Positions 1-64,000 of a stretch of DNA of 64,000 nucleotides are shown here, piece by piece; within the stretch, counting starts at the first letter, position 1; each line of letters starts with the position of its first letter. Source of the stretch: Lytechinus pictus (lineage: Eukaryota). The notes under the pieces were generated by a model. It was not told the DNA's origin and made no database searches. It saw only the letters and a list, made by a program, of their open reading frames with translations. The position numbers were made by a program, and so were the translations under genes. The stretch spans positions 14,818,001 through 14,882,000 of the forward strand of contig NC_087263.1 of assembly GCF_037042905.1 (NCBI RefSeq), written 5' to 3'.

Positions 1-216
1 CATCGCCTCTCACTTAACTGTGTGAAGTCCTCTCCCAACAAATTCTGCAAAATAACATGTTGTCACTTATGATATTTATGTTATTGATGATCTCATATGC
101 CATCCAATGGCTCGAACTCAGCAAACATTTCTCTTGTATATAAACAAGCTACAAATATAAACAAACATTCCAACTTTATTAAAAACCTAAAAAAATACAC
201 TCTCTTCAATATTCAG

Positions 217-409
217 ATTCAGGTGTGCTGGATATCGACGGTAGCTTATTGACAGAAGACCAAGCCTATGAATTCACACTTGAGGTTGGAACTTACTTAG
301 GCACCTATCAATCTGAACACTTCAGTGTGACACGCTCAGCAGAGGCAGTACCTGACATATCAATTCTGCCTCCTGACATAGATCTGGAGAATGTTCCATT
401 GTCTAAAAG
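217..409 (+). CDS. REJ-family gene exon 1 in window (DSGVLDIDGSLL...VPLSKR)
   Basis: ttcag acceptor (alternative in-frame AG at 221-222), open frame, AG|gtaaaa donor in phase 2. Confidence 0.8.
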
Positions 410-3400
410 GTAAAATCTTATAAGGCTTACGTCATTTTCGTGAATCAGGGGTGGGGTTTAACTGTGACTTTGCTAACAAGGTATGTAGGGTACGTGACGC
501 AGGTGAGTGTGGAGGCATATTGTTCTGTGTAAGGGCATCTAGGGTGTAACAAGCATACTTGTAAAGTGATATTGCACCGTGGAAGGGCATCTGGGGTGAA
601 ACGAGGGTGCCTGTAAGGTGACATTTCACTGTGGAAGGGCATCTGGGGTAACAAGGGTGCTTGTAATGTGGCATTGCACTGTGGAAGGCATGTAGGGTGA
701 GACAAGGGTGCTTGTACAGAGACATTGCACTGTGGAAGGGCATCTAGGGTGAAACAAGGGTGCTTTTAAGGTGACATCGCACTGTGGAAGGGAATCTAGT
801 GTGAAACAAGGGTGCTTGTAAGATTACATTGCACTGGATTGGCATTTAGGGTGAAACAAGGGTGTTTGTAAGGTGCCATTGCATTGTGGAAGGGCATCTA
901 AGATGAAACAAGGGTGCTTGTAAGGTGGCCTTGCACTGTGGAAGGTCATTTAGGATGAAACAATGGTGTTTGTAAGGTGACATTGCACTGTGGAAGGGCA
1001 TTTAGAGTGAAACAATGGTGTTTGTAAGGTGGCATTGCACTGTGGAAGGGCATTTAGAGTGAAACAATGGTGTTTGTAAGGTGACATTGCACTGTGGAAG
1101 GGCATTTAGGGTGAAACAAGGGGGTTTGTAAGGTGCATTGCACTGTGGAAGGGCATCTAAAGTGAAACAAGGGTGCTTTGTAAGGTGACATTGCACTGTG
1201 GGATGGCATCTAGGATGAAATAATGTTCTTTTAAGGTGACATTGCACTGTGGAAGGGCATCTAGGGTGATACAAGCAGGCCTGCAAGGTGGCATTGCACT
1301 GTGGAAGGGCATTTAGAGTGAAACAAGGATGTTTGTAAGGTGACATTGCACTGTGGAAGGGCATTTAGGGTGAAACAAGGGTGTTTGTAAGGTGCATTGC
1401 ACTGTGGAAGGGCATCTAAAGTGAAACAAGGGTGCTGGTAGGGTGACATTGCATTGTGGAAAGGCATCTAATGGGAAATAAGGGTGCCCTTAAGGTGACA
1501 TTGCACTGTGGGATGGCATCTAGGGCTAAATAATGTTCTTTTAAGGTGACATTGCACTGTGGAAGGGCATCTAGGGTGAAACAAGGTTCCTTTAAGGTGA
1601 CATTGCACTGTGGAAGGGCATTTAGGGTGAAACAAGGGTGCTTGCAAGGTGACATTGCACTGTGGAAGGGCATCTAGGGTGAAACAAGCGTGCCTGCAAG
1701 GTGGCATTGCAATGTGGAAGGGAATTTAGAGTGAAACAAGAGTGTTTGTAAGGTGACATTGCACTGTGGAAGGGCATTTAGGGTGAAACAAGGGTGTTTG
1801 TAAGGTGCATTGCACTGTGGAAGGGCATCTAAAGTGAAACAAGTGTGCTTGTAAGGTGACATTGCACTGTGGAAGGGCATCTAGAGTGAAACAAGGGTGT
1901 TTGTGAGGTGGAATTGCACTGTGGAAGGCCACTTAGGGTGAAACAAGGGTGCCGTAAGGTGACATTGCACTGTGGATGGGCATCTAGGGTGAAACAAGGG
2001 TGCGTGTAAGTTGACATTGCACTGTGGAAGGGCACTTTAATAGGGCGAAACAATACTGCTTGTAAGGTGATATTGCACTGTGGAAGGGTATTTAGGGTGG
2101 AACAAGGGTGCTTGTAAGATGACATTGCACTGTGGAAGGGCATTTAAGGTCAAACAAGGGCGCCTGTGAGGTGACATTCCACTGTGGAATGGCTTTTAGG
2201 ATGAAACAAGGGTGCCTGTAACGTGACAATGCAATATGGAAGGGCATCTAGAATGAAACAAGGGTTTTTGTAAGGTTACATTTCCACTGTGAAGGGCATC
2301 TATGGTGAAATAAGGGTGTTTGTAAGGTGGCATTGCACTGTAGAAGGGTAACTAGTGTGAAATAATGGTGCTTGCAAGGTGGCATTGCACTGTGAAAGCG
2401 CATCTAGGGTGAAACATGGGTGCTTGCAAGGTGGCATTGCACTGTGGAAGGGCATTTAGAGTGAAACAAGGGTGTTTGTAAGGTGACATTGCACTGTGGT
2501 AGGACATTTAGTGTGGAACAAAGGTGCTTGTAAGGTTACATTGCACTGTGGAAGGACATTTAGGGTAAAACAAGGGTGCTTTTAAGGTGGCATTGCACTG
2601 TGGAATGGCATTTAGGGTGTAACAAGGTTCCTTTAAAGTGACATTGCACTGTGGAAGGGCATTGAGTGTGAAACAAGGGTGCCTGCAAGGTGGCATTGCA
2701 CTGTGGAAGGACATTTAGGGTGAAACAAGGGTGCCTGCAAGGAGGCATTGCACTGTGAAAGGACAATTAGGGTGAAACAAGGGTGCTTTTAAGGTGACAT
2801 TGGACTGTGGAAGGGCATCTAGGGTGAAACAAGGGTGCCTGTGAGGTGGCATCGCACTGTGAAAGGGCACTTTGGTTTATTCAAGGTTTATTGCAGTATG
2901 ATATTGCACTGTGAAAGGATATTAAGGGTGATTGAAGGGTGACAGTCTGGTGATTCCAAATGAATATACTGCCCCCTTTTCCGAGATATTATATAGGCCT
3001 GTTGCTTAGAGGAAAAGTTTCAATCCTACACGATTTAGCTACCGCTTTTTCTCTGTGATCCTTTACTCCAATAAAAAAATTTGGGGTTTACAATCATGTC
3101 CGTTATATGTAAGGGGTATAAATGTAGTGTGTTATCATACAAGTGTGCATTACAAGACTACACATCTTAGAATGTTGCATTATGGGTTTAAGAACCTGGA
3201 TACATGTGAGGTGGTTCGCTGTTCAAGGATGCTGGTTTGTAATTGCTTCAAGGCATATAGAAAATATTTTATGACAAATTGATCTTTCCAATGCTCGGGG
3301 GAGCCAGTCAAAATGTATTGCTGTACACTTGCGTGACCAAATTATTTCCAAACACCCCCTAAACGAGTTTTTCTCTGTGTGCAAAATTCCAAATTCAAAT

Positions 3401-6400
3401 TCAAATTCAATTCGGTTTTATTCAACAATACTCATCAAAAGTCCGAAGACTAACAATGTGAGTTTACAATAAAAAACACATAAAAGAGAAAATAAATAAA
3501 TACATAACATGCAGTGACCATTAAAGAGAAAAAAATATATATATCATGTTTAAATATGCAATAACAGTATAACAACAAATTGAATGAGCAGATGCATGTA
3601 ATGAGACACATTTAATTTATATATTTTAAAAAAAAAAGGACAAATAAAGACAGGCAAGCAGGTGAGGAGCAAGAAAGGGGAGCAAGCATAAAATAACCCC
3701 CTAAACAAGTTTTTCGCGGGCTTTATTTACATAGTTTGGCTCCTAAACAAGTTGTCGCCAGAATGGGGAAAAAGCTTGTGGGAAAAAAGCATACCCTATT
3801 TACACGTTCGGCTAGTCTTAAAAAAAAAAGCTTTGAAAAAATTTACATACCGTTTGACCCCGCGATTGACCATTGACCAGTCTTTCAAAACTTCCCTTTT
3901 CTTTGAAAATCAGTGTTTTTGATTCTCTTAACGAGTGCACACGCAGCACGCGTCCAAAACTGAAAAAAATATCCCTTTAAACGCGTTTTTTGGGTCACGC
4001 AAGTGTACAGCAATATATTTGACTGCCCCCCTGGCTTGTGATAAATGGTATTCCTGATTTTCATGATTAATTGTTGTAGTCAAAGCTATCAATTAAGATA
4101 AAAATGTTCTGCGACAATTGCTTTGTGTTACGGGCCCCTGTCTCTATCTTATAGGTTTGTTCTGAAGACCAAGGTAACCTTCTATGCAGACTGCGTTGGA
4201 GGTGGTCCAGCAAGAACAGAATACCAATGGACCGTAAATAAGAACAACTTTGAAGGGAAGATTCTTGGCGGAATTACAGACAAGAACAGGCTGACCATAA
4301 TCCCCTATGGGTACACCTTTACTGGTGAGTATTTTCACTCCTAATTGGCCATTAAAAAAGCTGATATGGTAGTTGAATCCTTGATAGTCTTCCCGCCTAT
4401 CATTACTATTTTGTGAAAGCTAAATATGATGTAGACCATGTGTGTGTTGTAGACAGGTTGCCAACAGTAAATGGGTTCCTGTATCGTTTGTCTTTATCCA
4501 GTAGATGCTGAATCAGCAATGTTCACAGCTGTGGAAAGAGCAGAACAGTAGAAGTAGGTTTTAGAATCCTCTAAAAAGCATTCCCAGTTTCAAGATAAAT
4601 AAATGCCAATTGTTGTAACGATTTCAAAATGTGTTCGAACAGAATCCAATGAAATTATTAGTGTCTGTTTGCATAAATAAAAAGTGTGATAAAGGATAAT
4701 TTATGGAAGAAATTGTGTAATTGCTGAGAAATTAGAAAATTAAGTGCACATTCAAGTAAAATTGTCAGATCCTTTTCCTAGCAATAATATCACACAGTCC
4801 CACTTGTGCTTATCTGTGTTGGCGACCTTCAGTGTGATCGTCTTTCAGCTTATATTTCATGATTTCACAAAGTTCAGTTTATGTAACTGTACCAGATCTA
4901 GATCCCCCCTGATAAAGTGACAATTAATTTTGTATGTTACAAACTTTCTTTTGAAATAAGTGTTTACTGCAAATTTTTTTTGTATCTTTGATATATTACC
5001 TACCTGGCAGGTTACATTATGCAGCAAATCATATGTTGTGTGACAGATGAATGATGATTCATGGGGGATTTGTTTTCTCTTGCACCATATCTCCTCTCTC
5101 CCTATATAGCATGTTTTAGTACATATTTCTTCCAGTCTTCTTCCTTAATCGTAACAGTGTTTCCAATCCAGCTCATCAGGGCAATCATGGACAATTATTT
5201 AACTTTTTCCAGTCAGGGAACTTGATCAAAATATCTCAAATTAGGAAAGTCAGGGAATATTATTACCCCCCCCCCCCAAAAAAAAAAAAGAGAAAGAAAG
5301 AAAGAAAGAAAAAAAGAAAAAAAAAGAGCAATTCCATAAAATGATCAACCTTTTTATACTTATACGTCCAACCCCAATTTTTCTCAAGTTTGGTCCTTTG
5401 AGAACATTACAGACTGTCAAAAGAACAAGAAATCACTTTATGAAGGTCCCACATATAGCGGATCGGACATACATACTTTATGGAACTGCCCAAATCTGAA
5501 ATATGAAATAATTGCCATATTTAGTGATACTTTATCATGGAAAAGTTGGGGAAAATTTAGAGAACATTCAGGAATTTTGGTTTCTTGAAATACTGGTATA
5601 CCTAGCTGAAAGAGTTTATTGAATAGATTTGATGGAGACACACCTGGAGCAGTCTTCTTTTCAAATTTGATACATCAAAGCTTCCATACCTGTCTCAGGA
5701 GGGGAGGTTATATTTTTTCTCACGATACTGCCCATTCAAAAAGAATGCATTTATTTGCCGTTTGTGATGTTTAACTGATTGAGGATCACTTTGTTCAGAA
5801 GCATTTGCTATTAATATAAGTGTCAATACAGACTAATTTTACTTGTTCAGAAGCATGCAGTGCCAGTTTGATGATCACTTTATGGCATGCCTGTTCAGAA
5901 GCATTTCAATATACGTCTAATTCGTGTGCACACCTTTCTTTTCATTGAAGATGACAATTACGATGTGACCTTCACCGTAGAAGCGACCTTCGAAGGTATT
6001 GCGACACCACTTACAAGCAGCATCACCGTACGCTTTGCTCCATCAGATCTTGTTGCAACGATAAAAGGAGCCAGCCGAAAAAGTGTCGGTGTGGACGTGG
6101 GGCCTGTGTCGCTTGATGGTAGCTTGTCATACGATCCTGATATACCGCGGAATGAAGACCAAAGTTCTGGGTTGACCTACTTATGGACTTGTGTACAGGT
6201 AAATTATATTGATAAAATGTTAAATGCAGTATTATGGTTTTTTTAATTGTGATACAAAATGATTACAAAGAGCGACAATGCCTTGGATAATTGTTGTGCC
6301 CTTATTAATTTTTCCCATCGGCCTCGGTGGTGTGATATAAAAAAAACTATGCCGTACATAAAATATTATTTATCAAAAGCGTACCTCACCTGGGATGAGT

Positions 6401-9400
6401 GCAAAACATTATGCATATAAATTTCTTACTGGAGGAAATTATCATGACTCTGGTTATACCTGCTGGCTGATTGCAAGAAACTAACCACCAATTGCAAATC
6501 AATCATTTTATGTTTAGCAATTAATTACAAGTTTGGAATTGATTGCTAATTTGCTTCTAGCTGGAAATAACAAATGTAAACTGATTGTGTTACAGCTATT
6601 GATTGCATACTTGAATGTAAAATTGCAGTAGAAATTGATTTGGACTTGATTACAAGTATTTTCTTTATATCCCCTACGAGATGCGAGTGAGAACTATACC
6701 ATAACACTTGCAATAACCAGACTGTTCACTTGCTTCCGTCTTTTCAGGGTGCAGATCAGCTGTGTATAAATGCGCAGGATGGTTCCAACTTTCCACCCGC
6801 CGCTGACAGCACGTCAGCAGTCTTGAACGCCAATGCAAACTACATGGTCGCTGGAGAGACCTATACCCTAACGTTGGAGGTTTCATCCGGGAGCAGACGT
6901 GCAAGTACTAGTGTAGTCATAGAGGCATTGGCTGGAACCCCACCTCCGGTATGTGGCGTGTCATTCAATTAAAACAATAATATTCAACTTTAAGTAGCAC
7001 TTAATACATCGCAGGTATGTCTTTACACCACCATACTTAATATGTTATCACCCCATTCATCTGTGGCATGCCTGCATACATTGTATTCAGTGTTTCTTGT
7101 TGGTGGGGTAGACCTGACCTTCAATATTCTGCATGAAAATACCCTTTCACTTAATAATCTGAAGTGACGTATGGTGATATTTTGGTTTAAAAATTATGAT
7201 GTTGAATGGATCTTTATTGAAGAATAAGGAGTGCTTGGAAGCATACTGTAGATATTTGATATCTTGGCAAATTTGGGGATACAAAATAATGTTTCAAAGT
7301 GTAGCAGGAAGTTAGGTAGGTGTAGTGGAAACATCAAATGTTTTATTATATCAAATTATTGGCAGTCAAGCTAGCCGGGACTCTTGATTGATGATAGATT
7401 GAAATTATCATTATTATTATTACTATTGTTATTATTTGGTTGGCATCATAATAATAATAATAATAATATGTCCATTTATATAGCGCAGTTACTATTTGCA
7501 TATACTCAACTGTGCTTTGATATCTGTCACACCTGAATAAATTCAAATGGACATAACTTGTGTCGAATGGTGACTCTCTCAACTCACTACTGTAAAACTA
7601 AATAAATGACCATGGAAGACAATTATTATTTAGTTCAACAAATAAAATATGTTTAGTTTTATTACTCGTTTTCCGGCTTCAACTTCCAACATTTAAATTC
7701 AATCTTCTGGTTTTGGTGGACCAGAGTAAACAGAAGATAAACAATAATAACAAAAATATATTCAACTCGAAGGAAGTTACACAATAGTATATATATGGTT
7801 ACAAAACAATGCTTTAAGTCTCTGGAGGGTATAAATAAAATAACCCACTTTAATCAACTGTTGCTTCCTGCTAAAAATTCATGAGGAGTAACGAATGAGT
7901 AAAACGAGCGATGATAAACGACCATCATCAGATCTTGTCAGCGAGGGTGCTGTCCGTTCTTGGTGGGTGCCCTCTAATAAACCTTTACTCCTACTCTTGA
8001 CTGGTCTGGTCAATGGCTGAAAATGAGCTGCCAGACTTCTTTACTTCTGAAGAACCACTGGGTGAACTCCCAGGTAGATGAAGAAGAACCCATCTACAAT
8101 TAAACAATTTCCAAAACTTAAAAAGTCTATGGAATACATATAGGACAATAAACCATAACATAATAGGTTATCTATATTCAAGGAAACATCATTTCCCTAG
8201 CTTAATTCAAGTATTCAAGTATAATCTAGAATGACATAATTCGGTCATTGAAAAGAAAGCATCATCATTTCTCTTAAATCTAACATTTCATACAAAGAAA
8301 TTCCATGACATGAGAAACACTTTCCATAATCCATTAATGCTTAGGAAAAGCAAAGTTTCTTATATATTTTAAGAATATCATTTTAAGACCTTTCAATATT
8401 TCAACAGATGGAATTCTTGTTGACATATAATAATCTTTTAATGAAAAAATATAGTTAGCATCTTTCACATCTCACATTTTAGAGGTTTTCTTTGACCTTT
8501 TGTTATTCTCAATGAATAATAAAAATCCAAGACATAAATGAGACAAAAAAACAACTAAACTTACAGTTTGACTGGGATGACTAAATGCAGGAAATCAGGA
8601 ACAGGCCTCCATGTTGGTTTAGTGAATCTTGACTCTGGAATATAGTTTTATTGCAGCGCAAGTGTTTGGCTTAAAACTCTAACCCTCCATTTCCAATCAC
8701 CCAACTGGACCCAAGGACCAATAGGTCCTGCCTGTGTGAAAGCTGTGCAGATAGTGAGGTACTCCTGCTAAAACAGGCAACCCACCCAGTTAAAAAATGC
8801 TGAGTATGTTAATTACAATTAAGTGCGATGGAGCCTAACCACTGAGCCTAACTACTCACTATTCACTCCAGAGCACTATTGTGCATTACATAATACAAAG
8901 GATTAAGAATACACTTGAGGGGGAAGGTTGAATCTCTAACAATATCATATTATCATATTATTACCCCGGCCGTAGCTGAGCCGCCATATTAATAGGTGCT
9001 AAAGCGTTCAAGGAAGAAATCCTACTGGGTACCCATTTACCTCACCTGGGTCGAGTGCAGCACAATGTGGATAAATTTCTTGCCGAAGGAAATTACGCCA
9101 TGGCTGGGATTAGAACCCACAACCTTCTGCTTCAAAGTCCAGAGACTAATCCACTGGGCCACAATGCTCCAGATCATCTGTGCCTGGGAGATGAAAACCA
9201 AGTTAAATCACTATGACCCGCAGGTCTCTCATCCCGATATAACTGATTGGATGAAAGTTGACCACTACTCTGGGGTTTCCCCCTACTCTTATGTGAATAG
9301 TGCAGTGGGGGTTCTTGACCTGCAAAGATGGTGACTCTCCTCTACATGCGTCTGTAGCTATAATACTGATTATGGTTATCATAGATTTTCATATATGTTG

Positions 9401-12400
9401 TCTTCAGCATTATATTATAATCTTCTTTGGCATCATCATCATTCCACATTACTTTCATTTATTGTCATTGTCAATACAGGTAACGCTAGCTATTCCGGTA
9501 TTTCGCTTCTTAAGCCTGTCGTCAACAGACGCTGTTCCATTAGTAACCGTAATCGGTGATAGGACTCGGCCTGTGACAGATATCAGTAGTATTTCAACGT
9601 TCTGGAGACTTTTGGTCGATGATGGTAATACTTTTAAATCAAACGTCCACTTTTGATAAATTTTGATTAAGTTTATAATGCAGTAAGGTAAAATTCAAAT
9701 TAAATGTTCTTTGCTAAATAGTGTTTTTGTTCGGGTATGTTACAAAAATGGACCCAGCTTGATGGAATAACCCATATGTACTAACTTGGATTGAAAATTT
9801 AATCAAAAACATGCATGCACGAAGAGACGGGTAAGATGTTATTGGTTTACATTTCATCCTTAGTCTCTGTTTTTTTTTTCTCATTTCATGTCTTATTTTT
9901 TCAGATGAAGACGTTGGCTATGAATTCGACACTGGAATTCTGGTTGAAAGGTCGTTTGGGATCATCCAGAGGTCGGAGATAGCTGCAGGTAATATTAAGA
10001 ATGTAAAAGTTATTCTGCTTGTAGCATATGAAATAATAAGTAAGGTCAAAGGTCGTTTCAGATCCTTCAGAGGTCAGAAATAGCTGCAGGTAATATCATA
10101 CAGAATGTAAAAGTTATTCTGCTTGTAGCATATGAAATAATTAGTAAGGTCAAAGGTCGTTTGGGATCCTTCAGAGATAGCTGCAGGTAATATCACTCTA
10201 GTTATTCTGTTTGAAGCATGTAAAAATTATTAAGGTCAAAGGTCATTTGGGATCATTCAGAGGTCAGGTAATTATCATTGAGAATGTGAAAGTCATTCTG
10301 CTTGTAGCTTATGAAATAATGATTAAGATCAAAGGTTGTTTGGGATACTTGAGAGATCAGAGATAGCTGCAGGTAATTATCATTGACAATGTGAAAATAA
10401 TTCTGCTTGTAGCATATAAAAAATAATTAAGGTCAAAGGTTGTTTGGGATACTAGAGAGATCAGAGATAGCTGCAGATAATTATCATTGACAATGTGAAA
10501 AGAATTCTGCTTGTAGCATATAAAAAATAATTAAGGTCAAAGGTTGTTTGGGATACTAGAGAGATCAGAGATAGCTGCAGGTAATTATCATTGACAATGT
10601 GAAAAGAATTCTGCTTGTAGCATATAAAAAATAATTAAGGTCAAAGGTTGTTTGGGATACTTGAGAGATCAGAAATAGCTGCAGGTAATTATCATTGACA
10701 ATGTGAAAATAATTCTGCTTGTAGCATATAAAAAATAATTAAGGTCAAAGGTTGTTTGGGATACTAGAGAGATCAGAGATAGCTGCAGGTAATTATCATT
10801 GACAATGTGAAAAGAATTCTGCTTGTAGCATATAAAAATATAATTAAGGTCAAAGGTTGTTTGGGATACTTGAGAGATCAGAAATAGCTGCAGGTAATTA
10901 TAATTGACAATGTGAAAATAATTCTGCTTGTAGCATATAAAGAATGATTAAGATCAAAGGTTGTTTGGGATACTTGAGAGATCAGAGATAGCTGCAGGTA
11001 ATTATCATTGACAATGTGAAAAGAATTCTGCTTGTAGCATATAAAAAATAATTAAGGTCAAAGGTTGTTTGGGATACTTGAGAGGTCAGAGATAGCTGCA
11101 GGTAATTATCATTGACAATGTGAAAAGAATTCTGCTTGTAGCATATAAAAAATAATTAAGGTCAAAGGTTGTTTGGGATACTTGAGAGATCAGAAATAGC
11201 TGCAGGTAATTATCATTGACAATGTGAAAATAATTCTGCTTGTAGCATATAAAAAATAATTAAGGTCAAAGGTTGTTTGGGATACTAGAGAGATCAGAGA
11301 TAGCTGCAGGTAATTATCATTGACAATGTGAAAAGAATTCTGCTTGTAGCATATAAAAAAATAATTAAGGTCAAAGGTTGTTTGGGATACTTGAGAGATC
11401 AGAAATAGCTGCAGGTAATTATAATTGACAATGTGAAAATAATTCTGCTTGTAGCATATAAAGAATGATTAAGATCAAAGGTTGTTTGGGATACTTGAGA
11501 GATCAGAGATAGCTGCAGGTAATTATCATTGACAATGTGAAAAGAATTCTGCTTGTAGCATATAAAAAATAATTAAGGTCAAAGGTTGTTTGGGATACTT
11601 GAGAGATCAGAGATAGCTGCAGGTAATTATCATTGACAATGTGAAAAGAATTCTGCTTGTAGCATATAAAAAATAATTAAGGTCAAAGGTTGTTTGGGAT
11701 ACTTGTGAGGTCAGAGATAGCTGAAGGTAATATCATTGACAATGTGAACGTCATTCTGCTAGTAGCATATAAGGTCAAAGGTCGTTTGGGATCCTTCAGA
11801 GGTCAGAAAAAGCTGCAGGTAATATCAATGAGAATGCAAAATTTATCCGCATGTATATAGCATATAATGTAAAAGTCATTCTGCTTGTAACATGAAATAA
11901 TCAGTAAGGTCAAAGGTCGTTTGGGATCATTCAGAGATAGCTGCAGGTAATATCACGCATAATATAGTCATTCTGTTTGTACCATATAAAAAAAATCAGT
12001 AAGGTCAAAGGCTGTTTGGGATCGTTAAGAGATCAGAGCTAGCTGCAGGTAATATCATTCATGATATATAAGTCATTCTGTTTGTAGTATAATCAGTAAA
12101 GTCAGAGGTCAGAGATAGTTGCAGGAAATGTGAAAGCCATTCTGCTTCTAGCATATAAAATCAGTAAGGCCAAAGGAAGGGGACACTCATTCTAGATGAA
12201 TGTGCCACCCATTTCAGACCTTAAATTCAAGTTCCAGTGCATTGCAATTTTAGAGGCCTCAGAAACGTCCATCTTTGAGACCCCCAAGGTTGTACTTGTA
12301 TGACACTTCCACCTGAAAATTGCACCCATGTGCTATTTTGCAGTGGAAATGCATTATGTCATGTACGTTTAGATGATGTATTCTAATTACTGGTTCATTC

Positions 12401-15400
12401 CAGAGCACCAACCTTTGTTAAATTCCGATGCACAAACTTGTCGATAAAAGAAGCAATTAAAGAAATAAATATAGGTATATAAAGGCCTATACTCTAGAAA
12501 GAGGGTTCAATTGTACCATGGTAAAGAAATAATATTCCTCATTCATATAGCGCTAAATACATCGAAATGACGTCTCTAAGTGCTTTACAGATAAATTATT
12601 ACCCCTGTCATCGGATCCTTCAATGCCCGCATACAATGTATCCACCTTCTCCACTCCCTGGGGAGCATTCCAACAAGAGTTCTAAGACTTAATTGCTAGG
12701 CATACTTCATAGGCTTTCGCATCCTACCGGGTACCCATTTAACACCTGGGTGGAAAGTGGCAAATTGTGGATTGACGCCTTGCCAAAGGACGATAGGCCA
12801 TAGTGGGATTCGAACACACGACCCTCTGATTACAAGGCGAGAGTCAGAACCGCTACACCACGGCGCTTCCACAAGAAAAACCGTGACTATGCAGATTAAT
12901 GTTTATAGTTACATTTATTTCATTGCTCATTCACAGCTTTTTGAGAATATGGCCAAAAAGTTTATATTAGGGCCATTCACATTGCAAGTGAATTATCGTG
13001 AAGATTCAGTCATTGCTGGGTTTTGTGCAGGATTTTCTATCATCGTGAGTAAATTACTTGCATGTTTTCTAATGTGAATCCAATGATCCAAAACTCTAGC
13101 TACGATGTTTTGTTTATCCACATTTATCCACATTGTGCTGCACCCAACCCAGGTGAGGTGAATGGGTACCTGGCAGGAATGTATTCCTTGAAATGCCGAG
13201 TGCTGGAAAGGCTGCTTGAGCTACAGCCGGGGTAATAATATCCAAGTCCTTGGGAAGCGCATAGAGACATTATTCATGCGTTATACAAGAACTGACTATA
13301 AGTATTATTATTGTTCAAATTTTGCATAGCAAGCTAGGTGCAGGTAAATAAATCCATTTCGCAAGTACACTCATGTCCAAAAGATTGCAGTGTTTTGCTC
13401 TAGTGTGAATCAAGAGGAAGAAAGATCATGATAAACTTGCGAATCATATCTTCGCGGTCTTTCATGGCGCTATTGATTGTGTAATAGTTTCGGAATTGCT
13501 CTATTTTCTTGCTTGACAGGTGACCTTGACCCTGGGCAGCTGTACAACGTGCAGGTTGAGGTCGACTACGGACAGGCCCAACCTGCTATAGCCCAGTTAG
13601 AACTCCAAACACCCAGTGGCGTATCGTCTTGCGACCTTAGTGGAAACGATTACACGGAACTTGATGAGGTATAGTACTAGAAAGAAAGGGACAGAGGGGG
13701 CGGGGTGGGGGGAGTGCAGGGAGGGAGAGGGGGAGGGGATGGGGGAGGAAGTGAAAGGTAGGGATAAGGAAAGAGCAAGGGCCCTCGCAGAAATGTTTAA
13801 GCTTGCACCAAGCTTGCTTGCCAGTGGCTAGCCAAATATGAATTCTAACGGCTAAAAATAAAACAGCCAATGACTACCACACTTCTTGCGGAAGAGGTTT
13901 ACAGTACACCATGTGTAAAGTCCTGGAGGGACTGAGATAAGGAAAGTGGATAGAATTGAAAAGGCAGAGAAAGTGGAGGTTTGAAAGTAGAGTATTCTTT
14001 TCGGGCAGGATGACTGTCCGTCTCCTGAAGATGGACAGTCAACCTGCCCGAAACGTCAAGTCTAGTCTCCTGCTACTACTCTGTTCACCGACTCAAGCCA
14101 GCCTTCTCTCACCTACTCAAGCCTTCAACTCAAACCTACTACTCAGCTTTCCACTCCTGGTTTACAGTCCTTTTAATGACTACACTTATTTCAAAACCTA
14201 TTTCAAACCTTTTCTCGCCTGTCCAATTCACCTCCAATTCTATCCACTTATCTCAGTCCCTCATGGAATTTACACTTGGTGTACTTTAAACCTCTTCCGT
14301 GCTTGCTCATACCACCATGCGAACCTTCAATCATTACCACACTTCCGTTATATTGCAATGTGATACTTGCATTACATTATTAGGATAAATCACCTTACCA
14401 ACCCTTTACCAAAAGCTTTAGACAGGATTTGATAACTTCCAACACTTTGAGGCAGTTCTTTAGGTGGTTTTAAACCGCCTCGATCACAAGAATCCCCGTT
14501 AAATTACGAGAACATTTTTAGGCTAAAAAATACCCATTAATTATTCCTGCATTCAGACCGCCCCGAAACATACACTTCGGGATAAATTCCTGAAGTTAGG
14601 AGCATGCGCAGTATGGTCTAATAAGCAGGCAAGGCGCGAGATTCAAAACTACTAGCCCAGCAGCCACCCACGCCGCCGCACCCAACGACACGCTGGGCTA
14701 AAAGTTCCCGTAATTTGCTTTCACATCGCCAAAATACCTGCGACCTTGGAAAAATCCCGCGAAAGTTCTCGTTATTTCGCCAAGTACCTACTATTTAGCG
14801 GGTATTTTCTTTCGGGGAAATTACGCGTAGTTTGCTTTCACATTACCAAAATACCTGGTATTTTCTGATCGGGGTAAATTTCCCGATCAGAGAATACCTG
14901 GAACTGACGAACTTCGAGGCGGTCTGAAACCACCTTTTGACTATTCTAGCATAAGATCAATTGAGAAGATCATGATCAACAATTGAATGATGGGTTTCCT
15001 TGACAACCAGTAGAAGCGTTTAAAGTGGTAGCATTGGATTACCTGAGGTAAAATTTATGGACACAACATATTTTGCTTCTGTGAACAATTACTCCAGGCT
15101 TTACTTTGTGTTTGTCGTTAAGGATCTTGGTAGGGTATAGTTTCAGTTTAGTTTATTTCCATAATTCATATACAGACATTTACATGCTTGACATGAGTAT
15201 AACATAATTATCTTGAGTTGAAATAAATGGTTCTTGAGACAGAAATTATACGCAATAAGAATTTAAATCAGTGAAAATGGAGGGGCCTAAGTTGAAAGCA
15301 GAGCTTGTGAGTTATAGGTGATAAATCCAGGGTTAACATTACTCATTTGATTAGTGTGTGGAATTGATAGTGATCTAAAGAAAAAAAAGTCGTTGGAAAT

Positions 15401-18400
15401 TAGAGAAACAGCCAAAAAATGTTCAGCTATTGTCCAACTGTGTGAAAAACGGACCCTAAAATTCACCCTATTCAGTATCCTGGTTCAAATGTTTTAAAGA
15501 ATAACATCTTAAATTATATTGATAACATTTCTATCAATGATCACTAATCAAAAAGGTGATTTTTTTTCATATGTTTTTTTTTTCATGTAACATAGTTGCA
15601 ATATATTGGGAAAAACTTGAAGAGTATTTAAAAATATTTCATGCAAAGTTTTCGTTTCCAGACATGTTATATAAACATTTTCTGGTATTGATATTAGTTC
15701 AAAAAAGAAAAATGATATAGATATTATTTTGAATTGTGCATTATTTGCTATTTATAAAAGTTTTGTTGGAAATGAATCCAAGAGAAAAATAACAATTAAA
15801 AGACTCATTCATATTTTGTTTTACCTGTTAAGTTATCATTTTGAAATAGAACAGAATGTAAAATCTAAATTTTAGAAAACCAGCTCCCTCCAGAAATGGA
15901 GGCAAATGATAAAGAATGATGAAAATGTATTACTTAAAAATGAAATCAACAAAGAAGACCAGTACTGGTAGTTTTACCAAAAAAATGATAACCATAATCC
16001 GTTTTCATTTTAAAAGGTCTCATTCACTGTTGATAACTGCGTGACTGGGGAGAATGACTATCCGCTGACGTACCAGTTGTTTTACCGAAATTCCAATGGA
16101 GTGCAGAGGTCACTGGGTATTGGAGAGTCCGTACGCAGTATCAGAGGTCCCCCTTCTTCTGCTAACGGAAATGGAAACAATGTATTCTTTGCAAAGGTAT
16201 GGCATCTGCGACCACTGAGCTACCCCAAACAAAACCAACAATAAGTCGCCATGGTTTGTAAATAGCCAAAATAGTAATTTGATCTGTACAAAGCAAATAT
16301 GAAAAAAATAGCCTGTCTTAGAAAGTAATTCTTTTTCTTCATACTGTCAAAATTTCATGCTGTAGAGTTGAATGGAAAAAAGATACACATGCTTTATAAA
16401 CAATTTTTTGAAGATTTGCTTAGAAGAGTCAATGATTGCACTGTGAGATTGCACAATGCGAATGCCTTGAATGAACCCCTAAAATGGTTTTCTCCTTAAT
16501 TTTTGAGTTATGCATATAGTAACAGTGCTATAACATTACTATCGTTGTCTCACCTGCATAGCAGAGTGAGACTATAGGCGCCGCTTTTCCGACGGCGGCG
16601 GCGATATCAACATCAAATCTTAACTGAAGGTTAAGTTTTTTAAATGACAGCATAACTTAGAAAGTATATGGACCTAGTTCATGAAACTTGGACATAAGGT
16701 TGATCAAGTATTACTGAACATCCTGCCTGAGTTTCAGGTCACATGACCAAGGTCAAAGGTCATTTAGGGTCAATGAACTTAGACCATGTTGGGGAAATCC
16801 ACATAAAAATCTTAACCTAAGGTTAAGTTTTTGAAATTTCGTCATAACTTCAAAAGTGTATGGACCTAGTTCATGATCGAAACCTGGCCACTGAATATCC
16901 TGCCTGGTATTACTGGGGAGTGTTTCATGAAAGGACTTGTCGGACGTTTTATCCGACAAGTCCCATTTTATCCGACAGTTATACCATAGTAACAGTACCT
17001 CTCAGCCAATCAACATCAGAGAAAGATGTCAGATCTGACAACTTGTCGGATGAAAATGTTGATGAAACACTCCCCTGAACGTCCTGCCTGAGTTTCAAGT
17101 CACATGACCAAGGTGGTCAAAGATTATTTAGGGTCAATGAACTTTGACCAAGTTGGGGGTATTTGTTGAATTACCATCATAACTTTGAAAGTTTATGGAT
17201 CTGATTCATATAACTTGGACATAAGAGTAATCAAGTATCACTATAAACATCCTGTGTGTGTTTCAGGTCACATGACCGAGGTCAAAGGTCATTTAATGTC
17301 AATGAACTTTGGCCAAGTTGGGGGTATTTGTTGAATTTCCATCATAACTTCGAAAGTTTATGGATCTTATAAAACTTGGACATAAGAGTAATCAATTATC
17401 ACTGGACATCTTATGCGGGTTTCAGGTCACATGACTAAAGTCAAAGGTCATTTAAGGTCAATGAACTTTTGCCATTTTGGAGGTTTATAGATATAGTTTA
17501 TAAAATGTGGATATAGGGGTAATCAGGTATCACTGACAAGTCTTAGGTCACATGATCAAGGTCAACAGTCATTTATTGTCATTGAACATAGTATTGTATC
17601 ATTATATGAATTGTGTTTTTTGTGAATAATTATGTTATAGTAGTAGTCAGCGCTACTGCTATATAAGCCAGTTCGTAGTTCCTTTCTGCGCATGATCAAA
17701 AGATTCTACGCATGATCAGAGGAAGGTCATTTGTACTACAGTGACATGGTGGTTTAAAATCTAATGAGATAAGCACCAACTTTGATGTCTTGATTATTAA
17801 CATATTCTTTTGAATTGTGGTTATCATTTACATCCACAAAAACAACAATGCATCCACGAACGACTGGTATTTCACAGTTTGCCAAGTACATTGTGCAACA
17901 TGCTATGATATGCATTCAAAGTAGGAATGCAACAAATACCTTCATAAAGTGTTCATTGGTGTGCTATTCTAGTCACCTGGTCTATTCAATTTCTTCATCC
18001 TGCTATGTAAGGCGAGCTTACGTAATATCTTGCTTTGAAATCTGCCTATCATAATGAAAGAAATTAAAGGTCATTTGACCAAAATTGTCCATAAGTAACT
18101 ACGAACTGGTCTATTGAATCGCGTGATGCAGGTGAGACTGCCAGAGGCGCTCCACTTGTTTTCACTATTTTTATCATTATTTTCATTATCATTATTTATA
18201 TTTTCATTATTATTATTATATTATTATTTTCATTTTCATTATTATTATAATCATTATTTTCATTATTATTATTATCATTAGTATTATTATTTTATTTTAT
18301 TTTACAGGTTTGCAACCAGGCTCAAAGCTGTTATACCACAGGGGAAGTAACACTTACTGTAGGTAGATTGCAATCAATTAACTATCAACAGTTGAAGTTA

Positions 18401-19770
18401 TCGCTTGTGGATGCCGAGATCAATAAGGGTAAATAAATCCATTGTATTTTTTACAATTATATTGATCAGTGGCGGATCCAGGCAGGGGCGGATCCCCCCC
18501 CCCCCCCACCAAAAAAAAATTATGGGGATATCTCTTACATAAGCAAGTGAGGACCTTTTTCTTTGTTTTTGTGCTTGCAAAATTTTTCCTTGAACCAAAT
18601 GACCTAAATGAACCCCCCCCCCCTTTTTTTTCTTGCTTGTCACATTTTTCTTGGAACAAAATAACCCAAATTTTGTAGTGAAAAACTGTTGTTATTTTTT
18701 TTGCTTGTAAATTTTTTTGTACGAAAATGCCACCCCCCTTTAGAATATCCTGGATCCGGCCCTGATACTGATGGAAAAATATATATGGATATATATATCA
18801 AGCGCCATGAGCACCGAAAGGTGGACCTGTGCGCTATATAAGTAGCCACCATTATTATTATTATTATTATGGAGGTGTGTTATGGCTCGATCAGTGGATA
18901 AGTCTCTGGACGTTGAACCATGGATTTCCATATAGTTTATAGTTGAGGTTGATCGGATCAATCATGAATCTGTGTAAGACAGGCCTAAACGAGTGAAATA
19001 CATTGTAGGCGACTTATTTGCTGCTCTACTGGTTCTCAATGCATGGCCTGGGTTTGATCTCCTTGAAGGCCAGCAAAACTGCATGATCAATAACTAAATT
19101 ACTCCATCTCATGATTTAGTTTTGCCCGTAATAAGATAAATTCCTTGGTTTGTAAATTACAACCATTTTTACAAACATTAATTTGAGGATTATTGTTAAT
19201 TTACTTCAAACATTTCATTGCACTTGGAGCGGTGTGGCCCAGTGGATTAGTCTCCAGACTCTGAAGCAGAGGTTCATGGTTCAACTCTCAGCCATGACGT
19301 AGTTTCCTTCAGCAAGAAATTTATCCTCGTCGTGCTGCACTAGACGTAGGTGAGGCAAATGGGTAGCTGGCAGGCATCTGTTCCTTAAAATGCGTGTGTA
19401 CTGTAAGTAATTACCGCCACGTAGCAAAAGCCGGGATAATAATGTCCAAATCCTTTGGAAGCGTGTGGAGATAATCATAATGTGCTTTGCACTATACAAT
19501 AATTGCTTATAACTTTTATTATTTTTACTCTAGGTGACATACTTTCTGCTCTACGAAACCTCAACCACCTTGTGAGTTCCCTTATCGAGGGCCAGTCAAG
19601 GAAACGAAGACAAACCGTCTCGATAGACCAGTCAACGACAGATCAATTCGCATTGTTCCAGGATGCTGCTTCGGCTCCAGACATTGACGAGGATACCGCG
19701 GGTAATCTCATTGATGAAGCTACTTTCATCAACGTTGCTGCCTTGCCAACAGAGGATCTGAGTAAGTGAT

Positions 19771-19801
<31 letters not shown>

Positions 19802-22800
19802 GCGGTATATTTACCCAGGGTAGCCGCTTCAGTTCCGAAAACTGTTCTCCCAGCGGGCCCTGCTATTATTGCTTATGCGAATTTCCCCCGGGGGGGGGGG
19901 GCAGTCAAATATATTGCTGTACACACGCGTGACCAAAAAAACACGTTTAAAGGGTTTTTTTTCAGTTTTTGATGCGGTTCGCGCGTGGACTCGTTAAGGG
20001 TATCAAAAACACAGATTTTCAAGAAAAAGGGTGGTTTTGAAGACTGGTCAATGGTCAATCACGGGGCCAAACGTATTTAGGGTATGTTTTTCCCCCAAAG
20101 CTTTTTTTTAAAGACTAGCCAAACGTGTTTAGGGTATGTTTTTTTTTCCAAGCTTTTTCCCCCGAGGTCATATTTTGGCGACATCTTGTTTAGGGGCCAA
20201 AATGTGTAAAATAAAATAATTTAGGGGGGTATTTTGCACACAGAGAAAAACTTGTTTGGAAATTTCTTGGTCACACGTGTGTATATACAGCAATATATTT
20301 GACTGCCCCTCCCCCCCCCCCCGGGAATTTCCAACCCTAAACCAAAAATAGAAAGCCCCAAATTGATTTAGTGATAATTTTATTGGGTTTGAAAAAGCAC
20401 ACCCTAAGCTTTGAACTGAATCTGACAAGTTGCCCAAATTAAATTTGTTAGATTTTCATTGAGCTTGAAAAAGCATATCCTAACCTTTAATTAAGATGAT
20501 ATATAGCTCTCACTACTGCTCCCTCAGTCCTCCACAAAATCCATATCTCACTTTCACTCATAACACCATTTCACTCCCATACAAATTATATTGCCAATCT
20601 CACAGAACTCCTATAAAGTATTCCGTTCATCCTAAGGACACCTTTTGCCACATGACTCTCCGCATTCCCTAAACTCCACGTACCAATCCAAATCTGGCCC
20701 TTGCCGTCACAGCTGCCCTGCACCCTCCAGCCAATAATAATAATAATAATAATAGATAGTGGGAGTCAAACTCTGCTTTAAAGGGATGGTCCGGGCTGAA
20801 AATAGTTATATCTTAATACATAGAGTAGAATTCACTGAGCAAAATGCCGAAAATTTCATCAAAATCGGATAACAAATAATAAAGTTATTGAAGTTTAAAG
20901 TTAAGCAATATTTTGTGAAAACAGTCGTCATGAACATTCATTAAGTCGGCTGATGATGTCACATCTCCACTTTTCGTTTTGTTATGTTATTACATAAAAT
21001 CACAATTTTTTTCATTATTTCATACTTGTGTGAACAATATGTCTCCCTTATAATGAAATAAGTTGCAGCAATAAATATCTAATGCACTAAATCAGTTGTC
21101 AATCCAATTTTTCTAGTTTTTGGAGGAAAAAATTTGAATAAACCTAATTTCATATAATAAAATACAAAAGAACAAGTGGGGATGTGACATCATCAGCGCA
21201 CCTAATGAATATTCATGACGATTGTTTTCACAAATATTGCTAAACATTAAAGTTTAATAACTTTGTTATTTGTTATTCGATTTTGATGAAATTTTCGGCA
21301 TTTTGCTCAGTGAATTCTACTCTATTTATTAAGCTATAAATACTTTCAGCCCGTACCATCCCTTTAAAGAGCGTGTATAGTGACTGCACTTCAGAGTGCT
21401 GATTTTTCTCGTTCAAATTTGAACTAAACCATGACACCTGCACACCAATTGTCTTTCTCTCCTTCCTGCAGCTACCTTTGTGGTTCTCCTCAAAGATCTG
21501 GTGTCTGTATTCCCCGATACCTACACGGTCTTATCAGATATTACCTATCAGTCGCTTACAGGGATCATCCAGGACATCGGAGAGGCTACCGAAGATGATT
21601 CTATCCTCAACTTGGTTAGGTAGGATTCGATCTTAATAAGCCAGTTCACAGTTAGCTCATGCCCATGAGCACTAAGTTGTCATTTGAGATAAACTGCTGA
21701 GGTGATTTTCATATTCATTGACAAGCATTTATGATTTGATGTTTATTCATATATGCCTTCTAAAATGTTCTCTTCATCACATTAATCACTGAAGAGTAAC
21801 AGAGGTGTTCACACTGATTGGTATTTGACAGTAGCCCAAACAAGAGTCAATATGCCAAAATCAGGTAATACCACAATCGATTCCCAAACTTGATCACTGA
21901 TGTACTATTCTGGTCACCTGGGTTTTCTTTCGCAGAATTTGTAACCCACATGATGCTATGTCAGGAAAGCTTTTGCAACATCTTCATTCAAAAGTGTTGG
22001 TGCTGATCGTAACAAAAAGTAGGAAAGATCATTTGAAAATGACCACGATCTAATTGTGAACTCGCTGTTTTATTAAGAATTTATCAAATAAATGGCAAAA
22101 ACAAAGTTTATAATTTTCTTACTCAATACGGTGATGTACAGTGATATATATAGGCCTTTCCGGGGGGGGGGGATGACACTGGGGCTCAAAAAATTATGGG
22201 ATTGTGTGAATGTGTTTGGCATGAACTAGTCACTCAGGGTGTATGTCACAACTGCCCCAATTAATTTAGGGTTCAAAGGCAGGGTTAATCTATTGAATTC
22301 TTATTTTGAATTGACAGGGAACTGGTCGTAGGAATGACCTTGAGTGCGATTGACCGCAATGTCCTTGGATCACCAGGCCTGGAGAGCAATCTTGCAGGAG
22401 TGGCTTCAAAGACTAACATCATAATTCCTGAGGGCGTATACCATGCAAGCAGTGGAGTGAATGCATCTACTGTTGACTTCGGGACTGAACTCGCTGAACG
22501 GTAAGAGATGAAATACAATCAATCTAGATATATCAATCAAATAAAAGCTGAACAGGGAGGGGGTCATGTTCCTGAAGTTTTTGGTAGAGTAATAGTTTTG
22601 TTCTTTACATGATGCTGCTGCTGATGGTGGTAACGATTTAGATGGTGATTATGGTAATGATGATAAAATTAATGATAATTGTAATGGTGATGATGATAAC
22701 GGTGGTGGTGGTGATGATGATGATGATGATGAAAATCATTGTAATGATCATAATGATGACATTGATGATAATTATGGTGACGATATTCATGATACTGATG

Positions 22801-25800
22801 ATGGTTGTGATGATGGTGATGATGGGGATACTGATGATTATGATGATGATGGTGGTGATGGTATTGATGATACTTGTGATGATGCTGACAACAATATCAA
22901 TAACAACCAAAATAATGAGGATAAACAATCTTAATTATAGTTACAGTATAGGCCTACTACAATAAAATCATTCCACAACCAAACATGCATCTGCATTTGC
23001 ACACACTATTTCTGTTCTGATTTAAATGAAAAACAAGTGGAACGCCTCTGGCTGTCTCACTTGCATCACGCGATTCAATGTAGCAGCAATGCAAAACTAC
23101 TATAAAATGATTATTCACAAAAAACACCTTTCATATAATAATACAATACTACGTTCACTGACATTTGACCTTGATCATGTGACCTAAAACTTTTCAGTGA
23201 TACTTGATTACCCCTATATCCACATTTTATACACTATATCTATAAATTTGAAAGTTATGACAGCAATCTAATAATTACCTCTAAAATGGCCAAAGTATGA
23301 CCTTAAATGACCTTTGGTCATGTGACCTGAAACTTGCATGAGATGTTCAGTGATAATAGATGACTCTTATTTCCAAGTTTTATGAACTATATACCAATAT
23401 ACTTACAGAGTTATGATGGTAATTCAACAAATACCCCCAACATGGCCACCAATGACCTTTGACCTTGGTCATGTGACCTGAAACTCGCACAAGATGTTCA
23501 GTGATACTTGGTTACTCTTATGTCCACGTTTTATGAACTAGACCAATACACTTACATATATATGATGGTAATTCAAAAAATACCCCCAACATGGCCAAAG
23601 TTCATTGACCTCAAATGACCTTTGACCTTGGTCATGTGACCTGAAACTCGGACGGGATGTTCAAAGATACTTGATTACTCTTATGTCCAAGTTTCATGAA
23701 TCAAATCCATAAACGTTCAAAGTTATGATGGTAATTCAACAGATACCCCCCCCCCCACATGGCTAAAGTTCATTGACCTTTGACCTTGGTCATGTGACCT
23801 GAAATTCGCAGAGGATGTTCAGTGATACTTGATTACTCTTATGTCCAAGTTTTATGAACTAGACCAATAAACATTCAAAATTATGATGGTAATTCAACAC
23901 ATACCCCCAACTTGGCCAAAGTTCATTGACACTAAATGACCTTTGACCTTGGTCATGTGACTTGAAACTCAGGCAGGATGAGTTATTCTGTCATTTCAAA
24001 AACTTAACCTTCAGTTAAGATTTGGTGTTGACGCCGCCGCCGTCGGAAAAGCGGCGCCTATAGTCTCACTCTGCTATGCAGGTGAGACAAAAACTGATCA
24101 TAATAATATTAGGGCATGTCTGAAGGTATATAATTCTTCTTCCAAAACTCCTTTTGCACAGATATACACTGTGGACTTGTGGAGACGGCACAGGAGACTG
24201 TCAAGGAATTCTTGTTCAGATGAATCAGTATGCTACCGGAGTCGATCCGTATTCTACAGATAATGATGATCGTGACAATCTAGCATCCTCCATTTTGGAG
24301 ATCACTTTCTACGATCAATGGTCCGAAAATTGTAAGTAATTGTGCGTTGGCTTTTTTTTCAGTTTTACTGCAAACACCTACAATTGGCAATTGAAGTATG
24401 ATTTACTCTTGCCATTCTCAATGACTTTTCTTGAAGCATTACATTTGTGGAGGTTCTGCCCTGCTCCACCATCCACCTTATTCACTAATTCATATCGTAA
24501 AGTTTTATTTCCTCAATTTTTTAATCCAATAAATAAAATCAGATGATGTTTGAAGGTTTGGATGGTGTTATGAACAATTGCAAAAGTGGTTTACGGCGGA
24601 CCATGTGTGAAGTCCTTAGCCGCCTAAGAGTAATGCGGATAATTCAATAAAAATTGCATTCACAAACACCGAAAAATATCCGCATTATTTTTACGAGCGC
24701 CCGTCCTGAAAAAGGCGGATAATCGTCATGACAACTGGACACGCCCCCTCCGATGCGGTTGTGTTGGAAAAGGGTGACCTTGTGACCGCACCATGGCAAT
24801 TATCCGCATTATTTGGAAATGCGTTCATAAACTCAAAATCTTGTCCCGATGCTGCTATTATGCGGATAATTGCAGCATCAAAATAATGCGGATAACTCTG
24901 GTCCTCCTCTGATTTTACGACCAAATTATGCTGCTATTAGCCACATAATTGGGTTTATGAAAGGGGTATGAGATAAAAGTAAATAGAGATAGAGGTGAAA
25001 TGGAAAGGTGAGAAAGTGGAGGTTTGGAAGTAGAGTATTCTTTTCGGAATGAATGTAGTCCTTAAACGGATAGTAAAACCAGGAATGGAGGGAAGAGTTG
25101 AGTAGAAGGCTTGAGTAGGAGGCTGGTTGGGTGGGAAGGATGAGAGAGGCTTGAGTAGATGAGAAGACTTACTTTAGTCGGTGAATGGAGCAGTGGAAAT
25201 CAAATCAATTGCGCATATGTCTTAAAGGTCAATTTTATGAATCACTTGACATGTAAGACCTTTTTCGAAAACCACATTTTAAGGCCTATCATTATGTTCA
25301 ATGATGTAAGTTGTAAATTATTGATGTTTCTTTCTCTGCAGTGGATGTGGTGGAAGTGGCGTCACTGACCGAGCCCATAAGTATCAATATGCATCTCAGT
25401 GCACCAGAACCAGAGAGGTCCTACGAGTGCGCCTTCTGGGACAACACAACTAACCAATGGAGTAGGACGGGGGTGGAGACTGTGATGACAACAACGACGT
25501 CGGTTGAATGCCGGACTTCTCATCTCAGCGTCTTTGCTGTCTTTGCCGGTGAAGAAATCGTCCCTACCAGCGGACCGTCTCCTGTGAGAGGTAAGCCCGA
25601 CATGTCTATCCTTGGCCTTGTTTCACATTTAAAGAATCATATTTATAAGCTTAGAGGTGGGGCCTGAGACAGAATTTATTCTGTTGAATCGCAGCCCCAA
25701 GAAAAATAAAGCTCAAGTTCCAAATGCATACTTCAGTTGAGAATTAAAGTGAATTTGACTTTTTTAATTCGCATTTGATTGTGGCATATTGACACAGAAA

Positions 25801-27842
25801 TACATGGCTGCATGTTAATTGAACATACCCTGCCCATGTGCTTTCTTTGAGCTGGTGGCAAAGGATTCTGCAAGAAAGGGTATGGAAGAGTTGCATATGA
25901 CCAGCCCAAAACCAACACTAAGTCGCCAGGGAAGGTTCTCTGTACAAAGCCAAGACAGTAATTTTGTCTTCAAAAAGCTTATTTGAAAGAGTAATCCTTC
26001 TTCATACTTTCAAAATTTCATGTTGTAAAGTTGATACAAGACTTTCTTTGACACAAGTTTTTGTGGACTGCTTGGAATTTTCATTGAGATTGCACAGTGT
26101 GCACAAAAATAAACTTTTCTTTTGACTTCGGAACCATGATCGGAATCAGGCATTGGTTGCTGTGTGGTCGGCGATGTGGCCATCATCATCGTCATCCACG
26201 TCCTCTGCTCGTTCAAAGTCTAACACAGTTGTTTAATGTCATTTCTCTTTTGATATAGGCAACAAGCTTGGGATCATCATTGGCTGTGTCGTCGGTGGGT
26301 TGGTCGTCATCGTCATAATCGTCATCCTCATTGTCGTCTGCACATCAAAGTCTAAGAAAGTTGGTTCTACAGACAAGGAGATGGGTATACAGCTTACGCA
26401 TGGAGGGACAAATGGCAGTGGAAATGAGGTCTGTTACCATTTTATTTTTAATAGCCTAGAGGTGTACGTTGTGGCTCAGTGGATAACTCTCCAGACTTTG
26501 AACCGCAAGGTCCGGGGTTCGAATCCCTCCGCAGCATTTGCGTCCTTTGACGCATTTATCTACATTTGCCACTCTCCAACCAGGTGTAGTAAATGGGTAC
26601 CCAGTAGGAAGGAATTCCTTGAATGCTTCAGTGTCCGATCAGGGTAGCCATGTTAAAGCTGGGGTAACAGTATGCAACGCTTGCATTTGTGTTAAGCGCT
26701 ATATAAATGTTGCATATTGTTATTATTATTGTTAAGATTTGGTAAATCACCCATGAATGCATGTTGCAGATGATGAATAATGGGCCCCGTCTTACATTTA
26801 AGAGTTACGATTGATCCAATCAACCTCAACTATCATTTAGGAAATTTGCACAATGTCCCGAACTAAGAGAAGCAAATTGAATTGTCAAGAAAACAGTGAA
26901 TGTATGAATATACATCGTATCGAACTAACATGCATTTTATATGATATTGCTGGCTTTCCATAGTTGTGGTTGATTGGATAAATCGTAACGCTTTGTAAGA
27001 CGGGGCCATGGGATCTAAGAAGATCTAGATCCATCAATAGATCATTAGGTCAATGGGTATTCGTAATGCATTATACTGGTGCAATATGTAATTATCCTTC
27101 AGTGCCCGGCATCACCACTAAAGAAATTACTTAAGTGCATTATTTGTTTTATAAATTGCCTTCACCAAATGATTCAATTCAATTTAATTTATTTTCCACA
27201 TATTGAGTAAAAATGCATACAATATCAGTACAATCAAATACATACATAGATAATTACAATACAAGTATAAATAGTTACAATATATCACATAAAAAAAAAC
27301 ATAGGAAAATCAAAATGTGGAGGGGAATGACAAAGGCCATATTGATCTATCAAGGTCAATCCCCATTGAAATTGATGATGATGATAATATTGCTGTATCA
27401 CCTTTTCCCTCACAACTTATTCATGCATGTTTAGAGTTGCAAAGAATTTGAAATTTCGCTGTCAGAAAGTTTGACGATGAAGAAGCATTACATTTTTACA
27501 GAAGTTGAAGAATATCCTTCATTCCGTTTCGATGGTAATGCAGTTTCCAACACATGGAAAAATCATGTCCTGCCCATATTCACACCAAGACAAGTGTGTG
27601 AGCCAATTTTCTTGAGAATTGGTTAAAACTGATGAAGTAGTTGAACCGCAGAACCAATTTAACCATTTATTTATTAAAAAATATAATAATATTAATAACT
27701 ACAATTATGTCCCAATGTCGTTATTTTGATTGAAAGTGTGCATGAGAAATTGTTAATTTCATCCTTTTCCCTCCTGTTTCTTTTTATGCAGCATGCCTAC
27801 GACAACCCACAGAAATCTGGTCCTCCTCCATTATCCATGTGA
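217..27842 (+). CDS. REJ-domain, GAIN/GPS, single-pass transmembrane receptor (suREJ / PKD1-like family), 5'-partial, 16 coding exons, ~895 aa visible
   Basis: Hand-spliced exons 217-409, 4155-4324, 5951-6198, 6748-6948, 9480-9624, 9905-9988, 13520-13668, 16017-16196, 18308-18428, 19534-19761, 21472-21619, 22318-22500, 24162-24331, 25342-25590, 26259-26428, 27792-27842. All are AG/GT bounded with matching phases and give one open frame (2690 nt). REJ motif LDGSLSYDPD...YLWTC, GPS CAFWD..W..G..C..SHLSVFAV, one hydrophobic helix, short tail. Confidence 0.9.
505..2945. repeat. 52-bp minisatellite, ~46 copies, intronic
   Basis: unit aaggtgacattgcactgtggaagggcatctagggtgaaacaagggtgcttgt with degenerate edges. 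Confidence 0.97.
3297..4031. mobile_element. non-autonomous TIR element (MITE) with a ~300 bp AT-rich insertion at ~3388-3690
   Basis: TIR gggg..cagtcaaa..tattgctgtacac / gtgtacagcaatatatttgactgcccc; same family inverted at 19890-20322 without the insert. Confidence 0.75.
4155..4324 (+). CDS. REJ-family gene exon 2 (FVLKTKVTFYADC...YQWTV...YTFT)
   Basis: cttatag acceptor, G|gtgagt donor, phases 2/1. Confidence 0.88.
5951..6198 (+). CDS. REJ-family gene exon 3 (REJ hallmark VSLDGSLSYDPD...LTYLWTCVQ)
   Basis: REJ-module motif, CAG|gtaaat donor, phases 1/0. Confidence 0.93.
6748..6948 (+). CDS. REJ-family gene exon 4 (GADQLC...GETYTLTLEVSSGSR...GTPPP)
   Basis: ttttcag acceptor, gtatgt donor, REJ-like beta-rich sequence. 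Confidence 0.9.
8950..9171 (-). mobile_element. tRNA-derived SINE
   Basis: tRNA-like head tggagcattgtggcccagtgg...gggttctaatccc, core cccaggtgaggtaaatgggtacc shared with other copies. Confidence 0.85.
9480..9624 (+). CDS. REJ-family gene exon 5 (VTLAIPVFRF...FWRLLVDD)
   Basis: atacag acceptor, G|gtaata donor, phases 0/1. Confidence 0.82.
9905..9988 (+). CDS. REJ-family gene exon 6 (DEDVGYEFDTGILVERSFGIIQRSEIAA)
   Basis: tttttcag acceptor, CAG|gtaata donor, 84 nt, phases 1/1; missed by the ORF track. Confidence 0.8.
9946..12175. repeat. 104-bp tandem array, ~21 copies, derived from the exon 6 3' end and donor site
   Basis: unit aaggtcaaaggttgtttgggatacttgagagatcagagatagctgcaggtaattatcattgacaatgtgaaaagaattctgcttgtagcatataaaaaataatt. 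Confidence 0.96.
12530..12871 (-). mobile_element. tRNA-derived SINE (second subfamily)
   Basis: head tggaagcgccgtggtgtagcgg...gtgttcgaatccc, core cccaggtgttaaatgggtacc, tail gcgctatatgaat. Confidence 0.8.
13120..13312 (+). mobile_element. 5'-truncated SINE
   Basis: core cccaggtgaggtgaatgggtacc and (tat)n tail. Confidence 0.75.
13520..13668 (+). CDS. REJ-family gene exon 7 (GDLDPGQLYNVQVEV...DYTELDE)
   Basis: ttgacag acceptor, GAG|gtatag donor. Confidence 0.88.
13865..14360. mobile_element. Penelope-like element fragment (inverted pLTR arrangement) with a hammerhead ribozyme core
   Basis: 13865-13995 is the reverse complement of ~14190-14360; CTGAAGA-stem-GAAACGTC at 14025-14057; related fragment at 24970-25200. 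Confidence 0.6.
14463..14934. mobile_element. MITE (Harbinger-like)
   Basis: TIR ggtggttttaaaccgcctcga / tcgaggcggtctgaaaccacc. Confidence 0.8.
16017..16196 (+). CDS. REJ-family gene exon 8 (VSFTVDNC...DYPLTYQLFY...FFAK)
   Basis: REJ motif DxPLxYxF; AAG|gtatgg donor. Confidence 0.88.
16916..17074. mobile_element. small MITE nested in the Helentron-like element, CTG target duplication
   Basis: TIR gggagtgtttcat / atgaaacactccc flanked by CTG on both sides. Confidence 0.85.
17667..18111. mobile_element. MITE nested in the Helentron-like element (family also at ~21640-22050, ~40900-41335, ~50058-50280)
   Basis: TIR gccagttcgtagtt / aactacgaactggtc; shared internal sequence between copies. Confidence 0.8.
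18308..18428 (+). CDS. REJ-family gene exon 9 (VCNQAQSCYTTGEVTLTV...DAEINK)
   Basis: tttacag acceptor, G|gtaaat donor, phases 0/1 match the neighbouring exons. Confidence 0.82.
18467..18764. mobile_element. hAT-like MITE
   Basis: ends cagtggcggatccagg / cctggatccggccctg; 8-bp TSD atattgat/atactgat. Confidence 0.8.
19225..19502 (+). mobile_element. tRNA-derived SINE
   Basis: head tggagcggtgtggcccagtggattagtctc; same family as 8950-9171. Confidence 0.82.
19534..19761 (+). CDS. REJ-family gene exon 10 (GDILSALRNL...SRKRRQ...PTEDL)
   Basis: actctag acceptor, gtaagt donor, phases 1/1. Confidence 0.88.
19890..20322. mobile_element. MITE, same family as 3297-4031, opposite orientation
   Basis: TIR ggggcagtcaaatatattgctgta / tacagcaatatatttgactgcccc. 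Confidence 0.8.
20782..21363. mobile_element. Kolobok-like MITE with TTAA target duplication
   Basis: TTAA|agggatggtccgggctgaaa ... tttcagcccgtaccatccct|TTAA, long TIRs. Confidence 0.88.
21472..21619 (+). CDS. REJ-family gene exon 11 (TTFVVLLKDLV...SILNLVR)
   Basis: strong polypyrimidine tract plus ctgcag, AG|gtagga donor, phases 1/2. Confidence 0.85.
22318..22500 (+). CDS. REJ-family gene exon 12 (ELVVGMTLS...DFGTELAER)
   Basis: ttgacag acceptor, gtaaga donor, phases 2/2. Confidence 0.85.
22620..22890. repeat. degenerate (GAT/GGT)n microsatellite
   Basis: directly visible. Confidence 0.9.
23032..24090 (-). mobile_element. Helentron/HINE-like element, inverted copy of 16545-18160
   Basis: same termini in reverse and the same tgacctttgacct-containing internal repeats. 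Confidence 0.78.
24162..24331 (+). CDS. REJ-family gene exon 13 (YTLWTCGDGTGDC...SILEITFYD), GAIN region
   Basis: gcacag acceptor, gtaagt donor, phases 2/1. Confidence 0.88.
25342..25590 (+). CDS. REJ-family gene exon 14 containing the GPS motif (CAFWDNTTNQWSRTGV...ECRTSHL/SVFAVF)
   Basis: GPS consensus with H-L-S cleavage triad; ctgcag acceptor, gtaagc donor. Confidence 0.93.
26259..26428 (+). CDS. REJ-family gene exon 15, transmembrane helix (LGIIIGCVVGGLVVIVIIVILIVVC) plus basic stop-transfer KSKK
   Basis: ~25 hydrophobic residues followed by basic residues; atatag acceptor, GAG|gtctgt donor. Confidence 0.9.
26459..26732 (+). mobile_element. tRNA-derived SINE
   Basis: A box tggctcagtgg, B box ggttcgaatcc, core aaatgggtaccc, (tat)n tail. 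Confidence 0.82.
26783..27007. mobile_element. MITE
   Basis: TIR ggccccgtcttaca / tgtaagacggggcc, ATG duplication. Confidence 0.75.
27792..27842 (+). CDS. REJ-family gene last coding exon (HAYDNPQKSGPPPLSM*)
   Basis: long polypyrimidine tract plus gcag, phase 0, TGA at 27840-27842, followed by AT-rich UTR-like sequence. Confidence 0.78.
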   Translation, partial: HAYDNPQKSGPPPLSM

Positions 27843-28535
27843 AATAGACCGCATTAACCATCCAGCAACCCTTTTCTTTCAACAAAGAGGGCGCCTTGTC
27901 TGCAGTAAAGTTGTCTTTCATTGTAAATGTCTTTCAAAAAGTTGCTTAGTGTACTGAATTGTAGTGTCTTCAAAGATGGTTTTTATTTAATAGTAAATAT
28001 TTTTTATCAAATTTACTACAAATTAACATTAATATTTGTGTCTTAAGTTATTTTTTGATGTGTCTCTTTAATTAAACACAAGATATTTGGCAGTTTATAT
28101 TGTATAAAATTTTATATATGTGATATGACTTAGTTTGATTTGATTAGATTTTTTTTTCTTCTGCATTCATGTATATAACATTGGTATACAATACAATTTT
28201 CATTACATAACAAACATAATATATCGGTAATTGATTTAGGTATGAGTCATAAAGAAAAAAATACAAAATAGAAAAGTCATTCTAAACAAATATGATCTAC
28301 AACCAACAAAGAAAATTTAACATTTAGAGTTTGCAGGAGGATTGTCATTTTAAGCAAATTGCTTGAAAAAAATGACAACCCCGGAATAAAACTCATTAAA
28401 TTATTACATACATTTATAAAGCAGAATGGAAATGTTATTTTGTTCATAATTTTATAATGATGAAGATGGAGATGAATGAGGATGATGGTGATAATGGTGA
28501 AAATGAAGGCGAAGTTGTGATGTTGGTTACAGTTC

Positions 28536-29430
28536 CTATTATATCCTACATAAATTAAATCCTGTATAGTGATTGGTTCAAATTGCATCATGTGACCAAA
28601 TATATTCCAGCTATGATGTTGCATGACGTCATTATTTAAGAAAACTGGACATTTAGCTCATCTCTCGGGTGCGCCGGTCAGTGAGCTGTCTTTCCCAGGC
28701 AAGCCCCTTGATGCATCGGCGCAGGCACTAATTTGTGTTCCGCTGAGCGTTGTGGCTTCGGGAAAAGTAGGTCATTTAGCGCAAATAACTGGACTCTGCA
28801 AGCTCTGTGCATAGATTTTGGTTCTAATTTATTTAAAGTGGGATATATAAAACAAATATATCAAGCATTTCCTTTCAAAGTGTGTAATGGGAATTATTTT
28901 CGGTTTGACTGGCAAAATAACTATTTTCACCTCTCGGGAGGAATAGTAACTGCCAGACCAACCTATGATGAATAATTCCCTTTATATCCTACATAAATTA
29001 AATCCTGTATGCTGATTGGTTTCAATAGCATCATGTGACCAAACATATTCTCACTATTTTGCGATGATGTCGAAAATGAAACGCCCACCGAAGAAAATGT
29101 GCTATTCCGTGACGTCAATGATGGAATAGTGGACTATTCCATCATTGACGTCACAGATCATGATGGCACAAGCACTAATACGCGTTCCGCACACTGAGCG
29201 CGTAGCTAAGCATTTCAGGAAAAGTAGGTCAGTCGGCGCAACTGGTTTGGTTCAGCTTGAAAAAAAAGGATGAACTAAAAGTACAAGAACTAGCTTATCA
29301 ATGCTCTAACTTATTAAAGTAGGATATAAAACAAATATACCAGACCTTTATTTCGAAAGTATAGAGGGAATTATTCATCCTCGGTTGTATAGTAATGCCA
29401 GTCCAACCTCGGATGAATAATTCCCGCTAT
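28536..29430. mobile_element. two adjacent related ~445-bp repeat elements in the putative 3'UTR
   Basis: tatatcctacataaattaaatcctgtat start at ~28540 and ~28983, matching internal and terminal blocks. Confidence 0.65.
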
Positions 29431-30862
29431 ACTTACTCAAAGCCTAATATTTTTATACTATACTTTCTCAAAGCCTAATATATTTGTACATAGTTTACCT
29501 TGTAATCACCCCATGACACTGAAATCCTAATTATTTGCTCCTCCCAATTTTTTGAAGGAATTATTTTGAGTGACATAATTTTAGATGAAGAAGGAAATGC
29601 AAACTAAACCATTTTCAGATGTTATGTATATATATATATATATGCCCTGTCTTTGATGAAATTATGATTCTTCCTCTGGCTGCTTTTTTTCATTAGATTT
29701 GCCATTTGAAATATTACATCTTGAATTTCCTAATCGCTTTACAGTTGCTTTCACAAAGTTGGTGTCAAAATATGCATGAGACTTTGATAGTTTTGAAAAA
29801 AAAAAGAAATAACATATCAAGATATGGCATTTACATGGCCCTTTTTTATATCATATATTCAGTAGTGTGGAGAAAAATATGTGAGGTGCCACACATGACA
29901 TGTGGGAGAAAAAATTTGACCTTTTTAGTAAAAAATCTTATTTTTTGATTGATTGTGATGCAATATTAATCCCTTTTCCTTTCCTCCTATGCCGGTGTAT
30001 ATATTGTAGATTTGTCTAATGTACTGAAATATAGTCTATATTTTACTATCTATTTTTAGTGATTGCTGCTGTGTTAAATAGTGTAAATATTCAGTTTTCA
30101 CAAAGTGAACATAGTTTTTTTTTAAGTACATGTACCTCAAGAGATGTATTTTTTTTACTTGTCAAAATGATATTCAATTCACACCCTTTCTCTTGCTTTC
30201 AGTGTATAATTTACAATCTAAACAATGTAGAATTTGCCCCTTATCATCAAAGAAAAGAAAATTGCACCAAATATAGGCCAGTGAGGGGGGGGGAAAGAGT
30301 TGATAAAATCAACTCGAGAGACTTTCCCTTTTGTAGAAAGTCATTTTAATTTTGCATCATAAGAACTATGAGATGTTTTGCATTGGCCTTTTATAATTTG
30401 TTTATTTCTAAAAGACATGTGTAAACATTCAGAAAAAATGTAAGAATGAAAACATAAATCCAAATATTGCCAATTTGAATGAACACTGATCAAATATAGC
30501 TTTAAATATTTTTTTTTCTTTAATCTTTATTAAATAGTATAGATCTTACCAAATATTTGTTTATAAATACCATTTCCATCATAAAATTCTACTTATTTAT
30601 TTTTTATATTTAAATGATAAAGATAGCCTTATCATGGTTTAATTTAATTTGCTGTATTAGATTGAGTGATACGACTAAAGTTTATGAAATGATGTAATAT
30701 TTTAATACAGGAATATGTTTCAAAAGTTTATATTTCAAAGTAAGATGAAAATACTGGATGATAAAATCAGCTAGAAAATGAATATGATTCTGATTGCTAG
30801 GTGTTCACAGTGTGTTTTCTTTTTGATATCATCATCAGCTGTTTTTTTTATATGTTTCTTGT

Positions 30863-30868
30863 AATAAA
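30863..30868 (+). terminator. candidate polyadenylation signal of the REJ-family gene (~3 kb 3'UTR)
   Basis: AATAAA followed by a TG/T-rich tract where the AT-rich UTR-like composition ends. Confidence 0.35.
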
Positions 30869-31447
30869 TGCAAGTAGAAATTAATTTTAATTATTGTGTT
30901 TCTTATATTGATTAGGATGATAAAAGGGGGGGGGGAGAGGGGGACAGAAAAGGGGTGAGAGGGATATACAGGGAATAGAAAGGCAAGAGTTAGGGAAAAT
31001 AAATTAACGGAAAGGGAGAGATAAAGAGAAGGGAATGGTATGAGATGGGAGAAAATAAAAGGAGCAAGATAAACAAAAGGAGGGCAAGAGTTAGGGAAAA
31101 TAAATTGATGGAAAATTAGAATTAAATAGGAACGGGGGTGAAAGAGGGATGGGAAGGTTAAAGGGGGAGGGTATGTGGAGATAGGAGAGAATAAAAGGAG
31201 AGAGAGGGGAGTTATTAAACGGGCAGTCAGAAGCGGATGGAATTAAAAATGAGGATGTGAGAGGTTTCAAAAGTTCGTTGAATGGGTCTCCAATGAATTC
31301 CCCTAGCTGCCAACTGCTCAAAGGGAAAGTTCACCGTGACAATAAGTTGGCTGTATGCCACAATAAAAGCGCAAAATTTAAGAGAAAAATATTTGTGAAA
31401 GGGTTGGTGAAAAAAGTGTCAATGAATTCCCCTAGCTGCCAACTGCT

Positions 31448-32019
31448 CAAAGGGAAAGTTCACCGTGACAATAAGTTGGCTGTATGCCACAATAAAAGCG
31501 CAAAATTTAAGAGAAAAATATTTGTGAAAGGGTTGGTGAAAAAAGTGTCAAACAACAATGGAGTTATGAATTCTAAACTTTTTATTTTGTGACGTCACAG
31601 ACGACCATAGAAGCCCCTCCCCACGCCGTGTGACAAATTAAAAATGCGATTTTCTCAGAACTCTGAATGTAATTTCATTTTTGCGGCGGATATATCATTA
31701 TACATGTAGATAAATATTTTCATTCTTTCTATATTCAAAATATTTCATATTTATCATGTTCCATTAGAAAATTTCACATCCCCTTCTTTAAGATATTTTT
31801 ATTTTTCATGTTCCATTAGAAAATTGTAATTTTTGAAGAAAAAAATATTACGCGATATATGGGGAAGTTTGCTCGCATGTGCCGTCAAAAATCAGAAGAT
31901 TGTGAAATTTATATTTGTTATTCTTCAATGGATTTTCATCAAACCTTCACATAAATTTTCCTAGATTTGTTCTTCCTTTATTCAAACCAACTTATCGTCA
32001 GGGAGAACTTCCCTTTTAA
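31448..32019. mobile_element. Kolobok-like MITE with its left end duplicated
   Basis: aaagggaaagttc..tgacaataagttgg / ccaacttatcgtca..gaacttcccttttaa. Confidence 0.7.
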
Positions 32020-32084
32020 ACTGACCATCTGAATAAAACGAATGAGATGAAGGAAGGGGTATGAGAGATAGGGAAAGAAATCAG

Positions 32085-32255
32085 GTGGATGTTTCATAAA
32101 GCTGTTCGTAAGTTAAGAGCGACTTTAAGAACGACTGGTGATCCTTTCTTGTGGTAAATGGTATATACTTTGGTCATGGTTTAGCGCGTAAGAAAGGTTC
32201 ACCAGTCGTTCTTAAAGTTGCTCTTATCTTACGAACAGCTTTATGAAACGGCCCA
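32085..32255. mobile_element. fold-back MITE, CAG target duplication
   Basis: ~60-bp TIRs gtttcataaagctgttcgtaag..ctttaagaacgactggtga and its reverse complement. Confidence 0.85.
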
Positions 32256-32271
32256 CAGGTAGACTACTCAT

Positions 32272-32526
32272 CAGTGGTGTACCTAGGATTTTCCACAGGG
32301 GGGCAAAACCGTCCGCCAAAAAATTTGACAAGCAAAAAAAAAAAAAAAGGTCTTCAATCACAAATGAAGGATTTCGTAAAAGAAAAAAATTGAGCTTCAA
32401 GCTCGTCAGGGGAGCAATAAAGGTCTTCAAGCTCGTCAGGGGGGGGGCAAAAAGGTCTTTCAAGCTCGTCAGGGGGGCTGGGATACGTCCTTTGCATGGG
32501 TTGTGGCTCGTCAGGGTACGCTAGTG
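32272..32526. mobile_element. hAT-like MITE
   Basis: perfect 8-bp TSD ctactcat on both sides; internal aagctcgtcagg repeats. Confidence 0.85.
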
Positions 32527-32984
32527 CTACTCATTCGTCTATTGCCATCTCGTCAACGCAATACATGGTCTACCTTCTCTTAGTCTAATGCCATTCTGTC
32601 CATCAACATTTCGCCTAACAGACATTTGGTCCTATATAACAATGTGTTGCACTCAACCCAGGTGAGGTGAATGGGTACCCGATAGGAAGAAATGCTAGTA
32701 GGCAGCACGGCTGTATCGCCGCCGGGGTTACTAGCAGCGCTCAAAAAGCGCTTAAACAATCCATCTATCATCATTAATATTATTATTATGACCCTTGGAA
32801 GCGGGGATGAAGCATCCTATAAGTTTTTCTTTTTTATGTGGGTGCAGCGTATGGTTATACATCATACGCTGTTAAAATGTTGAAATTCGAGCCAAATCTT
32901 CTTCGTATGGGAGCAAAAAATCCTCTATGTTTTGTTTTCTTGTTTTCGGTTCTTTGTCCTTTTTTCTGTCTTTCTTTATTCATT

Positions 32985-33478
32985 TCTTTATTTATTTATT
33001 TAAAAACAGGGAAGCCCATTCAACAATGTGTTGGTCTCCCATGGGGCCCTGTGACAATGTACATAGCATAACATAACAATTATAACAATTCATTTACATA
33101 GCAACATCATAAGAGAGGCATAAATAAATAAATTAGTAAGTACATATGAAGGAAATAAGGAAACATACAATTGACAATAAAAGTACAATTACTTAAAAAA
33201 GCAGATGACGTGAAAGTAATAAGACGTGTATATTGTTACAATTACAATTAGCCAAAATCTGTAAAATTAAGAAAGTAAGCTGAAGATGTGAGTCGAACAA
33301 AAGAATCAAAATAGAGGGCCGAATGTTAATTACGTAAGTTAATGAGGTACAGCTTGAAAAGAAGAATGCTTATGGGTCATGATTAGCTAATGCTAAATGC
33401 TTCTTCAAATGAAATTTAAATGATGCAAGGCTAATTTGAGATCTTATTTCCGTTGGTAGGTTATTATATAGGTATTTC
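32985..33478 (-). mobile_element. 3' fragment of an L2/CR1-like LINE
   Basis: minus-strand YNNLPTEIRSQISLASFKFHLKKHL followed by an (aata)n tail. Confidence 0.55.
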
Positions 33479-36400
33479 CTAGCTTGTCATTGTTTTTCCG
33501 AAATCGCCTTTAGTTTGAAGTTGAACCCCCTTTTTCTTGCTTGCCTAAATTGTTTTCTGACCCAAATCACCTTAATTCAGCGCCCCTTCTTTAAAAATTG
33601 TTCCCAGGTCTCTGTGTCTGCCTGTGGATTGTTTGATTATGGCTTCGAACTTTCATTTCAATGTCAACGATATCAAACAATGAGCACCCTTTGATATTTG
33701 ATCATGATATTAGAATATGTGATTAAGAAGATATATATATTTTTCCTCGTTGTTCCCATCGCCTAACAAAGATTTTATAGAGATATACACCGGTTCGAAC
33801 TAGATACACCGCTCATTGATATAGCAGGAGAGACTCTGCAGGGGCGTAGCTACGGGGGGGGGGGGGCAGGGGGCACGTGCTCCTGAAAAAAAAAATTGGC
33901 GGAGCAAAACAAAAGGGGGAGAAAGAAAAAAATAAGGGGAAAGATAAAAAGGAACAAAAAGAAGAGGAAAACTAGTGAATAACACAAGATGAGGGGAAGA
34001 CTTGCAAAAAAAAAATCTTTCATGTCACTATATAAAGTTTTCGCTCGCGCTTTGCGCTCGCATAGCCTGTTTGACGATTCATATCTTGCTAAAAGGCTGA
34101 TATGGAGCTTAAGATATCAAGTTTTGAAATCAATATACAAAACATATTTCAGCTCGAACATCGAGCTTTCAATATTTTTTAATTTGCAAATAGATTTTTC
34201 AAAATGCTCTGTAAAATGTAACAAGCTATATAATAAGCTACTTAAAATCCCCTTTTCATAACAGTTTATAAAAAAAAATCGGCTCGCGATTTGCACTCGC
34301 ATTAATTGTTAAAATGTATCAACCCATGCGTCCTGTTCATAATTACAAAATACTTAAAATGTCAAGTTTTCAAGCCTTGATATCAACAAATTTAGCATAT
34401 AAGATTAATGAACAAGAAAACCTGATTGGATCTGATCATTATCGCTACAGAGAGCTCCCCACTTGCGAAAAAAAAATCACAATTTAACGATAACAGTAAT
34501 TTTCTTCTTCGGTTGTTGTCATTGTTTCTCCGAAATCACCTTTGTTTTGGAGTAAAACCTTTTTATTTCCTTGTCTAAAGATTTTTCTGACCCAAATCAC
34601 CTTCATTCAACACCCCTCTTTAAAATCATTCCCAGGTCTCTGCGTCTGCCTGTGATTTGTTTGAACATGGCTTTGAACTTTCATTTCAATGTCAACGATA
34701 TCAAACAATGAACACCCTTTGATCTTTGATCATATGATCTTAGACTTTGTGATTGAGAAGATATATGTTTCCTCATTATTCCCACCGCCTAAGAAAGATT
34801 TTATAGAGATATACACCGGTTCGAACTTGATACATCGCTCATAGAAGGAGAGACTCTGTGAGGTACAACCTAGGTCTTGGGTGAGTAATTCAATTTTTGA
34901 TCAAAAATTATGAAGGCATTCGACCCGTTTTATGAAAATCAATGTGGTTGATTACTGTTTATTTCAATAATTGCATTCGTATGTTTAGGCCGTAATAACT
35001 TCATTCAACCAATTAACGTGGATCCAACTACATGTCCAGTGTCTGCTCACATTTTATGTTGCCTCAGGGACGAAATAATAGCAAGGGGCAAGGGGCGGGG
35101 ATATCCTTGGGGCAATGGGGGATCCAGGGGGCACAGCCGGCATGTGCCCCTCCCCTTTGAGAGGCACAATAAAAATTTGTAATAACATGTAAAATTGCCG
35201 TTAAAAATGGACGACATGGACGGAATGTCTTTAATTTTGGGTTGAAAACCTTTTTTGTTCTTGTCAAATTTTTCCTCGGGAAAATGTGCCCCCCCCCCCT
35301 TTGGAAAATCCTGGATCCGACCCTGTCCTGGGGTAAGAGAGTGGGCTCATCCCCCGCGTTTTGAAGCACAGTGACTAAAAAGGTGTCCCTTTTACTAAAA
35401 AAAAATCCATTACAAACGTGTTCGGTGCCTCTTTCGTCTTTACAAGGACCCGTGCTATGTTTTCAATTCTCATATCAGATAAGTTAAGTTGCCCTTCTTA
35501 TAAAACCGTGCTTTTCATTCCGGATCAGCGCACATTTTCCTTATTTAGCGTTCTGTTCCCTTCTGCAAGCGCATCTTTTAATTGATTAATCTTTTCAAAA
35601 TATGTAGATATTTAGATATTTTATTAGCTCTGGACGTCAATCCCCTTCAGTGGTATATGAGAGTACGACACATGTATAGCAGTACAATATGAAAACTATA
35701 TTTATACATATTTACAAAACATGAAATATAATAGGGCTTACTCGTGTGCTTCGCCCCCTTCAGCTCCTTTTTTTCATCTATTCCTCTTCTGTAGTGTGCC
35801 CCCTTTCACCTCTGATCAAGTGCCCCATTTGAATATGCCCTTACTTACTTCTGATAAACACGCCTTGTGCTTTTCACTTTGTTCAAAAATTTTGTCTGTT
35901 AATTTAAGGTAATGGAAATAAGCGACATTTCTTTTCTGACGGGGCAGCGGAACAAGGGAAGGGGCACCTCCCCCCCAAAAAAAAATCAATAGGAAAAAAA
36001 CGTTCTTTTTTCAAAATGAAATATGCCTTGTGGGGTGAAGCATTTTAAATCAGCGCATTTTGGTCCTGAAATTGATTCTCTTATTTTCTTTTCTATTTTT
36101 TATAATTTCATATTGTGAAAATTAAATTTCCTTCTTTGTTTTCATTCCCTCCCCCTCCCCTCTAGGGTCATGTATACAGAACAAGACTTAATTGGATGAA
36201 TTTTGTTCAACGATTATTTTATGCCTACCTCTGATCTTACAGTGCCCTCGAGGAGGCAAAAATGGTCCCTCTCCATCTTTTTCTGTGATAATATGGTCCT
36301 ATGATTATGGTCTCTTTAAGCGAAAATAAAAGTGTCTTGAATTTTTCCGCAAAATCACCTCTTCAACAAAGAAAACTATTTTAAGGGGAAAACGATTATA

Positions 36401-38615
36401 TGCCCTTTTTCATAAAATAATTAAAACAGAGTTGTTATAAGCGGCAGAATAGAGCTGAAAAAAGCTTTACAACTTGAAATTTCAAAATTTTCCGAGCCGC
36501 TAGCTCGCGGAATATAGCTTATGATGGGGTGTCCAAACTTTTCAAAAATATTCATCAGGCTTAATTTTTTTCACAAAATATTCATAATTTATACAAAACC
36601 AGTAGAAGTAGTTACCACATTGACGGCAAGATCGTAAACTATAAAATCATGGACGAAAATGTAAATTAGGTCAAGGGGATTCGCCGGTATCGCGATCTCA
36701 AAATTCTATTCCGATCGGCGAATGCGCGCTGTGCTGGAAAACCGTTCAGAAAAAGTGTGACCTAACTTCGCGGACCAAAGTTTTTGTGGACTAAATGTCC
36801 AAAAGGGAAATATTTGTATCAGATTGATGGCAAAATGCTATAGAATCGGTTAGTACCACATTTAACTCACATTTTTGATGATTTCAGCTTGCAAAATGGT
36901 GATATCGTAATGCTTGTTGAAAATATCAGATTTCTTCAAAACGGGCGCTAACGGTGACAAATTTGCCGATCTTTTGCCAATATTTTCATGAATACTGAAC
37001 TCATCCTAAATAAACTTACACCAAAGGATGATTTTAGGGTCGCTTTTCACGTTGATGATGTCAGATTTTAAGAATATTGGCTAGTTTTTTTGATAATGAC
37101 CGTCCGCGAAGTTTGGACACGCGCGAAGTTTGGACTCACTGCCATACATGTATGTTATATTTAATATTCAGATATCCACCTCGAAAAGGTTTTGCTCATT
37201 TGCTTATACATTACCACGAAAAAGATAGCTACGTCTATCATATTAAAGCGGAATGTGATTGTGAAAATCTGTTTTCCTCCAATTCCACTTTTGACATAGG
37301 TGTTGTTTTTGACAAATGAAATACAATTTTCTAAACTTAACGTTATAACAATCTAGTGCTTATCATCTGAAGGCCTAATCCTCCCCCTTAAGGTTGGATT
37401 TCGTTATTGGATTGTAATTTTATGAGGGGGGGGGGGCATTATCAGGGGCGGTCCAGCTTTCGCCAATTGATAGGGGGCCGCCGAAACAAATTTCACCCAT
37501 ATTTCCCCCCGATCGGCCGCACAAAGATGATTTTTGTTTCTTTCTTGGAAGGGGTAGTCCTAACAGTCACTTCTTAGCTTTATTCTTATAAAACAACATA
37601 AATATATAATAATCTCATACGCCCTATTTAGTCAGTGCGAGCGCGAAGCGCGAGCTGATTTTTTTGTTGTTGTAATTTCATGCATTTTGTCCTGAAAATT
37701 GAACATTCTAATTGCGGGGCTCCTAAAGCAAAAAGCCGAGAAAATATTGCTATGTATCAAACATTTAGCTTTACTTAAGTAAGCCTTGAATACCCTCTGG
37801 TAAAGGAGGGTTCCCAGCTAAAAGCGGGGCTCCTTGCAAAAAGCCGGGAAAACATTGCGATGTATTATAAACTTGCCCACTGATGATGGTATAAGTGTCT
37901 TAAGCAGTTTGACATGACTGTCTCCCTCTTCTGCCCTCTGATTTCATCATTTTGTGGGTTTTTTTTTTACTGGTCTCCCTCCCTCTTAATATTGGATTTT
38001 GCATCCTGTCTGAGAATGTCCTGCATCTTGAGCATATTTTCTACTCCACTTGGACTGATCTAACTCACGCTTTGGCAGGGTCAACTCAATTCATCCTATG
38101 CAGTCCCACCTATTCATCTTCAAGTTTGGCGGGAACATTTCTTCAACTCCAGTCAGAACACTATAACAACTGTCTGGGCTTCAAGCTACTACAAGTTCTA
38201 CACTCATCCCAGTGGTGGTAACTACAACTGTATCTGCGTGCTGCATGTATCCTGCATATTTATACTTTTCTAGCTCTCCTCATAATATTGCATGCTTTGC
38301 TGTGTCTACGTTAGTGATGTAGATCTACATGTAACTGCATCCACTGGCTTATATGTCAACCTGTCATCATGTGGCTTGACTCGAGCTAGTCTGCAGACAC
38401 AGACCCTGATTGAAAATTTGAACAACAAGTGTGTCTCCACGCAAAGACTAGCACATGCAAAACTTGCTGTTTGAGCAATAGGGAGTAGGCTGCAATTCAG
38501 ACCCTTTACTCATCTGCAAGAATCTTCAATCCTGAAGGAGGCAGATTTAACCTGAAGAAGAAGAAGAAGAGTGAAGGGTTTGCACAGCAGACTAGGCTTG
38601 AGTTATGTCGACCTA

Positions 38616-39950
38616 GGGTGCGTTTATCCGCCACTTTTTCACCCTAGAATCATGATCTGAATCATGATTCAAATCACGATTCTGCAGAATCACGATTGCG
38701 TTTAGTCGAAATTGAATATAATCATGATTAGAATCACAAACATGGCTGCGTTTATCCGACCTCAAGCCAGAATCGTGATTTGAATCATGATTGGAATCAT
38801 GATTCAAATCACAAACATGAATCACAATTACTACAGAATCAGGGTTTAGACGACCTTCGTTCCAACGCTGTTTCTCCTCGGATTCGGACCGATCCAGTGC
38901 GCATCACAGTGCGCAGTTTGACCCAGGAAGTATAGGTCAACGTTGGACACTTAATTGGAGGTCGGCGACGTACATGTGATGTGACAACGTGGGGCGCGCG
39001 CCTTGGCAAGAACCGGAAATAGCTCGACACAATGACGTCATATAATCATGATTCAAATCACGATATCGTTTATCCGAACATTTTCGTACGTGATTCTGCA
39101 GAAACGTCTTTCCAAACGCCCTTTTTTTCGTAGTTCATGTTTGTGATTCTAATCATGATTATATTCAATTTCGACTAAACGCAATCGTGATTCTGCAGAA
39201 TCGTGATTTGAATCATGATTGGAATCATGATTATAGGGTAAAAAAGTGGCGGATAAACGCACCCTATGAACTACGAAAAAAGGGGCGTTTGGAAAGACGT
39301 TTCTACAGAATCACGTATGAAAATGTTCGAATAAACGATATCGTGATTTGAATCATGATTATATGACCTCACTGTGTCGGGCTACTTTCGGTTTGACTCT
39401 TGCCAAGCTCAAGGCTCTCTATATGCTCATTGTATGTACATGGTTACTCTGCATGCATTTCTTGTCATGTTCAAGTTCTGTGTTGGTCATCGCATCGTCC
39501 ACTACTTTTCATTTTTTGGTCATGTCTTCAACTTCAAGTTCTAGTGAATGAATTAACTGGACAGACAATGATCTCAGTTGTTGTTGAGTATAGAGTGTTA
39601 ATATTAAATTGGATCTACGCTGAAATTCACTTCCGAACACCATTTTGGATAAACTAACAAGATGAATAGAAGCATATGGACCCTATAGAAGTAAACAAAA
39701 TTAGGTATAGACTGAATTCTGGAAGCAAAAGATTTTTCGAGAGCCGAAACACGTGCGAAAAACTTCCTCTGTCAAACTGCGCACTAGTGATGCGCACTGG
39801 ATTGGCCCGAATCTGAGGAGAAACAGCATTGTAATGAAGGTCGTCTAAACGCTGATTCTGTGACATCGTGATTCATGTTTGTGTTTTGAATCATGATTCA
39901 AATCATGATTCAAATCATGATTCTGGCTTGAGGTCGCATAAACGCAGCCT
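38616..39950. mobile_element. nested pair of same-family MITEs rich in aatcatgatt motifs
   Basis: inner element 38743-39264 (ggctgcgtttatccg / cggataaacgcaccc) inside an oppositely oriented outer copy. Confidence 0.75.
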
Positions 39951-40210
39951 AAGTCAGTGCCTGCCTGCTAAAAAGTGCTAGTACCTGTGTTGTGAGTGTC
40001 CGCCTCTTTATTGTCTCGATCCCTTGCTTCATTCTTGTGCCAAGTTCTGCCATCCTTCATCCACCCTTCCTGCATGCTCAATTTATGATTTATTATTATT
40101 ATCTATGTCTATACCATCACCCTCCTTGTATTATTTTTTTTCACCTCCATATGCCATTTCAGTGCTGAACTACCTGCTCAGTGGATTTCTGACTCCGTAC
40201 TCAACCTTAA

Positions 40211-40794
40211 AGGGATGGTCCAGGCTGAAACTATTTATATATAAATTCACAGAGCAAAATGCTGAAAATTTCACCAAAATCGGATAACAAATAACGAAGT
40301 TATTGAATGTCAAATTTATCAACATTATGTGAAAACAGTTATATTGCACATCATCATGAATATTCATTAGGTGGGCTGATGATGTCATATCCCCACTTTC
40401 CTTTTTCTTATGTTATTGCATGAAATCATAAATGTTTCATTTTTTCATACGTGTGTAAATGATGTGTCTCCATTATGATGAAATAAGTTGCGGCAATAAA
40501 TAACTAATGCACTTTAATCAGTTGTCAATTCAATTGTTTTAGTTCTTGGTATAATTTTTTTTATGAACCTAATTTCATATAATAAAATACAAAACAACTA
40601 TTGGGGATATGACATCATCAGCCCACCTAATGAATATTCATAAAGACATGCCAAGAACTGTTTCATGGTCAATGCAAATCTTTAAAATTCAATAAATTCG
40701 TTATTATCCGATTTTGATCAAATTTTCAGCATTTTGCTCTGTGAATTTTACTCTATTTATTGAGATATTAATATATCCAGCCTGTACCATCCCT
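40211..40794. mobile_element. Kolobok-like MITE, same family as 20782-21363
   Basis: TTAA|agggatggtccaggctg ... cagcctgtaccatccct. Confidence 0.85.
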
Positions 40795-42004
40795 GTAATG
40801 TGTGTACATACGTGCTCTTATTGAGTGTATTCCCTCTCAGAGTCATACTGTATGCTCAAGCCGTGCACATGTAACCGTACTGGCCCTGCCTGTACAATAA
40901 GCCAGTTCACGGTTAGCTCATGATCAACTTTTCTCAAATGACCTTTGTGATTTTTCATTAGGATAAGCACTATCATTTCCAAATGTAGATGTTGCTTAAG
41001 CTTTACCGGTAGAGTATTCAAATTCTAAGAGCAAATGGCATTGTATAGACCAGGTGACTAGAATAGTACATCAGGGATAAAGTTTGGAAATCTGTTTTAT
41101 TGTCTGCCTTTGGCACATTTGACTATTGTTTAGGCTACTGTCAAATACCAGTGATTATGAAGGCTCTATTTATTACTCTTCAGCTTGGATGATATAAAAT
41201 GAATATTTTGAAAGGAATACATGAATAATCATCAAATCACAAATGCCTATGTCAGTGAATTTGAAAGCCACCTTCATGGTTTATCTCAAATGACCTTTTT
41301 CTGCTCGTGCGCAGTTTACAACCGTGAACAGGCTTATTGCCTACATGTACCTCACATAACTTCTTTATCGTGTTTATCACCTTGTACATGTACTTGCTGT
41401 ACCTGTGTACTAGTGACATTCTTAATACTGAAGAACATATTACCAAGTACTGTATAACCTTTCACACCCTCATTCTCTTAATTTGCCACCCCTCGCACCA
41501 AAATTGCTCAAAAAAGGTTGATTCTTGACAAAGCTGGATCAGCGTACATGCTTCAAGGAAACCAAATCCCAAGAAGAGAAGCAATCTTATTGGAAAGAAT
41601 AAAACAAGAGGAACAATTTAAAACAAGTTTCATCAAAATCGATTATGAAATAGGCAAGTTATGGATGTTTGAAAAATCTTGTTGTACTTTCTATGGGTAT
41701 CCTCAAATTGGCAAACATGCTTCAAATTGGCTGATTTTGTGGTCAAATTTTCAGATTTTCCCCTTTATTTTACATATTTCACATCATTTTCTCCTGACCT
41801 TGACATATGTGGTGTGAATTATATTTTCCCATGACATATATGTTAGGCCCAGAAGGAGGCAAGATGCAATTTGAAAGATGGGGAAAATCTGAAAAACTGT
41901 GTACAAAACAAATGGAGAGTTGTCCACAAAATCAGCCATTTTGAAGCATGTTTGCCAATATCAGGATCCCTATAGAAAGTACAAGATCTTTTAATTCATC
42001 TGTG

Positions 42005-45000
42005 AAAATGGTCTAGCCAGTCTCCTACACGATGCCGGCTAAAAGGAGCTGTATACCTTCATGACAGATGATGGTTCGCGCACCTCTTTGATTGATGGTT
42101 TCTTAGTACCAGCTCACTCTTCCAGCCTCTTCAGCAAACAAGCAACCCTTAAAGAGCATCCACTTAACACATCTGACCATCGGTCAGTTCTTGTATCACT
42201 TCACCCTCCTCACCAATCTGGTATAGTCTTCTCCTCATCATCCTCTGTTCCCATTGCTGAAGGAATTCAACGAATTTCCATCTCTTGGCCCTCTGACTCT
42301 GCTATCATCCGAGATAAATATACCATCCCTCTTGATTCCATGTCCTCCAAGATCTTTCTCAGGTTCGACTCTCTGGAGCTTTCCCCCATAGACATTGACT
42401 CCATCTTCAATATCCCCCAGAAGAATATGCTTACTCTCTCTCTTGAACTTCCCCACAAAGTTAATTCAAAGAAGATGTCTGGCAAACAAGAATGGTCACA
42501 CGCTGTGAGAGAAGCGTACGCCATCTCCCTCTCTACCTGGAAAGCGTGGAGGAATGACGGCAAACCCACAGAAAACAACAACTTACTCAGATCCAAGTAA
42601 CTTGCTGCCAAGAAGAACTTCTGCAAATCCCTTAGGCAGTCCTCTGCTAAGGTTAAACTCAACAAAAGACTGGAGATTGAAGGTACCCAATCTCGTAACG
42701 CTCATATTTTCTAGTCAACAAGCGAAAATCAAGTAATGCTCCAACTCAAGATCTAGCCTACTAAGAGTATGACAACACACGCTTCACAGGAGAGCAGGTC
42801 ATTCAAGGATGGCATAGATACTTCTCCATGCTCTCTGCCTGCTCTCTCAACCCACCTGAAATTCATGTAGAAGACCCAGACATCAATCATTCCCCCTCCG
42901 CCTCCTCCCAGTCCCCTAGTCCCTGTCACTCCAATGTAGCTTCCTTGTCACACTCCCCCCCCCCCTCCATTCAGGTACCACCTCCACTCAACAAGTTACT
43001 CTAAACCTGGAAGATTTAGACAATGCAATATCCTTACTCAGACTCAAGAAAGCCCCTGGATCGGATAGCATTACCTCCAATCATGTCAAGCATTCAGGAC
43101 CTATTACCCGCAGACTGCTTCTACTTCTCATTCTATCTTGCATCAGAATTTGATACTTCTCCTCCTCTCTGAAAGATGCCCTCGTTTATTCCCTTGCACA
43201 AAGGCAAAGGTTAACCCATACATGATCCATCTAGTTACCGGGGTATCTCCCTTACCTCGTGCATGTCCAAACTGCTGGAGAATGTTCTGAACCCCCATAT
43301 TGAAATGCCTCTCTCTTCTGTCAATGTTCGGGATGAGCTACAATTCGGGTTCCAGCCAGGAAAGTCGTGTACTCTACTTCTCTCGCCCTCAAACTCTCAA
43401 TCGAACTCAATATGTCTGCTATGAACCCTATCTATCTTGCCCTCTGGATGCAAATAAAGCCTTCGACTCAGTTTCTCATAGTGGCCTCTTCTCAAAACTT
43501 CAAGACACACCAATTCCAACCTCTGTACAATCTACTTTGAACGCCCTCTACCAAGGTGCTTCAAGCCATGTCACCTGGAATGGTTCTGTCAGTTCCTTCA
43601 TTCCATTAAACAAGGGTGTCAGACAAGGAGGAATACTCTCTCCCACTTTGTACAACGTATTCGTTGATGACCTCATCAAGACTCTCCGAGACAAGGGGCT
43701 TGCCTGCACCTTTCAGAATCGATACGCATGTGTAATAATCCTTGCTGATGATGTTGCCCTTCTCGCAAGTTCTCCCACTGAACTTCAGCAAATGCTGAAT
43801 GTCAAAGATGAATATGCCTCTCATTGGGAATACTCTATCCCTCCAAAAGTGCCATCCTCATCTTCAAGTCAAAGCGCAGCATCCACCCATCCTGCCAATT
43901 CTTCATTGACGATGACAGAATCATAGAGGTCTCTCATCATCTCACCTTGACATCACCAATCAACCATCTCTTATGACCACACTCAACACAAAATCACCAA
44001 GGGATACAACACCCTCTTCGCCATCATCGGTAGCAACAGCAGCAATAACCTCTTCCTCCCCCACACCCTTGTGAAGCTCTGGAAAACTTTCTGCCTACCC
44101 CGAATGACGTATTGCTCACAGCTCCTGTGTTTCACTCAATCAACAAACTTGATTCTGCCCAACATTCCCTTTTCAAGAAACTCTTGGGCCTACCGAGATC
44201 TGCCCCCAATATCTTTATCTTCCTGTTAACCGACCTACTTCACCTCTTCCGCGAGATTGAACTGAACACTTTCCTTCTGATAGGACAGCCCTTCAACATT
44301 GATCATAGTAGATTTGAATTTCACTCATTCCTCCATGCCCTCTCCACCAGACTCCTACTATCATCTATTGGAATAAGCTGCTCTGAGTACAACCTTCCCT
44401 CACTCACCTCTCTCATATCTGAAGATTTCTCATACAACCGCTGGAAAACTCTGTGCAGGAGTAAAGTGTATGATACCCAAATGGAAGAAGCCAGAGTGTG
44501 CATTGAGAAATTCTCATCCCTCAGCCTATGGAGTAACCTCTCAATGCTTCCCAAGATATCGTTACTATACCCTTCTTCACTACCAACCCATCTTCGATCA
44601 GCTGTGATTTTACGTGCTCAGCTGCTTACGTCCACTTATCCCACACAACGACGCATAGTCACCACCGGGAAGAGCCCAGACCCAACCTGCAAGCTCTGCT
44701 CTCTAGAGGAAGAAACCACTACCCACTTTCTTGCCTCATGTCCAGTCTTCTTGGCGCAGCGTCTGGACCTACTACATCATGTTGAGAACCTTGACTTGCC
44801 TGCATTCATCCTCAATGATTTCACTGGAAATGACCCCCCTCATCCTCGCATCCTCCATCCTCTTCCCCTCACACTCCCTGCCCTCCTCCTCTGCTTCCTC
44901 TTTGACATGTCACTGCTTAAGATGCATCTTAAAAATTCTCATGTCGACAGCACCATCTAGAAAAGACCTGAATTCTTTAACACTCTGCGGCTTGCCGCCG

Positions 45001-45035
45001 ATCTCCGAAGACCGGAGGAAGGAAATTAACAAGTA
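42005..45035 (+). mobile_element. 5'-truncated, decayed non-LTR retrotransposon (end of APE, RT, C-terminal CCHC knuckle)
   Basis: fragments SLIDGFLV..TSDH, KAPGSDSI, SYRGISLTSCMSKLLE, LQFGFQPGKSC, LDANKAFDSV, GVRQGGILSPTLYNVFVDDL, LADDVAL, CKLCSLEEETTTHFLASC; several frameshifts and stops. Confidence 0.93.
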
Positions 45036-45169
45036 CTAGTTTGTGATCGTAAACAAGATGCATAATAACATATTTACCGCGAGCGTGATCTGGCCTGATC
45101 GAAAAGAGGCCTGTTAAGGACTGTTTGCAGTTATCCATAAAGACGATACATATTTGACAATTAAATAAT

Positions 45170-47075
45170 GCAAACGCGAAGCGCGAGCTGATAATTTTTG
45201 ACATTCCGACCTAAAAATTGACATTCTAAGCACTTTTTGTAATTTTGAACGGGATAGATATATAACTATACAACTGATGCGAGCGCGAAGCGCGAGCGAA
45301 AAAAAAAATGAAATTCTGACCTAAAAACGGGACACTCTATTCATGTTTTGTAAATTATGAAATGGATGGATAGTTGGTCATCTTCCTACAGTAATAATGC
45401 GAGCGCAAAGCTCGAGTAGAATTTTTTTGATATTCTGATCTGAAACTGATAACTGAAGCTAACTTAAGCACGTTTTAAATAATGAACCAGCTGCGTATCT
45501 CAATAAACATGCGTGCGCATGTTTTACATTTAGACTTAGAATCTGGGCATTCTGATTATATTTATTTATCATGAAAATCACTAATGCAAGTGCGAAGCGT
45601 GAGCTCAAAATATTTTATATTCCGATCTGAAAAAAAAGATCAAATTAAGCACTACAGCGCGTCCCCCAAAAAATGTCCCTCTGATATAGGACTGAATTAA
45701 TTCTAAAATGTGGTAGTATTCTCAAATAAATGTTCATGAGTAGAAAGCTCATTTCATGATCTAACTTCTATGAAAATGTCATTGGTCTCGCTTCAGCGGT
45801 TTTGAATACACACTCTAGTTACGTAACAGTGGTGCTTTTTAGCCCATTCCAAGTTTGCAGCGTTGATGCATATCTGCATTGTCTATGGCATGTTAACCCC
45901 CATTTTTACATCCAGGATCTGAGCAGGGACATTTCCCTAATCATATCCAGGCTCATCAAATTATAAATTTGGGCATGTTCAGAAGGGCAAGAAATATAAA
46001 AAAATCAAGTTTTTTAATGATTGATAAGGGGAATCAGTGCACCAACTTGAAAGAAAATGTGAATGATGGATGAGTAAAATAAGCTAAAAAATAAAGGGGA
46101 ATCCGCAAGTTAAACACCCTTTGCAAAAAAGGAACTTTACCAGATAAAAAAATTACTTTTTTTTCTTTTAAAAAGTTACATTGAATTAACTTGACCACAG
46201 TAGCTTATTAACTAAAAAAACATTAATAAAAACAAAAATGCAGTATTAGGCATGAATTAGGCATGAAACAGACATGACCCGTTGTCTTAATCATTGTGCA
46301 TCTCCCATTTTCAAACATGATATGAGCTGTAAAATATTGTTTTTGCCCTTCGAAACATGCTCAAGGTTGTGATTTGATGAGCCTGGTTAGATCATGGAGA
46401 TTTCCCTGGTCAGATCAGGGAATTCCTTGGTCAGAATGGTCAAAGGGGGTTGATATGCTAGAAAGTGCAGAACACACAGTAGTGCTGCATGCATGCAAAC
46501 TTGGAATGGGCTGAAAAGCACCACTTTTACATAATAGACTGTGTATTCAAAACCACTGAAGCGAGACCAATGAAATTTTTTTAGAAGTTAGAACATGAGA
46601 TGAGCTTCCTAGTTAAATACATTTCATTGAGAATAATGTTTATATTTTGAAGTAATTTAGCCCCATATAAGAGGGACATTTTTTTTGGGACGCGCTGTAT
46701 GTTAGAAAATTGTGAAGTGGATAGCACTTAAGAAATGATGCGAGCGCGTACCTAGGACCAGGACATTCAAAGGACATTTTGTCATCTTTTGAAAATGATG
46801 ACTATCTTAATTCCTATTCCTCTTCGGAAGAGCGCGATGAAACTTTTTGATATTCCATTCTGAAAAAAAGGGGACAATTATTAGGACTTCATGAAAATGT
46901 TCTATTTATTATTCTAATAAGCCTTATGAGACGAATTTTATCGATATTAAGGCCTAAAAACGTGACATTTAAACACTTTTGTAATTATGAATAGGATGCA
47001 TGGGTTAATATATTTTGAGAAATTAATGCGAACGCAAATCGCAAGCCAGTTTTTTTTTTTATAAACTGTCATTAA
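45170..47075. repeat. dispersed repeat with periodic gcgagcgcgaagcgcgagc motifs (also ~34040-34310, 37637, 54510-54860)
   Basis: motif recurs about every 100-120 bp with conserved flanks. Confidence 0.7.
45655..46697. mobile_element. Tc1/mariner-like non-autonomous element, TA target duplication
   Basis: TA|cagcgcgtccc..aaaaaatgtccctct ... agagggacattttttt..gggacgcgctg|TA, TIRs over 300 bp. Confidence 0.88.
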
Positions 47076-47741
47076 AAGTGTGAGCTGTTGCTTCCTATTT
47101 TCCGCCATGTCGAAATCGGGCTACTCTGTCTTTAGCTTACGGCTTAGCGCATTGTAATTATGGTAATCCTCCTATGCAAAGCTACTCGGCCGTTGATGGT
47201 GTGCAGGACAGAATGTCGTTGATGGGCGCGCAGGAGCTAGCGTGGTTTGCGTACATAACAGAATGCGGTGCCACTGCGAGTAGGCCTTTGGGGGTCGGGC
47301 CGGCCGTGGCGAGGCCGTAAATTAAACATGGGTATAATACCTTTTTACATTTCTTTCTGTTTTCAGCGTTTCTCTCAAGTTAAAAGGGACACCTTTTTTT
47401 TTTCTTCAAAAAAATAGGGGGCCGGCTCGCCCCCCCCCCCCCTTGGATCCGAAAATGGCATTGCAAACTCCCTGAACCTCGCTTGCAATATGGTTTGGGG
47501 CACTCATAGACGTGAGAGAATATCATAAGTTGTTTTTTATTGTCGTGTCCGTTTAAATTCACTTTTTTTCAAAAGGGGAGGGGTTCAGATGAAATAAAAT
47601 TCTTAAAATCAATACCCATCATCCAATGCTAAATTATGTTAACATAATATATCCCTTTTCCACCTCATTTTCTTTCTATTTTTGGATTCCAGAATTGACT
47701 TGCAGTGTGAAGGGGGACGTTAGTCACAAAATTATTAGGTC

Positions 47742-49750
47742 ATGGCCAGCTCCCAGAACCCTGCTCGCATCATGGTCTGGAGCACGCCGCGGTCGGTGTC
47801 GACGGCGTTCGCGCGATCGATGTCGGCTCGAGGAGACACGGAGGTGTTCTGGGAGCCATACCTGGCCTGTTATTCGTTTGGACCCGATCGGGAGATCCAC
47901 TGGGGAGATGGTATGCCAAGTAGGTTTTTGTTGATTATATAATAATAATGACAATAATGNNNNNNNNNNNNNNNNNNNNNNNNNNNNNNNNNNNNNNNNN
48001 NNNNNNNNNNNNNNNNNNNNNNNNNNNNNNNNNNNNNNNNNNNNNNNNNNNNNNNNNNNNNNNNNNNNNNNNNNNNNNNNNNNNNNNNNNNNNNNNNNNN
48101 NNNNNNNNNNNNNNNATTTATATAGCGCCATCTATCTCAAAATTTTCTATTTCGAGGCGTGTTATCATTAACATTACCCCGGCTTTAGCTCTAGCTGCCT
48201 TTCAGCGCTCATGCATTCAAGATATTAATCCTGCCGGGTACCCATTCACCTCACCTGGGTTGAGTGCAGCACAATGTGGATAAATTTCTTGCTGAAGGAA
48301 ATAACGCCATGGCTGGGATTCGAACCCATGACCCTCTGTTTCAAAGTCAGAAGACTAATCCACTGGGCCACACCGCTCCGTTCAGTCACTATAATAACTT
48401 CAGTCATTAGCGACATTACGGTGTTTTCGCTCACCACGACGTGTTCAAGAACACAGTAAATGTATTGAAAATGCCCATCAAATGACAAAGAAGAGCTGTG
48501 AGGTATTTGTCTTTGTTGAAAATTGGTGAATCAAAATTGCGGTTTCGTCCTGGGTGTGATAAGCGTTGATAATTGAGTTTACCCATTTCGTACGTTCTCT
48601 GAAAGTTTACGAATCTTTCTAAAATTGTAAGTGGTGTTTCTGACACTATTTCATTGTCAGTGCTGTTGTCGTTAAGCGACGTTATGTGACGTCTCTCCGC
48701 TCCCGCCTATAGTGCATACTCTTTGTTTCGATTCGTCACAGACCCTTTAGCTCAGTTATGTATTTCCTAAATGTTCAGTGGGGGCATCGTAGTCTAGTGG
48801 AGGCGTCGTGGTCTAGTGGTTATGATTCTCGTCTTTAAATCTAAGGGATATGGGTTCGAGTCCAATCCATGGCGTGTCTTCCTTCAGCAAGAAATTTACC
48901 CACATTTGTGCTGCACTCAACCCAGGTGATGTAACTGGGTACCTGGTAGGAATTTATCCCTTGAAACGCAGCGCGCAAAACAGCTGCTATGCTAAAGCTT
49001 GGTTAACGATATATGTTGCATTATTGTAGAGCGCTTAGAGACTTCTGATAAAGTAAGTGTTAAGCGCTATTAAGTATGATATAATCAGTGAAACATCACT
49101 TTCTATTCCCAGATATGCTGAATGACAAGTACACGTACAGTTATATCAAGGAGCTTCTAAACGCCGATTATCCGGGTGCCAAAGTCCTCTTCGTCAAGGG
49201 AATGGTCGAAGGAATCAGAGGTCACTTCGACGTCGTCGACCGTGGTTACAAGCACTCCTTTCTCATCCGACATCCAAAGAAGTCCTTCCGCTCTCTTGCG
49301 CGCATCGAGAACGACCTCAATCTCAGCCCGGTATTCAATCTCCGCACGTTCAAGGACATCTACCACGACCTAGAGAGGTTCTATCAATTCGTCCAGACGG
49401 ATTTCGGCCAGTCAGCGCCTCCCATCATCGACGCAGACGACCTGGTGACACAACCCGAGAAGATCCTACCGAAGTACTGCGAAGCAATGGGCATCGCGTA
49501 CACTCCCAAGATGCTGGACTGGGAAAGTGTCAGCGCCGATCAGCTGAACTGGCACTGCACTGACGTCGGGGACATCGCCAACCCGACTCTGAAGGACAGC
49601 ATCGTGCTATCGAATGCCATGAAAGGGAAGGGTTTTGGCAAGGCCCCCGATCCCACGAAGGAAACCTCGAGTCCCGCCATTGTGGAAGAGTGTGCAGAGC
49701 ACGCACTACCTGCATACGAAAGGCTCTACGCTCTGCGTATCCAACCATAG
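47742..49750 (+). CDS. stand-alone sulfotransferase-like P-loop protein (Sulfotransfer_5 / BCAT-like N-terminal family), exons 47742-47919 (or -47910) and 49113-49750, ~270 aa
   Basis: motifs WSTPRSVSTAF, WEPY, FVKGM, FLIRHP, PIIDADDL..PE..L..YC...G..Y...MLDW; in-frame stop just upstream of the ATG; phase-1 intron with a ttcccag acceptor. Confidence 0.88.
47960..48115. other. assembly gap (N run)
   Basis: Ns flanked by (aat)n and a SINE tail. Confidence 0.99.
48116..48379 (-). mobile_element. tRNA-derived SINE in the intron of the sulfotransferase-like gene
   Basis: head ggagcggtgtggcccagtgg..gggttcgaatccc; same family as 8950-9171. Confidence 0.85.
48780..49080 (+). mobile_element. tRNA-derived SINE with a duplicated 5' head
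   Basis: ggcatcgtagtctagtgg followed by aggcgtcgtggtctagtgg, B box ggttcgagtcc, core cccaggtga..tgggtacc. Confidence 0.8.
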
Positions 49751-52508
49751 TTACCGTGCTAACGCTGATGACAATCGATATTTACGGGACAATTCATTTC
49801 AAGCAATCAAGTTGGGGGTTAAAACAATGGGAAATGCCGAACGCCGTAAGATTTTTGCAGATAAGTAGGCCTACATGCTAGCAGCTAAAACAAAGTTTAG
49901 CCAATTTGCAATAGAGAAAATACATAGTAGCTGTGCAGCTTGTTGTGATGCTTTTATCTATGAACGTGTTTTCACTCATGCAATCCCTATAGACTTAGGT
50001 TTGTTTATGCCCAAGCCCACCCCCAACAAAGATAAATTAATTTTTTTTAAATGAAGAGACCAGTTCGTTTTACTTTATGGACAATTTTGGTCTAATGAGC
50101 TTTCATTTCTTTCATTGTGATAGGCAGATTTCAAAGCATGCCTTACATAGCAGGATGCAGAAATTGAATAGATCAGGTGATTAGAATAGCACATCAATGA
50201 ACACTCTATGAAGGTATTTGTTGCATTTCTACTTTGAATGCATATTATAGCATGTTGTACAATGTACTGGCAAACTGTAAAAAAAAAACGTACTAAATAC
50301 GGCTTAAACGTACTGGTTGGCAGGTCTGTAAATATAGTCAGCGTGGTATTTTGATAGGGTGCCAAGCATGACAGAAAAAAGAAGAAATAAGGATCCTTAA
50401 CCTATTTCGGTTGATTTGGACAATCAATCAAAAGACAGTAGCCAAAGTGAGTTTCCGCTTCCAAGAAGCACAAGGTATATTCACAATCACAGTAAATGTA
50501 CTGAAAATGCCCGCCAAATGACAATGAACAGCTGGGAGGGGTTTCCGCACCGCGGCTCAGAATGGATACAGGAACATGGTAAATGCATAGCCAAGCGTTC
50601 TTCATGGCAAAGAGCAACCATGAAGTCTTTGTCTAAAATTGGCGAATAAAAAAAAACCGTTTCGTCCTGGTCTCTGGACAAACAACATCTTTGTAATTTT
50701 TCGTCAGCACCGGAACTAAGGACGAAACAGCTATTCTATTCCGTTTCACCAATTTTCGACAAAGACCTCCCAGCTGTTCATTGTCATTTGATGGGTATTT
50801 TCAATACATTTACTGTGTTCTTGAATCCGTTCTGCGTCGCCGCGCAAAAACATTACATCAACTACATGTACGCCCTCTACGACGATGGTTGTAGTAGGTG
50901 AAAGCGACCCAGCGCTTTCATGTGGCGCTTCCACTAAACCTCATTTCCTTGAGTCTTTTTAGGTACTTTTCAAGGACAACTCCTTTGTCCAAACTTAAAC
51001 AAAAATAATAAACAAAACTTTATAGAACATCTAGTCGCTATGATTGTAATTGTTTTGCTCGCTCGCTCGCACATTTGCAGAAAGAAATGGTTACACTTGT
51101 GATGCACCAAATGAAGGATTAATTTGTCTCTCAAGGAAATATAAACGACCCCCAACTTATTATACCTGCAATATCTTAATATCTTTATATGCTAGATTGT
51201 ATTGCATATCATGTTTCTTTTTAATGATTCAATAAACAGTGATGGTGTAAATAAGAAAAAAAGTCTTTTGAATGTGTTAATTAGTGCTCATCCGAATGAA
51301 AAAATGGGAATAGTCATCTTGTCATTCGAGTAAAGATGATCATGATCAAGCACTCGTGCAAACTTGCAAACTGGATTATTAGACAAGCGGATTCGATTCG
51401 ATGCATTTTAAAGACAATTTTGATACCTTCATTTTGAAACTGACTTTGTCAACACATCTGCGAAGAAAAACATATTCGTCCCACTACTTAATATACATGT
51501 ACACCGTTGCCCGACATAGCTGTACACAAGGCCTTGAATACGTCTCTAAGTTCGAGGAGCCCCGCCCGTTCAATATTTCATAAATTGATTAAGCCAATAC
51601 ATTTTTTAATTTCACTAAATACAAAACAACACAATGAAATGTTGCAGGTGAGACACAATAAAAGCATATTGCTTGCAAATGTGCTTCTCTCAGTTGCAAG
51701 AAGGTATGCAGACAAGGCCTATATATTGAGAAATTAAGACAGCAATCAAATCTACAATAAGCCAATGACAAACAAACTAGCAACATCATATGCAAAAAAA
51801 TAAAAGCTTTAAAATCATAAGGCAAGTAAAAGAGAGTTATTTTGATATTTACATTAAAGGGCATATTTTGAATGGATGCTTTTTTCACAATATGTAAGAG
51901 AACTCAGTGGAATTAAATTGTGTTAAACGACAGTATGTCAAAATAGTGTAGTACGGGGTTCTGATAATTATACATTCCTAGTACTCTTAACACAGAGGCA
52001 CTCATTCAATGAACAATGTTATGATACAACACAGAGGCAGCCCAGCAGACATGTTATCAGGTTGAGAACTTACTGGCCAACTCCCAGTTCTTAATTACTC
52101 ATATCCTTGTTGCATTCTTGGTAACATTCCATGCAAATTAGTTAAGGCACATCAATATTCATACAAATGCAAATTAATATCTAAGCTTACCAATCAGAAG
52201 GAGAGACGTGGAAGGAGATGGATAGAAGAGTGATCAAAGCTGTATGAAGAATGGTGGAGTGATTTAATACAAAAGAACCTTGTGTGAGGAGTGTACAGCA
52301 GTTAATGTATAAGAGAGAGCTGTACATGAAGAATAGGAAGTTAGGATGAAAAGGGTGAATATAAATGAGGGATGTTCTATTAGAAAAGGGGGATGATTCC
52401 TGAATAAGAGTGGAAAGAAATAAAAGTACAAAATCAATCCCTACAATAGCGTTATTCAATATTCATACGTGCCAACACTTTCTATTACAAAATAACCTAT
52501 AACAGGAC

Positions 52509-52511
<3 letters not shown>

Positions 52512-52586
<75 letters not shown>
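52512..52586. repeat. (TA)n microsatellite
   Basis: directly visible. Confidence 0.98.
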
Positions 52587-52590
<4 letters not shown>

Positions 52591-54989
52591 CTGAACAAGG
52601 ACATATAAATAATTATATGCACCTGCATAATAATAGTACGTGAAAAGTTCCAAACATACACACACACACAACTAGTAGTACGTGTATCTTCATCATCTTT
52701 AAGCAGCATTTACTCTGGAAGAAGAGGAGGAAGAAGAAAAAGAAAAGATGAAGAAGGAGAAGAGGAAGAAGAAAAAGAGGAAGAACTTCAAGAAGAAGAA
52801 GGTATTGATGACTCAAATGTGAGAAAACATTAAAATACACATCTTAGGTTAGTTATATCAGGAAGTTTTAATGATTTTTTTTTTGTGGAAAGAGAAGGAG
52901 TGTGTGCAAAGTTGTAAGAAATATCATCATGAACAAGGACCTACCTCCATTGGTGTCGTGCACTGATCTGCGCACTGTCGTGTGGCGCCACGGCTCTGGC
53001 GAAATGACCATCATGCTTTCCGTAATCCATTTTGCTCACTTTGACAGGTTGATAAAACGATTTGAAGTCCCCCTTTTCAATGAATTCATCTTCACTTACT
53101 AAATGATGGTGTCTACGTCACCGACAATCTTGATGATGATGATTATAATGATGATGAACATTTTTATGGCACAATATTTATCCGTGAAAAATATTCAAAG
53201 GCGCCAGCTCCCCAATGTCTCACACATTATTCACACAGTACAGTTGCTGGAAAAGATGGGACTCTCGTTCAGATGAAGGTCTCTGTGTTATTACAATTTA
53301 TTGATAGAAAATTCCAAAACGAGAAGCAACTGATGAAAAAGCTCTTCAAATAATCTATCCGATGTAGAGTTATTGATGTGATTCCAATATACAGAAATTC
53401 CATCTATTTTCCGACAGCTACTTAAAAGCAGCGAGTCGGAAGGAGCTGTAACTCTTGTAATTTTTGCAAAACGCATCAATGGGTTTCTACAGCGTAACAA
53501 TGGGATTTTTAGCATTCCAGTTGGCACTGAACTTCCAGGCGCGCATGCAGCGTGCCATTCTTTTGCTCCAATGATTTTCCAAAGCCCAGGACATGTTTCA
53601 AATTTGTAAAAAGACTGGTTAAAGAGCGCTCTTGAATGTTTTTGTTCGAAATAGGACACCGACAAGTGTCTCGATTTGATCACTATGCCCATCTTATAAT
53701 TTGTGGACGAGAGTTGATCAAAGAAAAATTAGATTCTTACAAAAATTATTATGAGTATGCTTCATTGATTTCGAAGTCCTGCCATTTGGGATCAACTTGC
53801 AAACTGATATTGAAAATAACCAGTGGTAAAATGCCAATCTTATTTTAATTAATTTTCAGTAGATAACGACAATCCATTTTAATTTTCTTTGCTTCTAAGC
53901 ATTCATTCTTTCACCCGCTCTGAGTAAAATTTGTTGCCCCGTTATTTTCATAATGATAGATAAGAAATCTTGAAGGCGCCGTTGACTTGAAGAGATGACT
54001 AGATTATGATATTTGATCTTGCCAAGTCGACTATCATGATCCTGGGTGTCGATTTGAGTTCCTGCATGGTTGGGGGGATGACTGACAGAAATATTGTTCT
54101 CTATGGGGGATTTTTTTTTCATTTAGTTTGAAGGGGGGGGGGGGGGGTGTCAGTGGCATTACGGGTCTAACCTGTTTAGGGGGCCAGACATGGCATTAAA
54201 AGCAAAATGTATAATTTTGAAAAAGCTGCGACGGAGCGAGCAAAAAAGTTGACCATTTTAATACAAAATCTAATTTTGTGATAGATTTTGACATGATATT
54301 TAAAAATATATATCTTATTTCACCCTTTTCCCTTTCATTTCATTATTTTCTCCTTTCTTGGTCGTGAAAAATTATTGGGGGTCCATGGCCTCTGAACCCC
54401 ACGTCTTTATGCCAGTGGGGGAGGGGCAGTTCTTATAAGACTGAAGTTTTAAGTATAATGTATAATGTTATTTCAACGAGACTAAAAACTTACAAGTACT
54501 GTATCAATAATGCGAGCGCGAAGCGCGAGCTCAAATTTAAATAAAATGACATGAAAATTAGTCATTGTTGGGACTCTTATCGGTTTTCATTGTTATATCC
54601 CTTTTATACACTCTTTAACATTTCAATTCTCGTTTCTTTTGTATTTTCTCCACTTATTTACAATAGCCGTTAGCTTTACATGTTTAGCTTTCTACAAGAC
54701 TATACTTATAAGGACTATATCAATAATGCGAGCGCGATGCGCGAGCTCAAATTTTTCGAAAAATTGACCTGAAAATGGGCAATTTTGAGGACTCTTATCG
54801 GTTTTCATGATTATATATCTCTTTTATACACTCTTTTAGATTTCATTTGTATTTTCTTCTCTTATTTAAATCGAATAAACAAAAATGAAGTGATATTTCA
54901 AATGATGGTAAAATAAAGGAGGCACACCACATGCGATTAGTTGCGGGAAGGCCGACTCCTTTCTCATAGTTTGCCACTCTTTTACTTTC

Positions 54990-55530
54990 AGTTTTATTCT
55001 CTTTTCTCCCCCTTTTTATCGCTTTCTCACCCCTCTTTTCTCTCTCACTTTCTTCTTCACTCCTACATCTACTTGCTTTTCGTCTTTCCCTTTTCTCCTT
55101 TCCGTTTCCTTCTCTTTCCGTGTACCAGGGGTACTTTTTTAAATTCATTCCCCTATACTTCCCTTCTGTCTCTTGCGCCTTTTCTTTCTTTCTCTCTCTC
55201 TGTTCTTTCTTTCTTTCTCTCTCTTCTTTCTTCCCTCTCTCTCTTCCTTATCCTTCTTGTCTCACTTCTCTTTCATTTGTTTACCCCTTTCTATCTTCTT
55301 GCTTTCCCTCTGTCTCCTGCGCCTTTTTCTTCTTCTATTCTCCCGTTTCTCTCTCTTCTTCCTTTTTTCTCATTTCCCTTTTTTTCTCTTCCCCTCTATT
55401 CTTTGTTCTCTCTGTTCCCCTTGTGCTCTTAATTTCCTTCCCTCTCCCGCGCTTTTTTGTTCCTTTCGTTCGTCTCTCTTCTCCTTCCTGTTTTCATTTC
55501 TTTACTTCCTCTCTCTATCATTTTACTTTT
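54990..55530. repeat. pyrimidine-rich low-complexity tract
   Basis: CT-rich; explains the F/L/S-rich ORFs. Confidence 0.9.
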
Positions 55531-55714
55531 CATTTTGGATGTGGGGAGGGGTCAAAGAGAGAAGTATTATTAGGAAAAGTAAACTAGATGAAGATGAATA
55601 GAAAGATTAAATACCTACACAGTCATATACTTAAGAAAAATGTATAACTTACACGGATATAGATAATTTTCTTTTGTAACCCCCCATGATATCAACGATC
55701 CATCCTTGACCACA

Positions 55715-56124
55715 ATCACCATCATGAACATCATCACATTATCGTCATCATCACCATCATCACGAACATCATCATCATCACAAACATCAGCGTCATTATG
55801 AACATCATCATCACAAACAGCGTCATTACGAACATATTCACGAACATCGTCATCATCATGAGCATCACCCGTCATCATGAACATCATAATACTCACGAAC
55901 ATCATCACCATAATCATCATCAGCANNNNNNNNNNNNNNNNNNNNNNNNNNNNNNNNNNNNNNNNNNNNNNNNNNNNNNNNNNNNNNNNNNNNNNNNNNN
56001 NNNNNNNNNNNNNNNNNNNNNNNNNNNNNNNNNNNNNNNNNNNNNNNNNNNNNNNNNNNNNNNNNNNNNNNNNNNNNNNNNNNNNNNNNNNNNNNNNNNN
56101 NNNNNNNNNNNNNNNNNNNNNNNN
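55715..56124. repeat. (CAT)n degenerate microsatellite running into an assembly gap (N 55926-56124)
   Basis: directly visible. Confidence 0.95.
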
Positions 56125-56211
56125 AAATATCATTGGATTTTCATCCATTATGTAACTGCAATTAAAATAAGTATTACAAAATACACGCATACTGCTTTGA
56201 AATAGTTTGTT

Positions 56212-56217
56212 TTTATT
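56212..56217 (-). terminator. candidate polyadenylation signal for the NAV gene (~4 kb 3'UTR)
   Basis: AATAAA on the minus strand at the end of a long AT-rich, repeat-poor stretch downstream of the NAV stop. Confidence 0.4.
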
Positions 56218-58151
56218 GTGATTTGGGAGGAAATATTTACTTTTCAGCAAAAAAGTGAGAAGTACTAGATTTTACACAAAACAAAGAATCATCTTTAGAA
56301 AAATCACAATGATATAAACCACATCATAAATCTTGGAAACTCTCTTCCTTTTATAATATCTTTCTCTTTTATACAAAATTACTATATAGTAGTTGTCAAA
56401 TTTTGCACTAGTTTTATACAAAGAAGAAAAGGGAAAAAATCACCCTTTCATTTACTCATGCATATAACGTCTTCATGAAAATCCGCAGTCCTACATTTCA
56501 TTTAATGTATGTTTGTCACAAATCACTGAACATTAATTTAAAATCAAAATTAAAATTAAAATAAAAAAGTGAAATAAAAGTTGTTTAAAATTTATAAAAA
56601 GGCAGAATGCAAGAGAAAACATGTAAGCACAATTTCCTTGATCAAGCTAAGTGCGTAGACATATTTTGTACACATGTACACAAATCCATGTGCAGAGGAT
56701 ATAGACTTAAAAAGGATAAGTGCGCAAACAACTTTATTCATGAGATAACTAAAACATTCATCTCAAGTCGACCAGAACAGGAAACTCCTTGCTATAATAA
56801 AATGCTTTGCTTGTCAATTGTGTAGCCAGCTTTCAAGCAATCGTTCACTTATACATGTAATTTGTGTAACTACAGTGCATGTAAAAACTAAACAGACTTA
56901 CAGTGTAACTTAGTATACATTGATGATCAATTCTTAAAAAGAATTAAGCCATAGATTGTAAAACAAATGAAGCAACTACAGACTAAATTTTAAAGAATTT
57001 GCCTGAAGGTTGGTCGGTCATTTTGACAACAATGAACTGGGAAAAAGCACTGCAGCATCATACATGTACATGTAGCATGGCAAATAGTTCTTTCGTTTTG
57101 CAACATATATGAATCACTTTCACATATTTCACCTATCCATTAGTTCAATTATTGTCTAACAGTAACAAAATACCACAAGATTTATATGGTATCATGCGTC
57201 TCTAGGAACTGATCATACCTACTAATAGACCTGACTGTCTGTGTAAAACTTTGTTTTATATCGAATAAAAATTGTTTATAATATAAAATTCTCAAAATTT
57301 CATAATGAAAGATTCATTAAAAAAAAAATTGCTTTGGCACAAAATGAACAAATACAGCTTCTCTTCACAAACATCTGTAAGTACTTTGAGGAATTATTTG
57401 TAATGCCATTCTTTTATTAATTTCCAGAACAAAAGATTTCCCTTCCAAAGAAATCAGGATATTTTGCATTTGAATTTTACTTTGAAATCGTAGAACTTAA
57501 AAAGAAAAGTAAATTAATATTAATGAAAATCTGACAATTATTTGGAACTTTTCTCAGAAACAACTGTCTGATAAAAATTCAATTCAAATCAATTTCAATT
57601 CACTTCCAATGACACGCAATTATAAAATATTAGGCAGGATTAAACAAAAAAAATACATAAATTCAGACATACATTTTTAATGAAAAATTTTAGATGAAAA
57701 ATTAGAACATTTTGTTCAAAACCTTCAAAAAAATGAAGAAAATCAAGGATTCCAAGCAAAAAGCACCTTAATTATTCCTCATTAAAAAAAAATGAAATAG
57801 AAAAAAATAGTATTAAAAATCAACTTCGACGACAAATTGCACTGAATTGGTTCTATACACAAATACTGCAAAAACACATCAATAGAAATGATCAATGGCA
57901 TTGGGGCCAATGGTGAAATGCTATTTTCACTTTACTGCCAAAAGGTGGTATGTCCATTTTGGAAATTACAGACCGTTTTACACCTGCTTTGCCGTCTTTC
58001 CGTTTCATCCTTATCCCACTTGGTCTAATCGTAGTTAATCTGCAACCAGTTCGTCTACTCGGCATTTTAGTGTAATTTCCATTTACTAATTATCACAGGC
58101 TATACCTATTTTTTGTATAGTATTCAGTTGTTAGACAATATTAAACCAAAT

Positions 58152-58457
58152 GGGTGATATTCTAATTAAACCCAGGTTTAGCCCTAGTTTAACCTAGAAT
58201 TCTAAACCACACTTCTATGGAGTGCCGGGCTTCATAATACTTCTTCCTTATTCATGGTAGTTATAATGTACCAACTAAATTAATAAAAATTCATAATTGT
58301 TCTTCCCATCTCACAATTCAACTAATCTATTGACAACTTTTTGCAGCAGTATATGAATAATTCTTGATTGGTGAATGAGTTGACAACTGGCACTCCATAG
58401 AAGTGTGGTCTAAAATAACCCCAGATTTAACTAAACCATGCTATCAGAACACCACCC
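58152..58457. mobile_element. MITE in the putative NAV 3'UTR, AAT duplication
   Basis: inverted accacacttctatggagtgcc / ggcactccatagaagtgtggt; gggtg..caccc termini. Confidence 0.75.
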
Positions 58458-60220
58458 AATTGGTTTGTGAAAAGTAGACCAAGTGAGCCATTGTTTCAAC
58501 CTTCTTGCTCCAACAAGACAATTTAATTTCAATCGAATCATTTCAGCCAAAGAAAAATTTGTGGATAAAAGAAATGACATATAAGAAAATGCATCACATA
58601 GCGCTGGATTATGTAGTGGAAACTAACATTAAAGAGATGAACAATAAGCTTTAGGAGACACTATCCAGCGTAGTACAAACGTAGTACTTATAGCCAGTAC
58701 TTACATGTAAGTAGAACTGAAACATTTAATAAGTAGAACATAGTACTTGGATCATAACATCAATAGTGACACCCTAAAATGTGTCTTTCCATTACAAGAC
58801 AGACTAAGAATGCTGTATAAAAGATGTTTTAAGGACAAAATATTTACCCTTTTTCAGCTTAAATTAATCTCAAAGACAAAGCAAGCTCATGCTCGATCAC
58901 AAATGAAATATATTTGCACATAATAGAGTTTGTAAGAAGCGTAGCATCTCACCATATCTCATCTAAAATAAATTAATATTTTAAAGTGCGTTGCAAAACA
59001 TTATATACAATTACAAGCATGCATATAAATAGGTAGTACATTTCAGACCCATACGTACAAGTGAACGATAAAATATCTATACAAGAATTTAAATGGCATC
59101 AACTTTAGCTTTGCTACATTTTGCACAAATTTGAAATCATATAATACAAAATTATAGACATATATATTTTTTTTGTACACCATCAATGTGTGGTAAGCAT
59201 GTACATATTACATGTATACTACATGACAAATTTGTCATAATGCACTTTTGTAAAACTAAATTTCATTAACATCGTCTATGTTTTGCAGAATAGCCTGCCA
59301 TCACGTCTATCGATAAACGGTGCCATTCTGTCGTGTAATACTCTATAAACAATTCCTCGTCACATAATGCATATTTTTTTTTGCTGCACAATTTAATGAT
59401 GATCTTGCACTTGCTTTTCTTGTCCGCATCACGCACAAACAATGGAGCAATATCTCTATGAAGCACTGAAAATTGCAAGCAATCTGATTGGTCTTCAGAT
59501 CTATCCGGCAGACCTGATTGGTCCATTTAAAAATCACCTCCTACAATCAGTCGGTCCGTGGGCGGAGTCCCTGCTCCGTAAAGTATTGCTGAATTCGGTA
59601 GTAAAGCACTTCATCGAAAACGACACGAACAAACACACTCCACATCGAAATGAAAGAATGATATAAAATTCATAACATCACCACAATCATCACTCAATAT
59701 CTCAGTATTCCTTGTTGCTGGAAGTAATATGTCATCAGTAACCTTAGTCTATCAGTCTGGCTTTCCATCTCTGCATAATACACACAAAATGAATGGATAC
59801 TAGGCATCGCGTTGTACATTGTCCTAAGGCAAGGTCATTCAGGTCCATATATGCCTCACTACTACAGATGCATCCAACATTCTCTATACAGCTATGAAGT
59901 GACTGAATCTGATTTCTTGAAAAATATTTCGGAAGCCAAGTCACCATACCTCCTCAAGCTCAACGTCCCGCCGACTACGCCGCAAAACACGAATTATTTA
60001 TTCCCCAAATTGCCAAGTCCAAATGAAGGCATTAGCTTCAGTTTGAAAAGTTCTAAACACAAATCATTCCCTTTTGCGTGGACGCTGAAGGCGTTTGTTG
60101 ACAACACTCTCTTTCCAAGTCCATTGTTACTGGAAATCCAAGAGTACACTCATGTAGACCTAGGGCTTTACATCCTATCCACAGGGTGGGTCAAGATTGT
60201 GTGGGGCTGTGCAAGCTTCC

Positions 60221-60343
60221 TCAGACAGTGATTTCCACGGAGATGTCCTCGCTGCTCATTCCCATCGAGTCCACGCTGTCGCTGTCGCAAGAATGCGAGT
60301 TGGGACAGTTGGCCGCTTCTTGGAGTCTCATTAGCATGTTGAA
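60221..60343 (-). CDS. NAV2: neuron navigator (NAV2/NAV3, unc-53 family) final coding exon FNMLMRLQEAANCPNSHSCDSDSVDSMGMSSEDISVEITV*
   Basis: ttttgttgcag acceptor, phase 0; matches the recalled vertebrate NAV2/3 C-terminus NMLM(R/K)LQEAAN..S.DS...ESTL. Vertebrate paralog assignment is nominal. Confidence 0.85.
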   Translation of the reverse strand, partial: FNMLMRLQEAANCPNSHSCDSDSVDSMGMSSEDISVEITV

Positions 60344-62359
60344 CTGCAACAAAAAAACAAATTATTAAAAGCAATGTCAATAGACTGCTGTCAGGGGTGG
60401 AGTCCAGGCTGGTCTAGGGGTGGGTGGCATTTTCCAGCCTTACCCTTAGCCCGGGTAAGGTTTATAAAGTCTACGGGAGAAAGTTTAACCCTGATGTCTC
60501 GTGCCTCGAAGCTCCGGACTGACTCTATGGATTAATCATGCCAAAGCCTCTGGAGTATGAGAACTCAATCTAGACATAAATTTACCAAGTTCAGCTCTCA
60601 AGATAAATCTGTACTGTAAACGCACAAAAACGAAAATTTAATCTCACTTTAATAACATTCGCCCCTATTAGCCCTAAATGTTCATACTGATATCTATAAA
60701 TATATATAATCAATTATTTCCTTAATGAAAATAGATTAACTAATTTTTCATTCTTCTATTGTTATTTGTTTACTTATCTATCATTTACTAATTTATTGAT
60801 TCACAGATTCAATATCTATATTCACAAATGTAAAACAACTACATAGGATCAGTAAATTGCACAAAATATAAAAAAAATCACTGACAAAAGTTTGACAATT
60901 AGCCACCAAAAATAAGTAAACAATCATAAACACACTGCGACAAAAAGTTGATACAGAATCCATCAAAGTTTACACCAAAGAGTTGACCAAGATGATATAA
61001 AATACAACAAAGAACATTGAAACAAAGAGCTGTACACTATCCAGCAATATCATACTGAAACAAAATCAAATCAAAAGATGAAATTGAATACACAAAAGTG
61101 CTTTGATAGTCTATGAAAAATTTGTGACGCTGATTGAAAATTGTTCCAAATTAAATATAGCACAGTAGTTTGTGGGTGCGTTGTAGGTGGGGGGGGGGGG
61201 GACAAAAAAAATGCAATTTGCTTGCGTTTTTCTGAAAAATGCCTCCCCCTTTTGAAGTGATTTTAAAACTTTTATAATCTTTCTTTTAAATCACATCATT
61301 TTCATTACTTAAAAAAAAAAAAACCCTGAAGAAATCAAATCAATACATTCTCTATACCCCTCCTCTGTGAGGTAATTGCATTTCACATACAAAGTAAGTG
61401 CTAGATACTGTACAAATCCATAGGAAGAAAATAAATATATCTACAGAAAATCATTTTTCTCGAGAAATAAATAAATCAGACTTTATAACGAAAGGAAAAT
61501 AGCAGTCATAACACTAAAAACATCAAAACCAAATAAAATATCACTCTGAAAGATAAATTGTAAGTACAATGAAAGTTCTCAGGTATATACATAAGCGGTT
61601 GAAGCCAAAAATTGAGCACAACTTGAGGAAAGGGGCGTTGGATAGAAAAAGGGGTGCAAACATCTGCTTAAAATACAAGACAAAAAAATCTTAGGAACAT
61701 TGACAATTGACTTGCATATAGAACATGCTTAATAATGAAAATAATGCACACAGTGTATTCACAAATCAGCAAATTATTCTTTTCTTTTTTTGAAAGGAGT
61801 TGAATTGAGTCTAAATATATTTCTTAAATATCAAGTCAAAGAAATCTTCAGTTGTGTCTGATCCTGGGAAAATATCAATCATTTAGACTATTCTTATTTT
61901 TGAAAGAACAATCACAAAAGTAATATTGAACTTTCTGACTTATATTGTCATTTTCTATTGTCCAAAACATTGGGCATGGCAAATAAAAGAAATAACATTT
62001 GATTTTGATCTGATTTACAGGAACATTTTCAGCACCTATTGGAATACAAATCTTGAATATACATGTACAGCTACAGAGTTTAAGAAACTAATTCATTTTT
62101 TTCAAGAAAACACATTTTGAACATCTATCGCACACAAATCGACAACATGCATAGTAAAGGATCCACCATAATACAAACAGCCACTAGAGAGTGCATACAA
62201 ACTTTGATCCTAATTCCTAACTAAGGCCAAAGTCTAGCTACCGATTTCATAAAGACCTTAGTCATGATAACTTTGCCATAATGGTGTAATTACAATGGTA
62301 AAAGGGCTCAAAAGCCAATCAAAATAAAATTTTCCTTGGTAGTTACCATTATGGAAATC

Positions 62360-62578
62360 ACTGGCGGGTCCAGGGGGGGGGGGGGGTTGGTGGCACAGCC
62401 AGCCCGTGCCTCTCCCCCTTTTGAGAAGCAAAATGTAATTTGTAATGTAAAAATTGCATTAAAACAAAAGTGTGTCCCCCTCAAAATATTAATTTTTGGT
62501 TAAAAACATTTATTTTCTTGTCAAATTTTTCCTTGGAAAAATGTGGCCCCCCTTTTGGAAAATCCTTGATAAGCCCCT
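62360..62578. mobile_element. hAT-like MITE (family also at ~35112-35324)
   Basis: cactggcgggtccagggg ... gcccctg, TSD atggaaat/ttggaaat. Confidence 0.7.
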
Positions 62579-62761
62579 GTTGGAAATATTATCGAACATG
62601 TAACTGGATGTCTTTATGAAATCGGCCCAGAACTGGAAATCTCTGAGACCCAGACTGGATCATTTTCAAGCACTATATGAATACACAAAACTGCTAAGTG
62701 TTTAACTATGTTTTTTAAACATTCAACCAGTCCCTCCATACATAGGGACCTACCCTGTGCG

Positions 62762-62836
62762 CTAAATGGTAGGGCTCTCACAACTACGTGGGCTCGAATA
62801 GCCCGATGCCTCCTGCAGATGCATGAGCATGCTTAA
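62762..62836 (-). CDS. NAV2: neuron navigator alternative C-terminal exon LSMLMHLQEASGYSSPRSCESPTI*
   Basis: strong pyrimidine tract plus aaacag, same phase as and homologous to 60221-60343; GG|gtaggt donor 8 nt after the stop (exon 62754-62836). Confidence 0.75.
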   Translation of the reverse strand, partial: LSMLMHLQEASGYSSPRSCESPTI

Positions 62837-62984
62837 CTGTTTGGAGAATAGGGGTGGGCAGGGTGAAGAAAGGTGGAGGGATTCAGATGGAAGTAAAAAA
62901 AAAAATAGTATGTGAACTTCATTTCCCATTCAATGCACATGATGTAAAAAATTTGGGGGTGTTTCACGATCTTGAATTAAATTA

Positions 62985-63442
62985 TAAATATAATAATAAT
63001 AATAATAGTACAGTTCTTAAATACGCATAACACCTACAGGTCTCTATGCGCGAGGAAAGCAAGAAATATGGTGAGAATTGTTAAATTTAAAAATTAGACA
63101 TCAAATAATTATACATACATGTAAGATCAAAGAATATTAAACATGGATTGGACCTACATGTGACTAAGTTAAACATTCTGAAAGAGGTAGGTTTTTAAAT
63201 ATACTTTGAATTTCTCAAGCTGGGTAATATTTCTTAATGTCGGTGGTAGAGAATTCCATTGTGCTGGTGCAGCTTTTTGGAAAGCCCGATCCCCATATGA
63301 TTTGGTCTTGACAGTAATTTCAGAGAGAAGATTTTGTGAGCCAGAACGGAGATTACACTTGGGTTTATGAATTTGGACAAGTTCTTGAAGATAAGCAGGG
63401 GCAATACCATGAATACATTTGAATGTTAATATGAGAAGTTTA
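62985..63442 (-). mobile_element. 3' fragment of an L2-like LINE
   Basis: minus-strand TFKCIHGIAPAYLQEL...YGDRAFQKAAPAQWNSLPPTLR...FKVYLKTYLF, then a (tat)n tail. Confidence 0.8.
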
Positions 63443-64000
63443 TATTAATATAAATTTAAATGCCTGGTGCACGTTAACACAAAGATTAGTGAGTGATCGT
63501 ACAATTGGTATGTATGCTTGATTGCACATATTGATCTACATGATCAAGCATTGAAACCAACCCTAAAGCGCAAAGCTCTTAACTCTGTGATATAGGGCTA
63601 ATATTAGTTTAAAACCAAACATCACTGTAAGGTGTTCCATAAATTGAATTTAAGGTCACAATATCATTTCTTTTTACCTTGAAATCATTCAAAAACCTTC
63701 AAGTGATTTTTGAAATTAATTTTAAGATTGATGACAAACATGGTACAAGATTGCCTTGGATTAGGGACAAAATATAATTGTATAGCATACATATTCTTGA
63801 AATATGTATAAAAAATATGTACAATAAGTGAAAAACGGATGAGTTAGTATTCAGTAAATCATACAACAATCAAAGTATGATAATATATCACGTTCAAAAC
63901 TGTCATATTTTCTTATAAAAAATGCAAAATATACATGACAAATTATTCCTATGCATATTTATTCATAATAGATATGATCAGAGAAATTCAGCTTCCCCAA

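What the first reader, a model, noticed from the sequence alone, without database searches (positions are those of the whole stretch)
9946..12175. Satellite array amplified from a coding exon end: ~21 tandem copies of a 5' splice site
Seen: the first unit is the last ~43 nt of REJ exon 6 plus its donor (gatagctgcag|gtaat) and ~60 nt of intron, and the unit repeats about 21 times. Each unit also carries an acceptor-like ttctgcttgtag, so the array reads as repeated 40-nt GT..AG plus 64-nt pseudo-exon modules. Central copies are homogenised, with a ~520-bp (5-unit) higher-order period (the same variant at ~10900 and ~11420), and the edges are diverged. Inference: the spliceosome must choose the true donor among ~20 near-identical decoys. 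The array could cause frameshifting pseudo-exon inclusion, stepwise splicing, or copy-number-dependent skipping of the frame-preserving 84-nt exon 6.
Basis: partly seen in the sequence, partly recalled or inferred. Interest (0 to 1): 0.7.

Follow-up and report, generated by a model that had tools for sequence, protein, structure and literature searches.

The report
Splice-donor minisatellite in urchin REJ gene
In a painted sea urchin REJ-domain gene, the last 42 bases of a coding exon plus its splice donor are repeated about 22 times in the following intron; this is a real but already known kind of repeat, and it is probably harmless because cells normally use the first donor.

Summary
Window 9947-12175 holds 22 head-to-tail units of about 104 bp. 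The first unit is the last 42 nt of an 84-nt coding exon (9905-9988) plus its GT donor. Nineteen decoy donors follow, identical to the true one from -3 to +5. Thirteen core units are 92-100% alike. A 521-bp five-unit block is duplicated with 2 mismatches.

The gene is Lytechinus pictus LOC129282805, with a REJ domain, a GPS motif and one membrane span. The exon lies inside the REJ domain and is kept in the L. variegatus ortholog. All retrieved public protein models that cover this junction join 9988 to 13520.

The 'acceptor-like' motif scores no better than a random AG, so the pseudo-exon idea is weak. Any later donor would bring in a stop codon (10081-10083).

This kind is known in human F7, LMNB2, PDGF, CBS and IFI6, where the first donor, or the first two or three, are used. 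This scan has already noted two more such arrays in the same genome, in VPS13 and TMEM209.

Two things are new here. An inverted sister array lies 14 kb upstream in the same gene. A 24-nt core is shared with a dispersed repeat.

RNA reads could not be obtained, so the effect on splicing is untested.

Verdict: new member of a known kind, low to moderate interest.

The parts
9480..9624 (+). Preceding coding exon (aa 1760-1807 of LOC129282805), 145 nt, ends in phase 1
   Evidence: Exact match of public protein P0002 to the translated window, flanked by AG and GT
9905..9988 (+). Its last 42 nt are unit 1 of the array
   Evidence: P0002 and P0001 contain the peptide and join it to the next exon. 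It lies within the Pfam REJ match 1559-1996. The L. variegatus ortholog keeps 24 of 28 residues. Its acceptor scores 14.1 bits
9989..9994 (+). Authentic 5' splice site (cag|GTAATA), the most upstream of 20 donor-like sites
   Evidence: Junction used in all retrieved protein models that cover it. Own-gene matrix score 6.6 bits
9947..12175 (+). Minisatellite of 22 units of about 104 bp (86-135 bp at the edges), carrying 19 decoy donors
   Evidence: TRF, unit alignment, identity matrix. The intron part of the unit is found in the genome only in this array and its upstream inverted sister
10331..11684 (+). Homogenised core, units 5-17, 92-100% identical
10643..11163 (+). First copy of the 521-bp five-unit higher-order block
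   Evidence: Differs from 11164-11684 at 2 of 521 positions. A 208-nt stretch is 100% identical at offset 521
11164..11684 (+). Second copy of the 521-bp five-unit higher-order block
10081..10083 (+). First in-frame stop (TAG) if exon 6 reads through its donor. It lies upstream of the second donor, so use of any decoy donor gives a premature stop
   Evidence: The open frame runs 9835-10080, read against the sequence
12176..13519 (+). Non-repetitive remainder of the 3531-nt intron. The array fills 62% of the intron
   Evidence: No Rfam family and no tRNA in 9000-14000
13520..13668 (+). Next coding exon (aa 1836-1885). Its strong acceptor scores 16.4 bits

Best explanation
This is an exon-boundary minisatellite. 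A segment of about 104 bp, made of the last 42 nt of a constitutive REJ-domain exon, its 5' splice site and the first ~60 nt of the intron, was duplicated in tandem. The first duplication probably occurred by slippage or unequal exchange at a short AAAGG homology that is still visible at both ends of the array. The copy number then grew to 22. The centre of the array is still turning over, as shown by a 521-bp block duplicated with only 2 differences. The edges have decayed. The spliceosome most likely uses only the most upstream donor. That donor is the one paired across an 84-nt exon with a strong acceptor, and it is the first to be transcribed. The 19 downstream copies are then removed with the rest of the intron. 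On this reading the array is a tolerated by-product of repeat expansion, not a regulatory device. Shown here: the anatomy, the gene identity, the place of the exon in the protein, and the junction used in public models. Inferred: the founding mechanism, exclusive use of the first donor, and neutrality.
For: The array anatomy and the higher-order repeat are established. Public protein P0002 (XP_063969909-11, L. pictus LOC129282805) maps at 100% identity exon by exon and joins 9988 to 13520. An older L. pictus model and the L. variegatus ortholog XP_041452569 have the same junction. The 90% identity cluster holds no variant that lacks the exon or extends it. The exon lies inside a single 438-residue REJ match, against 440 residues in two distant homologs. 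Its C-terminal residues complete a motif conserved in three distant homologs. The exon copy differs from the inferred founder unit at 2 positions, and both changes are synonymous (read directly). Decoy donors equal the true one, but the pseudo-acceptors score like random AGs. Any decoy donor would bring in a TAG stop. Published precedent: in F7, LMNB2 and PDGF only the authentic first donor is used, and in IFI6 and CBS two further sites nearest to it are also used (PMC1557585). The AAAGG motif appears at the array start (9947) and just after the last unit (12172-12176).
Against: No RNA data for this locus could be examined, so rare use of decoy donors, masked by nonsense-mediated decay, cannot be excluded. 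RefSeq models are computational, and I could not see their read support. The core decoys match the consensus slightly better than the true donor (T at +6). The 24-nt core that spans the unit junction also occurs in a dispersed repeat family, which a purely exon-derived origin does not explain. An inverted sister array in an upstream intron could make this locus behave differently from the human precedents.
Confidence: 0.75

Rival explanations
1. The array affects expression of the gene. Some transcripts use a decoy donor, most plausibly the second one 101 nt downstream. That extends exon 6, brings in a stop codon and sends the mRNA to nonsense-mediated decay. Array length or sequence would then tune the output of the gene, or favour skipping of the frame-preserving 84-nt exon.
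For: Decoy donors score 6.6-7.2 bits against 6.6 for the true one. In human IFI6 and CBS the two pseudo-sites nearest the authentic donor are used (PMC1557585). Read-through meets a TAG at 10081-10083, so such products would be unstable and missing from annotation. The exon is 84 nt, so skipping keeps the frame.
Against: No public model shows it. In the two human cases with similar long units, LMNB2 (100 bp) and PDGF (81 bp), only the authentic donor is used.
Confidence: 0.12
2. The two inverted arrays act together in the pre-mRNA. The upstream array (G000:C19:14813605-14814920, ending 29 nt before a 3' splice site) and this array (starting in exon 6) would pair into a long imperfect duplex. 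That duplex could loop out nine exons (1719 nt, in frame). The result could be back-splicing into a circular RNA, skipping of the exon block, or RNA editing or small-RNA production.
For: The arrays are 80.7% complementary over about 1.3 kb, and the homology is confined to the arrays. The predicted duplex energy is -232 kcal/mol for two units, against -61 for shuffled sequence. Both arrays abut the splice sites that bound the block. The splice phases make block skipping frame-preserving (read directly). Inverted intronic repeats flanking circularised exons are an established mechanism of circRNA formation (general knowledge, not tested here).
Against: There are no RNA data. The arrays are 14 kb apart, and co-transcriptional splicing of the introns between them may remove the upstream array before the downstream one is made. 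A duplex covering the exon-6 donor could just as well hinder splicing. The layout may simply record a local inverted duplication of repeat DNA.
Confidence: 0.08
3. The polarity is reversed. A repeat unit related to a dispersed family was present first, and the 3' end and donor of exon 6 were recruited from its first copy (exonisation of a repeat).
For: The 24-nt core that spans the unit junction matches the core of a dispersed repeat family of roughly 160-190 bp at 22 of 24 positions. The 22-nt search pattern taken from this core has 318 genome matches against 62 for the reversed control. The exon keeps 18 nt of this core. The residues it encodes (ERSFGI) fall in the least conserved, gapped part of the alignment with distant homologs.
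Against: The other 80 nt of the unit show no similarity to that family (score 15 against a shuffled mean of 16.5). No family copy flanks the array. The intron part of the unit occurs only at this locus. The last residues of the exon and its junction with exon 7 rebuild a motif conserved in distant homologs, and the REJ domain has normal length only when the exon is included.
Confidence: 0.07

Closest known systems
Human F7 intron 7 VNTR (37-bp minisatellite spanning the exon 7-intron 7 boundary; Borensztajn et al. 2006, PMC1557585)
   Same: The first monomer spans the exon-intron boundary, so the authentic donor is followed by identical pseudo-donors in the intron. In F7 only the most upstream site is used, and the pseudo-sites are functional but silent.
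   Different: F7 has 5-9 copies of 37 bp, of which only 4 nt are exonic. Here there are 22 copies of about 104 bp with 42 exonic nt, a five-unit higher-order structure, and an inverted sister array upstream. Donor usage has been measured in F7 but not here.
Human LMNB2 (10-15 repeats of a 100-bp monomer) and PDGF intron 4 (16-18 repeats of 81 bp), as summarised in PMC1557585
   Same: Unit length and copy number are almost the same, and the donor is reiterated in the intron. Only the authentic donor is reported to be used.
   Different: The genes and lineage are different. I know these two cases only through the summary in PMC1557585 and did not read the original papers.
Human IFI6 (6-16) and CBS exon-border minisatellites (Turri et al. 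1995 and Yang et al. 2000, cited in PMC1557585)
   Same: A minisatellite across an exon-intron border provides many donors.
   Different: Those units are short, and the two pseudo-sites nearest the authentic donor are used. Here any decoy donor would bring in a stop codon.
Two other arrays noted by this scan in the same genome (VPS13 intron, s1-294483; TMEM209 intron, s1-322058)
   Same: An exon end plus its donor is amplified in tandem in the next intron of an L. pictus gene. Both were judged a known kind, and first-donor use was reported for TMEM209.
   Different: The genes and units are different. No inverted partner array is mentioned in those notes. I did not re-examine those loci.
Inverted intronic repeats flanking circularised exons (for example Alu pairs in mammals)
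   Same: Two inverted, complementary repeat blocks lie in introns that bound a block of exons.
   Different: Here the blocks are locus-specific minisatellites, not transposons. One of them overlaps the exon and its donor. No circular RNA has been shown.

Membership tests
Exon-boundary minisatellite that reiterates a 5' splice site (F7 / LMNB2 / PDGF / CBS / IFI6 type) | Head-to-tail tandem array in an intron | tested here: met
   TRF finds a 104-bp period with 14.5 core copies at 95% matches. There are 22 units in all.
Exon-boundary minisatellite that reiterates a 5' splice site (F7 / LMNB2 / PDGF / CBS / IFI6 type) | The first monomer spans the exon-intron boundary of a real coding exon | tested here: met
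   Unit 1 is 9947-10047. The exon ends at 9988. The exon is present in public proteins of two species and lies inside the REJ domain.
Exon-boundary minisatellite that reiterates a 5' splice site (F7 / LMNB2 / PDGF / CBS / IFI6 type) | The donor sequence is repeated in the downstream monomers | tested here: met
   Nineteen decoys are identical to the true donor from -3 to +5, except one with A at -3. Scores are 6.6-7.2 bits against 6.6 for the true site.
Exon-boundary minisatellite that reiterates a 5' splice site (F7 / LMNB2 / PDGF / CBS / IFI6 type) | Only the most upstream donor, or the first two or three, is used | tested here: inconclusive
   All retrieved protein models that cover the junction use 9988, but no reads could be laid.
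Exon-boundary minisatellite that reiterates a 5' splice site (F7 / LMNB2 / PDGF / CBS / IFI6 type) | Copy number varies among individuals (VNTR) | not testable with these tools
   Only one assembly was available. The near-identical 521-bp duplication suggests recent turnover.
REJ-module proteins (PKD1 / sea urchin REJ family) | REJ domain | tested here: met
   Pfam PF02010 matches at E 3.4e-49 over residues 1559-1996 of P0002. Single exons also hit the model.
REJ-module proteins (PKD1 / sea urchin REJ family) | GPS cleavage motif followed by a membrane span | tested here: met
   Pfam PF01825 matches at residues 2257-2295. A hydrophobic stretch follows, encoded at 26258-26428.
REJ-module proteins (PKD1 / sea urchin REJ family) | PLAT domain and multi-span polycystin channel part (PKD1-type members) | tested here: not met
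   No such Pfam match was found, and the protein ends 72 residues after the start of its single span. The architecture is single-pass, like what I recall for suREJ1; that recollection was not tested.
Inverted-repeat-flanked circular RNA locus | Complementary inverted repeats in the introns flanking the exon block | tested here: met
   80.7% over 1.3 kb in inverted orientation. Duplex energy is -232 kcal/mol per two units.
Inverted-repeat-flanked circular RNA locus | Back-splice junction reads | not testable with these tools

The most novel reading that the evidence does not exclude
The array is one half of an inverted pair of locus-specific minisatellites. The pair brackets nine REJ-domain exons exactly at their outer splice sites. 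In the pre-mRNA the two arrays would pair into a duplex of more than 1 kb that drives back-splicing into a 1719-nt circular RNA, or in-frame skipping of the block. Array length would then set the ratio of products. This would be a repeat-length-tunable splicing switch built from the gene's own exon end.
Probability: 0.07. Interest if true: 0.6.

Novelty: new member of a known kind. Interest (0 to 1): 0.25.

Why it matters
Arrays of identical splice donors are natural experiments on how the spliceosome picks a 5' splice site. The human F7 array was used to argue for 5'-to-3' scanning. This array is a non-mammalian example with long units. Together with two others already noted in the same genome, it suggests such arrays are common and tolerated in sea urchin introns. 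That offers a comparative test of first-donor choice outside vertebrates. The inverted partner array adds a testable question about long intramolecular duplexes and circular RNA. Practically, the arrays coincide with a place where an older L. pictus annotation broke and scrambled this gene.

Tried and rejected

3. Paralogs. Searching the genome with the peptides of exon 5 and exon 6 found only the exons themselves, so paralogs give no polarity test.

4. Orthologs of the region encoded by exons 4-9. The word-based protein search found only the Lytechinus cluster.

5. Derivation of the whole unit from the dispersed repeat. Rejected: outside the 24-nt core the unit scores below shuffled controls, and no family copy flanks the array.

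6. A hidden RNA gene in the intron. No Rfam match at E 0.1 or better and no tRNA.

7. A larger inverted duplication that includes unique flanks. Rejected: the homology stops at the array edges.

8. TRF's 417-bp (four-unit) period. Rejected in favour of 521 bp, with 81.8% against 98.7% self-identity.

The full-length protein I used is the public sequence returned by the search (P0002).

Full report
**What is there**

Window 9947-12175 is a genuine tandem array. Tandem Repeats Finder gives a 104-bp period at 10265-11772 (14.5 copies, 95% matches, score 2709), with diverged copies on both sides. Cutting at the conserved unit start gives 21 units plus a 75-nt partial one.

- Units 5-17 (10331-11684) are 92-100% identical to each other. 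Units 1-4 and 18-22 are 39-89% identical to the rest and carry small deletions or insertions.
Self-identity peaks at a lag of 521 bp (98.7%). Blocks 10643-11163 and 11164-11684 differ at 2 of 521 positions. The marked variant units are numbers 10 and 15.
- CAGGTAAT occurs 19 times and AAGGTAAT once, so the true donor is followed by 19 decoys. Units 6 and 22 have lost the GT.

**The gene and the exon**

A search with the translation of one REJ exon (5947-6198) returned two near-identical public proteins. P0002 is L. pictus LOC129282805 (XP_063969909 to XP_063969911, 2384 aa). Its 90% cluster also holds the L. variegatus ortholog XP_041452569.

P0002 maps exon by exon at 100% identity onto the window and the 20 kb upstream of it. 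The window is G000:C19:14818001-14882000.

The protein has one continuous Pfam REJ match (residues 1559-1996), a GPS motif (2257-2295) and a single membrane span near the C-terminus.

It enters and leaves in phase 1. The preceding exon is 9480-9624 and the next is 13520-13668.

All retrieved public models that cover this junction join 9988 to 13520: the current and an older L. pictus annotation, and the L. variegatus model. The cluster holds no form that lacks the exon or extends it. These are computed models, and I could not see their read support.

**Direction of origin**

The exon is not an add-on.

- The REJ match is 438 residues long when the exon is included, against 440 in two distant homologs.
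- In an alignment with three distant homologs, the first half of the exon lines up with a shared G-Y/F motif. Its last residues, together with the start of the next exon, rebuild a conserved motif: hydrophobic, I, x, x, G, x, L, then Y-x-F/V-x-V.
- L. variegatus keeps 24 of the 28 residues.
- The exon copy differs from what all other old units share at two positions, and both are synonymous third-codon changes (read directly). This is weak evidence.
- AAAGG stands at the array start (9947) and again right after the last unit (12172-12176). This fits a founding duplication by slippage at a short homology, which is an inference.

**An unexplained detail**

The 24 nt that span each unit junction match the core of a dispersed repeat family at 22 of 24 positions. 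That family also forms the array at window 23193-23970.

- The 22-nt pattern taken from this core has 318 genome matches with up to 2 mismatches, against 62 for the reversed control.
- The remaining 80 nt of the unit have no similarity to that family (score 15, shuffled mean 16.5).
- The array flanks hold no family copy.
- The intron part of the unit occurs nowhere else in the genome except in the sister array.

I cannot explain this core. It keeps a minority reading alive in which part of the exon end came from a repeat.

**Splice signals**

I built weight matrices from 22 other donors and from 27 acceptors of this same gene (the acceptor set includes those of exons 6 and 7).

- The true donor scores 6.6 bits and the decoys 6.6-7.2, all within the range of the gene's real donors (5.2-9.9).
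- The 'acceptor-like' motif scores -4.5 to 2.2 bits against 4.3-16.4 for real acceptors. The core copy is at the 51st percentile of all AG dinucleotides in the first 30 kb.

The pseudo-exon picture is therefore weak, because the pyrimidine tract is short and sits behind a purine-rich run.

The only plausible error is use of a later donor. Unit 1 is 101 nt long, so the frame shifts and a TAG appears at 10081-10083, before the second donor. Every such product would carry a premature stop.

**A sister array**

The same unit occurs at only one other place in the 812-Mb genome: G000:C19:14813605-14814920. This is 14 kb upstream, in inverted orientation, in an earlier intron of the same gene.

- It has 12.5 copies of 105 bp with its own four-unit higher-order pattern.
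- It is 80.7% complementary to the window array over 1.3 kb, and the homology stops at the array edges.
- Its oldest units resemble exon 6 and the edge units of the window array most closely. It therefore looks like an old inverted offshoot.
- It ends 29 nt before the 3' splice site of the exon that encodes aa 1263 onward.

The two arrays thus bracket nine exons (1719 nt, a multiple of three) exactly at their outer splice sites. The predicted RNA duplex energy is -232 kcal/mol for two units against -61 for shuffles. Whether this pairing happens in vivo is unknown.

**Comparison with what is known**

Minisatellites whose first monomer spans an exon-intron boundary, so that the donor is reiterated in the intron, are described for five human genes:

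| Gene | Repeats | Donor use |
|---|---|---|
| F7 | 37 bp x 5-9 | Only the authentic donor |
| LMNB2 | 100 bp x 10-15 | Only the authentic donor |
| PDGF | 81 bp x 16-18 | Only the authentic donor |
| CBS | 15-20 repeats | Authentic donor plus two pseudo-sites |
| IFI6 | 25 pseudo-sites | Authentic donor plus the two nearest pseudo-sites |

F7 mutagenesis led to a 5'-to-3' scanning model for donor choice (PMC1557585).

The present array meets the structural criteria of this kind. Its donor usage could not be measured here.

This scan has already noted two further arrays of the same kind in this genome, in VPS13 (s1-294483) and TMEM209 (s1-322058). The second note reports first-donor-only reads. 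I did not re-check either locus.

**Limits**

The full-length protein used is the public one returned by the search.
- No stretch was taken for human, and none of the N runs in the window (47960-48115 and 55926-56124) lies near the finding.

**Verdict**

The most likely reading is a tolerated exon-boundary minisatellite with first-donor use (confidence 0.75). It is a new member of a known kind. Interest is low to moderate, raised slightly by the inverted sister array and by the recurrence of such arrays in this genome.

Noticed in passing
L012:5605-6920 (G000:C19:14813605-14814920), upstream of the window: An inverted sister array of the same unit: 12.5 copies of 105 bp with a four-unit higher-order pattern. 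It lies in an earlier intron of the same gene and ends 29 nt before a 3' splice site. Together the two arrays bracket nine exons (1719 nt, in frame).
   Followed up: partly
window 10043-10066 and every unit junction; dispersed copies such as L016-L034; window 23193-23970: The 24-nt core at each unit junction (AAGGTCAAAGGTCGTTTGGGATCA) matches the core of a dispersed repeat family of roughly 160-190 bp at 22 of 24 positions. The core contains a direct repeat of AGGTCA spaced by one base, which resembles a nuclear-receptor DR1 site (from memory, not tested). The rest of the unit is unrelated to that family.
   Followed up: partly
window 525-2869: A second large intronic minisatellite in the same gene (52-bp unit, 45 copies, 83% matches). 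It starts 115 nt after the exon that ends at 409 and is not derived from that exon's end.
   Followed up: partly
proteins P0001 (XP_054774643) and P0048 (XP_054774642): Older L. pictus gene models are split at the exon 6-7 intron and have the exons in scrambled order. P0048 starts in exon 7, and P0001 runs from exon 7 back to upstream exons. This suggests that the earlier assembly or annotation failed near the two arrays.
   Followed up: no
window 13506-13519 against the unit motif, e.g. 10609-10620: The true acceptor of exon 7 (ttcttgcttgacag) resembles the unit's pseudo-acceptor (ttctgcttgtag). This is probably chance among pyrimidine-rich sequences.
   Followed up: no
window 9030-9171, 13129-13193, 19238-19366; L012:8348-8514: Copies of a short dispersed element (78-86% alike) lie in several introns of the gene, on both strands.
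   Followed up: no
window 42000-45000: Long open frames with reverse-transcriptase-like sequence on the + strand, downstream of the REJ gene. This is probably a non-LTR retrotransposon.
   Followed up: no

What the first reader, a model, noticed from the sequence alone, without database searches (positions are those of the whole stretch)
60221..62836. Neuron navigator gene has two duplicated, alternative C-terminal exons
Seen: two minus-strand phase-0 exons 2.4 kb apart with good acceptors encode homologous peptides, LSMLMHLQEASGYSSPRSCESPTI* (62762-62836) and FNMLMRLQEAANCPNSHSCDSDS...EITV* (60221-60343). The upstream exon has a donor (GG|gtaggt) only 8 nt after its stop. Known (recalled): vertebrate NAV2/3 end NMLM(R/K)LQEAANYSS.QS.DS...ESTL. 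Each exon keeps a different part of that consensus (YSSP.S versus MRLQEAAN/DSDS), which suggests an old duplication with both copies under selection. Inference: a cassette switch in which inclusion gives a short -SPTI tail and turns the last exon into UTR, with the stop close enough to the junction to escape NMD, while skipping gives the long acidic -EITV tail. This would change the potential PDZ-ligand end. Neither peptide appears in the ORF track.
Basis: partly seen in the sequence, partly recalled or inferred. Interest (0 to 1): 0.78.

Follow-up and report, generated by a model that had tools for sequence, protein, structure and literature searches.

The report
Navigator gene's alternative C-terminal exon pair
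The two look-alike end exons of this sea urchin neuron-navigator gene are real and give the protein either a short or a long tail, but public annotation already lists both forms here and in ten other echinoderms and acorn worms.

Summary
Observation confirmed, interpretation largely supported, but not new. The two minus-strand phase-0 exons are exactly as described.

RefSeq already lists both products at this locus:
- Neuron navigator 2-like isoform X3 (XP_063969749.1) uses 62836-62765 and ends ...SPTI.
- Isoforms X1 and X2 use 60343-60224 and end ...EITV.

The same pair of tails appears in protein models of 10 further ambulacrarians: sea urchins, a sea star, sea cucumbers, crinoids and two acorn worms. 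All listed isoforms of a nemertean and a brachiopod carry one tail only.

Exon A is under strong purifying selection. Urchin versus sea star gives 15 synonymous and 1 non-synonymous change. It is a 97%-identical island inside unalignable intron.

A GTAGGT donor sits 8-14 nt after the stop in six echinoderm genomes, although the stop codon and the spacer differ. This supports the cassette model, with the stop too close to the last junction for NMD.

Junction use and the cassette-versus-terminal question therefore rest on annotation and conservation. The PDZ idea is untested.

The parts
62762..62836 (-). Exon A coding part: 24 codons plus the TAG stop. It encodes the short tail LSMLMHLQEASGYSSPRSCESPTI*.
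   Evidence: Translation. Residues 762-785 of RefSeq L. pictus isoform X3 (P0414) match 62836-62765 at 100%. It is 97% identical to S. purpuratus within otherwise unalignable intron.
62754..62761 (-). Eight untranslated bases of exon A between the stop and the donor (cgcacagg).
   Evidence: The spacer is 8, 8, 8, 9, 9 and 14 nt in six echinoderm genomes.
62748..62753 (-). Putative 5' splice site GTAGGT of exon A.
   Evidence: The same hexamer follows the stop in S. purpuratus, D. setosum, A. rubens, P. miniata and A. japonicus, although the stop codon (TAG/TAA/TGA) and the spacer differ. No junction reads were obtained.
62837..62920 (-). Acceptor region of exon A: a C-rich pyrimidine tract ending ccaaacag. 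The flank is conserved.
   Evidence: Identity to S. purpuratus is 73% at 62861-62920, against 25-50% in the rest of the intron.
62681..62747 (-). Conserved intronic flank downstream of the exon A donor. It contains a G-run (ggagggact).
   Evidence: Identity to S. purpuratus is 70%. The motif is also visible in D. setosum and, in weaker form, P. miniata. A role as a splicing enhancer is inferred only.
60344..62747 (-). Intron between exon A and exon B. Under the rival model its 5' part would be the 3'UTR of an A-terminal transcript.
   Evidence: The A-to-B distance is 2418, 1852, 1582 and 2300 nt in L. pictus, S. purpuratus, D. setosum and A. rubens.
60221..60343 (-). Exon B coding part: 40 codons plus the TGA stop. 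It encodes the long acidic tail FNMLMRLQEAANCPNSHSCDSDSVDSMGMSSEDISVEITV*. The acceptor is ttgttgcag.
   Evidence: Translation. Residues 762-801 of RefSeq isoform X1 (P0412) and 755-794 of X2 (P0357) match 60343-60224 at 100%.
62837..64000 (-). Window part of the intron between the penultimate exon (window-equivalent 64297-64090, in L001:5591-5798) and exon A. It holds a dispersed repeat from 62975 to at least 63100.

Best explanation
The 3' end of the Lytechinus pictus neuron navigator 2-like gene (minus strand) carries a tandem pair of homologous coding exons. Both follow the exon that ends ...EGDPL.

Proposed mechanism:
- Exon A (62836-62754) is a small, stop-containing alternative exon. 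When included, the protein ends ...DPL-LSMLMHLQEASGYSSPRSCESPTI.
- The exon's GTAGGT donor, 8 nt after the stop, is then spliced to exon B, which becomes 3'UTR.
- A stop 8 nt before the last junction lies inside the roughly 50-55 nt zone that does not trigger NMD.
- When exon A is skipped, exon B (60343-60221) is read. It gives ...DPL-FNMLMRLQEAAN..., an acidic Ser/Asp-rich stretch, and the terminal E-I-T-V.
- Both tails keep the bilaterian DPLxxMLMxLQEA motif. Only B keeps the acidic stretch and the conserved E-[S/I]-x-[L/V/I] carboxyl end.

The exon pair arose by tandem duplication before echinoderms and hemichordates split, and both copies have been kept by selection.

What is shown:
- Sequence, phase and splice signals.
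- The match to RefSeq isoforms.
- Conservation and purifying selection.
- The conserved donor.

What is inferred:
- Actual junction use in L. pictus RNA.
- The A-to-B splice.
- NMD escape.
- Any functional consequence of the tail switch.

Odds: exon A is a genuine, used coding exon, about 0.95. It is an internal cassette rather than a terminal exon, about 0.75.
For: -: exact sequences, acceptors, donor and phase 0.
- PF25408 AAA_lid_NAV1 on the upstream exons.
- the record carrying L. pictus XP_063969747-9 has the same length as the window's contig C19 (15,790,492). X3 maps at 100% to 62836-62765, and X1/X2 to 60343-60224.
- A-type tails (LSM[LI]MHLQ[EQ]A[SA][GS]Y[ST]SP...) appear as separate RefSeq or GenBank products in L. 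variegatus, S. purpuratus, Diadema setosum, Asterias rubens, Apostichopus japonicus, Holothuria leucospilota, Anneissia japonica, Antedon mediterranea, Ptychodera flava and Glandiceps talaboti. In nine of these ten a B-type product of the same gene is listed beside it; for Holothuria only one product, A-type, was seen.
- mean identity over 21 residues is 16.1 for A-A, 14.9 for B-B and 11.0 for A-B. Ser2 and His6 are diagnostic of every A tail.
- exon A, L. pictus versus A. rubens, has 15 of 15.5 synonymous sites changed and 1 of 56.5 non-synonymous sites changed.
- exon A is a 97%-identity island between L. pictus and S. purpuratus.
- the order penultimate-A-B holds in six genomes, and GTAGGT lies 8-14 nt after the stop in each.
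Against: - No RNA-seq read or transcript contig was seen.
- Searches of the protein collection found no echinoderm transcript fragment carrying either tail.
- Gnomon isoforms can be built partly from cross-species protein alignments, so the eleven models are not fully independent of one another.
- The donor AGG|GTAGGT departs from consensus at positions -2 and +4.
- A conserved U1-type site just after a stop could also serve to regulate polyadenylation rather than splicing.
- No hemichordate or crinoid DNA could be fetched, because the gene ranges are too long. The donor conservation is therefore shown only for echinoids, asteroids and one holothuroid.
Confidence: 0.8

Rival explanations
1. 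Exon A is an alternative terminal exon. Transcripts that use its acceptor run on into the 'intron' and are polyadenylated there. The conserved GTAGGT would be a U1 snRNP site that tunes this intronic polyadenylation, or a rarely used donor.
For: Protein models alone cannot tell a cassette from a terminal exon. About 70 nt downstream of the donor are also conserved between urchins. An AATAAA-like string (aaaataaatg) lies about 250 nt downstream at roughly 62510. Runs X1-X4, of uncertain type, hold 43-56% of the sampled words of a stretch that is mostly intron.
Against: Conservation falls to background within about 120 nt of the exon, so no long conserved 3'UTR or poly(A) signal is evident. The GTAGGT stays within 8-14 nt of the stop across three echinoderm classes while everything around it changes, which is the behaviour of a working 5' splice site.
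Confidence: 0.17
2. Exon A is a decayed, unused duplicate (a pseudo-exon). The RefSeq isoforms that carry it would be annotation artefacts passed between species by protein alignment.
For: No reads were seen here. Gnomon does use cross-species protein evidence.
Against: Between urchin and sea star, exon A has 1 non-synonymous against 15 synonymous changes. The frame is open, with an intact acceptor, stop and donor, in six genomes. Tails are 18 of 21 identical between a sea urchin and an acorn worm. The exon is more conserved than the constitutive exons beside it. An unused sequence would not behave this way over about 500 million years.
Confidence: 0.02
3. Functional layer, compatible with either splicing model: the switch toggles a C-terminal docking motif. 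The long tail offers an acidic, probably phosphorylatable Ser/Asp stretch and a PDZ-type carboxyl end. The short tail removes both and may have a partner of its own.
For: In alignment A2 the B-type and outgroup tails share an invariant Glu at position -3, and the sequences end ESTL, ESTI, ESVL, ESVI, EITV, EISV or EIAV. The DSD of the acidic stretch is invariant. A tails end SPTI, SPTM, SNSS, DQV or EGV, with no shared end. Within the first 21 residues, exon A is at least as conserved as exon B.
Against: EITV has Ile at position -2, so it does not fit class I (S/T-x-hydrophobic). At best it fits class II. No paper in the library links Navigators to PDZ binding, and the 2023 Navigator review does not discuss the extreme C-terminus. 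The structure models of the tails were too poor to use.
Confidence: 0.3

Closest known systems
RefSeq models of this very locus: Lytechinus pictus neuron navigator 2-like isoform X3 (XP_063969749.1, 785 aa) versus X1 and X2 (XP_063969747.1 and XP_063969748.1)
   Same: The tails and exon coordinates are identical: X3 uses 62836-62765 and X1/X2 use 60343-60224. The record length equals that of the window's contig.
   Different: Nothing differs at the protein level. The annotation is automatic, and no paper found here discusses the isoforms. Whether the X3 mRNA model continues into exon B could not be read with these tools.
Orthologous isoform pairs in other Ambulacraria, for example S. purpuratus X3 versus X1, Asterias rubens X3 versus X1, Apostichopus japonicus X3 versus X1, Antedon mediterranea X4 versus X1, Ptychodera flava X7 versus X1 and Glandiceps talaboti X2 versus X1
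   Same: The same two tail types follow ...(E/A)GDPL. The genomic order is penultimate-A-B, and the donor right after the stop is conserved in the six genomes examined.
   Different: The far ends of the A tails differ (SPTI, SPTM, SNSS, DQV, EGV). Saccoglossus models show only the B tail. Ophiuroids were not sampled.
Vertebrate NAV1-3, and the nemertean and brachiopod Navigators
   Same: They share the AAA+ domain, the AAA_lid_NAV1 domain, and the ending DPL[LM]NMLMRLQEAA[NS]YSSPQS.DSD...ES[TA][LI].
   Different: Only one tail type is seen among all listed isoforms: 14 for Lineus, 11 for Lingula and many for vertebrates. No duplicated A-type exon is annotated. This absence rests on annotation only.
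Stop-containing cassette exons that swap a protein's C-terminus, such as the GluN1 C2/C2' cassette and the PMCA 'a'/'b' site-C variants (recalled from general knowledge, not tested here)
   Same: Including a small exon brings in an early stop and a different tail. Skipping it exposes a downstream tail with a PDZ-type end.
   Different: Here the two tails are paralogous products of a tandem exon duplication and keep a shared N-terminal motif. PDZ binding of the Navigator tail has not been shown.

Membership tests
Neuron navigator (NAV / UNC-53 / Sickie) family | C-terminal AAA+ ATPase domain with a Walker A motif, followed by the NAV-type lid domain | tested here: met
   GPSGTGKT lies in the exon at 66836-66663. 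PF25408 AAA_lid_NAV1 hits the next two exons at E 3.9e-37 and 1.8e-6. The lid exon is 85-89% identical to annotated Navigators.
Neuron navigator (NAV / UNC-53 / Sickie) family | N-terminal CH domain and long disordered or coiled-coil middle region in the same gene | tested here: inconclusive
   Matches to residues 59-98, 391-1171 and 1234-1868 of Acanthaster NAV lie colinear on the same strand at C19:15,006,569-15,112,009, 125-234 kb upstream. RefSeq products at this locus are only 785-801 aa and start at an internal exon. Whether a single transcript joins the two parts was not shown.
Neuron navigator (NAV / UNC-53 / Sickie) family | Conserved extreme C-terminal motif DPLxxMLMxLQEA | tested here: met
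   Both tails carry it after ...EGDPL. Alignments A1 and A2 show it to be invariant or nearly so.
Alternative coding exons made by tandem exon duplication | Adjacent exons that are homologous, in the same phase, and each with its own splice signals | tested here: met
   BLOSUM62 score 50 against a next best of 33 in 104 kb. Both are phase 0 with AG acceptors.
Alternative coding exons made by tandem exon duplication | Both copies kept by purifying selection in several lineages | tested here: met
   Exon A has pN 0.018 with saturated pS between urchin and sea star. Exon B has pN 0.01-0.06 among urchins and 0.17-0.23 between urchins and the sea star. Both types occur in 4 echinoderm classes and in enteropneusts.
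Alternative coding exons made by tandem exon duplication | Each exon is actually used in mature mRNA of this species | tested here: inconclusive
   RefSeq isoforms X1-X3 imply use. No reads or transcript contigs could be examined.
Stop-containing internal cassette exon that escapes NMD | A working 5' splice site downstream of the stop, with the stop less than about 50-55 nt from the last exon junction | tested here: inconclusive
   GTAGGT lies 8 nt after the stop here and 8-14 nt after it in five other echinoderm genomes. Actual use of the junction 62754>60343 was not observed.
PDZ-binding C-terminal ligand | Carboxyl-terminal x-[S/T]-x-hydrophobic (class I) or hydrophobic-x-hydrophobic (class II), plus shown binding | tested here: inconclusive
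   The B tail ends EITV, which is class II-like and not class I. Relatives end ESTL, ESVL or ESTI, which are class I-like. The A tail ends SPTI, with Pro at -2, and A tail ends are not conserved. Binding cannot be tested here, and no supporting paper was found.

The most novel reading that the evidence does not exclude
The A/B tail choice may be a regulated switch of Navigator function that is more than 500 million years old and found across Ambulacraria. On this reading the short A tail is not merely a loss of the acidic, PDZ-type end. It would have a specific partner of its own. This would fit two observations: the A tail is at least as conserved as the B tail, and its nucleotides are more constrained among urchins. 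It would give a tractable handle, by exon-blocking morpholinos in sea urchin embryos, on the unknown role of the Navigator C-terminus.
Probability: 0.3. Interest if true: 0.5.

Novelty: already known. Interest (0 to 1): 0.3.

Why it matters
The biochemical role of the Navigator AAA+ region and of its deeply conserved C-terminal motif is unknown; the 2023 review (PMC9877351) says so for the AAA+ domain.

This exon pair is a natural, conserved experiment. It keeps the DPLxxMLMxLQEA motif but swaps everything after it. It sits in embryos that are easy to manipulate, so it could be used to ask what the tail does.

As a genome-scan result it is ordinary. It is a correct reading of an alternative splicing event that automatic annotation had already captured here and in ten other species.

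Tried and rejected
- **RNA reads.** The look-up of sequencing runs listed three raw rRNA-depleted RNA runs of the same species (X19-X21). Those 42 letters were sent to no search tool afterwards and were masked in the alignment script.
- **Transcript-derived protein fragments.** A 120-aa query ending in the A tail found only genomic read-through ORFs and vertebrate or other tails, and no echinoderm transcript with either tail.
- **Genomic DNA of crinoid, hemichordate and new sea cucumber loci.** The Asterias X3 protein is not on record because only the longest product of a gene is indexed.
- **AlphaFold2 of lid plus tail for both isoforms.** Mean pLDDT was 43 and 45, and the tails scored 25-41. 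A helix is drawn over DPLxxMLMxLQEA in both models, but at unusable confidence.
- **Pfam on the two tails alone.** No family was found.
- **Earlier notes of the scan.** Only this same finding came up. The word 'navigator' is in no note.
- **Chance similarity.** Rejected.
- **Exon A as part of a repeat.** Rejected. The dispersed repeats lie at 62975-63100+ and 62355-62592 and do not touch the exon.
Full report
**1. The observation**

On the minus strand, window 62762-62836 translates to LSMLMHLQEASGYSSPRSCESPTI*. Window 60221-60343 translates to FNMLMRLQEAANCPNSHSCDSDSVDSMGMSSEDISVEITV*.

- Both exons follow AG acceptors: ccaaacag|TTA and ttgttgcag|TTC.
- After the TAG of the upstream exon come 8 bases (cgcacagg, 62761-62754) and then GTAGGT (62753-62748).
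- The preceding coding exon lies just beyond the window, at window-equivalent 64297-64090 (locus L001).
- That exon starts after tctcgacag| and ends GGT GAC CCA TTG|gtgagt, that is ...EGDPL on a whole codon.

**2. The similarity is not chance**

I compared the first 21 residues of exon B with every stop-free 21-residue window in six frames of 104 kb (the window plus 40 kb upstream). Exon A scores 50, the next best scores 33, and the mean is -19 with SD 9.

At the DNA level only 38 of 63 bases agree. Agreement is 15, 14 and 9 of 21 at codon positions 1, 2 and 3. Seven of the ten identical residues use different codons. This is an old duplication that has stayed similar as protein, not as DNA.

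**3. The gene**

- The upstream exons hit Pfam PF25408 (NAV1-like AAA+ lid) at E 3.9e-37 and 1.8e-6.
- The Walker A motif GPSGTGKT lies in the exon at 66836-66663.
- A search of 1.84 billion representative proteins with the lid exon returned Navigators from many animals at 70-89% identity.

**4. The genome and its annotation**

Proteins named neuron navigator 2-like [Lytechinus pictus] sit on a record 15,790,492 bases long. This is exactly the length of the window's contig C19. A local tblastn maps them exon by exon onto the locus:

- Isoform X3 (XP_063969749.1, 785 aa) ends in 62836-62765 at 100% identity.
- Isoforms X1 (XP_063969747.1, 801 aa) and X2 (XP_063969748.1, 794 aa) end in 60343-60224 at 100% identity.
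- X1 and X3 differ only in the tail.

**5. Other species**

Cluster listings and tails show an A-type tail as a separate product in ten further species. In nine of these a B-type product of the same gene is listed beside it. For Holothuria leucospilota only one product, A-type, was seen.

| Group | Species with an A-type product |
|---|---|
| Echinoids | L. variegatus X2, S. purpuratus X3, Diadema setosum X3 |
| Asteroid | Asterias rubens X3 |
| Holothuroids | Apostichopus japonicus X3, Holothuria leucospilota KAJ8032124.1 |
| Crinoids | Anneissia japonica X5, Antedon mediterranea X4 |
| Enteropneusts | Ptychodera flava X7, Glandiceps talaboti X2 |

- Every A tail starts LSM[LI]MHLQ[EQ]A[SA][GS]Y[ST]SP. 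Ser2 and His6 distinguish it from every B tail and every outgroup tail.
- Mean identity over 21 residues is 16.1 within A, 14.9 within B and 11.0 between A and B.
- All 14 Lineus and all 11 Lingula isoforms, and the vertebrate proteins listed, carry one tail of the B architecture.
- The simplest reading is a tandem exon duplication in the ambulacrarian stem lineage.
- Absence elsewhere rests on annotation only. Amphioxus, tunicates and ophiuroids were not examined.

**6. Selection**

I fetched the loci of S. purpuratus (L014), A. rubens (L015), D. setosum (L016), P. miniata (L018) and an older A. japonicus assembly (L017). In all of them the order is penultimate exon, exon A, exon B.

Nei-Gojobori counts for exon A:

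- L. pictus versus A. rubens: 15 synonymous differences on 15.5 synonymous sites, and 1 non-synonymous difference on 56.5 sites.
- Among urchins: 0-2 non-synonymous differences.

Exon B evolves faster as protein, with pN 0.225 between urchin and sea star.

An alignment of the whole stretch from the penultimate exon to exon B between L. pictus and S. purpuratus shows introns at 25-50% identity, which is unalignable. Exon A forms a 97% island, above the penultimate exon (87-95%) and exon B (85-92%). The 60-120 nt on each side of exon A are about 70% identical. Conserved flanks and reduced synonymous change (pS 0.20 for A against 0.54-0.96 for B among urchins) are typical of regulated alternative exons.

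**7. Cassette or terminal exon**

No transcript evidence could be obtained (section 8). The indirect evidence is the sequence after the stop:

| Species | Sequence after the stop | Spacer (nt) |
|---|---|---|
| L. pictus | TAG cgcacagg\|gtaggt | 8 |
| S. purpuratus | TAG cacacagg\|gtaggt | 8 |
| D. setosum | TAG ctcgcggg\|gtaggt | 8 |
| A. rubens | TAA accttgtag\|gtaggt | 9 |
| P. miniata | TAA ccttgttag\|gtaggt | 9 |
| A. japonicus | TGA acgtatcgtcgtcg\|gtaggt | 14 |

The stop codon, the spacer and the downstream sequence all change, yet GTAGGT stays within 14 nt of the stop in three echinoderm classes. This is what a working 5' splice site looks like.

I put the cassette model at about 0.75. 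The alternative is a terminal exon with its own poly(A) site, with the GTAGGT acting as a U1 site that tunes polyadenylation. I put that at about 0.17.

**8. What failed**

- The look-up of sequencing runs listed three raw rRNA-depleted RNA runs of the species.
- A protein search for short transcript-derived fragments ending in either tail found none from echinoderms.
- Hemichordate and crinoid DNA could not be fetched because the genes span 180-300 kb.
- AlphaFold2 models of lid plus tail were too poor to use (mean pLDDT 43 and 45).

**9. Consequence for the protein (inferred)**

- Both tails keep DPLxxMLMxLQEA, which is invariant or nearly so in alignments A1 and A2.
- Only the B tail keeps the invariant DSD within the acidic Ser/Asp stretch and the carboxyl end E-[S/I]-x-[L/V/I] (EITV, EISV, EIAV, ESVI, ESVL, ESTL, ESTI).
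- A tails end SPTI, SPTM, SNSS, DQV or EGV, with no shared end.
- The switch therefore removes a conserved C-terminal motif.
- Calling that motif a PDZ ligand is speculative. EITV has Ile at position -2, which is class II-like and not class I.
- No paper in the library links Navigators to PDZ binding.
- The 2023 Navigator review does not discuss the extreme C-terminus, sea urchins or hemichordates.

**10. Verdict**

The cassette step and the functional step remain inferred.
- It is not a discovery at the level of the genome, because RefSeq already lists the isoforms here and in ten other species.
- This analysis adds three points: the pair is common to echinoderms and enteropneusts; the small exon is under very strong constraint; and a donor right after its stop is conserved across echinoderm classes.
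- I found no paper describing this.
- Interest is modest.

Noticed in passing
G000:C19:15,006,569-15,112,009 (125-234 kb upstream of the window on the gene's strand): Matches to the CH-domain region and the long middle region of Acanthaster Navigator (residues 59-98, 391-1171 and 1234-1868) lie colinear on the same strand. RefSeq products of the AAA+ part in L. pictus, other urchins, Asterias and Patiria are only about 700-990 aa, while crinoid, holothuroid and hemichordate models are about 2,500 aa. This points to either an internal promoter or a split gene model.
   Followed up: partly
window 62681-62747 and 62837-62920: The intronic flanks of exon A are about 70% identical to S. purpuratus, against 25-50% elsewhere in the intron. 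About 20 nt after the donor is a G-run (ggagggact), also seen in Diadema and, in weaker form, Patiria. It may be a splicing enhancer. Among urchins, exon A also has fewer synonymous changes than exon B.
   Followed up: partly
window 62975-63100 (runs on past 63100) and 62355-62592: Two dispersed repeat families lie in the introns. The first has at least 30 copies at 91-97% identity on many chromosomes. The second has copies at 76-79% identity. Neither overlaps the exons.
   Followed up: no
window-equivalent about 70804 (L009), residues 146-152 of RefSeq X1: RefSeq isoform X2 lacks 7 residues that are present in X1 and X3 at an exon boundary. This is a second, small alternative splicing event in the same gene.
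   Followed up: no
window 55615-56250; window-equivalent 66433-66603, 69243-69921 and 92623-93181: Long trinucleotide-type low-complexity tracts in introns read as poly-Asp, poly-Met or poly-Gly open frames. They produce the longest 'ORFs' in the region. The one at 55.6-56.3 kb flanks an N gap.
   Followed up: no
L017:74621-74734 (A. japonicus GCA_002754855.1): In the older sea cucumber assembly exon B reads ...DSDTNSWTAVETAQKTCW*, out of frame relative to the current RefSeq tail (...DSDTNSLDSCGNSTEDLLVESVI). The old model PIK38908.1 also reads through the penultimate donor. These are probably an assembly indel and a model error.
   Followed up: no
proteins P0059 and P0060 (the eukprot entry has a copepod-like gene name; the other is a Logan transcript): Two Navigator products of uncertain taxon, one with a copepod-like eukprot gene name, end F[NS]MLMHLQEAA..HPLPEDD(LD)*, a short tail with the same His as the ambulacrarian A type. 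This may be convergence or a sign of an older origin.
   Followed up: no
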